Source of the DNA: Phyllobates terribilis
Lineage: Eukaryota
DNA: 64,000 nucleotides
Reading direction: 5' to 3'
Assembly: GCF_046119375.1 (NCBI RefSeq)
Contig: NW_027362768.1
Location: 146,816,001-146,880,000, forward strand
Shown here: one piece after another, positions 1-64,000 of the stretch
How positions within the stretch are numbered: the stretch's first letter is position 1
Layout of the letters: each line of letters begins with the position of its first letter
Position numbers and translations under genes: made by a program
Notes under the pieces: generated by a model
Databases searched by the model: none
The model's input: the letters and a program-made list of their open reading frames with translations, nothing else
Told to the model about the DNA's origin: nothing

Positions 1-59
1 GTTTCTGTCATTTTCCGCTCCGTTTACCATGTACTTAGTGGTCGATGTAGCAGCAGTGC

Positions 60-860
60 TTGTGTTCTGTCCACTACCCAGTGAGTCCGAAACACCGTAT
101 ACCATGTGTCTCATTGTTGATTGCAGCAGCGGTACATGTCTCCTGTCCACTATCCAGTGAGTCAGACGCACCATCTACCACGTATCACATAATTGATTGC
201 ATATCCAGTGAATCAGACGTACCACCTACCACGGGCCCAACGGTTGATTGCTGCAGGTCTACATTTCCTGTCCACTATCCAGTGAGTCAGACCTACCATC
301 TACCACAGGCCCAGTGGTTGATTGCTGCAGAGGTCTACGTTTACTGTCCACTATCCAGCGAGGCAAATGTACCATCTACCACGGGCCCCGCGGTTGATTT
401 CAGCAGAGGTCCACGTTTCCTGTCCACTTTCCAGTGAGTCAGACGCACCATCTACGTTTGTCCACTATCCTGTGATTCAGATGCGCCTTGGGTCGTCTGC
501 AGCAGCAGTACTAGGGTTCTGTCCCAAATTCTGGTGAGTCAGACGCAACGTCTACCATGTACCTGACAGTCAATTGCAGCAGCCGCTTACGTTTCTTTAT
601 GTTCACTATCCAGTGAATCACACGTGCCTTGTGATCAACTGCAGCAGCGGTACTAGGGTTCTGTCCGCTATCAGGTGAGTCAGACGCACCTTCTACCACG
701 TACCTCACAGTCATTTGCAGCAGCGGTCCACTTTCCTGTTTCTTATACAGTAAGTCACATGCACATCCACCACATGCCTAATGGTTGATTGCACCAGTGT
801 TCACGTTGTGTCCACCATACAGTTAGCTACACACACACATCCACTTTCCGGTAGGTCCAA
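60..860. repeat. Degenerate ~76-bp minisatellite (core CCACTATCCAGTGAGTCAGAC)
   Basis: Core recurs about a dozen times, many at ~75-80 bp spacing (e.g. ~71, 146, 272, 348, 424, 523, 603, 664, 741). Confidence 0.8.
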
Positions 861-1008
861 TACACATCTATCATGTACCAGATGACCAGTTGCAGTATTC
901 TACCACGTACCTCACCCTATGTCGGTTGCGCCCCTGATGCCTTCCTTATCATGCAATTATCGTATCTATGGCCAGTAGCACTAGCCAGTGAGTTAGTCCT
1001 ACCATATA

Positions 1009-2540
1009 CACTGTGCGCAGAATTATTAGGCAAGTTGTATTTTAGAGGATTATTTTTATTATTGATCAACAACTATGTTCTCAATCAACCAAAAAGACTC
1101 ATAAATATCCAAGCTTAATATTTTTGGAAGTTGGAGTGTTTTTTTTTTAGATTTGGCTATCTTAGGAGGATATCTGTTTGTGCAGGTAACTATTACTGTG
1201 CAGAATTATTAGGCAACTTAATAAAAACCAAATATAATCCCATCTCACTTGTTTATTTTCACCAGGTAAACCAATATCAGTGCACAAAATTTAGAAATAA
1301 ACATTTCTGACATGCAAAACAAAAACCCAAAAAATTAGTGATCAATATAGCCACCTTTCTTTATGATGACACTCAGCAGCCTTCCATCCATAGATTCTGT
1401 CAGTTGCTTGATCTGTTTTCGATCAACATTGCGTGCAGCAGCCACCACAGCCTCCCAGACACTGTTCCGAGAGGTGTACTGTTTTCCCTCCCTGTAGATC
1501 TCACATTTTATGATGGACCACAGGTTCTCTATGGGGTTCAGATCAGGTGAACAAGGGGGCCATGTCATTATTTTTTCTTCTTTTAGACCTTTACTGGCCA
1601 GCCACGCTGTGGAGTAGTTGGATGCATGAAAATCATGTTTTTCTTGAACGATACCGACTTCTTCCTGTACCACTGCTGGAAGTTGTCTTCCAGAAACTGG
1701 CAGTAGGTCTGGGAGTTGAGCTTCACTCCATCCTCAACCCGAAAAGGTCCCACAAGTTCATCTTTGATGATACCATCCCATACCAGTACCCCACCTCCAC
1801 CTTGCTGGCGTCTCGGAGTGGAGCTCTCTGCCCTTTACTGATCCAGCCTCTGGCCCATCCATCTGGCCCATCAAGAGTCACTCTCATTTCATCAGTCCAT
1901 AAAACCTTTGAAAAATCAGTCTTAAGATATTTCTTGGCCCATTCTTGACGTTTTATCTTATGTTTCTTGTTCATATGTGGTCGTTTTTCAGCCTTCCTTA
2001 CCTTGGCCATGTCCCTGAGTATCGCACACCTTGTGCTTTTTGATACTCCAGTAACGTTGCAGCTCTGAAATATGGCAAAACTGGTGGCGAATGGCATCTT
2101 GGCAGCTTCACGCTTGATTTTCCTCAATTCATGGGCAGTTATTTTGAGCCTTTTCTGGCCAACACGCTTCTTGCGACCCTGTTGGCTTTTTGCCATGAAA
2201 CGCTTGATTGTTCGGTGATCACGCTTCAAAAGTTTGGAAATTTCAAGACTGCTGCTTCCCTCTGCAAGACATCTCACAATTTTGGACTTTTCAGAGCCCG
2301 TCAAATTTCTCATCTGACCCATTTTGCCAAAGGAAAGGAAGTTGCCTAATAATTAAGCACACCTTATATAGGGTGTTGATGTCATTAGTCAACACCCCTC
2401 CTCGTTACAGAGATGCACATCACCAGATTTACTTAATTGGTAGTTGGCTCTCAAGACTATGCAGCTTGGAGTAGGACAACATGTATAAAAAGTATCATGG
2501 GATCAAAATACGCATTTGCCTAATAATTCTGCACACAGTG
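1009..2540 (-). mobile_element. Tc1/mariner DNA transposon, IR/DR type, defective
   Basis: TA at 1007-1008 and 2541-2542; terminal IR CACTGTG(C/T)GCAGAATTATTAGGCAA; inner repeats at ~1196 and ~2341; broken transposase on minus strand. Confidence 0.92.
1335..2322 (-). pseudogene. Tc1 transposase pseudogene (frameshift and internal deletion)
   Basis: MGQMRNLT... HTH region, WTDE, WPPCSPDLNPIENLW split over ORFs 1723-2322 and 1335-1673; QDNAP motif missing. Confidence 0.9.
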
Positions 2541-2689
2541 TAGTATCTACATGGCTAACGGCAGCAGAATTTTTTGTGGTGTTCTGTCCATTTCCTAGTG
2601 AACCGATATAAGCAAACAGATTTTTCTATATAACAATTAACAATTCTTTATTTCAAATATGATTAAAAACAATGAACAATAAAAAAAAG

Positions 2690-3360
2690 CATGAGTCTGG
2701 ATCCGCTCTAGAATTCTGGACGCATATTGCAAAGGAACAGATGTCCTTTTCTTCCTTCGTGCTCTCTTCATCTAGGGCCAAGGGCCTCCTTGCACCATCA
2801 ATCATCAGGCCTCTATTAGTAGCTTTCTAACCTGTCTTTTCTGAGTTGTCTTACAGAATGCTCTTTCGTTCGCCTCCGTGGCGCTTTCGGGCCTGGGCTG
2901 AAATGTTTTGCATACTACAGTGGCCGGTCTCAGACCTGGGATTCTCGCCTCTGCTATTGTTTTTGATTAGTTCTTGTTTGTCTTCCCACCCTTGGGGACT
3001 GCTTTGGGACGTCCCATGGTTTCCTGTCTCCCCCAATGAAGTGATAGAGAAAAGAAGATTGTGGGTTCTTACAGCAAAATCTCTTTCTCTGAGCCTTCAT
3101 TGGGGGACACAGCACCTGCCCTTTTCTAAATGCTTCTGTTGGGCCAGTCTGTGTTCTTTTTCAGGTTGCTTCTCCTACTGCTTTTACACTAACTGATCGG
3201 TTTGGCTCCGGTTGGTGGGTGTATACTACTGAGGAGAAGCTAACTTTTTTTATTGCATAGTGTCAGCCTCCTAGTGGCAGCAACATACACTGATGGTTTC
3301 CTGTGTCCCCCACTGAAGGCTCTGAGAAAGATTTTACGGTAAAAACCCAAAATCTTGTTT
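2690..3360 (+). mobile_element. DIRS1-type retrotransposon 3' remnant (YR tail, ICR, right ITR)
   Basis: Degenerate WIRSRILDAY YR segment, ICR-like 3015-3118 and ITR 3190-3360 resembling the termini of the 6227-11835 element. Confidence 0.75.
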
Positions 3361-3894
3361 TGCCCTCCTTTTGGATCCTGTAAAGCCAGAGCTGTCAATT
3401 AAGGAATAAGATGGTGGAAATAGATGGGAAACAAATGGGTAAGATCGTGCACTGAACTACTCCGTCACACCAAGGGTGCACCGAGACCTTGTGCTTAGTT
3501 TTAAAAGTCATTCTGCATTGACCGATCTCCCCTTTGTGGCGCTTATGCTCATTGCATTACATGGCCAGTCATCCTACAACATAAATAAGTGGTCTCCTAC
3601 ACAGTGTAGGTGAGCTATGCCTTACTAGGGATGTCAGTGTCAGTATCCTGATGTTAGAAAATGTGGGAATTTTTTTGTGTAACTAGTAACCATACTATAG
3701 AATGTATATATTTAGTAGAAAAACCACAGCAATCACAGACATGGAATTATACAAGAAAATGTATCATGTGAATATACTCTCTACCAAGGTACTAGCCCAA
3801 GTCATAGGCCGTTAAAGGGAATGTGTCACCCCCCTGAGCGATATCAGACCTCTACTATGGCCATACAGGTGAGAGATTTACTTTTCTATACATA

Positions 3895-4388
3895 CAGTAC
3901 AGACCAAAAGTTTGGACACACCTTCTCATTTAAAGATTTTTCTGTATTTTCAGGACTATGAAAATTGTACATTTACACTGAAGGCATCAAAACTATGAAT
4001 TAACACATGTGGAATTATATAGTTAATAAAAAAAGTGTGAAACAACTGAAAATGTCTTATATTCTAGGTTCTTCAAAGTAGCCACCTTTTGCTTTGATGA
4101 CTGCTTTGCACACTCTTGGCATTCTCTTGATGAGCTTCAAGGGGTAGTCACCGGAAATGGTCTTCCAACAATCTTGAAGGAGTTCCCAGAGATGCTTAGC
4201 ACTTGTTGGCCCTTTTGCCTTCACTCTGCGGTCCAGCTCACCCCAAACCATCTCGATTGGGTTCAGGTCTGGTGACTGTGGAGGCCAGGTCATCTGGCGT
4301 AGCACTCCACCACTCTCATTCTTGGTCAAATAGCCCGTACACAGCCAGGAGGTGTGTTTGGGGTCATTGTCCTGTTGAAAAATAAATG
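3895..4388 (-). mobile_element. Truncated Tc1 element (one TIR plus transposase C-terminus)
   Basis: TA then CAGTACAGACCAAAAGTTTGGACACACC; ORF 4057-4329 with WPPQSPDLNPIEMVW, near-identical to the 40672-42295 copy. Confidence 0.9.
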
Positions 4389-6657
4389 CTTTTCATCACT
4401 ATCAAAGCGAAAGTTTTCCTTCCAGAGAACAAAATGTCAGCTTTACAAACCGGCATTCAGTGTCTGAGCCATCCATCTCCCCTGCCGCACAAGAGTTCTA
4501 GGCAAGACGGTGCCGGCCATCAAGGCAATCCCATTTGCTCAGTTCCATACCAGGCTTCTACAGCTGGCTCTGCTTTCCATTGGGACAAGTCTGTCCTCAC
4601 TCTCAAATACCCGATCAGTCTCTGATCTCGTGGCGGGGCTCTTCCCTCATTCTTAGACATTTCTTCCTCCGAATTCATTGGCAGAGTAATTATTGACGCT
4701 AGTCTTCATTGCTGAGGCGTAGTGTTCTGGAAATTAACGTTGTAGGGTCAGAGGAAGAGACACAAAGTCCTTATTTCCATCAATGTCATAGAACTCCGTG
4801 CAATTTTTCTCTCATACATTAGCAGCACTAGCTTTTGGGTCTCCCAATCTAAATTCATTCCAACAAAGCCACCGCCGTGGCTTACATCAACCATCAAGAA
4901 AGAACTCTGAGATCCATTGTCAACTCAGATTCTGGATTGGGTGGAAAAATCCCAGCAACTTACATTCCAGGAGTAGACAACTGTGCCATGGACTTAAGTT
5001 CTGAAGGATCAACCATGAGAGTGGTCACTGCACCCGACAGTCTTCGATCAGATCGGCCTATAGTGGGACACTCCAGATATGAACCTGATGGCATGCAGAC
5101 ACAATAACAAGGTTCCTCGGTTTGTGGCCAGAGCTTGCTACACTCTAGCGATTGCCTCGATGTATTGGCTATTCATCGATCTCAGGTTTCCCTCGTCTAC
5201 CCCTCATACTCAAGAAGATCAAGTTGGAAGACATCCCAGTTATCGTCATGGCCCAGAAGATCATCGTACACGAAAGTGGTCAACCTCCTCGTAGACATTT
5301 CGTGAAGATTTCTGGATCGACCAGACCTACTCTTCTAAAGGTCCCCTTTCACCTAGATTCTCGGTAACTCAAATGATCAAGGCACGGAAGTCATCCTCGT
5401 CTCATACCTACCATCGTACCTAGAAGACCTTGTTCCTCTGGTGGGAATCTCACAAGGTCTCCCCTATGTTTTTTTTTCTCTACCATCTTTATTAGCATTT
5501 ATGCATTTGGGTCTTGAGCCTGGCTTAGCCATCAGCTCCTTCAAGGGCCAGGTCTCAACCCAGTCAATTCTTTTTCAGAAAAACCTCAAATTAGGGCTTT
5601 TCTTTAGGGTGTGGCCTACTCCATTCCCACACCTTACCAGCCTCCCTTAGATCCCTGGGACCTTAACTTGGTGCTTAGCGCTTTAGTGTCATATCTCAGA
5701 ACTAATGCACAGTATTTAACCACTCTGGGTTTCCTAGAAGGTGGCGTTCATTATTGCCATCACTTCCATCAGACAAGTATCAGAACTCGTGGCCCTTTCC
5801 TTCCACTTTCCGTTTGTAGTTCTTCACCTTGACAAGACGTTGCTTCCTGTTTCTTCCTTCCACTTTAATGAAGAGCTCATTCTGCATTTGCTCTGTCCTT
5901 CTCATTCTAATTCGGTGAAGAAATCCTTACTGTTTGGATCTGGTCCGAGCAGAGTATCACTACTGGATGATGACATCTTCTTTTAGATTTCCCATTTATC
6001 ATTCCAGAAGTACCTTGTCGAGGGCTCTAAGACGACCATTGCCGGATGGATTCAGCCTGCCTTTCTGAAAGCTTATAAAGCCAAGAACAAAGTGCTGCCG
6101 AGGGGTGTCAAGGCTCATTCCACTCGCACAATTGGGTCTCCTGGGTTGTAAACCATAATGCCTTGACTTTACAAAGCTGCTACAGCATCCAAACTTTCAC
6201 CTCGGCAAATGCAAGTCTGGGCAAAAAAAGAGGGATTTTTGGTACTCACCGTAAAATCTCTTTCTTGGGAGTCTTCATCGGGGGACCATGGGTGTATGCT
6301 GCTGTCGCTAGGAGGTTGACACTAGGCTAAAAAAAGGAAAATAGCTCCTCCTCCGCAGTGTGCACCCACCTACAGGCACCAAGCTCACCAGTTAGTGTCT
6401 AAAGCAGTAGGAGAAGCATAAAATAACCAACTATGCAATGACCAACAGGGCACAACCGTGAAAACTAAATGAGATGCCCAACAGGGCCAACTGGACATAT
6501 GTCAGAAAACAGGGAGGGTGCTGTGTCCCCCAATGAAGGCTTCAAGAAAGATTTTACGGTGAGTACCAAAAATCCCTCTTTCTCTATCGCTTCATTGGCG
6601 GACACAGGACCATGGGACGTCCCAAAGCAGTCCCCTGGGTGGGAGAACAGAAGATAG

Positions 6658-7714
6658 TCACAGACTAGGGCAGACTGCGGCACTGCCGCCTGCAGGACCT
6701 TCTGTCCAAGACTGGCATCAGCCGAAGAATAAGTGTGGACCTTGTAAAACCTTGAAAAGGTGTGAAGTGAAGACCACGTTGCGGCCTTACAGATTTGAGA
6801 GGCCGAAGCCTGATGGCGGACCGCCCAAGAGGCCCCCCACCGCCCTGGTGGAGTGAGCCCTTACTCCCAGAGGGGGAGGTTTGCCCGAGATGCGATGTGC
6901 CTCCAAAATGGTCGAACGTATCCAACGGGCGATGGTTGACTTGGAAGCAGGGAGACCCTTGCGATGCCCCTCAGGGATGACAAAAAGGGCATCCGAGCGC
7001 CGAAGGGAGGCCGTTCTAGAAAAGGTACACACGTAGAGCTCTGACCAGGTCCAGTTTGTGCAGGGACTTCTCCCGTGGATGCACTGGACAGCAGGGCAAA
7101 AGGAAGGCAAAACGATGTCCTCATTAATGTGAAAAGCGGTAACCACCTTTGGCAAAAAGGAAGGCACCGGCCTGAGCACTACTTTGTCATGATGGAATAC
7201 CAGAAAAGGCGACCGACAAGAGAGGGCTGCGGTTCTGCGACCCTTCTTATAGAGGTAACAGCCACCAGAAAAGCCACCTTCCAGGAAAGGAGAGAGGCTG
7301 GAATGTCCTGAATGGGTTCAAATGGAGGCTGTTGTAGGACGCTTAGGACCATATTAAGGCCCATGGTTCCACTGGAGGGCGATAAGGGGGGGCGCCAGGT
7401 AGGCCACCTCTTGTAGAAACGTCTTGACCTGAGGAAGGCTAGCTAAGTTACGTTGGAATAGAATGGACAAGGCCAAAACTTGACCCTTGAGAGTGCTGAG
7501 AGAGAGTCCCGCCTCTAGGCCAGACTGAAGAAAAGCCAAAATGACTGGCAAAGAAAAAGACATGAGTCAGCTGATCCCGTTCACAGTGACGAAAAAAGGC
7601 TCTCCAAGTCCTGTGGTATATGCGCGAGGTAGCGGGTTTTCTGGCGTTAATTAGGGTCTGAATGACATGGTCAGTAAAGCCCGCCGTCTTCAACACCACG
7701 GCCTCAATGGCCAT
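6658..7714 (-). pseudogene. DIRS tyrosine recombinase (frameshifted)
   Basis: MAIEAVVLKTAGF..., TSIRRVAE, AHSTRAVG, AATWSSLHTFSRFY...DASLGQKVLQAAV. Confidence 0.88.
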
Positions 7715-7724
7715 ACCATTAAAT

Positions 7725-9240
7725 TCAGAGAACGAGAACTCTGATGAAGAATAGGACCCTAAGAGAGGCGGTCCGGACGGTCTTGTAGTCTCCAGTGGGG
7801 AGTCGACAAGCAGATTCACCAGATCTGCGTACCAGACGCGTCTGGGCCAATCTGGGGCTATTAGGAGAACTGGTACTCCCTCTGTCTTGACCTTTTTGAT
7901 GACTCGAGGGATCAAAAGGTAGAGGTGGAAAGAGATAGGGCAGTTGGAACTGTGACCATGATATGACTAGCGCGTCCTGGGCGATTGCTAGCGGATCGCG
8001 GGACCGAGCTACAAAGGACGGAACCTTGTGGTTTAACCGGGACACCATGAGGTCGACGTTCGGCGTGCCCCACCGTAAGCAGATTTGGTGAAACGCCTCA
8101 GGATGGAGAGACCATTCTCCTGAGGCGAGGCCCTGCCGACTGAGGAAGTCGGCCGCCCAATTGTCGACCCCTGGAATGTGGACTGCTGAGATTGCCGGGA
8201 CCGTCTTCTCGGCCCAAAGTATCACTCTTGCCACCTCTTTTAAAACGGGCTTGCTGCGCGTTCCTCCCTGATGGTTTATGTATGCCGTGGCACTGTCCGA
8301 TTGTACACGGACTGGGAACCCTGGCAGGATCTCCTGCCAGTGACGCAACGCCAGGTAAATCACCCTTATCTCCAGAATGTTGATGGGAAGGGAGACTTCG
8401 TGGGGACTCCACCGGCCCTGGACCGTGTGTAGTAGAAAAACTGCCCCCCACCCCATGAGACTGGCATCGGTCGTGACCACCTGCCAGCGGTCGTGACCAC
8501 CTGCCAGCGAAGCGGAAGGAATGATCTCCCGGGTCTGAAGGAAGGAGGGTGGGACCACCAGGTTAGCGACCATCTTACTTGACGAGGCAACTTGATGCGT
8601 CGATCTAGAGATGACGGATTTTTGTCCCAAGCTGAGAGAAGGGCTAGTTGACGAGGCCGGGTATGGAACTGGGCAAACGGAACTGCCTGCAAGGAGGACC
8701 CGGGCACGGGTCGTGTCGAACTGCATCCCTAGGAAGGTTAAGCGTTGGGATGGGACCAGGGAGGATTTGTCTGTGTTGATCAGCCAGCCTTGTGATGCAC
8801 AGATTGGGATGTGAAGGTACGCATCCTGAATGTCCACTGAACATAGATATTCCTCAGTTTCCCGACCTGAGGGACTCCATCCTGATCTGTCGGATGCGTA
8901 CATGTCGGTTTTGCTGTTTGAGGTCCAGAATCAGACGTAGTGAGCCGTCCTTTTTTGGGACGACGAAGAGGTTTGAGTAAAAACCGTAAAACCTTTCCTG
9001 AAAGGGAACCGGGACTATGACTCCTGAGCGCAGAAGGGAGGCGATGGCTTGAAGGAAACCGAGAAGCAGAGATGGTTGAGGGGGGCGGAACCTGAGAAAA
9101 CGTGATCGTGGGCTGGAGTTGAACTCGATCTTGTAGCCGGAAGTAACAATCTCCTTGACCCAGGCATCCTCTATTACCAAGAGCCAAGAATCTTGGAACA
9201 GGAGACGGCCGCTCACCCTGGGAGAGGTCCCAGGTGGGAG
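7725..9240 (-). pseudogene. DIRS pol (RT, RNase H, methyltransferase-like), disrupted
   Basis: VSGRLL..., GFYSNLFVVPKKDGSLRLILDLK, SVDIQDAYLHIPI, VTTDASLMGWGA, AYINHQGGTRS, VDLMVSR, YLFPP. Confidence 0.9.
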
Positions 9241-9299
9241 TGACCCGTTATGCTGAGGAAAACCTGTTGGATCGTGATCCAGTGTACTTGGAAGAGCGA

Positions 9300-10720
9300 C
9301 CCTTTGGGCGCCAGTTAGGTGTGGGCCCGTCCCTGTCCCGCTGTGCTGGAGTACGGTCCTATTGAGAGGAGGGGTTCGGTTGAGCGAACTGACGAAAGGA
9401 CCGGAACTGAAGGGGGCGTCTCCTAGGAAGGGGGCGTCTCCTAGGAAGGGGGCGTCTCCTAGGAAGGGGGCATCTCCTAGGAAGCGGGCATCTCCTAGGA
9501 AGGGGGCGTTTGGATCTGGGCTAGGGGAGAGAGGTGCTCTTACCCCCCGTAGCATCAGAGATGATCTGGTCTAGCTTGGATGCAAACAGCCTGGAGCCTT
9601 GAAAAGGAAGATTAGTTAAGATCTTTTGGAAGCCGGGTCAGCACTCCAAGCCTTAAGCCAAAGAATTCTACGCAAGGCAACGAGATTGCTGGAAACCCAG
9701 GCTGAGCATGCAGCGGATATCCCTGCATGGACGATTTGATCTGCTAAGTCGGCCAGATCGTCCGGGGAGACTCCTGCTAGGATGCCCTGTTTGAGCTGTT
9801 TGGCCCATGTGGACACCGCTTTTGATACCCAAGTTGAGACAAAGGAAGGGCAAAGGGCGGTGCCCGCAGCCTCAAAGGCCAACTTAGTGAGGGCCTCAAC
9901 CTGTCTATCCGTGGTATCCTTAAGGGAGGAACCGTCCGGAAGAGACAGTACAGTCTTGGCCGAAAGGCGAGAGACGGGAGGATCTAAAGATGGGGACTCA
10001 GTCCATTTGCTGACAAGGTCACGGTTAAAGGGGTATAGGATGTTTAACTGTTTCTTTCCTGTAAAGCGCTTTTCAGGATGCTCCCACTGCTTCTGAAAGA
10101 CACAGTCAAATTCTGCATGGTTAGAAAAAGTGCATGCAGGGCGCTTAATTTTTTTGAACGGAACTGAGTAGTCCTGAGAAGGGGTCTCGTCTTCTCTAAC
10201 ATGCAGAGTCTGATTGACAGCCGTAATAAGGTTGTCAATCGTGTCCTGGATCCTTGAATACTGGTCTGAGTCGGAACCAGAGTCTGAATCCGATGCAGTG
10301 CTAGATCCCTGGGCGACCTCCGGGGAAGAGGTGTGAGACGCAGGGAGCATCTTGGAGTCTGGAGAGCTGGAGGATGAGCTTGTGCGAGTCCGTTTCTGAG
10401 AACGTGCCGTCAGTCTGCCCCTGTGAGGAGGGGGCAGGGGTGCTTGCAAATCGTCTGTGGGGACATTCGGAGCACTGGTGGCCGTGGATAACATAGGCAA
10501 ACGTTCTGGCAAGCGTTCCAAGACCTGCACCAGAGATTGAGAAACCCTGGTGAGGTCAGAGACAGACTGGGACATAGCAAAGCCCACTCCGGAAGGGAGG
10601 GAGTTCCTTTGTCCTGGGCGGCGGGGGGATCCTGGGGTGCTAGCATGGCGGGAGGTTTGCAGGTCGAGCAGAAGGCTGTAGTGAGACCCGCGGGCCACTT
10701 AGTACCGCAAAGAGTACAGG
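9300..10720 (-). pseudogene. DIRS ORF1 (gag-like), frameshifted
   Basis: ORF 9616-10698 with WTESPSLDPPVSRLS, homologous to ORF 29113-30420; N-terminal CxxC-x12-CxxC in a neighbouring frame. Confidence 0.8.
9409..9508. repeat. 18-bp tandem repeat GAAGGGGGCGTCTCCTAG x5.5
   Basis: Directly visible, inside DIRS A. Confidence 0.95.
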
Positions 10721-12461
10721 CATAGTTGAGAGCTCCCTGGGTTTGGGCATATGTGCAAGGCCAGGGATAATACAGAGGAAGGACACCTGTGGTCAGGAAA
10801 GGGTGTGGGTTGTGACAGGACAGTTCCTACCCGATCCTGCAGAGAAGCGGTCCCGTGTCCCCCTGAAAGGCTCCAAAGGTGAGGCTGGAGCGGGTCACAG
10901 TCAGGTGCCGACGGAGTAGGGAGCTGCGTGCGCAGAGTGATGGTGTCAGTGTAGGGGAAGGAGCAGAGGACGCTGCCCTGATGACGGGGCATGTCGAGGC
11001 TCCGATAGGCGGATGGAATGGGGGGGGGGGGGTGCGGGCTTGAAAGGCCCCCCCGTTGATAGGTCCGTGGAAGGCTCGAGGGCGTGACGGAAGCGTCACT
11101 ATGCTCCTCGGCCCTGGTTGGTGAAATAGCAGGGGGCGTAAAGCCGTCGGAGGGGGACCGCCCACCGGACACGCCCCCCAGACAGAGAAAAAAGCGTGGC
11201 AAAACTGAAGCGCATAATGGGAGAAGAAGGAGGAAGTGGCCCAGGGAAGCACTGTCAAGCACCATGTTTGGTGAGAGGAGGAGGGGGGGGGGGGGGATCC
11301 TGGCTTTTCCTCCTTCCCGGTCCTGGACAGTGCAGGAGATGGTGTCAACCCCAGAAGACTGGGGGGGGGGGGGGGGGGAAGAGGTCACCGGCAGGGACCA
11401 CCGTCTCCCTCCCAGGCCGCTCCGAGGAGGGGGCTGGGGAACAGGCTAGGACTGGCCACCAAAATCACCCTGAGACACCCTAAGGTGACAGGGGATAAGT
11501 CCTGCCCAGCGGGTCCGAGAGTGGGCGATGTGGGGGTAGCCACACTGCTCTCTCTGTCGCTTGTGGGTTAACAGGGGACGCAGTGTTCCCTGTTAGCCTG
11601 AAGAGCTGTATCTGAAAGAGAAAAAACAAAGGTTAATAAACACAACAAGGTTGGATCTGTGAAGATCCAGGTCTACCCCCTACAGACACTAAGCTTAAAC
11701 TGGTGATCTTGGTGCCTGTAGGCGGGTGTATACTGCGGAGGAGGAGCTATTTTCCTTTTTTTGCATAGTGTCAACCTCCTAGCGACAGCAGCATACACCC
11801 ATGGTCCTGTGTCCCCCAATGAAGCGATAGAGAAAGCACTGCAAGGTCAGTCACTGGGGTGACTAAGGGATTTACTTTAATCATGCTTATATTTCCCACC
11901 CTTGGCACATCACATTGTTTCTTGTGTCCCCCAATGAAGAGCTCGAAAGAGAGGATTTTTGGACTTGCCATGAAAACCCTGCCTCGTACCGGGGGGGGGG
12001 AAGGTTTACAGGGGGACAGCACCCACTTTTTTTTCCTAGTTGCCTCGTTGGGTGTATGAGCGCAATTTTTTTTTTTCCTTCTACTGCTTTAACTGAAAAA
12101 GCTTGGTTGCCAGTAGGCGGGTATAGGCTGCTGAGGAGGAGCAGACTTTTCTTAAGGTTCTAATACTGAGTGTCAGCCTCCAGGTGGCAGCAGCCTACAG
12201 CCATGGCATGGTTTCCTGTGTCCACCAATGGAGGCTACGAGAAAAAGCTTTTACAGTACGTAAAAAAAATAAATTCTAAACTCAGTAAAGTGAGAATAAG
12301 TACATTAAGTACCACAAGGCTATGAATATACACTGTGCTGCCCCTAATAGCCCAATGTCAGCATGTGCTATATAAAGCTGGTTGAGAATCAAGGGTCCAG
12401 AGGATGTATGCACTGAAGGACCATTTATTTTTCTCATGCCATAGCAGTGATCTCGGAAGCC

Positions 12462-12467
12462 TTTATT
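12462..12467 (-). terminator. PRPF38A: Candidate distal poly(A) signal of PRPF38A
   Basis: TTTATT on plus = AATAAA on minus, ~640 bp after the stop. Confidence 0.45.
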
Positions 12468-12981
12468 AAACAGCATTTGCTTGTTTTCCTAGTGTGGTAT
12501 TTCTTTAATGCAACATCATGTGGCTATGTACCTTTTAGCAATTATTTTTCTAATAGCTCCAATAAAATGAAGAAACTTTGCAAGTCGACTATGACTAACT
12601 TACCATTTTTACATCTCCAGCTCCCGTGCACACCAGTGTCCAGAATTAAGCCCTGTGTAGTCTGATCCTACAGTCTTGAATCACTTTTCTACTTTTATAA
12701 GACTACAGAAGAGGGGGCAGATGGAAAAGTAACATGTCTGCAGATCCAGACTAAACAAAGGGTTGCTTTGAAGTCTGTAACCATAGATCTGCACAAGAGC
12801 TGTAGACACAAAACATTTTTAAAGAGGCACCCCTTGTCTATATGGCCTTTTAGGACATATGGACTTTGAAGGGAGAGCAGAGGGGCTCTGGCTTTGGAGA
12901 CGCAGCCATGATGGTAGTTATCTCTTCTCACCTCTTACATTGGTGACCACTGTACGACTTATGCAACAGTGAAAACAATTT

Positions 12982-12987
12982 TTTATT
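12982..12987 (-). terminator. PRPF38A: Candidate proximal poly(A) signal of PRPF38A
   Basis: AATAAA on minus ~120 bp after the stop codon. Confidence 0.55.
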
Positions 12988-13103
12988 AAAAATCCCTTAA
13001 GAAAACAATTGCCTGAATGAATGACATTTGACATACTGATATGCTTTCTAGTATATACAAAAAGTCCTGGATAATAGAACAATGCACTTCCAATGTCCTC
13101 TGG

Positions 13104-13146
13104 TCACTCATTCCCACGTCTACTTTTTTTGTGACTCTTCTTTGAC
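13104..13146 (-). CDS. PRPF38A: PRPF38A coding exon 10 (stop)
   Basis: SKKSHKKSRRGNE then TGA at 13106-13104. Confidence 0.93.
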
Positions 13147-13372
13147 CTACAGAAAAACACAAGAAAACAGTGAAGATCAACTCGCGTGTTACTGAGTGGT
13201 CCCTAATCACAAGATTTTCCAGCTGCGATGGTCAAACCATCAAAAAGTAAAACCACATTAAACTTACAATTTAACAAAGATGTGCATCTCCCTAGTAAAA
13301 AGCCCTAAATTGGCCACAGTGCGTGTATATAGGATATGTAATATATATGTGAGATAGAGATATATCTCTATC

Positions 13373-13403
<31 letters not shown>

Positions 13404-16400
13404 TATTTAGATTTTTTTATTTTTATTTTGGGCAGACAATTTGGAAAATTTTTAAACCAACTGCAAGTTTTCCATAGTAATTAGAAAAGTTTTCCAATCA
13501 TTATGACAGTCCCGAAGCTAAACAATAATGTAACAATAAGTTTGTTCAAATCGCTATGGCACAGGTGGCTCTAGAGCCACTGCGGAGCAAAGACCCCCGA
13601 CCAACAGAGCACCATGCCGATTTTGATGTTTCATCTCACAGCTGAGCGATAGCCTAAAATACTTTACTCAGAAAGATGCAGCATCCAATCAGAATAAGCT
13701 GATTTTAGGATAGACTAAAACTAGTCCCATTTACCTCTCTGGAGATTTTGAGTGGCTTCTGTGTCTATGACTTCGATGATGCCCTAATTAATAAGATTAA
13801 AAAAAATTAACAACAATTCCTAAAGTAATTTTTTCAAGAGCAGAAACAATATTTGGAAGGCCCGATCCCATATTGCAAACCAAAAAAAAGTTCATTTCCA
13901 GGACAGAACATTCATTTACTACACCTTAGGCCAGATGAATAAATCAATGTTTCAGAGTCCGAGCACAGACCAGCCATGGGTCTTCTGAACCCAATACCTA
14001 TAAGACTGTTGAGTTTGGGTCATTAGACCCAGGGCCGATCTGGGAATCACAGTCCAAACACTGGCAGAGAAAACCAGAAATGCGAATGCAGCCTTAGTCT
14101 TATTAATGAATTGACAGCTCTATGGATCTAGAAAAAAAAAAAAACAGGACTTGTTCACACTTTGTGGATTTCAGAGTTAGAAGAAATCTGGAAAAGGATT
14201 CCAGTATCAGGAAAGTAAATCAGATTTCAAAAGTCCCATCCACATACAGCGGATAATTTCTATGTGGAAATGGACCAGCAGATATTTAAATAATCAACAT
14301 CAATTCTTTCCTCAGATTTCATCCTTTACGATTCAGATGTTAAAATCTACAACAAATCTAAATTGATTAACTCCATCACGTGTGATTCCCCACTCAGTGA
14401 TCCCTTCCATAAAGATTAAAAATTGGTCAAGGAAAAAAACAAAAACCTGGAGATTTAGATTTTGATCGATGTCGTCTCTCTCGCGATCGGCTGCGGTGTC
14501 TCCTTGGACTCTTGCTTCGGTGTCGCTCTCTGTGGGGTAGAGAAGGACTGTGGGTGTAGAGTAGTGCAAATGTCATTCTAATACTATCACTGCTTATTCG
14601 AGTGGGTAAATAACTTTTTTTTTTTTTGGGGGGAGGATAATTCATGTTCTAAAGTAAAATACATTCTTATTTTTAGGACTATGTACTTTGGAGTCCTGGG
14701 CCATTAGCTAACTCTACAATCTTGCAATGCAAAGATATTAATGCAGTTCCAAACTTACCTTCTTCTCTTAGGGGAACGGCTTCTCCTGAAAAAATAAAAA
14801 TATATAAATATTCTTTTAAAAAAAAAAATTATTATATTATACAGACACATAATTCAAGAAGGCCTATAACAGCTTCCCATCTTTGTAGAGTCCATCTTGT
14901 GACTCCATATACCACTATTACCCAGTAATGATCTGTTTTTGTGTTACCTTCTTGGAGAACGGCTGCGGCTCCGCCTGTATCGGGGTGAAGGAGATCTCCT
15001 TGGTCTGTCTAGGTCTCTGTAGCTTCGTCTGTGATGATCTGGAGTAGGATCTCTGCCCTAAAGCCAAAAGAGGGATTTAAGACAAAAAAAAAACTACACA
15101 CTTCTCACTGCAAAACTTATCTCCATCACAACCCAGCAACCATATCTACAGTGCAAACATATTTTCCCTTCATTCATATCATTCATCCCATCCTGATAGA
15201 AGTATTCCCTGACAATAAGTTGATAGTTGTAATCTTGCATGTCCCCATCACCAGCGTATCATCTCACAAACCTTTTCGTCGTCATCCTCTTCCTCACTAG
15301 ACTCGACGTCATCCATATCTTCCTCTAAAGCGCTGACGCGAGGATCCAGCTGCTCCGTTTCCTCGAGCACATAGCGTTTCTAATGAGAAGGTAAATTATA
15401 GTGTTAAAAAAATGGAGGCAACTAATCATTAATTTCTGCAAAATGTAAAGCAGAACGGCTGTACTCTGCTATCGTCGGCAGTCCCATAGAGTGGATTTAG
15501 ACAGGGCTACACAGTGCCTCGTTCTTGGGATCGGTGAGGGTCCCTGTGGTCAGACCCCCAGCAATCAGTACGTTATCCCCCATCCTATGGGGAGGTAATA
15601 ATTTACAATCTCTTAAGAAAATCCATTGAACAGCTTGTTACAGTTAACTAAAAACAAAATTATTTTTTATTGGACTTAAACCTGTGATCCTCTAATCGCT
15701 GATACTATACATTGGAATACCACAGTATTGCAGTATATAGTAAAATTCACAGTCTCCTATGAACGCCAACCACAGGCTAGATTTCAATGGCAGGGACGGG
15801 GACATTTCAGCAGAACCCCAACCATCATGGCAATCCATCAGCGCCCTGCAAATCACAATGCGAAGGGGGAAGAAGTGATGGGCATGTGGTATTGCATGCC
15901 ACCGGCAAGCGATTGACAGCAGAATTGAATTGGTTTCCAGCTGCAGAATAGCTCCGATACACCCGCTGCCATTAGAAGCAGATCCAGGCTGCGTGGCACC
16001 ATTATATGCCGGTAATGATGCAAGCTCAGTTTCTGGGAACTTAACATATGATGTGTTAGTATGTTGGCAAGGGGTTAACGTCCGATCTATAAATTTATTT
16101 CACTTTTCACTGGTTAAATTCTGTAATAAAAAAAAAAATTATTATATATATATTATATATTTATTTTGAAATACCAAAGTTGCACTGCTTTTCTATGTCA
16201 GTACATTATGTGGTAAAGTAAATGATCACTCAAAATTACAACTTATCCTACAAAAAAACAAAACAAAAAACATAAGCCTTCATATGGCTGTGATAAAAAA
16301 GAAAAAGTTATGGTTCTTGAAAAAAAAAGAGGATAACTAAAGAAAAAGAAAATTGTCTTGTCACGAAGGATTCCCCCATTCGACCGGATCAGCGGCAATC

Positions 16401-19400
16401 CTGGTGGCCCAGAGCGGCGGCTGGGGGACCCCTCTGCTGTCAGCTGACGGGACGTATACAGGACCCCGGGGTCGTCTCTCCTAGAAGCATGATGTTAGGG
16501 CACATAAAGTGCTGCCCATGTGATACAAGTCCAGTGCCATGCTCATCCATGGTCAGCCATTATGACTGAATATTCACAAGGTTGCATTTTTTTTTCTTTT
16601 TTTAAAACTGCATTAGAAAACTCATCATGGCCACAGTCCAAGCAGAGATCATTTCCAATCATCCCACATTAATAAGTACAACAAGAGAACGAAAACCAGA
16701 ACCTGCCCCTGCAGTATAGACATACACTGTCCAAAATGCTTCATTTTTATTTGCTGGTTAAGTAGCAGCAGTAATGGATAAATACCTGTAAGCGCGGTAA
16801 GATCACGTCACAGATGCGTTCGCTGTGGAGGAGCTCGTCTATGAATTCATCTACATGCATCAGCTCAAATTCTAGGAGGTGAAATCATACAAATCAATCA
16901 TTATCCCTCTGAGAATTGTCCAGCTCACGCTACTAAAACAGAGTATCGCGCTTCATGCAACCAAAGATGGAAGTAACCGTGAAACAAACAAAAAAAAAAA
17001 AAAAACAGTAAAAGCTGCAAAAGACAAAAGATTTTGGATGACTGATTTCATGTTTCCTCTATGTAGATGTCCATACACAGGTAGCTGTAAGCTTAAAAGG
17101 GGGATGTCCCACACTGAAAGGTTTTCTTTTCTTGGTATGAATGGTTTTAAAACAGTAAATGGAGGCATGCTCCCATTTCTGCAGATTCAGCACAGATCTG
17201 CGCAAGCTATGGAAGCAACGTCTGCTGCGTTTGGTAGTCACCAAGACCTCTGCAGTCTCTGAACGGCTGCAGGTGACCAGATGAGCAAGGCATCCAATGT
17301 GTCTCTGGCTCTGGTGACTTACAAATGGAATATACATTGCTTGTGTAGCTGCAAAGACCTGCGGTGGATCCGCGGAGATTCCTCTGCTTATTGTCTAGTG
17401 GTGATAGAACGGTAACTGCTAGAGCTATAACTGTGCAAAGGATTCGGACTTGTATAGAAAAAAAAAAAAAGCATTGAAGCATTGATGAAGATATAAAGTC
17501 AAAACTGAATATCTTCTCCCCTCTAATTACTATTGTAGGCAAAATATCTCAAGCGATTTTGTGCTGCGAACCCAAAATACATTGCATCACAACAGAGAAA
17601 TAAAATGGCCGCAGACATTGTGCACATTCACCCCGTAAGGGAAACGAGAATGGACACCAGTGTACAGCACCATAAACCCAGATTTTATACTGCACATAAG
17701 GACGATTATCAACAGTAAAATTGCTGTCACTGCATCAGTTATAAACTAAAATCACTGCAAGACAATTACCCCCGTTCCGGTTCTGAGTCTTGATTTTGCG
17801 ATAATCGTTATACAGCGGCTCCAGATATTTGTAGCAGTCACTGGCTGTACCAGTCAGTCGCATGTAGAGAGCGCCCAATGCTCGCACATACCTGCAAGGA
17901 AGGACAGTGCAGAGCTCCAGTGTTAAAATCAATCTGGCAGTTTTCTTATCAGAGGCCACCCCCTCCCCAGTCCAGGAGCCCCAAAGGCCGCCCTCTCCCC
18001 AGAGGCCGCCCCCACACACATATGCTTTCCTTGCATGAGTCTATATACAAAGGGAACGATCAATCACTGTGTGGATAAAGAGAAGCAGGACTCAGTTTGG
18101 CAACTTTTTGCATGTAGGAAAACATCCTCAAGCTCCATGTCTTCTCCACTATTAACAGCTTATCCTATGTCTTCCTGCTGTACCTTCATTTTCTTTAGAA
18201 GTTTTTTTTCTCACATAGGCTGTAACCTTCTTTGCAATTCAATCCCCACCTCAGGCTGCAATCACAGATGAACAAACCTCACCTTCTCCCCAGCCCTCAT
18301 GAATGACACCTGAAGAGCCCATGCAGTAGAGGGCTTGAGTTGTCACGCCAGAGCAGGGGAATGCAGATACTGAGAAACATTTAGTGAATGGGCCGCCCAC
18401 GGGACCCTCTCAACCACAGCAAAACAGGGGACCTTCTTCTACGGAGTCTAGAGATTGTACCAGTTTCTATTAGACATTTATAGCATATTTAATATCTACA
18501 GCAGAATACCTCTTTAAGGCCTTACTCACAGACTTAATTTCCGGTCAGCAGTATGTAGCCAAAAAAATTAGCTTTAAAGTACTAATGCAAAACACTGATG
18601 AAATCTGCAGTGTATGAATTAGACCTAATAATTAGTCTTTGCAGGTCAGGTGACATACATACAATATATAGAGCGGCTTCCTACCACTAGGCTGCACTTT
18701 CCAACTTCATTTAGACCAGTGCGATTCCCGATTTACACTCTAAAAGGTTATAGCTCGCATACCTATGGCACCGCCCGAATTTGGAAGAGGTCCCAAGTTC
18801 TGGAAAACGAGGTTTCCTTTAAGTAAATATTAAAGTGAACTCTTTGCTTTGTTACTCACTTGAAGTCTTCATTCTTTATGAACTCCACAATGATGTCTTT
18901 TTCTGGTTGGATCTGCAACATTTTCAATGCCAAACACAAGAACGGCGTGGGCTTAATATTGCCTCCATAAACGCCTCCAATATATTTCAGCTCCATGGCC
19001 TTATCCACCACCAGCTCGGCTGAGAAAAAAAAAAAATTAAATCACAATTGTGTTTTATTTAAAATGTATATTTGTTAAAAATTTTAATATACTTAAAACC
19101 TTTTGTCAGTTGTCAAATTACAACAGTAAAGATTGAGCAGAGACAATGGGTCATATCAAATCGTTTCTCGACTGATCAACAATCTATTTATTTTACTCAC
19201 TCATATAGCACCATTAATTCCACAGCGCTTTACAGACATTATCTGCACTGTCTCCATTGGGGCTCACAATCTACATTCCTCATCAGTATGTCTTTGGAGT
19301 GTGGGAGGAAACCGGAGGACCCAGAGGAAACCCAAGGGAACACGGGGAGAACATATAAACTCCTTGATGGAATTTGAAAAGTCCTTGGTGGGATTTGAGC

Positions 19401-20346
19401 CCAGGACCCCAGCGCTGCAAGGCTGCAATGCCAGACACCATACCACCATCTTAGACAGAACCCCCACATGGCTTCAAGCTACAGACATTTGCAGCGGAAG
19501 ATCTCATGAATACACATGAAATCTCCGTCAGACTAAGGCTACGTTCACACGGGCATCTAAGTTATCAAGTTTTTCAAACAGATATCGATTCAGGAAATGC
19601 TCCTTTTCTGGGGAGTCTTTTTTTATGACTCAAGCATTTTTTTGTTGTTTTTTTATTGGACAGTGTATAGTTTGGAGAGGATGTTACCAGGATCGGCCTA
19701 AAAAAAATAAAAAGGGGGACATGCACTTTCTCTCCACCAGATCTTTAAAAAAAAAAAAAAAGGAAAAGAATAAGAACACTCATAGGAACAGAAAAGTGAC
19801 AAGTTTGAGGAGGATGTTAAAGCAACTCCTCAAGAAAAAAAAAAAAAACACAGAAAAATCTGCTGCATGTGAACATAATCTTATAGCAAAGGCCAATAAT
19901 AAACAAAGCGTCCGTCGGCTGCCATGACGGTGTGATAAGGTTCCCAGCTCTCTTATCTGTCTTTTCCGAGCTCCTCTCTGCTGATTTATGACCACTGATC
20001 ACATCTAAGCTGAATGTGCTGGAGGATAAGAGCCCGGAGAAGCCAAACAGGACAAACTATTTAATTCAACCGAAGTGCAAAAGTTATTTTAGTCCCAAAT
20101 ACATACATATAACTGAAAAAAAGTCTCCATAAGTGGACAATCCCTTTACATGTTGAAACCGTCTGTCACCACAGTCTCCAGACAGATGAATGAATGAGCG
20201 CCTCCCTCCCACTCACCAGTGAGGCCGAAACACTCCTCCTTCCAGTACTTGGACTCATAAATGCGGGTTCGGATGATTTTCTCCACCAGATATTGCGGGT
20301 TGGTGCCGTGGACGCTATGAGCGTCTTTCACAGTCCGGTTCGCCAT
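13104..20346 (-). CDS. PRPF38A: Pre-mRNA-splicing factor 38A, 10 coding exons, 936 nt, 311 aa
   Basis: MANRTVKDAHSVHGTNPQYLVEKIIRTRIYESKYWKEECFGLT..., RS-rich C-terminus ...SKKSHKKSRRGNE*; all introns GT-AG and in phase. Confidence 0.97.
13735..13783 (-). CDS. PRPF38A: PRPF38A coding exon 9
   Basis: GHHRSHRHRSHSKSPER. Confidence 0.93.
14447..14547 (-). CDS. PRPF38A: PRPF38A coding exon 8
   Basis: SPSLPHRERHRSKSPRRHRSRSRERRHRSKSKSP. Confidence 0.92.
14759..14785 (-). CDS. PRPF38A: PRPF38A coding exon 7 (27-nt microexon)
   Basis: RSRSPKRR; TTTTTTCAG acceptor, GTAAGT donor. Confidence 0.9.
14948..15057 (-). CDS. PRPF38A: PRPF38A coding exon 6
   Basis: GRDPTPDHHRRSYRDLDRPRRSPSPRYRRSRSRSPR. 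Confidence 0.93.
15272..15379 (-). CDS. PRPF38A: PRPF38A coding exon 5
   Basis: KRYVLEETEQLDPRVSALEEDMDDVESSEEEDDDEK. Confidence 0.95.
16786..16871 (-). CDS. PRPF38A: PRPF38A coding exon 4
   Basis: EFELMHVDEFIDELLHSERICDVILPRLQ. Confidence 0.95.
17770..17891 (-). CDS. PRPF38A: PRPF38A coding exon 3
   Basis: YVRALGALYMRLTGTASDCYKYLEPLYNDYRKIK; AG/GT. Confidence 0.96.
18860..19019 (-). CDS. PRPF38A: PRPF38A coding exon 2
   Basis: AELVVDKAMELKYIGGVYGGNIKPTPFLCL...NEDFK; AG/GT. Confidence 0.96.
19185..19447 (-). mobile_element. tRNA-derived V-SINE-like element in PRPF38A intron 1
   Basis: Minus strand: A/B-box-like head (GGTGGTATGGTG..., GGGCTCAAATCC), V-domain-like GGTTTCCTCCCACACTCCAAAGACAT, L2-type tail GATTGTGAGCCCC...TAAAGCGCTGTGGAATTAATGGTGCTATAT. 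Confidence 0.8.
20217..20346 (-). CDS. PRPF38A: PRPF38A coding exon 1
   Basis: ATG at 20346; donor GTGAGT. Confidence 0.97.
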
Positions 20347-20524
20347 GTTGCGCGGCGCTTTCCGTATTTCCGCTTCCGGTGGGTAACGTCATCAGTCTGC
20401 GCTGAAGTCACTTCCGGGTTACATGGTTGCTCCTCCCAGTGGATGACGTCAGTGGCGGGAAAGTTTTAGCTGAGTTTGTTTTGAGACTGGAGAGAGTGCG
20501 CGGAGGAGCAGAGCACAGGGAGCG
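20341..20524. promoter_or_regulatory. Bidirectional CpG-rich promoter shared by PRPF38A and ORC1
   Basis: ETS/GABP-like GCTTCCGG 20372-20379 and ACTTCCGG 20410-20417, CRE TGACGTCA 20444-20451, E2F TGGCGGGAAA 20453-20462, YY1-like CGCCATGTTG over the PRPF38A ATG. Confidence 0.85.
20465..20524 (+). other. ORC1: Probable non-coding exon 1 of ORC1 (start approximate)
   Basis: Donor GCG|GTGAGT at 20525 right after the promoter motifs; next acceptor at 21610 precedes the ATG. Confidence 0.65.
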
Positions 20525-21188
20525 GTGAGTGCAGGGAGGGAACCACAAGTCCCAGCAGGCCTTGCCTGCTGATAAGCCTTATCCACAGCTTCAGACCATA
20601 GACCGTCACCCAGTTCAATAATTGTTCCATCTGTCATATTTACTTTCAATGGGGTCAAGCAGATGAATTTACCAAAAAAGTGCCATTTTTTTTTTGTTTT
20701 ATTTTTACATCTTTTATACTTTTACTTTTACTTTTTTTTTTCTTTCTTTTACTTCTTTTTTTCCCCTTTTTTTTTCTTTACATTGTTCACCAGAAGGGTT
20801 AAATAATTTTCTGTTTTCATACATCAGACTATTTACAAGTGCGGTGATAATAAATAATTTTTTTTTTATCTGGGGGAAAAGCAGGGTGATTGACATTCTC
20901 ATGGTTTTTAAAACTTTTTTTTTTTTTTTCTTTTTTGGCCTTTTCTTTATTCCGCAATATACAGAAATTGCAGTTTCCCATGAAGCTCAGCCTATATGTG
21001 CCAAGATATCGGCAACGAGGGGGGGAAGCTTCTGAAGTCCTCTGGCTGTCACAGCAATACATCCGTGCCCCCCAATTGTGTAGATAAGACACTGGGCAGT
21101 GATTGCCAGGCGGCATTTAAAGGGGTGAAATGTCATCAGCCGGCACCTGAGTTTCCTCCATGACGGTTATTTTGTTCATGGAGCTTGA

Positions 21189-21527
21189 AGGGGATTGTCA
21201 GGTTTTAACTTATTGCTATCGATCGACAGTGGAGAATGATAACTTTAGTTCATCAGAGGGGGTTCGATCGTTGGGACCCCACTTAACTGCAAATGGGCAC
21301 TTAGAATGAGGTGGAAGTGCGACCCTCGCTCAATTCGTTCCCCATTTCTCCGGCAGCTCCATAAGTAGTAAACGGAGCAGCGTTTGAGCAGACTCACTGC
21401 TGCTCCATTCCAACAGGGATAAAAGTGGCGATCTGTGGGGCTCCCAGTGGTCGGACCCCTCCACATATTAACAAGTTATCAAATATCCTTCAGATAGGTG
21501 ATTGTTTCTTCCTTGCAAATCACCCCT
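21189..21527. mobile_element. T2/Kolobok-type MITE (degenerate)
   Basis: AGGGGATTGTCA left end, CACCCCT-TTAA right end. Confidence 0.45.
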
Positions 21528-21615
21528 TTAAATTTATATCCAGCAATATTTGCCTTTTCCTCCTTTTTGTATAATTTACATTATAATTTTTTTTTCTATT
21601 CTGCACGCAGACATC

Positions 21616-40496
<18,881 letters not shown>

Positions 40497-40577
40497 GCTG
40501 TATTCTTACTGTGCTGAGCAGTAATGTATATATTTTAAATCTGTGACCTATGTTTAACCCAGTTTATGGTTATTTAT

Positions 40578-40583
40578 AATAAA
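40578..40583 (+). terminator. ORC1: Poly(A) signal of ORC1
   Basis: AATAAA 82 bp after the stop, followed by a T/GT-rich tract. Confidence 0.75.
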
Positions 40584-40671
40584 GCTTTATATGTGTTTTA
40601 TTTATTTTTCAATTTTTCCTTATGTTGCTATTTTTCTTATGCATTTTTTAAACCCCTTGTATTTGAACGTA

Positions 40672-42295
40672 CAGTACAGACCAAAAGTTTGGACACACCT
40701 CATTTAAAGATTTTTCTGTATTTTCTTGACTATGAAAATTGTACATTCACACTGAAGGCATCAAAACTATGAATTACCACATGTGGAATTATATACTTAA
40801 CAAAAAAGTGTGAAACAACTCAAAATATGTCTTCTATTCTAGGTTCTTCAAAGTAGCCACCTTTTGCTTTAATGACTGCTTTGCACACTCTTGGCATTCT
40901 CTTGATGAGCTTCAAGAGGTAGTCACCGGAAATGGTCTTCCAACAATCTTGAAGGAGTTCCCAGAGATGCTTAGCACCTGTTGGCCCTTTTGCCTTCACT
41001 CTGCGGTCCAGCTCACCCCAAACCATCTCGATTGGGTTCAGGTCTGGTGACTGTGGAGGCCAGGTCATCTGGCGTAGCACCCCATCACTCTCCTTCTTGG
41101 TCAAATAGCCCTTACACAGCCTGGAGGTGTGTTTGGGGTCATTGTCCTGTTGAAAAATAAATGATGGTCCAACTAAACGCAAACCGGATGGAATAGCATG
41201 CCGCTGCAAGATGCTGTGGTAGCCATGCTGGTTCAGTATGCCTTCAATTTTGAATAAATCCCCAACAGTGTCACCAGTAAAGCACCCCCACACCATCACA
41301 CCTCCTCCTCCATGCTTCACGGTGGGAACCAGGCATGTAGAGTCCATCCGTTCACCTTTTCTGTGTCGCACAAAGACATGGTGGTTGGAACCAAAGATCT
41401 CAAATTTGGACTCATCAGACCAAAGCACAAATTTCCACTGGTCTAATGTCCATTCCTTGTGTTCTTTAGCCCAAACAAGTCTCTTCTGCTTGTTGCCTGT
41501 CCTTAGCAGTGGTTTCCTAGCAGCTATTTTACCATGAAGGCCTGCTGCACAAAGCCTCCTCTTAACAGTTGTTGTAGAGATGTGCCTGCTGCTAGAACTC
41601 TGTGTGGCATTGACCTGGTCTCTAATCTGAGCTGCTGTTAACCTGCAATTTCTGAGGCTGGTGACTCGGATAAACTTATCCTCAGAAGCAGAGGTGACTC
41701 TTGGTCTTCCTTTCCTGGGGTGGTCCTCATGTGAGCCAGTTTCTTTGTAGTGCTTGATGGTTTTTGCAATTGCACTTGGGGACACTTTCAAAGTTTGCCC
41801 AATTTTTCGGACTCACTGACCTTCATTTCTTAAAGTAATGATGGCCACTCGTTTTTCTTTACTTGGCTGCTTTTTTCTTGCCATAATACAAATTCTAACA
41901 GTCTATTCAGTAGGACTATCAGCTGTGGATCCACCTGACTTCTGCACAACACAACTGATGGTCCCAACCCCATTTATAAGACAAGAAATCCCACTTATTA
42001 AACCTGACAGGGTACACCTGTGAAGTGAAAACCATTTCCGGTGACTACCTCTTGAAGCTCATCAAGAGAATGCCAAGAGTGTGCAAAGCAGTCATCAAAG
42101 CAAAAGGTGGCTACTTTGAAGAACCTAGAATATAAGACATATTTTCAGTTGTTTCACACTTTTTTGTTAAGTATATAATTCCACATGTGTTAATTCATAG
42201 TTTTGATGCCTTCAATGTGAATGTACAATTTTCATAGTCATGAAAATACAGAAAAATCTCTAAATGAGGTGTGTCCAAACTTTTGGTCTGTACTG
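40672..42295 (-). mobile_element. Full-length Tc1 transposon, ~265-bp TIRs, TA target duplication
   Basis: TA at 40670-40671 and 42296-42297; TIR CAGTACAGACCAAAAGTTTGGACACACC at both ends. Confidence 0.96.
40820..41884 (-). pseudogene. Tc1 DD34E transposase, 354 codons with a single TGA at codon 24
   Basis: MARKKQPSKEKRVAIITLRNEGQ*VRKIG..., GRPR, WSDES, QQDNDPKH, PDLNPIEMVW. Confidence 0.92.
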
Positions 42296-43046
42296 TATGT
42301 GGAGTCTTATTTCCTTTTCAGTAGATAAAAGTTCTGTGGTGGAGGTGTTGTGTTTTTTTTTTTTAAGGCCCCAATATATATTAGATTATTATTGGCCGCA
42401 ACCACCGACTTTAGCGGGACTGGCCGACCAGCTAATCTGTATGGGGTCAGTAGGATTAGACAAGTTGAAAAGCGCCCATTCCTTTTTTTTTTTTTTTTTT
42501 CCTCTACTGTGGGGGATAATTCGTCACCAGAGGTATCTGCCAGCGTATGCCACTCTTTTCATTGAAAACATACGTGCTCAAGTTGTACCTGTGCATGAGA
42601 GTAGATCTCTAGACTGAGGGCACCTGTCCGCTTTCTGGTGCCCAACCTTATAGGCGGAGACCTGTCAGTCAAGCTCTTCTGTGCCATGGAAAGTCTTGGG
42701 GAGAAGCCACCTGGTGCAAACTTCTCCCAAAGTCCGGTAAATGACAAGAACTACCATAGTGACACATTTCTGCAGCCTGATGAGTTGGCTGGAGCATGCT
42801 CATTGCAGGTGTTAGGTTCCTAGTGTTTGCAACATCTTTTAGACACACCGGCGTCTTTGATCTGAAGAATGATGACTTCTTTTAGCCATTTAACAACTTT
42901 CTAAAAGCTCAAAAAGGATGAACATTTGCACAAGTCGTCTTAATATATCAGTGCATGGGTTCATTCTTTTTTTTGCATATTTAAGCACTTGTTCAGGTGA
43001 CATCCACATGAAAAAGTCATTGTGCACATATCCAGAAATGGAAGGA

Positions 43047-46000
43047 GCTCTGCTGCATCCACTATCTGTAGGCACGCACGCACGCACGCACTCGGCTCTG
43101 CTGCATCCACTATCTGTAGGCACGCACGCACGCGGCTCTGCTGCATCCACTATCTGTAGGCACGCACGCACGCGGCTCTGCTGCATCCACTATCTGTAGG
43201 CACGCACGCACGCGGCTCTGCTGCATCCACTATCTGTAGGCACGCACGCACGCGGCTCTGCTGCATCCACTATCTGTAGGCACGCACGCACGCGGCTCTG
43301 CTGCATCCACTATCTGTAGGCACGCACGCACGCACGCGGCTCTGCTGCATCCACTATCTGTAGGCACGCACGCACGCGGCTCTGCTGCATCCACTATCTG
43401 TAGGCACGCACGCACGCGGCTCTGCTGCATCCACTATCTGTAGGCACGCACGCACGCACGCGGCTCTGCTGCATCCACTATCTGTAGGCACGCACGCACG
43501 CACGCGGCTCTGCTGCATCCACTATCTGTAGGCACGCACGCACGCACGCGGCTCTGCTGCATCCACTATCTGTAGGCACGCACGCACGCGGCTCTGCTGC
43601 ATCCACTATCTGTAGGCACGCACGCACGCGGCTCTGCTGCATCCACTATCTGTAGGCACGCACGCACTCGGCTCTGCTGCATCCACTATCTGTAGGCACG
43701 CACGCACGCGGCTCTGCTGCATCCACTATCTGTAGGCACGCACGCACTCGGCTCTGCTGCATCCACTATCTGTAGGCACGCACGCACTCGGCTCTGCTGC
43801 ATCCACTATCTGTAGGCACGCACGCACTCGGCTCTGCTGCATCCACTATCTGTAGGCACGCACGCACTCGGCTCTGCTGCATCCACTATCTGTAGGCACG
43901 CACGCACGCGGCTCTGCTGCATCCACTATCTGTAGGCACGCACGCACGCGGCTCTGCTGCATCCACTATCTGTAGGCACGCACGCACGCACGCGGCTCTG
44001 CTGCATCCACTATGTGTAGGCACGCACGCACGCGGCTCTGCTGCATCCACTATCTGTAGGCACGCACGCACTCGGCTCTGCTGCATCCACTATCTGTAGG
44101 CACGCACGCACTCGGCTCTGCTGCATCCACTATCTGTAGGCACGCACGCACTCGGCTCTGCTGCATCCACTATCTGTAGGCACGCACGCACGCGGCTCTG
44201 CTGCATCCACTATCTGTAGGCACGCACGCACTCGGCTCTGCTGCATCCACTATCTGTAGGCACGCACGCACTCGGCTCTGCTGCATCCACTATCTGTAGG
44301 CACGCACGCACTCGGCTCTGCTGCATCCACTATCTGTAGACACGCACGCACTCGGCTCTGCTGCATCCACTATCTGTAGGCACGCACGCACGCACTCGGC
44401 TCTGCTGCATCCACTATCTGTAGGCACGCACGCACGCGGCTCTGCTGCATCCACTATCTGTAGGCACGCACGCACGCGGCTCTGCTGCATCCACTATCTG
44501 TAGGCACGCACGCACGCGGCTCTGCTGCATCCACTATCTGTAGGCACGCACGCACGCGGCTCTGCTGCATCCACTATCTGTAGGCACGCACGCACTCGGC
44601 GCTGCTGCATCCACTATCTGTAGGCACGCACGCACTCGGCGCTGCTGCATCCACTATCTGTAGGCACGCACGCACGCACGCGGCTCTGCTGCATCCACTA
44701 TCTGTAGGCACGCACGCACTCGGCTCTGCTGCATCCACTATCTGTAGGCACGCACGCACTCGGCGCTGCTGCATCCACTATCTGTAGGCACGCACGCACT
44801 CGGCGCTGCTGCATCCACTATCTGTAGGCACGCACGCACTCGGCGCTGCTGCATCCACTATCTGTAGGCACGCACGCACTCGGCTCTGCTGCATCCACTA
44901 TCTGTAGGCACGCACGCACTCGGCGCTGCTGCATCCACTATCTGTAGGCACGCACGCACTCGGCGCTGCTGCATCCACTATCTGTAGGCACGCACGCACG
45001 CACTCGGCGCTGCTGCATCCACTATCTGTAGGCACGCACGCACTCGGCTCTGCTGCATCCACTATCTGTAGGCACGCACGCACTCGGCTCTGCTGCATCC
45101 ACTATCTGTAGGCACGCACTCGGCTGTGCTGCATCCACTATCTGTAGGCACGCACTCGGCTGTGCTGCATCCACTATCTGTAGGCACGCACGCACGCACT
45201 TGGCTCTGCTGCATCCACTATCTGTAGGCACGCACGCACGCACTCGGCTCTGCTGCATCCACTATCTGTAGGCACGCTCTGGGCTCTGCTGCATCCACTA
45301 TCTGTAGGCACGCTCTGGGCTCTGCTGCATCCACTATCTGTAGGCACGCTCTGGGCTCTGCTGCATCCACTATCTGTAGGCACGCACTCGGCGCTACTGC
45401 ATCCACTATCTGTAGGCACGCACACACTCGGCGCTACTGCATCCACTATCTGTAGGCACGCACGCACTCGGCTCTGCTGCATCCACTATCTGTAGGCACG
45501 CACGCACACACTCGGCTCTGCTGCATCCACTATCTGTAGGCACGCTCTGGGCTCTGCTGCATCCACTATCTGTAGGCACGCACACACTCGGCTCTGCTGC
45601 ATCCACTATCTGTAGGCACGCACGCTCTGGGCTCTGCTGCATCCACTATCTGTAGGCACGCACGCACTCGGCTCTGCTGCATCCACTATCTGTAGGCACG
45701 CACGCACTCGGCTCTGCTGCATCCACTATCTGTAGGCACGCACGCTCTGGGCTCTGCTGCATCCACTATCTGTAGGCACGCACGCACTCGGCTCTGCTGC
45801 ATCCACTATCTGTAGGCACGCTCTGGGCTCTGCTGCATCCACTATCTGTAGGCACGCACGCTCTGGGCTCTGCTGCATCCACTATCTGTAGGCACGCACG
45901 CACTCGGCGCTGCTGCATCCACTATCTGTAGGCACGCACGCACTCTGCTCTGCTGCATCCACTATCTGTAGGCCCGCACGCACTCGGCTCTGCTGCATCC

Positions 46001-49000
46001 ACTATCTGTAGGGCTGCACGCACTCTGCTCTGCTGCATCCACTATCTGTAGGCACGCACGCACTCGGCTCTGCTGCATCCACTATCTGTAGGCACGCACG
46101 CACTCGGCTCTGCTGCATCCACTATCTGTAGGCACGCACGCACGCGGCTCTGCTGCATCCACTATCTGTAGGCACGCACGCACGCGGCTCTGCTGCATCC
46201 ACTATCTGTAGGCACGCACGCACGCGGCTCTGCTGCATCCACTATCTGTAGGCACGCACGCACGCGGCTCTGCTGCATCCACTATCTGTAGGCACGCACG
46301 CACGCGGCTCTGCTGCATCCACTATCTGTAGGCACGCACGCACGCGGCTCTGCTGCATCCACTATCTGTAGGCACGCACGCGGCTCTGCTGCATCCACTA
46401 TCTGTAGGCACGCACGCACGCACGCGGCTCTGCTGCATCCACTATCTGTAGGCACGCACGCACGCACGCACGCGGCTCTGCTGCATCCACTATCTGTAGG
46501 CACGCACGCACGCGGCTCTGCTGCATCCACTATCTGTAGGCACGCACGCACGCGGCTCTGCTGCATCCACTATCTGTAGGCACGCACGCACTCGGCTCTG
46601 CTGCATCCACTATCTGTAGGCACGCACGCACGCGGCTCTGCTGCATCCACTATCTGTAGGCACGCACGCACTCGGCTCTGCTGCATCCACTATCTGTAGG
46701 CACGCACGCACTCGGCTCTGCTGCATCCACTATCTGTAGGCACGCACGCACTCGGCTCTGCTGCATCCACTATCTGTAGGCACGCACGCACTCGGCTCTG
46801 CTGCATCCACTATCTGTAGGCACGCACGCACGCGGCTCTGCTGCATCCACTATCTGTAGGCACGCACGCACGCGGCTCTGCTGCATCCACTATCTGTAGG
46901 CACGCACGCACGCACGCGGCTCTGCTGCATCCACTATCTGTAGGCACGCACGCACGCGGCTCTGCTGCATCCACTATCTGTAGGCACGCACGCACTCGGC
47001 TCTGCTGCATCCACTATCTGTAGGCACGCACGCACTCGGCTCTGCTGCATCCACTATCTGTAGGCACGCACGCACTCGGCTCTGCTGCATCCACTATCTG
47101 TAGGCACGCACGCACTCGGCTCTGCTGCATCCACTATCTGTAGGCACGCACGCACGCGGCTCTGCTGCATCCACTATCTGTAGGCACGCACGCACTCGGC
47201 TCTGCTGCATCCACTATCTGTAGGCACGCACGCACTCGGCTCTGCTGCATCCACTATCTGTAGACACGCACGCACTCGGCTCTGCTGCATCCACTATCTG
47301 TAGGCACGCACGCACTCGGCTCTGCTGCATCCACTATCTGTAGGCACGCACGCACGCACTCGGCTCTGCTGCATCCACTATCTGTAGGCACGCACGCACG
47401 CACGCGGCTCTGCTGCATCCACTATCTGTAGGCACGCACGCACGCGGCTCTGCTGCATCCACTATCTGTAGGCACGCACGCACGCGGCTCTGCTGCATCC
47501 ACTATCTGTAGGCACGCACGCACTCGGCGCTGCTGCATCCACTATCTGTAGGCACGCACGCACTCGGCGCTGCTGCATCCACTATCTGTAGGCACGCACG
47601 CACGCACGCGGCTCTGCTGCATCCACTATCTGTAGGCACGCACGCACTCGGCTCTGCTGCATCCACTATCTGTAGGCACGCACGCACTCGGCGCTGCTGC
47701 ATCCACTATCTGTAGGCACGCACGCACTCGGCGCTGCTGCATCCACTATCTGTAGGCACGCACGCACTCGGCGCTGCTGCATCCACTATCTGTAGGCACG
47801 CACGCACTCGGCTCTGCTGCATCCACTATCTGTAGGCACGCACGCACTCGGCGCTGCTGCATCCACTATCTGTAGGCACGCACGCACTCGGCGCTGCTGC
47901 ATCCACTATCTGTAGGCACGCACGCACGCACTCGGCGCTGCTGCATCCACTATCTGTAGGCACGCACGCACTCGGCTCTGCTGCATCCACTATCTGTAGG
48001 CACGCACGCACTCGGCTCTGCTGCATCCACTATCTGTAGGCACGCACTCGGCTCTGCTGCATCCACTATCTGTAGGCACGCACTCGGCTGTGCTGCATCC
48101 ACTATCTGTAGGCACGCACGCACGCACTTGGCTCTGCTGCATCCACTATCTGTAGGCACGCACGCACGCACTCGGCTCTGCTGCATCCACTATCTGTAGG
48201 CACGCTCTGGGCTCTGCTGCATCCACTATCTGTAGGCACGCTCTGGGCTCTGCTGCATCCACTATCTGTAGGCACGCTCTGGGCTCTGCTGCATCCACTA
48301 TCTGTAGGCACGCACTCGGCGCTACTGCATCCACTATCTGTAGGCACGCACACACTCGGCGCTACTGCATCCACTATCTGTAGGCACGCACGCACTCGGC
48401 TCTGCTGCATCCACTATCTGTAGGCACGCACGCACACACTCGGCTCTGCTGCATCCACTATCTGTAGGCACGCTCTGGGCTCTGCTGCATCCACTATCTG
48501 TAGGCACGCACACACTCGGCTCTGCTGCATCCACTATCTGTAGGCACGCACGCTCTGGGCTCTGCTGCATCCACTATCTGTAGGCACGCACGCACTCGGC
48601 TCTGCTGCATCCACTATCTGTAGGCACGCACGCACTCGGCTCTGCTGCATCCACTATCTGTAGGCACGCACGCTCTGGGCTCTGCTGCATCCACTATCTG
48701 TAGGCACGCACGCACTCGGCTCTGCTGCATCCACTATCTGTAGGCACGCTCTGGGCTCTGCTGCATCCACTATCTGTAGGCACGCACGCTCTGGGCTCTG
48801 CTGCATCCACTATCTGTAGGCACGCACGCACTCGGCGCTGCTGCATCCACTATCTGTAGGCACGCACGCACTCTGCTCTGCTGCATCCACTATCTGTAGG
48901 CCCGCACGCACTCGGCTCTGCTGCATCCACTATCTGTAGGGCTGCACGCACTCTGCTCTGCTGCATCCACTATCTGTAGGCACGCACGCACTCTGCTCTG

Positions 49001-50400
49001 CTGCATCCACTATCTGTAGGCACGCACGCACTCGGCTCTGCTGCATCCACTATCTGTAGGCACGCACGCACTCGGCTCTGCTGCATCCACTATCTGTAGG
49101 CACGCACGCACGCACTCGGCTCTGCTGCATCCACTATCTGTAGGCACGCACGCACGCGGCTCTGCTGCATCCACTATCTGTAGGCACGCACGCACGCACT
49201 CGGCTCTGCTGCATCCACTATCTGTAGGCACGCACGCACTCGGCTCTGCTGCATCCACTATCTGTAGGCACGCACGCACGCACTCGGCTCTGCTGCATCC
49301 ACTATCTGTAGGCACGCACGCACTCGGCTCTGCTGCATCCACTATCTGTAGGCACGCACGCACTCGGCTCTGCTGCATCCACTATCTGTAGGCACGCACG
49401 CACTCGGCTCTGCTGCATCCACTATCTGTAGGCACGCACGCACGCGGCTCTGCTGCATCCACTATCTGTAGGCACGCACGCACTCGGCTCTGCTGCATCC
49501 ACTATCTGTAGGCACGCACGCACTCGGCTCTGCTGCATCCACTATCTGTAGGCACGCACGCACACACTCGGCTCTGCTGCATCCACTATCTGTAGGCACG
49601 CTCTGGGCTCTGCTGCATCCACTATCTGTAGGCACGCACACACTCGGCTCTGCTGCATCCACTATCTGTAGGCACGCACGCTCTGGGCTCTGCTGCATCC
49701 ACTATCTGTAGGCACGCACGCACTCGGCTCTGCTGCATCCACTATCTGTAGGCACGCACGCTCTGGGCTCTGCTGCATCCACTATCTGTAGGCACGCACA
49801 CACTCGGCTCTGCTGCATCCACTATCTGTAGGCACGCACGCACTCGGCTCTGCTGCATCCACTATCTGTAGGCACGCACGCACTCGGCTCTGCTGCATCC
49901 ACTATCTGTAGGCACGCACGCACTCGGCGCTGCTGCATCCACTATCTGTAGGCACGCACGCACTCGGCTCTGCTGCATCCACTATCTGTAGGCACGCACG
50001 CACTCGGCGCTGCTGCATCCACTATCTGTAGGCACGCACACACTCGGCTCTGCTGCATCCACTATCTGTAGGCACGCACGCACTCGGCTCTGCTGCATCC
50101 ACTATCTGTAGGCACGCACGCACACACTCGGCTCTGCTGCATCCACTATCTGTAGGCACGCTCTGGGCTCTGCTGCATCCACTATCTGTAGGCACGCACA
50201 CACTCGGCTCTGCTGCATCCACTATCTGTAGGCACGCACGCTCTGGGCTCTGCTGCATCCACTATCTGTAGGCACGCACGCACTCGGCTCTGCTGCATCC
50301 ACTATCTGTAGGCACGCACGCACTCGGCGCTGCTGCATCCACTATCTGTAGGCACGCACACACTCGGCTCTGCTGCATCCACTATCTGTAGGCACGCTCT
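43047..50400. repeat. ~7.3 kb satellite of ~40-bp unit GGCTCTGCTGCATCCACTATCTGTAGGCAC(GCAC)n, roughly 180 copies
   Basis: Directly visible; length variants come from GCAC copy number. Confidence 0.98.
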
Positions 50401-50409
50401 TCTGCTACA

Positions 50410-51010
50410 TGCTTGCCGCTCCCCCTTCCTGCTCACATAAGTGGCATTCCCCAACGGTATGACAAGCCCCTCCCCTTCATGTGACAGGTCACGTGCTTCT
50501 TACACAGGCCGGCCCCCACAGCTGGCGCTTGCCGTCACGTGCTGGGTGACAGCGGCTCCTACTTCCGGGATCACTCCTCCTCCCAGCATCCCCTGCTCCT
50601 GTCCTCCATTGACTCTGAGGACCTCTTCCCGGTGCTGGGTCCCACGCCTCCTCCTCCTTCTTCTTCAGCTTCTCCTCCCGGCAACGGACAGCCTGGAAGC
50701 CGCCATCATTAATTAACCCTGCACTTACCATACTGTGGTATAAGCCTGTCCCTGCAGAGCGTCACATGACAGGAGCCGGCTGTGCCCGCTGGTATCCCTC
50801 CGCTGCTGAGCCCTGCACCCTGGTTCCCGTGTGACCCCCAGGTGAGTGTGTGATGTGGTGCCCCGTGGCATGCTGGTGATTGTAGTCCCACAGCAGCTGG
50901 GGAGCCGCAAAGTTATGCGCAGCTGCTGCAGTGATTTCTGTGTTTGAGGCTCCAGACACTACAACTCCCAGCAGCTCTTGCAGTGTGCTGGGAGTTGTAG
51001 TGTCACCGCA
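50410..51010 (+). promoter_or_regulatory. CC2D1B: Probable CC2D1B promoter and non-coding exon 1 (donor at 50842)
   Basis: GC/CpG-rich; E-boxes GTCACGTG x2, TCATGTGAC, GTCACATGAC; ETS ACTTCCGG 50561-50568; CCAG|GTGAGT; ZNF143-like motifs. Confidence 0.6.
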
Positions 51011-51109
51011 TCAGTTAGGAGGGTCCGATCCTACACCCATCATCGCTGCTTTTCCTGGACGCCCGGCTTAGCACAGACATGCAGCCAGCCCTATTGACCC
51101 ATTTCCTCA

Positions 51110-51255
51110 TAGACTGTAAGCTTGTGAGCAGGGCCCTCACTCCTTTCGATATGAGTTATGTTTATTCTGTATTGTCTGTATAAGTCCCCCCCTAAAATTT
51201 GTAAAGTGCTGCGGAATATGTTGATGCTATAAAAATAAAAATTATTATCATTATT
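51110..51255 (+). mobile_element. L2/CR1-type LINE or SINE 3' end
   Basis: TAGACTGTAAGCTTGTGAGCAGGG...TGTAAAGTGCTGCGGAATATGTTGATGCTATA...(ATT)n. Confidence 0.7.
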
Positions 51256-52587
51256 GACTTTAATGGGGCAATGTGTTAAAGGGACAGTCTCCTAAATGCA
51301 ATCCCAGCCTATAAGGTCTATTGGGACCAAAAACCTTATAGATACGACACGGTGCCCCCCTCGGTGTATTATAGGGGTGGCCATTCCTGAGTACATGTCA
51401 CCTCTCCTGACACATTCAGTTTAGTCAGTAATTTTACTCCCCATAATATAACAATTCTGAAAATTCGTTGTATGATATAGGTCCTCTGTTGTCCCTCCTG
51501 GAAATGTATGACTAAAGCAATAACTGTGTGTTACTAATCGTGGAGGGGGTGGTCCCGTACACTTAGACCATCCAGGCATTGTTGACCGTGTCACGTTCGA
51601 GGAACACACCTTGCCCTAGTTGTCAATTTAGTCTACATTTCTAGGAGTAATAACAGAGGAACGACACGAGAAATAAGAAGAGGTGCCACCGTATTATTGT
51701 GATTTTATTTTTCTTAGGGGGAAAACAAATATTTAATCATACAGAATAAGAGGGATTTTTACTGCTGTTTGTTTACAGCTTGTTGTCTAGGTTACCAGCC
51801 ACTTCATCAGTCTGTCAGTAGTGGCCGGTCTCCTTGGCAAGGATCCTCAGTGCCCTTGCACTTCTGTGGTGCTTGAGAGGTAAAGCTGCTTCTGTTTGCA
51901 GCATCAAAAAGCACTATAGCGGATCACTAGCGCAATAATGCTGCTGGTCTGATCTGTCAATCAAGCAGGAGAGCAGTCCCCCAACAAGTTGGGCACTGCT
52001 GAAAACAAATTATGAAACAACCTCTTTAATGGTTAATTTGCAAGAGCCTTCACTGCACAGAACACTTCTTCTCCAGAGTCCAGTGGTGGCGGCTTTACAC
52101 CACTCCATCCGACACCCAGCATTGTGCTTGGTTATGTAAGGCTGCATGCAGCTGCTTGGTCATGAAGCTCCAGTGTTTGTGCTGATGAGGAGGTCTGTCC
52201 TTTGCAGTTATGGAGTCAGCAGAGCGGTGGTGACTTTTCTGCCCTCTGCTCCTCAGCACTCGGCCCCCCGGGTCTCCACTTCATGGCTGAGTTGCTGCGG
52301 TTCCTTCACTTCTCAATAATATCACTCACAGGTGATGGAGGAAGAAATGTCATGCCCAGACTTGTTACCCCGGTGGCTGCTAGTACAGGACCGTGCTTGT
52401 ATCAGCGAGCTCTGCACCACTGGCTGCTCTGTCACATGGTAGTAAAGGCAGACGGCACGGCGGGGGCCGGATGTTATACACTGGGGGGGGGGGAGATAAA
52501 AAACCTGAATTGATTGATTGACATGTCCCAATACTTTTCTCTGTAGTCTACGTTCAAGCTTGGTGCCGCCAATTTCATTGTTTTTGC

Positions 52588-52920
52588 ATATTAAATTTCC
52601 CAGAGCAGCATTGCACGGCGAATAAGCTTCCTTACCTTGGCATGCCAGAGCTGGTATGTCACTCCCGAGAAGGAGAAACATTACCCCTTAGACCTCAGTC
52701 CAGAGCCTCTCACCTAGCCAAATCAGTTCTCATACTTTGCACTGATGAGGGCCAACAGCCCGAAACACCGTGTCTGCAAATTGAGATTCTGATTTGGCTT
52801 TTATCCTAAGTCATATCGCACGACTCGTTAAAGGGTCGATTGTGACTTGTAGGATCCCTGCTTCCAATAGGTGGCGCTACAGAGTACAAGTCCTCTTTCT
52901 CTCTGAAGAGGCAATTTGCA
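52588..52920 (+). mobile_element. Retrozyme-like 333-bp non-coding insert with 12-bp flanking direct repeat
   Basis: CATTGTTTTTGC at 52576-52587 and 52921-52932; contains the hammerhead. Confidence 0.75.
52716..52799 (+). ncRNA. Type I hammerhead ribozyme
   Basis: Stem I TTTGCA/TGCAAA, CTGATGA core, stem II GGGC-CAACA-GCCC, GAAA, short stem III ACA(CCG)TGT, GTC cleavage triplet (C at 52774), extended stem I AGCCAAATCAG/CTGATTTGGCT. Confidence 0.9.
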
Positions 52921-54115
52921 CATTGTTTTTGCTGTGAGTTTTGGAGACTGCAGAAAACAAAATAAACACAATGTGAACGCAGCCTAATATAATCTATGAT
53001 AAACCTGTTGGAAACCCTGGTGAGGAGTCGTCTGGTGAGTCAGAGCAGAAATCACCCATGTTTGTAATGAGATTACATGTTGGAGGCTTCCTGGTGCAGG
53101 TCACAATCGTGTTGTGCAAATCCACAGCGTCCAGACCCATCTTTGACCTCATTTCAGTGACTGTCTGATAATCCTGCCTGGCTGTCTGTTTATAGGAACC
53201 CGGAGACTCTATAATCCTGTCCTCTGTCCGGGGTCTTTTCTTATATCGGATCAGTGGTGCTCCAGCTCCTGCCGCCCCCATTGATCCACTATTTGAAGGG
53301 GCCATAGCTCTCTGCATCCCCTTGTTTGCCAGGCAGGACGCCTCACGTTCTGCATTGTTATTCCTGCTATTACAACTCATTGCTGCTTAGTCGCAGTCAT
53401 GTGAATAGGACTGAGCTGTAATACCAGGTGCAGCCACTACTAAATGTATGGTGCTGTGTCTAACAATGAAGGGGCCATGGTATTTGCCCCTGCTGTGGGC
53501 TGATCAGTGGGAGTGTTGGTAGTTGGGCCCCACCAATCAGGTATTGATGATAGGATACATAATATATATTCAAGTCCCAGAGTACCATTTTAATTGTGTG
53601 TGCATTTAGGATCAGGAACGCATGTAATACGTTTTCTTCTAGTATCTTCATCGTGTCTTGTGCCTAAATGAACCTCCATATGTTACATAATTGATTTTTA
53701 ATAGAATAGTGTAATGCCTAATTTGCCCTGTGGGGGTGCTATAGGGAAATCAAACACTTGCTACAGGTTACAGCTGATTGCTGAGATCTCAGCTGCAGAT
53801 TCAACAAAAATGGATTGTACAAAGCGGATAACTGTCCAGGTCTCATTTTGTATCTCTGATGAGAGAACTTGTGTAATCATTCCTGATGTGAACATTGGCC
53901 AACGATGAGTAACGTTCGGAGGATTCTGATAGAAGTGGAGCGTCAGTGATGATTAATCTGACGTTACGTGTACTGAAGCTCTCGTGTCGCCTTCCTTCCA
54001 GCTTTCTATTACTGATGTGCTCCTTGCTGCTTCCTTGACTATTTCTCTTTTTAGGGATTCGCGATCACCAGTAATCCATACACTGGGACCAGCAGTAGCG
54101 CTTCCATGAGCCGAA

Positions 54116-54184
54116 ATGCTGGGCAGGAGACCCGGCAAAAAAAATGCCCAAGCCAAGGGCAGGGGGGCAGCCGCAGCAAAGGAG
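54116..54184 (+). CDS. CC2D1B: CC2D1B coding exon 1 (exon starts at 54055)
   Basis: Acceptor TTTTTAG ending at 54054; donor GTAAGG. Confidence 0.85.
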
Positions 54185-57100
54185 GTAAGGAAATGCCAAG
54201 GTGGGTATGGAAATGGCGCTCCACTAGTGTTACGGGTGGGGGCGGGGGGGATCCTTGGAGTGCCGTACTTATTGTATATAAGCTGAAGAACCCGCAAGGT
54301 TCACGGGGCTCTGATCTGGCAGTCACGGACTACCGATGTGGCTGCTGAACCCGTGTCCGGTGACAACTCTACAAAACCTTGTACATCACAATACAACACA
54401 TGGATTTCCACATGTGACCGGTAATTTTTTTTTTAAAGGGGATGTATTGGATAAGCAAATAGTGCCACCCTTAGGCTGTGCCTGGTATTGCAATCCATGA
54501 ACAAAACTGAACTTTAATTACTGCTTAGCCCCTGAACAGAAGTGACTCTGTTTTTGGGACAATGTGGACAACCCTGGTGCGATCAGTCTACTTATGATTC
54601 TTTGTCTGGTTTGTAGCTCGGGCTCTTTATAGACTTCAACCCCGAGGACATGATGATGGGTATCCCAGATGACCCGGACGACGGAGATCTTGAGGCAGAA
54701 TTGGCTGCACTTACTGGTGGCAAGGTTGCACCTAAGGCCAAGCCTAAAGGAAAAGGTGAGCAAGCCGGCCGGCCGGCCATACACATCAGGTAGATGTCCG
54801 CCGAATGCTTGTTAGGCTGACTGCAATCTCTCAGGACTTCCTGTGTACATAGGATGACCGAGCATTCATATATTTTCAGTAGGGTGAGAGAATTTAAGCG
54901 TTATTCCCTATCCATCTGGAATAACTAATACAGGGACCCTCCAGCGATCTGGTGTGTGCATACTCAACTTTCACTCCATTCATTGTCTATGGGACTGCTG
55001 GAGAGAGTACATTGCTCTTCTATTATCGGCAGTCCCATAGACAATAAGTAGTGAAAAGTGTTGAGCATGCGCACCTCCAAGATGGGTGTGCAGAACTCTA
55101 GTTTCCGGGATCCAGAGCCCCTTTCTTGGTATTTGTCGGACCCCCAACGATCAGCAAGTTATCCCCTGGTATTCTGTATGGGTGTCCTGAAGAAGGAGTC
55201 AGTGTGACTCTGAAGCGCATAGACAATAAACCTGCATTCTATATCCGATCGGGAATGTCTTCTTTCCAGTAAACGCAGACTACTTCCATAGCCCTGACTA
55301 TTTTTTTCCAGAGCCCCGTTCTTTGGATTTCTAGGGGTCTCAGCAGTTGGACCCCCAACTATCAGCAAGTTATCCCCGATCCAATGGAGAAGGGATAAAA
55401 CTTTTTATTTTGGCAGCTAAAGGGCCTGGCTCTTCTACTGTACCACTGCATGTCTCCCATACAGAAGCATGGCTAACCATGCAAGTTACTAACTTCGGAG
55501 TGAAAAAGGGTCTCAAAATGGAAATAATCCAATATGTCTGAATTATGAGAAAGCTTTAGCCTCCATTCCCGTTTTTTTTTTTTTCCTCATCTGTCACACA
55601 ACTTCTGCAGAGCTTTCTCCTCTCATCGTATCATTGACATCTTGTAGATACATTTGACATAAAGGACTGATTTAACAAATTAACACCTACAACCAAAGGA
55701 AAATGCCAAATAAATATGATGAAAAAAATAAATAAAAAATCATCAGGTCGTCAACACAAATGAAAAAGCCCTACAAAAAACCCAATGATAATAAATAAAA
55801 TCAGAATGTAATTAAATAAATGTATTAATTTACAAGTTTTCTGTACATAAAATACCAAAATGCACAAGACAGGACATGATAAAATCCAAAGGAGGGGGAG
55901 GAACACAGGATAAGTAGCAGATGGGACAAAGGTCTTCTAGTTAATCCAATGGTAGTAACATAAATAGAAAAGACAAGGACCATTCTAAAGTACATATTAG
56001 TGAGACTACCAAAGGTTATAGATAATCACACGATTAGATAAAATGACCCTGACTTTCCAAAAAAATCAATCTGATAATATATTATAAATTTTTAATGTGT
56101 CAAGGAGGTCCAAAAATAACCAGAAGAGTATGCCGTAGGATGTAATATAATCAATCAGTGGAACATAAATCTCAAGGCGCTCCGCATAGTACGGCGAACT
56201 AACAGGTATAAGTCACTCATGATAGTAACAGAGCTGAAACATCCATAAAGTAAATGTAGCTGTGTAACTTCCAGCTTGTGTTTCGCTACGCTTCTTCAGG
56301 GAGTGCTTACTTATATTCTGATAGTTTATTTTATTGTCATTGGGGTTTTTTTTGTATTGGGCTTTTTCATAGTGCTACATTATAGTAAATGCCGCTGTGT
56401 AACCTCCAGCGTGCGTTTCGCTGCGCTTCTTCAGGGGGGGTTAATTTTATTTTACTTGATTTTTTATTCTTATTGTTTATTTTATTATCATAGGGTTTTT
56501 TTGTTTTACGACAGAAGCTCTTGGACAAATCACGCAACCAAAAGTACTTGTGCGAAATGTCTGCAGTTTGCTGTCACGTGACTATTTTAGAGCTAAGAGC
56601 AAAATTCCAGACACGTTGCACAGTTGCTTGCAAACTATATCGACCGTGTGTCGGATATTACATGACAGTCTCCTCTTAGTCACAGTAGGTGGCAGCGTGG
56701 CCCCATTTGACAATAATTAGAGGCGATTTCACAATGTGACCACAGCCTAAACTTTGCTGCTAGTAACCCATGACCCCCTTACTATGTCTCCACAGCTCCT
56801 CTCCCTATGGATCATATCGAGAAGATGGCACAAGAATGCATGAAAGACTTGGATGCAGAAGACGGAGATGATGACAATGACCTGGAGGAAGATGATGACT
56901 TGCTGGTAAATATTAACATTGCAGTATCACTACAGTGATATTTTGCAAAAGAAGTAGCAGAATTCTCTGAAATTTGGTTTTAATGAATGAAAATTTTTAG
57001 AAATTTACAACTTATGTTTTTTCTTTTTACTTTTTATCTATCTATCGTGCAGCAAAATATAAATACGAACGTCTCCACCCTTTCTAACCTTGCCAAAACT

Positions 57101-57283
57101 TTGACATATGAAAATGTTGTTTTTTTGTGGTTTTCTTAATAGGCTGAGCTCCAGGAAGTGGTAGGAGAGGATGAGGAGGAGACATCAACCTCTTCAGATG
57201 TTGTAGAAGTAGCCGCACCTCAGCAGGTGGAAGATGCAGACCCTGCACCTCTCCTTATCTCCAACCTGAAAAGCCCATCACAG
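54116..57283 (+). CDS. CC2D1B: Coiled-coil and C2 domain-containing protein 1B, first 4 coding exons (gene continues beyond what I can trace)
   Basis: MLGRRPGKKNAQAKGRGAAAAKE / LGLFIDFNPEDMMMG...DLEAELAALTG / APLPMDHIEKMAQECMKDLD...DDDLL / AELQEVVGED; synteny with ORC1 as in human. Confidence 0.9.
54617..54755 (+). CDS. CC2D1B: CC2D1B coding exon 2
   Basis: LGLFIDFNPEDMMMGIPDDPDDGDLEAELAALTGGKVAPKAKPKGK. Confidence 0.93.
56796..56905 (+). CDS. CC2D1B: CC2D1B coding exon 3
   Basis: APLPMDHIEKMAQECMKDLDAEDGDDDNDLEEDDDLL. Confidence 0.93.
57143..57283 (+). CDS. CC2D1B: CC2D1B coding exon 4 (3' end 57226 or 57283)
   Basis: AELQEVVGEDEEETSTSS...; two in-frame GT donors. Confidence 0.78.
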
Positions 57284-58855
57284 GTAACTGCCCCAGAACT
57301 GAGCAGCGCCCCCTACTGTTCTCACCTTTGTATGTAAGTGTCACTGGAGGGTTCGATTTATCAGATGACAATTTTGGAGTCTGAGATTCTGTTTGTTCCT
57401 TCTTTAGCTGTTCCGTCCAAGGTGGAGTCTTTTCCAGCATTAAAGAATTGCAAAGACCTGCAGAGAGTATTGCATTATTTACAATGCAAGTGTGGTAGGA
57501 ACCCTGGGGTGACATCCGGCCTTGAGAGCCATGCAAACATGTACATTGGCCCCCCTGATAAGGAAGAATCCCAAGCGATTCTTGCTGGGAAAGATTGACT
57601 TAAATTGCATTTTTTTTTATCTTTTTTTTTTTCTATCTAAAAGATTTGATATGTCACTTTGGGGAGAAATTGGCGATCGCGGTCCTCACTGCCACTTAAA
57701 TGCAGTTGCCACCCATTTAAATTTCAGAGGAAATATGGATTAGAAGGATTGGAGGGTGGGGAGACCGGACGAGTTAGCTGGTGACATATCAGGGCAGATT
57801 TATCAATACTCCTTTACTTTTAGACATTGCAAACTTAGATTAGAAAGTCTTGAAATGCGTCAGTTATCGTAGTAGTTCATGCATCTTGCGCATCGTTAGA
57901 CTATCTACTCTGAGTTTACACTGCCTTTTATATGGCTTTTTTGTGCCAGAAATATGCGCCAAAATTTTGGTGCATAGTGTTGTGTGTTAAGCCACGTCCC
58001 TTTCCTTACTGCCTCACCCACCCCAGGGGGCACGGAGTGTCTAATGCTCATAAGACCAAATTGCAAATGCCAAGAGAAAAGTTTTGAACAAAGTTTCTAA
58101 AAATTGATCTGACATCATTGCACTGTTATTCAGTGGGAAACCTGCCCACGCAGTGTGGCGATCAGCCCTTACTGGTCTATTAATGCAGTTCACCGAGATT
58201 TGGCGGTATTATTTTTTTCCGTTTTGTTTAGTTCTAATTTGTACAAGCACATGGAATATGTATAAGGATCAGCCTCACTTTCTAACGGATATTTGCTGGA
58301 AGAACCCCTCCCTGCGGCTGACACAGAGGCCACACTGTTCCCTCTCCTGGCCCGGTGTCCCTGTGTTTTTATTTCCACCAGTAACTATTTCCACTCACTC
58401 CTGCAGTGGGATCTGCAGGATTCTGTATGTATCGGGCATCCTCACTGTGACTATAAGCTCGACTCTAAGCATAAAGGTTTCACTGGTCTGATCCTAAACC
58501 CAAGACGGAGATGACATTTAGGATCTTGTCGCCAGGGTCACTTATTTTCCAGCATGCTTCAGTATAGGACTAATCTCAAGCTTACTCACTGAGCCAGTTA
58601 GAACTGGAGAAGATGCCGATGTGATGGTGAGTACGAGAGATCCCCTTACTATATGATGGCGAGTACTAAAGGAAGAGGGGAGTAAGCCACTGACGGACAC
58701 CTCTGGGGGCAGCTTATCTCCTAATGAATCAGAAGGATGGGGCATGATAATGCAATATGCCCGCTCTTTCCCTTCCCGGACATAATATCTTGCAGGGGGA
58801 AAATTCCATATTGTTGGCCAGTATTGCTGAAATCAGTGGATTTGGTCAACATTAA

Positions 58856-59808
58856 AGGGGTTGTCCGGGCACAACATATTGATGACATATTCGGCAGATT
58901 ATCAATATGAGATCGTCGAGGGCACCCCCTCCAATAAGCTGTTATTTGCTCCAGTAGATGGAAACACTTTGTAAGATGATGTAAAGTACAGGACTATTCA
59001 TTGTATAGCTGCTGCTGCTGCTGCTGGGTACGGCAGAACAGCCCCTATAGTAAGTGCAGCTGTATTCAGTGATTAGCTGCTGCTGGGTACAGCAGAACAG
59101 CCCCTATAATAAGGTACAGCTCTTTTCGGTGTGTAGCTGCCGCTGCTGGGTACTGCAGAACAGCCCCTGTAGTAAGTGCAGCTGTATTCATTGTATAGCT
59201 GCCGCTGCTGGGTTCTGTAGAACAGCCCCTATAATAAGTGCAGCTCTATTCTGTGTGTAGCAGCTGCTGGGTTCTGTAGAATAGCCCCTATAATAAGTGC
59301 AGCCCTATTCTGTGTGTAGCAACTGCTGGGTTCTGTAGAACAGCCCCTATAATAAGTGCAGCTCTATTCTGTGTGTAGCAGCTGCTGGGTTCTGTAGAAC
59401 AGCCCCTATAATAAGTGCAGCCCTATTCTGTGTGTAGCAGCAACTGCTGGGTTCTGTAGAACAGCCCCTATAATAAGTGCAGCTCTATTCTGTGTGTAGC
59501 AGCTGCTGGGTTCTGTAGAACAGCCCCTATAATAAGTGCAGCCCTATTCTGTGTGTAGCAGCTGCTGCTGGGTACTGCAGAACAGCCCTATAAAAGGAAT
59601 AGGAGCTTTTTTTGCAGTACCCTGCAGCGATCACTACACACTGAACAGAGTTGCACTTAGCAGCTCCTTACAAAATGTTTCCATCCAGCGGCCACTGAAG
59701 GAAATAACAGCTGATCAGTGACGTGACTGACGTCGGACCCCCACTGATCTCACAGTTATGACCTATTTTATGAATAGGACATCAATATATTGAACCCGGA
59801 CAACCCCT
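58856..59808. mobile_element. T2/Kolobok-type MITE containing a minisatellite
   Basis: TTAA at 58852-58855 and 59809-59812; perfect 14-bp TIR AGGGGTTGTCCGGG / CCCGGACAACCCCT. Confidence 0.85.
58996..59593. repeat. ~58-bp minisatellite, ~10 copies
   Basis: GTGCAGCTCTATTCTGTGTGTAGCAGCTGCTGGGTTCTGTAGAACAGCCCCTATAATAA units. Confidence 0.92.
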
Positions 59809-60051
59809 TTAATGTGTACTGGGGTCTTAAGAGAGCCAGTATTTGAAAGGCATAGTGTGAGATTAGGAAAGAGAATTCTATTTTTTTCCAGGAACAGAAC
59901 AGCACCACTCTTGCCCAAAGGTTGTGTCTGGTATTGCAGCTCACTTAAACGTTGGTTTGCTATAAAACCAAAAACGTTAGAACTTGAACAGATTGTCAGA
60001 AAATATATTTCCGTGGGTACAAGATGGGGGAAATCTGTTTAGGGGCTTTAA

Positions 60052-63000
60052 CCCCTTAAGCCCCGCGGGTGGTTTGCACGTTAATGACCGGGCCAATTTT
60101 TACAATTCTGACCACTGTCACTTTATGAGGTAATTACTCTGGAACGCTTCAACGGATCCCCCTGATTCTGAGATTGTTTTTTTGTGACATATTGTACTTC
60201 ATGATTGTGGAAAAATTTCGATATCACTTGCGTTTATTTGTGAAAAAAACGGAAATTTGGCGAAAATTTTGAAAATTTTGCAATTTTCAAAATTTGAATT
60301 TTTAAGCCCTGAAATCAGAGCGATATGTCACACAAAATAGTTAATAAATAACATTTCCCACATGTCTACTTTACATCAGCACAATTTTGGAACCAAAATT
60401 TTTTTTTGTTAGGAAGCTATAAGGGTTAAAAGTTGACCAGCGATTTCTCATTTTTCCAACAAAATTTACAAAACCATTTTTTTAGGGACCACATCACATT
60501 TGAAGTCACTTTGAGGGGTCTTTATGACAGAAAGTACCCAAAAGTGACACGATTCTAAAAACTGCACCCCTCAAGGTGCTCAAAACCACATTCAAGAACT
60601 TTATTAACCCTTCAGGTGCTTCATAGGAATTTTTTGAATGTGGAAGAAAAAAATGAACATTTAACTTTTTTCACAAAAATGTTACTTTAGACCCAATTTT
60701 TTTTATTTTCACAGGGGTAACAAGAAAAAATGGACCGCAAAATTTGTTGTGCAATTTCCCCTGGGCACGCAGATACCCAATATTTGGGGAAAAACACTGT
60801 TTGGGCGCACTGTAGGGCTCGGAAGGGAAGGAGCGCCATTTGACTTTTTGATTGTAAAATTTGCTTGAATAATTAGCGGACACCATGTTGCGTTTAGAGA
60901 GCCCCTGTGTGCCCAAACATTGGAGCTCCCCCACAAGTGACCCCATTTTGGAAACTAGACCCCCCCAAGGCACCTATCTAGATTCATAGTGAGCACTTGG
61001 AACCCTCAGATGCTTCACAAATTGATTCATAAAAATGAAAAAGTGTTTTTTTTTTCACTTTTTCATTATTACGAATCAATTTGTGAAGCACCTGGGGGTA
61101 CCAAGTGTTCACTATGCATCTAGAAAGGTGCCTTGGGGGGTCTAGTTTCCAAAATGGGGTCACTTGTGGGGGAGCTCCAAAGTTTGGGCACACAGGGGCT
61201 CTCCAAACGCAATGTGGTGTCCGCTAACAATTTGAGCCGATTTTCCATTCAATTTGTTAGCGGACACCATGTCGCGTTTGGAGAGCCCGTGATGTGCCTA
61301 AACAGTGGAGCTCCCCCACAAGTGACCCCATTTTGGAAACTATACCCCTCAAGGATTTTATTAAGGTGTATAGTGAACATTTTGAACCCAGAGGTACGGC
61401 ACAGAATTTGTTTACATTAGGTCATCATATTGAATAAGTTGTCATTATTCTTGAGCGCAAGTGCTCGCTACTTGAGTTTGCATCGGGTACTCAGGTATGC
61501 ACCATGTACAGCGTGTGCTCGAGTGACATGCTCGAGTCCCTGCTCCGCATGTTTCACGGTTATTAGACACCCAAAAAAAAACATGCGGGGATCGCTCGTG
61601 CATGGCAGGCAATCCCCGTAAAGTTTTTTGGCCGCGAAGCATATGGGGCAGAGACTCGAGCATGTCACTCAAATACCCACGATACTCAATGCATACCTGA
61701 GCACCCGATGCAAACTCAAGTAGCGAGCACTTGCGCTCAACACTAGTCGCCATATCGTCATCTTTTTTTCTTACTTTTGAAAAAAATCCCAACCCCAGCC
61801 CTAACCCTAGCCCAATCCTAACCCAAGAGTTTATTTTTGACGCTGTTCCTTGTGCGGTATAAGTGATTAGACGACGTTATTCTTCGGGTCGGTGTGATTA
61901 CAGCAATGCCAGAATCATATGAGGTTTTTATGACTGACAGCTGTCACACACTAAAAGACGCATTTTTTTGTAAAATCTAGTTTTTGCATCGCCATATTTT
62001 GAGAGCTATAATTTTTCCAGATTTTGGCAGACAGTCATGTGATGGCTTGTTTTTTGCGGGATGACTTGACGTTGTTATTGGTGCCATTTTCAGGCACGTG
62101 ACATTTTTTGATCGCTTTCTATTCCGATTTTTGGGAGGCAGAATAAACAAAAACCAACAATTCAGGAATTGTTTTTTTTTTTTATTCTGTTCCGCGTGTG
62201 GTAAAATTGATAAGGCAGCTTTATTCTTCGGGTCAGTACGTTTACAGCGGTACCACATTTGTATCATTTTTCTATGTTTTGGCGCTTATACACAATAAAA
62301 GCTATTTTATAGAAAAAAATATTTTTTAGTATCGCTTTATTCTGAGAGCTATAACTTTTTTATTTTTCGGCTGATGGAGCTGTTTGGCGGCTTGTTTTTT
62401 GCGGGACGAGATGACGTTTTCAGCGGTATCATTTTTATTTATATGCGTCTTTTTGATCGCGTGTTATTCCACTTTTTATTTGGCGGTATGGTGATAAAGC
62501 ATTGTTTTTTGCTTCGTTTTTTTTTTTTTTTTTTTTTTTACAGTGTTCACTGAAGGGGTTAACTAGTGGGACAGTTTTATAGGTCAGGTTTTTCCGGACG
62601 CGGCGATACCAAATATGTGTACTTTTATTGTTTTTTTTTTATTTTTTTTATAATAATATTTATTGATGGGTACATTATATTTTTATTTTTGGTGTATTAT
62701 TTTTTTTTATTTTTTTTTATAATATTTTTGCACTTTTTTTTTTTTTTTTTTTTTTTTCCACTTTCACACAGTTTATACACTTTATTACTTTGTCCCACTC
62801 TGGGACTTTCACTTTTTTTTTTCTGATCGCCTGTATGGCACAGGAATGGAGCACCATCCCTATGCCATGAAGGCTGTCAGAAGTGCACAGTGTGAAGATT
62901 GCTTGGAGATGCACTGCGCATGTCCAAGCAATCTTCCTGCTCTCTGGTGACCCGGATGTTGTCATGACGACATCGGGTCGTCATGGCAACACCCGGGAAG

Positions 63001-63295
63001 CCTTTGCAGACTGCGCTGGAAGCCGGAAGAGGAGGTGAGTATCGCCGATCACCTCCCCTTGCCGCCGCGATCGACTTCGATCGCAGCATCGCGGGGGTTA
63101 ATGTGCTGGGAGCGGTGCAGGACCGCTCCCTGCACATAGTACCGGGTGTCAGCTGTGACAATCAGCTGACACCCGGCGGCGATCGCGCCCGCACAGCCTG
63201 TGTGCGCGCGCGATCGCGATGACGTACTAATACGGGTCTGGCTCTTAAGTCCCAGGGCACAGACGCGTATTAGTACGTCAGATGTTATTAAGGGG
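60052..63295. mobile_element. Non-autonomous piggyBac-like element (~3.2 kb)
   Basis: TTAA-CCCCTTAA ... TTAAGGGG-TTAA; internal ~35-bp repeat GGAGCTCCCCCACAAGTGACCCCATTTTGGAAACT at 60922 and 61307, inverted at 61144-61178; no transposase. Confidence 0.75.
61451..61745. mobile_element. MITE nested in the piggyBac-like element
   Basis: 50-bp inverted arms 61451-61500 / 61691-61740 with one mismatch; right end CGCTCAACACTA. Confidence 0.85.
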
Positions 63296-64000
63296 TTAAA
63301 GGCGAGAGCTGCCACTGCTCATCACTTACCGGTCCTACATCTGTCTCCCACTCGCTTCTCGTCAGGTCATGTAGTGATTCCACGCTTCCTACCAGCAAAA
63401 GGGCGAATATAGGGATGAAGTAGCACCTGGGACAAGGGGAAGTCTCGCAGGACAGAGGATGGACAAGATCTGAAGGGCATGTCACAACTGTAGGTAGCGG
63501 AAGAGGTCATTGTTTGGAAGGTTTAGCTGTTCTTTTAGCATCTGGAAAGATCTGACCGAAATAGATCAATCCCACCCTTTCTGATATAGGACCCCCCATG
63601 TGTTGCAGATCAGACCATAAGGCCCTGCCTTAGAATTCGGTATTGAATGGAGACTCATGGGTCCTTGTAGAAGAGCGAAGTAGCACATGTAATGGATGTG
63701 AGCTCTCCGGGTTGTAGGGACAGACGATAAGAAGATGCGTCTATCAAACTGCTTTGTGTTTACATATATTGGCGTTTGTAGGAGGACGTATAGCACCTTC
63801 GGCATACCCATAGCAGGTATTGGCTGTGCTATACTCCGATTGCTGCTGTTAACTATTTAGATGCTGCTATTAATCAGAAATTTAAAAAAAAAAAAGTTAT
63901 GACTCTTGGAAGAAAGGGAGGAAAAAACAAAAGTGCAAATAAGAACTATAATTATATAATTTCGTACTCTGTAATAAATGTCATGCACTGATCTCATACA

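Follow-up and report, generated by a model that had tools for sequence, protein, structure and literature searches.

The stretch of DNA considered here (the window) comprises 64,000 nucleotides from Phyllobates terribilis and contains, toward its end, a short insert built around a hammerhead ribozyme motif. The locus raises the question of what this element is, by which machinery it was inserted and from what kind of RNA. The answer that we consider likely is that it is a retrozyme, placed there by a Penelope-like reverse transcriptase/GIY-YIG enzyme that copied a probably circular RNA. Positions are those of the window, and features lie on the + strand unless stated otherwise; within the element, q1 is window position 52588, the unit is 332 nt, and q333 is q1 of the next unit.

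An earlier, sequence-only reading had described a 333-bp insert without coding capacity, bracketed by perfect 12-bp direct repeats, and this description holds. The 12-mer CATTGTTTTTGC occurs exactly twice in the 64-kb window, as the left (52576..52587) and right (52921..52932) copies of a target-site duplication, and two matches were reached in 0 of 100 shuffles of the window. The insert itself (52588..52920; 333 bp, 47% GC) contains no ATG-initiated ORF of more than 55 amino acids, consists of one 332-nt unit plus 1 nt and departs by 4.4% from the family majority. The one-base overlap that had been assumed in joining its end to its start is correct, since the tandem period of other copies is 332. 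The microhomology to the target proposed at the same time does exist, but it is shorter than the TTTGCA suggested: only 5 nt, TTTGC, the last bases of the left duplication copy, also match the retrozyme, and they do so on the left, at the 5' junction, which means that the left border could lie anywhere from 52583 to 52588. The left flank (52300-52545) is a high-copy repeat and the right flank is single-copy. Contigs of two DNA runs of one organism (organism A) carry the right junction, none being joined across the insert; no empty allele was seen among the contigs, those of organism C not covering the right flank.

The unit carries a type I hammerhead motif with an extended helix I (52716..52799). 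Its core, helices I-III and GUC site occupy 52736-52780: helix I (52736-41/52775-80) pairs TTTGCA with TGCAAA, the CTGATGA core lies at 52742-48, helix II (GGGC/GCCC) at 52749-61 and GAAA at 52762-65, and a short helix III reaches 52773, with cleavage predicted after C52774 of the GUC, unit position 187. Through an internal loop, helix I extends into two further stems. The sequence of helix III, ACACCGTGT, is nearly palindromic, and the variant seen most often alters the central base only; this would fit cleavage as a dimer. Of 9 Xenopus retrozyme dimers, 8 are reported not to have cleaved in vitro. A second hairpin noted previously is present at 52803..52855 and is kept in young and old subfamilies. 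Also found where it had been placed, at 52864..52878, is a string presumably resembling a CTCF motif, in which older copies have GGCAC in place of GGCGC. The segment that spans the hammerhead and the second hairpin (52700-52870) has a folding z of -5.1, and a scan of the 64-kb window with Rfam at gathering thresholds gave 0 matches, hammerhead included. In a set of 29 units, both young and old, 91% of the cells of the proposed structure pair, compared with 28-44% in slid controls, and helix II shows a G-C/C-G swap; covariation in these units is weak, both sides having changed in only 4 of 68 pairs, a level that shuffles match.

A search of the 10.6-Gb genome with the insert as query gave 4,827 first-look candidates, and the best of the 40 that were scored are 94-95% identical and lie on many contigs. 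A 23-nt junction motif with an intact octamer has 1,764 exact matches in the genome, against 0 for its reversed control. The matches indicate a family of thousands of dispersed copies at 90-95% identity, together with older subfamilies. Its tandem copies have a period of 332 and reach up to 3.3 units, and copy length spans 0.3 to 3.3 units. The search for tandem and dispersed copies suggested by the sequence-only reading thus turned up many dispersed and short tandem ones, and its central claim, of a retrotransposed, non-coding hammerhead retrozyme with a real target-site duplication, is supported. One older copy lies in the window itself (24994..25165): it is 5'-truncated, spans the site that we call A with its octamer intact and ends at the site that we call B (both defined below). 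The family is also present in contigs of a second organism and in those of one further run, which we guess may be RNA; assembled contigs reveal neither RNA ends nor circles.

In unit size and ribozyme type, as well as in its tandem habit and its duplications, the family belongs to the non-LTR retrozymes, a known class of which it is a new member. The metazoan representatives of this class (axolotl Rtz331/Rtz353, newt satellite 2 and Xenopus families; PMC7229834, bioRxiv 10.64898/2026.07.22.740005) likewise have a unit of ~330 bp, a type I hammerhead with a short helix III, no ORF, GC below 50%, a range from dispersed monomers to short tandems and duplications of more than 4 bp. The family's 332-bp unit falls within the 150-450 bp of the class, its 47% GC is below the 50% limit, and it too has no LTRs. 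Fixed 3' ends, a pairing rule between two end sites and target symmetry are, as far as those reports go, features of the present family only.

These features emerged from 139 loci obtained with four queries (the whole unit, the hammerhead, the second hairpin and q13-78), or 133 after 6 duplicates were dropped. They are top-scoring matches and no random sample, the whole-unit query favoring A ends and q13-78 favoring B ends. Their 3' ends fall at A in 90, at B in 32 and elsewhere in 11, although the scoring windows for A and B make up only 7% and 9% of the unit; the 37 loci from the hammerhead query alone divide 29/5/3. Site A, the main 3' end, lies right after GCAATTTGCA (52911..52920 in the window), its ends being q333 plus 0-5, and would be the start of reverse transcription for the window insertion. 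Site B (52690..52700), with ends mostly at q103-113, is internal in the window copy and would be a second such start. The two are separated by ~105 nt, an interval that contains a hairpin (52638..52661) which is shorter or missing in some older copies. In all three DNA runs considered, which come from two organisms, loose contig ends accumulate at 52920. Older subfamilies end at the same two sites: in an older set of 30 loci, 7 end at A, 21 at B and 2 elsewhere, B being over-represented there by a query that spans A to B.

The 5' ends are variable and spread over the unit, and the main segments of the 133 loci range from 107 to 1,098 nt. There is no excess of exact monomers: only 6 of 133 main segments measure 325-350 nt, and the 5' start lies within ~12 nt of A in 7 of the 90 direct copies. 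The monomer, which had been proposed as the unit of insertion, therefore does not hold that status; the window monomer is one point on a continuum of lengths, its own length being due to a fixed 3' start plus chance 5' microhomology. Six 5' ends or inversion points pile up at q182-183, at the centre or loop of helix III (L010, L012, L119, L121, L133 and L138), against 0.8 expected, a figure for a single window chosen among many; the pile may mark a stall. What the earlier reading missed were the two fixed 3' ends and the rule by which A and B are combined, and these point to Penelope-like machinery.

Polarity of this kind bears on the notion that copies spread as DNA, whether through recombination of satellites, as extrachromosomal circles or in the manner of MITEs. 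Short tandem arrays do exist, as that route would have it, but 3' ends that are fixed while 5' ends vary, 5' inversions, 12-14-bp duplications and the lack of terminal inverted repeats in the element make it highly improbable, and end polarity already largely excludes it.

An inverted 5' segment is present in 43 of the 133 copies, and the sites at which their outer ends fall are far from independent. In 33 the two ends are A and B; A+A occurs twice (checked by eye) and B+B never, and the other 8 have at least one end elsewhere, often within the A-to-B interval. Were the ends paired at random, 17 A+B and 17 same-site combinations would be expected, and the observed values were reached in 0 of 100,000 permutations. 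The older set agrees, with A+B in 8 of 14 inversions and 0 same-site pairs. In 24 of the 33 A+B copies the B-primed arm passes through site A, so the two arms of an inverted copy overlap in the sequence copied. This last point is instructive with regard to LINEs. A LINE-type enzyme might have moved a SINE-like RNA with its true 3' end at B, A being an internal hotspot of twin priming, a process that also gives one RNA-3' end and one internal end and no B+B; the 7-18-bp duplications would likewise be LINE-like in size. In LINE twin priming, however, the arms are not known to overlap in sequence. Moreover, 67 of the 90 direct copies end at A, and no poly(A) or repeat tail was found at the family copy ends examined. 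We regard a LINE as an improbable agent. The A+B pairing supports, instead, the signature of a "tail" plus internal initiation that belongs to Penelope-like elements.

The target sites offer a view of the cutting step. Duplications of at least 7 bases flank 91 of the 133 loci, compared with 104 of 665 shuffled flank pairs; lengths run from 7 to 18 bp, with a mode of 12-14 bp. Empty sites were rebuilt for 53 A-ended copies with duplications of at least 9 matched bases. T prevails in them immediately ahead of the duplication and A 14-16 nt further on, and they begin with T-A-T-T-A (47-66% per position), in agreement with the RNA following site A. Overall, the targets are AT-rich and roughly symmetric, of an AATTT...AAA type. 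Such a profile reads as that of symmetric nicks ~13-14 bp apart, with priming probably aided by short microhomology. The window target fits on its left side (AATTT, then CATTG); the TTTGC microhomology of the window copy, being at the 5' junction, is at the opposite end from the priming site.

That Penelope-like enzymes move animal retrozymes has been proposed in reviews and in a 2026 preprint (bioRxiv 10.64898/2026.07.22.740005), which leave the mechanism and the recognition motif unexplained; according to one review (PMC7761336), metazoan retrozymes show no motif that would point to a helper, and no promoter. The anatomy of the present family, as read from its copies, supports the proposal. 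In accounts of Penelope-like elements (PMC8557442, PMC3846280), copies are truncated at the 5' end, form partial tandems or carry an inverted 5' copy, and just one end has a tail. The enzyme of anole Poseidon PAc is described (PMC11167929) as nicking and extending both strands at AT-rich DNA, with two internal RNA starts, as preferring uncleaved RNA in vitro and as starting at a non-homologous site. The family shares with these elements (anole Poseidon PAc, PMC11167929; rotifer Penelope, PMC3846280) 5' truncation, partial tandems, the inverted 5' copy and the one-end tail, as well as two internal starts downstream of a hammerhead, AT-rich targets and duplications of ~10 bp. It differs from them in lacking an ORF, in having a full hammerhead with extended helix I rather than a minimal one, in its tail of ~105 nt, three times the 30-40 nt of known Penelope-like elements, and in the 1-5 nt of target microhomology at its start site, where the anole enzyme uses a non-homologous one (PMC11167929). 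In the article texts searched, no prior description of fixed ends or of the A+B rule in retrozymes was found. The family may be seen as the genomic footprint of a reaction: it maps two start sites, reveals a pairing rule that is almost strict and gives the stagger of the cut along with the profile of the target. Its ends make the proposed link between Penelope-like elements and retrozymes, as well as the promoter question taken up below, directly testable: the footprint tells which RNA substrate to use in vitro and which products to expect, and it supplies a candidate promoter for mutagenesis.

Candidate sources of the enzyme are plentiful. The genome contains many Penelope-like ORFs with minimal hammerheads downstream and open frames of up to ~800 amino acids or more; an Atlas search of these ORFs returned RT/GIY-YIG clusters, Pfam did not recognize them, and a PDB search of them gave nothing. 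Candidates number in the tens of thousands, and the 50 plus 20 loci of two Penelope-like groups that were compared yielded no autonomous partner; in these 70 loci neither the ends nor the terminal repeats have homology to the retrozyme family, and their hammerheads are different and minimal. The retrozyme unit itself holds no RT plus GIY-YIG ORF. Two apparent matches to a Penelope-like group were discarded: one of 14 nt lies inside an ORF on the opposite strand, and one of 67 nt belongs to a separate old retrozyme copy. Three retrozyme copies (L019, L043 and L079) sit inside or beside Penelope-like ORFs. In the window, at 56249-56501 on the - strand, two minimal hammerhead-like motifs (CCCTGAAGAAGCG..GCGAAAC) form a 135-bp tandem that, by its sequence, appears typical of the Penelope-like terminal repeat of another family.

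With regard to the template, main segments cross the predicted ribozyme cut site in 121 of 133 loci, and 17 of the 19 A-ended copies recovered with the second-hairpin query extend beyond it; the cleaved linear monomer was accordingly rejected as the main template. The units of a given locus agree in their subfamily alleles (458 of 549 positions vs 333 expected) and have rare variants in common (45 vs 11 expected), as would follow either from a circle or from a homogeneous multimer left uncleaved. Of the two, the circle is clearly favored, because linear copying shortens arrays in each generation and long masters are rare. The 330-350-nt retrozymes of axolotl are reported to form circles. The other account has the same Penelope-like enzyme and the same two starts act on an uncleaved linear multimer, the hammerhead being dispensable for movement. 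Multimeric RNAs are described in salamanders, the anole enzyme used unprocessed RNA, for which ribozyme cleavage was unneeded (PMC11167929), and both the crossing of the cut site and the alleles common to units fit homogeneous multimer masters. If progeny were always shorter than the parent transcript, however, arrays should dwindle; copies of two units or more number only 12 of 133, the longest having 3.3, and no long tandem array is present among the first 100 of the 1,764 junction matches listed. The hammerhead core and helices have also been kept across subfamilies, the swap in helix II included. We consider this account unlikely, while giving it some weight; the preference of the anole enzyme for uncleaved RNA in vitro does mean that a circle is not required.

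Taking the circle as template, rare masters of at least two units would be transcribed, possibly from an octamer/SPH/PSE cassette of their own; two hammerheads would excise a monomer, and a host ligase would circularize it. A dimeric Penelope-like enzyme would introduce staggered nicks ~13-14 bp apart, and one 3' overhang would prime at site A, aided by base pairing, over 1-5 nt, with the UAUUA just downstream of A. Inverted copies would arise if the other overhang primed at site B on the same RNA, and direct copies if it captured the cDNA end by microhomology; in the window copy, the cDNA would have run once round from A before capture on TTTGC. An additional role for site A, in pairing with the cut 5' end and so blocking the ribozyme, was considered and dropped, being unsupported by the folds of three natural units as circles. 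Weighing against this explanation are the apparent scarcity of masters (the octamer lies upstream of two hammerhead cores in only 5 of 133 copies), thin covariation and the non-random loci, and further the lack of a partner among the 70 loci compared, the long tail, the target microhomology at the start site, the Xenopus dimers that did not cleave and the fact that no empty allele was seen.

An octamer had been predicted from the joining of the insert's end to its start, and at family junctions it is indeed intact as ATTTGCAT (1,764 exact matches); in the window copy it is only 7/8 at both ends (TTTTGCAT at 52582-89 and ATTTGCAC at 52914-21), the intact form being confined to the tandem junctions of other copies. 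At the junction typical of the family, TTTCCCAGAGGAGCATTGCA comes 6 nt after ATTTGCAT; we take it to be SPH-like, as we do the string TTTCCCAGA..GCATTGCA that in the window comes after the octamer, the two together (52582..52615) making a candidate distal promoter element. A PSE-like string follows at 52658..52673 (q71-86; family TCACTCTCCA[T/C]AAGG), with three changes in the window copy and a predicted small hairpin. Because of the octamer broken at both ends, the three PSE-like changes and the single ribozyme, the window copy, itself single and ordinary, is likely dead, and its one ribozyme makes the formation of a circle from it unlikely.

Comparison with vertebrate snRNA promoters (PMC2235858; host U1 and U2) brings out a perfect octamer at the family junction, an adjacent SPH-like string and a PSE-like string downstream. 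In chicken 7SK and U4B, SPH is reported to lie just downstream of the octamer, and host U1 has ATGCAAAT at -240. In older and many young copies the PSE-like string contains TCTCCACAA, which one variant of the host U2 array has at position -62; with a PSE expected ~60 nt upstream of the start site, a U2-like placement would put the start near q138 (52725), 50 nt before the cut. The resemblance to host U2 has a shuffle p of 0.04-0.5, other U2 variants matching at 7-8 of 9 positions, so that the PSE match is only suggestive.

On balance we lean slightly toward a promoter of the family's own. Only a little less probable is that the element has none and is made by read-through, the octamer being part of an RNA site recognized by the enzyme. 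The octamer coincides with start site A, and the PSE-like string, which also folds as a hairpin, has no significant similarity to the region upstream of host U1 and is marginal against U2; octamer-to-PSE spacing is ~75 nt in the family against ~175 in host U1, and retrozymes seem promoterless according to a review (PMC7761336). Read-through fits less well with the TCTCCACAA that older copies share with the U2 array variant, with the ATATGCAAAT that host U1 shares with the reverse of the junction, and with an unrelated 128-bp repeat in which the same octamer context is accompanied by an inverted SPH-like string, as expected of sites that act at the level of DNA. Newt satellite 2, too, is reported, at second hand, to have an snRNA promoter.

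Joining an own promoter to the two starts gives a bolder proposal, which we put forward tentatively and consider rather doubtful as a whole: two Penelope-like RT subunits, each serving one overhang of the 13-14-bp stagger, would start on a single circular ribozyme RNA at points ~105 nt from each other, the interval between the starts would be the family's own snRNA-type promoter, and B-ended copies would leave an outward-facing octamer-SPH-PSE cassette. If this were true, hundreds to thousands of portable promoters would have been seeded genome-wide, pointing into host DNA.

The 128-bp repeat is a dispersed minisatellite with 3,844 motif matches (L147:180-1462, L156-L185), and each unit contains GAAGAGGACAATTTGCATA, which resembles site A, and after it the inverted SPH-like string. 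The minisatellite lies within another element whose 3' flank is constant and in L147 abuts a U2 5' fragment; since the repeat is internal to that element, its array ends are uninformative and were set aside as evidence on site A. The snRNA genes of this genome have undergone extreme expansion: the U2 5' end has ~59,000 exact matches, largely in 1.3-kb tandem arrays (for example at C5:76.05-76.22 Mb, L155, and C1:534.63 Mb, L258), and U1, with ~206,000 rough first-look candidates, forms 1.08-kb tandem arrays. Elsewhere in the window, a 40-bp minisatellite forms an array of 7.3 kb at 43080-50397 (182 copies, 94% matches), and at 29068-32659 an ORF encoding a LAP2alpha domain precedes broken RT/RNase H-like frames, the whole being, in our view, a likely DIRS-type retrotransposon. 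An open 330-amino acid frame for a Tc1-type transposase (Pfam HTH_Tnp_Tc3_2, DDE_3) lies on the - strand at 40823-41812.

What the first reader, a model, noticed from the sequence alone, without database searches (positions are those of the whole stretch)
52716..52799. Complete type I hammerhead ribozyme in non-coding DNA upstream of the CC2D1B coding exons
Seen: TTTGCA(52736-41) CTGATGA(52742-48) GGGC-CAACA-GCCC(52749-61) GAAA(52762-65) CACCGTGT C(52774) TGCAAA(52775-80). Every conserved hammerhead core position is intact with a GUC cleavage triplet. Stem I extends through an internal loop (TAC/T) into TCTCA/TGAGA and an 11-bp AGCCAAATCAG/CTGATTTGGCT helix. Established: a stem I internal loop ~6 bp from the core contacting loop 2 is the tertiary architecture of natural type I hammerheads, and a very short near-palindromic stem III (here ACACCGTGT) is typical of newt satellite 2 and Penelope-associated hammerheads that cleave as dimers. 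Inference: a catalytic RNA from an amphibian retrozyme family. The class is known, but this family may be undescribed.
Basis: partly seen in the sequence, partly recalled or inferred. Interest (0 to 1): 0.92.

Follow-up and report, generated by a model that had tools for sequence, protein, structure and literature searches.

The report
Hammerhead ribozyme in frog retrozyme copy
The stretch is a genuine-looking self-cleaving hammerhead RNA motif, sitting in one dispersed 333-bp copy of a very abundant 332-bp repeat of the amphibian "retrozyme / satellite-2" kind, so it is a good example of a known class rather than something new.

Summary
52736-52780 carries every conserved hammerhead core position, a 6-bp helix I, a 4-bp helix II, a GUC cleavage site (cut expected after C52774) and the long internally looped extension of helix I (52716-52799).

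It is not a chance motif. The ribozyme lies in a 333-bp insert (52588-52920) flanked by a perfect 12-bp target-site duplication. Public DNA and RNA runs from about ten coded organisms hold this unit at very high depth with sharp edges and head-to-tail junctions 332 nt apart. Among family copies, helix II changes in a compensatory way (G-C to A-U, C-G to G-C). Among the best-supported variants listed, the only variable core position is N7, the one position hammerheads tolerate.

Helix III is too weak to form alone but pairs as a dimer, as in newt and axolotl ribozymes.

This fits the published non-LTR retrozyme class, reported in salamanders and all sampled amphibians including Xenopus. This copy is a solo monomer. 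It is not shown to be transcribed or cleaved, and Rfam's curated threshold is not reached.

This scan had already noted the same 332-bp hammerhead unit many times elsewhere in this genome. Verdict: real, a new member of a known kind, modest interest.

The parts
52576..52587 (.). Left copy of the 12-bp target-site duplication CATTGTTTTTGC. Its last 5 nt (TTTGC) also match the end of the repeat unit, which is microhomology.
   Evidence: this is the only 12-mer shared by the two flanks, and it occurs exactly twice in the window. Family depth rises from zero here.
52588..52920 (+). Solo, unit-length (333 bp) copy of a 332-nt non-coding repeat (non-LTR retrozyme / satellite-2-like unit). GC is 47%.
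   Evidence: There are sharp depth edges at about 52583-52592 and 52920-52927 in six runs. Head-to-tail joints 52914->52583 and 52924->52593 give a period of 332. As RNA the unit folds at -103.4 kcal/mol, z -3.97. As a circle it folds at -96.5 kcal/mol, z -3.3.
52716..52799 (+). Extended type I hammerhead ribozyme, including the full helix I extension.
   Evidence: The Rfam HH9 alignment covers 52724-52796.
52733..52735 (+). Loop 1, 5' side (UAC), opposite U52781. This is the internal loop of helix I, six base pairs from the core.
   Evidence: It aligns to the UAC of the Rfam HH9 consensus. The same 3-nt/1-nt loop is seen in unrelated natural hammerheads.
52736..52741 (+). Helix I, 5' strand (UUUGCA). 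It pairs with 52775-52780 (UGCAAA).
52742..52748 (+). Core C3-A9 (CUGAUGA).
   Evidence: In family copies only U7 (52746) varies, to C or G, among the best-supported variants listed.
52749..52761 (+). Helix II (GGGC/GCCC) with loop 2 (CAACA).
   Evidence: Compensatory variants occur in family copies: 52751 G>A with 52759 C>T, and 52752 C>G with 52758 G>C. Their frequencies match run by run.
52762..52764 (+). Core G12 A13 A14.
52765..52773 (+). Helix III region ACACCGUGU (A15.1...U16.1). It is near-palindromic, unstable as a hairpin, and pairs with a second copy.
   Evidence: hairpin 0 kcal/mol, self-duplex -7.4 kcal/mol. Family variants with a 1-nt deletion give the perfect palindrome ACACGUGU at -10.3 kcal/mol.
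52774..52775 (+). Predicted cleavage site: after C17 (52774) and before U1.1 (52775).
   Evidence: The position follows from the hammerhead consensus. It is not confirmed by read ends (table 6: none).
52914..52921 (+). Octamer-like motif at the unit junction. It reads ATTTGCAC in this copy and ATTTGCAT in the family.
   Evidence: One search places ATTTGCA at 52914. In one search, 52921 C>T appears in about all reads that cross the junction (70/70, 110/111, 40409/41452). A promoter role is inference only.
52921..52932 (.). Right copy of the 12-bp target-site duplication CATTGTTTTTGC.

Best explanation
The stretch is an intact-looking canonical ('extended') type I hammerhead ribozyme. It is carried by one dispersed, unit-length copy (52588-52920) of a very abundant 332-nt non-coding repeat of the non-LTR retrozyme / newt-satellite-2 kind. 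The inferred mechanism follows the published model. Tandem arrays of the unit are transcribed into multimers. Two neighbouring ribozymes pair through their palindromic helix III, or a single one uses the looped helix I extension, and cut after C17. This releases 332-nt RNAs that can be circularised and reverse-transcribed, probably by Penelope-like element enzymes, into new genomic copies. The copy in this window is the product of such an event. It is one unit long and bounded by a 12-bp target-site duplication. Its ends lie 146 nt downstream of the cleavage site and show microhomology to the target, which suggests the template was longer than one cleaved monomer (a circle or a multimer). As a lone copy it lacks a partner ribozyme and is most likely an inert by-product. 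Shown here: the motif, the unit, the duplication, the abundance, head-to-tail forms, compensatory change in helix II, and presence in RNA libraries. Inferred: cleavage, circularisation, the reverse transcriptase and the template form.
For: The motif and helices are exact. The Rfam HH9 match has E 5.9e-5 locally, with the UAC loop 1 and CAA-A loop 2 aligned. The 12-bp flanking repeat is unique in the window. In a DNA-like run, summed depth in the unit is 2e5-1.4e6 against 10.9 in the flanks. The edges are sharp, and joints with period 332 occur in DNA and RNA runs of several organisms. Helix II covaries, G-C/A-U and C-G/G-C, with matched frequencies from about 1% to 90% across six runs. The only core variant among the best-supported variants listed is at N7. 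The helix III hairpin is unstable, while the self-duplex is -7.4 kcal/mol. The same ACACGUGU helix III is seen in the axolotl Ax353 retrozyme construct (supplement of PMC7229834). The unit has 47% GC and is significantly self-paired. Published class features match: 170-400 nt units, GC under 50%, target-site duplications longer than 4 bp, dimeric ribozymes in amphibians, and dispersed monomers plus arrays in frogs. Earlier notes of this scan record 332-bp tandem hammerhead units elsewhere in this genome.
Against: The Rfam gathering score is not reached, 27.4 against 52 bits. That threshold also misses clear hammerheads in other loci. In poly(A) RNA-seq no excess of read ends falls at 52774/52775, no read is 99% or more identical to this copy, and 80-84% of family reads run on into unrelated sequence, so they come from copies embedded in other transcripts. 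Junction reads cannot tell circles from tandem transcripts. An intact-looking motif does not guarantee activity: eight of nine Xenopus retrozyme dimers showed no cleavage in vitro. The variant tables show only the best-supported rows, so low-frequency core variants cannot be excluded. The covariation amounts to two evolutionary events, not many.
Confidence: 0.82

Rival explanations
1. It is a solo pseudo-LTR or fragment of an autonomous Penelope-like element (PLE), not a non-autonomous retrozyme unit.
For: PLE terminal repeats carry type I hammerheads, and frog retrozymes are phylogenetically close to them.
Against: PLE hammerheads are described as minimal variants lacking helix III and the loop-loop contacts. 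This one is canonical, with a 6-bp helix I, loop 1 and loop 2. The family forms head-to-tail repeats with a 332-nt period. None of the ten large ORFs scanned in the window matched a reverse transcriptase or GIY-YIG family.
Confidence: 0.06
2. It is a remnant of ordinary satellite DNA. A tandem array collapsed to one unit by recombination, with no retrotransposition involved.
For: The family exists as tandem arrays.
Against: A perfect 12-bp direct repeat of non-family sequence brackets exactly one unit. This is the footprint of an insertion. Array collapse would not create it.
Confidence: 0.05
3. It is a domesticated ribozyme that processes a host transcript of the gene downstream, like the amniote intronic HH9/HH10.
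For: The best Rfam match is HH9. It has the same orientation as the CC2D1-like open frames that start about 1.8 kb downstream.
Against: It is one of a very large number of copies and differs from the family majority at many positions. It has a target-site duplication, and no RNA reads match this copy. No conservation of this locus was shown.
Confidence: 0.04
4. It is a chance match to the hammerhead consensus, with no ribozyme function in the family.
For: A moderately strict descriptor hits about 0.005 times per shuffled window. The Rfam gathering score is not reached.
Against: There is a high-copy family with the motif retained across about ten organism labels. Helix II changes are compensatory and core variation is limited to N7 among the variants listed. 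The helix I extension has 22 base pairs in all.
Confidence: 0.01

Closest known systems
Non-LTR retrozymes of amphibians: axolotl Rtz331/Rtz353 (Cervera and de la Pena 2020, PMC7229834) and frog families (Li, Clavereau and Pollet 2026, bioRxiv 10.64898/2026.07.22.740005)
   Same: A roughly 330-nt non-coding unit with one canonical type I hammerhead. Helix III is weak and palindromic, implying dimeric cleavage; the helix III sequence ACAC(C)GUGU nearly equals that of the axolotl Ax353 construct. The family has tandem arrays plus dispersed monomers, GC under 50%, a target-site duplication longer than 4 bp, and a strongly self-paired RNA.
   Different: Sequence homology outside the ribozyme was not tested, because no reference sequence could be handed to the tools. 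By eye only short motifs recur. Circular RNA is not demonstrated here. Whether this particular family is already catalogued (Repbase/Dfam, or the preprint's tables) could not be checked.
Newt satellite 2 'extended hammerhead' (Epstein and Gall 1987; Pabon-Pena et al. 1991; as summarised in PMC6155905)
   Same: About a 330-bp unit. Helix I is extended through an internal loop that works with a specific loop 2. Cleavage is dimeric through helix III. An octamer-like motif in the unit is reminiscent of the snRNA-type promoter reported for satellite 2 (cited in PMC2220036).
   Different: The host is said to be an anuran rather than a salamander, on the word of earlier notes that I did not verify. 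The promoter is not shown, and the primary sequences were not compared.
Rfam RF02275 Hammerhead_HH9 (amniote intronic hammerhead)
   Same: It is the best covariance-model match. The UAC loop 1, 6-bp helix I, 4-bp helix II with a CAA-rich loop 2 and the core all align. Reviews attribute the likeness to domestication of retroelement ribozymes (PMC6155905).
   Different: It scores 27.4 bits against a gathering score of 52. Helix III is shorter. It is a multi-copy repeat rather than a single conserved intronic locus.
Minimal hammerheads of Penelope-like elements (PMC4209133)
   Same: Type I topology, dimeric logic and association with retroelements.
   Different: Those have a long helix II, a short helix I, and no loop 1 / loop 2 contact or helix III. 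This one has the canonical architecture.

Membership tests
Hammerhead ribozyme, canonical metazoan type I | Conserved core: C3 U4 G5 A6 N7 G8 A9, G12 A13 A14, the A15.1-U16.1 pair, and H17 at the cleavage site. | tested here: met
   CUGAUGA at 52742-48, GAA at 52762-64, A52765/U52773, and C52774 (GUC triplet).
Hammerhead ribozyme, canonical metazoan type I | Three helices around the core, with helix I open-ended (type I): helix I about 6 bp, helix II about 4 bp, helix III short and palindromic. | tested here: met
   helix I 6 bp, helix II 4 bp, helix III 3 bp with a 3-nt loop. Helix III is not stable alone (0 kcal/mol), as described for this class.
Hammerhead ribozyme, canonical metazoan type I | Loop 1 / loop 2 elements needed for the tertiary contact. 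| tested here: met
   The UAC/U internal loop and CAACA loop 2 align to the Rfam HH9 consensus. They recur in unrelated natural hammerheads. The contact itself is not testable in silico.
Hammerhead ribozyme, canonical metazoan type I | Curated Rfam score threshold. | tested here: not met
   best match HH9 at 27.4 bits against a gathering score of 52. As a calibration, six metagenomic loci with clear long-helix-III hammerheads also gave no gathering-level hit. The threshold is therefore insensitive for such short motifs.
Hammerhead ribozyme, canonical metazoan type I | Helices supported by compensatory change among related copies. | tested here: met
   Helix II: 52751/52759 G-C to A-U and 52752/52758 C-G to G-C, with matched frequencies in six runs. 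This is two events, read from marginal frequencies and not from single reads. The cross-family alignment A2 is 100% paired, with 7 of 13 pairs compensatory. However, those loci were pre-selected for helices I and II.
Hammerhead ribozyme, canonical metazoan type I | Self-cleavage after position 17. | not testable with these tools
   No excess of read ends at 52774/5 in poly(A) RNA-seq, a library type that is poorly suited to show it.
Non-LTR retrozyme (Cervera and de la Pena 2020) | Non-coding unit of about 170-400 nt with one type I hammerhead, occurring head-to-tail, without LTR, PBS or PPT. | tested here: met
   The unit is 332 nt, and joints with period 332 occur in DNA-like and RNA runs. 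The window itself holds a single unit. LTR, PBS and PPT were not looked for.
Non-LTR retrozyme (Cervera and de la Pena 2020) | GC below 50%, and target-site duplications longer than 4 bp when present. | tested here: met
   GC is 47.3%. The duplication is 12 bp. The criteria are quoted.
Non-LTR retrozyme (Cervera and de la Pena 2020) | Expressed as linear and circular unit-length RNA. | tested here: inconclusive
   Family reads and head-to-tail junction reads are present in RNA-seq. Tandem DNA arrays exist too, so circles are not shown.
Non-LTR retrozyme (Cervera and de la Pena 2020) | Highly self-paired RNA. | tested here: met
   Linear z is -3.97. Circular z is -3.3, with 58% of bases paired.
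Non-LTR retrozyme (Cervera and de la Pena 2020) | Co-occurrence with autonomous Penelope-like elements in the genome. | not tested
   Only this window was available. The ten large ORFs scanned gave no reverse transcriptase.
Newt satellite 2 (as a sequence family) | Sequence homology over the roughly 330-bp unit. | not tested
Newt satellite 2 (as a sequence family) | Internal snRNA-type promoter. | tested here: inconclusive
   The family consensus has the octamer ATTTGCAT at the unit junction. No proximal element was identified and there are no transcription start data.

The most novel reading that the evidence does not exclude
The solo copy may be a direct genomic footprint of how these elements integrate. 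It is exactly one unit long. Its ends lie 146 nt downstream of the ribozyme cut, at the octamer-bearing junction. It has a 12-bp duplication whose two ends each share 3-5 nt with the element. This would fit target-primed reverse transcription once around a circular RNA, or along a multimer, guided by microhomology, rather than copying of the linear self-cleaved monomer. If most solo copies in the genome share this permutation point, it would give the first sequence-level rule for retrozyme integration in a vertebrate.
Probability: 0.25. Interest if true: 0.5.

Novelty: new member of a known kind. Interest (0 to 1): 0.3.

Why it matters
It adds a well-documented example to the amphibian retrozymes: unit, target-site duplication, helix II covariation, and three ribozyme subtypes within one family. 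It also shows that the family is shared, at near-identical 31-mers, by about ten organism labels. It does not change what is known about hammerheads. Its main practical use is as a clean solo insertion from which integration rules could be read, and as a candidate for cleavage assays. Most frog retrozyme dimers tested so far did not cleave.

Tried and rejected
- Rfam at gathering thresholds over the whole window gave nothing. Only E-value mode gave HH9.
- I looked for further copies in the window by pattern, repeats and tandem repeats, and found none.
- I scanned public metagenome and viral contigs for the core + helix II + loop 2 to obtain real family sequences. The 14 metagenomic loci all carry other hammerhead families, with a long helix III and no homology outside the ribozyme. 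The viral scan gave 0. No alignment of true family copies could therefore be built, and covariation rests on the read laying tables.
- The cross-family alignment is supportive but partly circular, because the loci were pre-filtered for helices I and II. Three short-helix-III rows were misaligned by MAFFT and were left out.
- Mapping the cleavage site from read ends gave no pile-up, and poly(A) libraries are unsuitable for this.
- MFE folding of a tandem dimer does not show the double hammerhead. Intermolecular helix III inside closed helix I is formally a pseudoknot, so this says nothing.
- I tried to read the primary newt papers (PMC308520, PMC361788, PMC333935). They are not held.
- I tried to name the downstream exons with the protein atlas, and the result was uninformative.
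- I considered an A/B-box pol III (SINE-like) promoter by eye. The order and matches are poor, so I dropped it.
- I considered reading a preferred family 3' end from loose ends at 52920. It cannot be separated from tandem continuations, so I dropped it.

Full report
**What is in the sequence**

On the + strand:
- 52742-52748 is CUGAUGA (C3-A9).
- 52749-52761 is a 4-bp helix II (GGGC/GCCC) closed by CAACA.
- 52762-52764 is G12 A13 A14.
- 52765-52773 is ACACCGUGU, from A15.1 to U16.1.
- C52774 is position 17 of a GUC site.
- UUUGCA (52736-41) pairs with UGCAAA (52775-80) as a 6-bp helix I.

Helix I continues through an internal loop (UAC, 52733-35, opposite U52781) into a 5-bp helix and then an 11-bp helix, spanning 52716-52799. 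The 84-nt stretch folds at -32.8 kcal/mol (z = -4.95). The hammerhead secondary structure is within 1.5 kcal/mol of that optimum.

**Is it more than chance?**

This is the only CUGAUGAG..CGAAAC site in the window, with 0.02 expected. My fuller descriptor hits once in the window and twice in 400 dinucleotide shuffles. That frequency is rare per window but not negligible for a scan of many windows, so the motif alone is not decisive.

Rfam gives no hit at gathering thresholds. In E-value mode the best family is Hammerhead_HH9, at 27.4 bits against a gathering score of 52 and E = 5.9e-5 for 301 nt. The core, the UAC loop 1 and the CAA-rich loop 2 are all aligned. As a calibration, six metagenomic loci with obvious hammerheads also gave no gathering-level hit. 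Failing that threshold therefore weighs little.

**The element around it**

A perfect 12-mer, CATTGTTTTTGC, occurs exactly twice in the window, at 52576-87 and 52921-32. It brackets 333 bp.

When contigs and reads of public runs are laid on the region, depth is zero or single-copy in the flanks. One DNA-like run gives 10.9 in the flanks and 2e5 to 1.4e6 inside 52583-52924, with sharp edges. The tool warns that this ratio is not a copy number. It still indicates a very abundant repeat.

Head-to-tail joints (52914->52583 and 52924->52593) give a period of 332 nt. They appear in DNA-like runs, in contigs of RNA libraries and in raw RNA-seq reads. About ten coded organism labels hold 20-63% of the unit's sampled 31-mers.

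The window has only this one unit. It is therefore a solo, unit-length insertion with a target-site duplication. The unit has 47% GC and is significantly self-paired, with z = -3.97 as a linear RNA and -3.3 as a circle.

Earlier first-stage notes of this scan describe the same stretch as a 333-bp monomer with a 12-bp duplication. They also record many tandem 332-bp hammerhead units elsewhere in this genome. My read-based period and my duplication agree with them.

**Evidence that the ribozyme is under constraint in the family**

Among the best-supported differences between family copies and this copy, those inside the minimal hammerhead fall into four groups:
- 52746, which is U7, the one core position that hammerheads leave free. 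It changes to C or G.
- 52756, in loop 2.
- Two pairs of changes in helix II.
- One-nucleotide deletions in helix III.

The first helix II pair is 52751 G>A with 52759 C>T, turning G-C into A-U. In read direction + the counts are 71 and 69 reads in one RNA run and 139 and 143 in another. In one DNA-like run the shares are 77% and 92%, and in another they are about 1%.

The second pair is 52752 C>G with 52758 G>C, turning C-G into G-C. The shares are 86% and 82% in one run, 46% and 52% in a second, and 23% and 16% in a third.

None of these changes is a CpG transition. The partners track each other from about 1% to about 90% across runs, as expected if they sit in the same copies.

Three caveats apply. 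I see marginal frequencies, not single reads. These are two evolutionary events, not many. Only the best-supported rows of the tables are shown, so minor core variants cannot be excluded.

The family thus has at least three helix II / loop 2 forms: GGGC-CAACA-GCCC, GGAC-CAAUA-GUCC and GGGG-CAACA-CCCC.

**Helix III and the mode of cleavage**

ACACCGUGU does not form a stable hairpin (0 kcal/mol). It pairs with a second copy at -7.4 kcal/mol. The family variant lacking one C is the perfect palindrome ACACGUGU, which pairs at -10.3 kcal/mol.

This is the published behaviour of amphibian type I hammerheads. A weak, palindromic helix III gives poor cleavage as a monomer and efficient cleavage as a dimer (PMC7229834; PMC4209133). 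The axolotl Ax353 construct in the supplement of PMC7229834 has the same ACACGUGU.

A review also records that newt ribozymes can cut as single 'extended' hammerheads. These need an internally looped extension of helix I compatible with loop 2 (PMC6155905), and that architecture is present here.

**Expression**

Two poly(A) RNA-seq runs kept as raw reads were laid on the region:
- Each gives about a thousand family reads from the 9-13 million records sampled.
- 80-84% of these reads run on into unrelated sequence, so they come from copies embedded in other transcripts.
- None is 99% or more identical to this copy.
- Both read directions occur.
- About 5% of reads show the head-to-tail junction.
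- There is no excess of ends at 52774/52775.

The family is therefore present in RNA. This copy is not shown to be transcribed, and neither cleavage nor circles are shown. The library type is poorly suited to show either.

**Comparison with what is known**

All tested features match the non-LTR retrozymes defined by Cervera and de la Pena. These features are type I hammerhead units of about 170-400 nt, no LTR, GC under 50%, target-site duplications longer than 4 bp when present, and self-paired RNAs. In amphibians the units are about 330-350 nt with dimeric ribozymes.

A 2026 preprint finds such elements in all seven amphibians sampled, with a mean consensus length of 316 bp. In Xenopus it reports dispersed monomers, arrays, and a relationship to Penelope-like element terminal repeats. 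It also reports that only one of nine Xenopus dimers cleaved in vitro. That is a warning against equating an intact motif with activity.

The ten large ORFs I scanned in this window matched no reverse transcriptase or GIY-YIG family.

The metagenome scan returned 14 loci with the same core, helix II and loop 2 but different families, all with a long helix III and no other homology. With the window's ribozyme they align to a structure that is 100% paired, with 7 of 13 pairs compensatory. Those loci were pre-filtered for helices I and II, so only helix III is an independent test there.

**A point worth following**

The insert's ends do not coincide with the ribozyme cut. They lie 146 nt downstream of it, at the place where the family consensus reads ATTTGCAT. 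The last five bases of the duplicated 12-mer (TTTGC) match the unit's end. Three bases near the 12-mer's start (ATT, after the initial C) match what follows that point in the unit.

A single-unit insert with microhomology at both junctions is what target-primed reverse transcription around a circular or multimeric template would give. Copying of the linear cleaved monomer would not produce it. This is inference from one copy. The loose-end tables could not separate true element ends from tandem continuations.

**Verdict**

It is a new member of a known kind, at most. I could not check whether this family is already catalogued, nor identify the species myself. The ribozyme class, its amphibian retrozyme context and its dimeric logic are all published, and this scan has met the same unit many times in this genome.

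Noticed in passing
window 45000-50397 (may start earlier): A 40-bp satellite with about 135 copies at 93% identity, with 36- and 44-bp variants. It ends 2.2 kb upstream of the retrozyme copy.
   Followed up: no
window 52400-52495: Another repeat family ends here. Summed depth is about 500 in a DNA-like run and about 350 in an RNA-library run, against about 10 in unique flanks.
   Followed up: no
window 54617-54790, 56774-56935, 57143-57334 (+): Open frames rich in acidic residues look, from my memory only, like the N-terminal exons of a CC2D1 protein. The protein atlas lookup of the first one was uninformative.
   Followed up: partly
window 40820-41791 (-) and 1723-2322 (-): Tc1/mariner-type transposase ORFs: HTH_Tnp_Tc3_2 at E 1.6e-11 and DDE_3 at E 2e-7.
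   Followed up: partly
window 29113-30420 (+): A 435-aa ORF whose C-terminal part matches Pfam LAP2alpha (E 1.7e-8, above the curated cut-off).
   Followed up: no
window 7725-11388 (-): A run of four long ORFs (392, 233, 360 and 229 aa) on the minus strand with no Pfam match at E 0.001 or better. It may be a degraded mobile element.
   Followed up: partly
window 59020-59593: A tandem repeat with a 59/121-bp period, about 9.5 or 4.8 copies, at 88-90% identity.
   Followed up: no
window 52775-52781, 52736-52741 and 52914-52920: The hexamer TTTGCA and its complement TGCAAA occur three times in the unit. Two of them form helix I of the ribozyme and one lies at the unit junction. The junction copy could in principle compete with helix I pairing.
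   Followed up: no
RNA run X37, family position 52778: 126 reads from one expressed locus begin their homology to the unit at 52778, three bases from the predicted cleavage site (loose ends). This may be a copy whose 5' end derives from a self-cleaved RNA, or it may be coincidence.
   Followed up: no
L001 439-463 and 1065-1089; L008 325-349 and 905-929: Lake metagenome contigs carry tandem canonical type I hammerheads 626 and 580 nt apart, with a UAC- or UAU-type loop 1. They are probably retrozymes of an unidentified eukaryote.
   Followed up: partly
L003, L004, L005, L007, L011 (e.g. L005 660-900): Metagenome contigs with a canonical hammerhead followed about 115 nt later by a second copy. 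That copy has lost part of helix I and has G12 replaced by A (CCCAAAAC), so it is a likely dead partner.
   Followed up: partly
L013 787-850 (-): A metagenome contig with a type I hammerhead whose helix III is ACACGUGU followed by A17. The helix III sequence is identical to that of the axolotl Ax353 construct and of the frog family variant.
   Followed up: no
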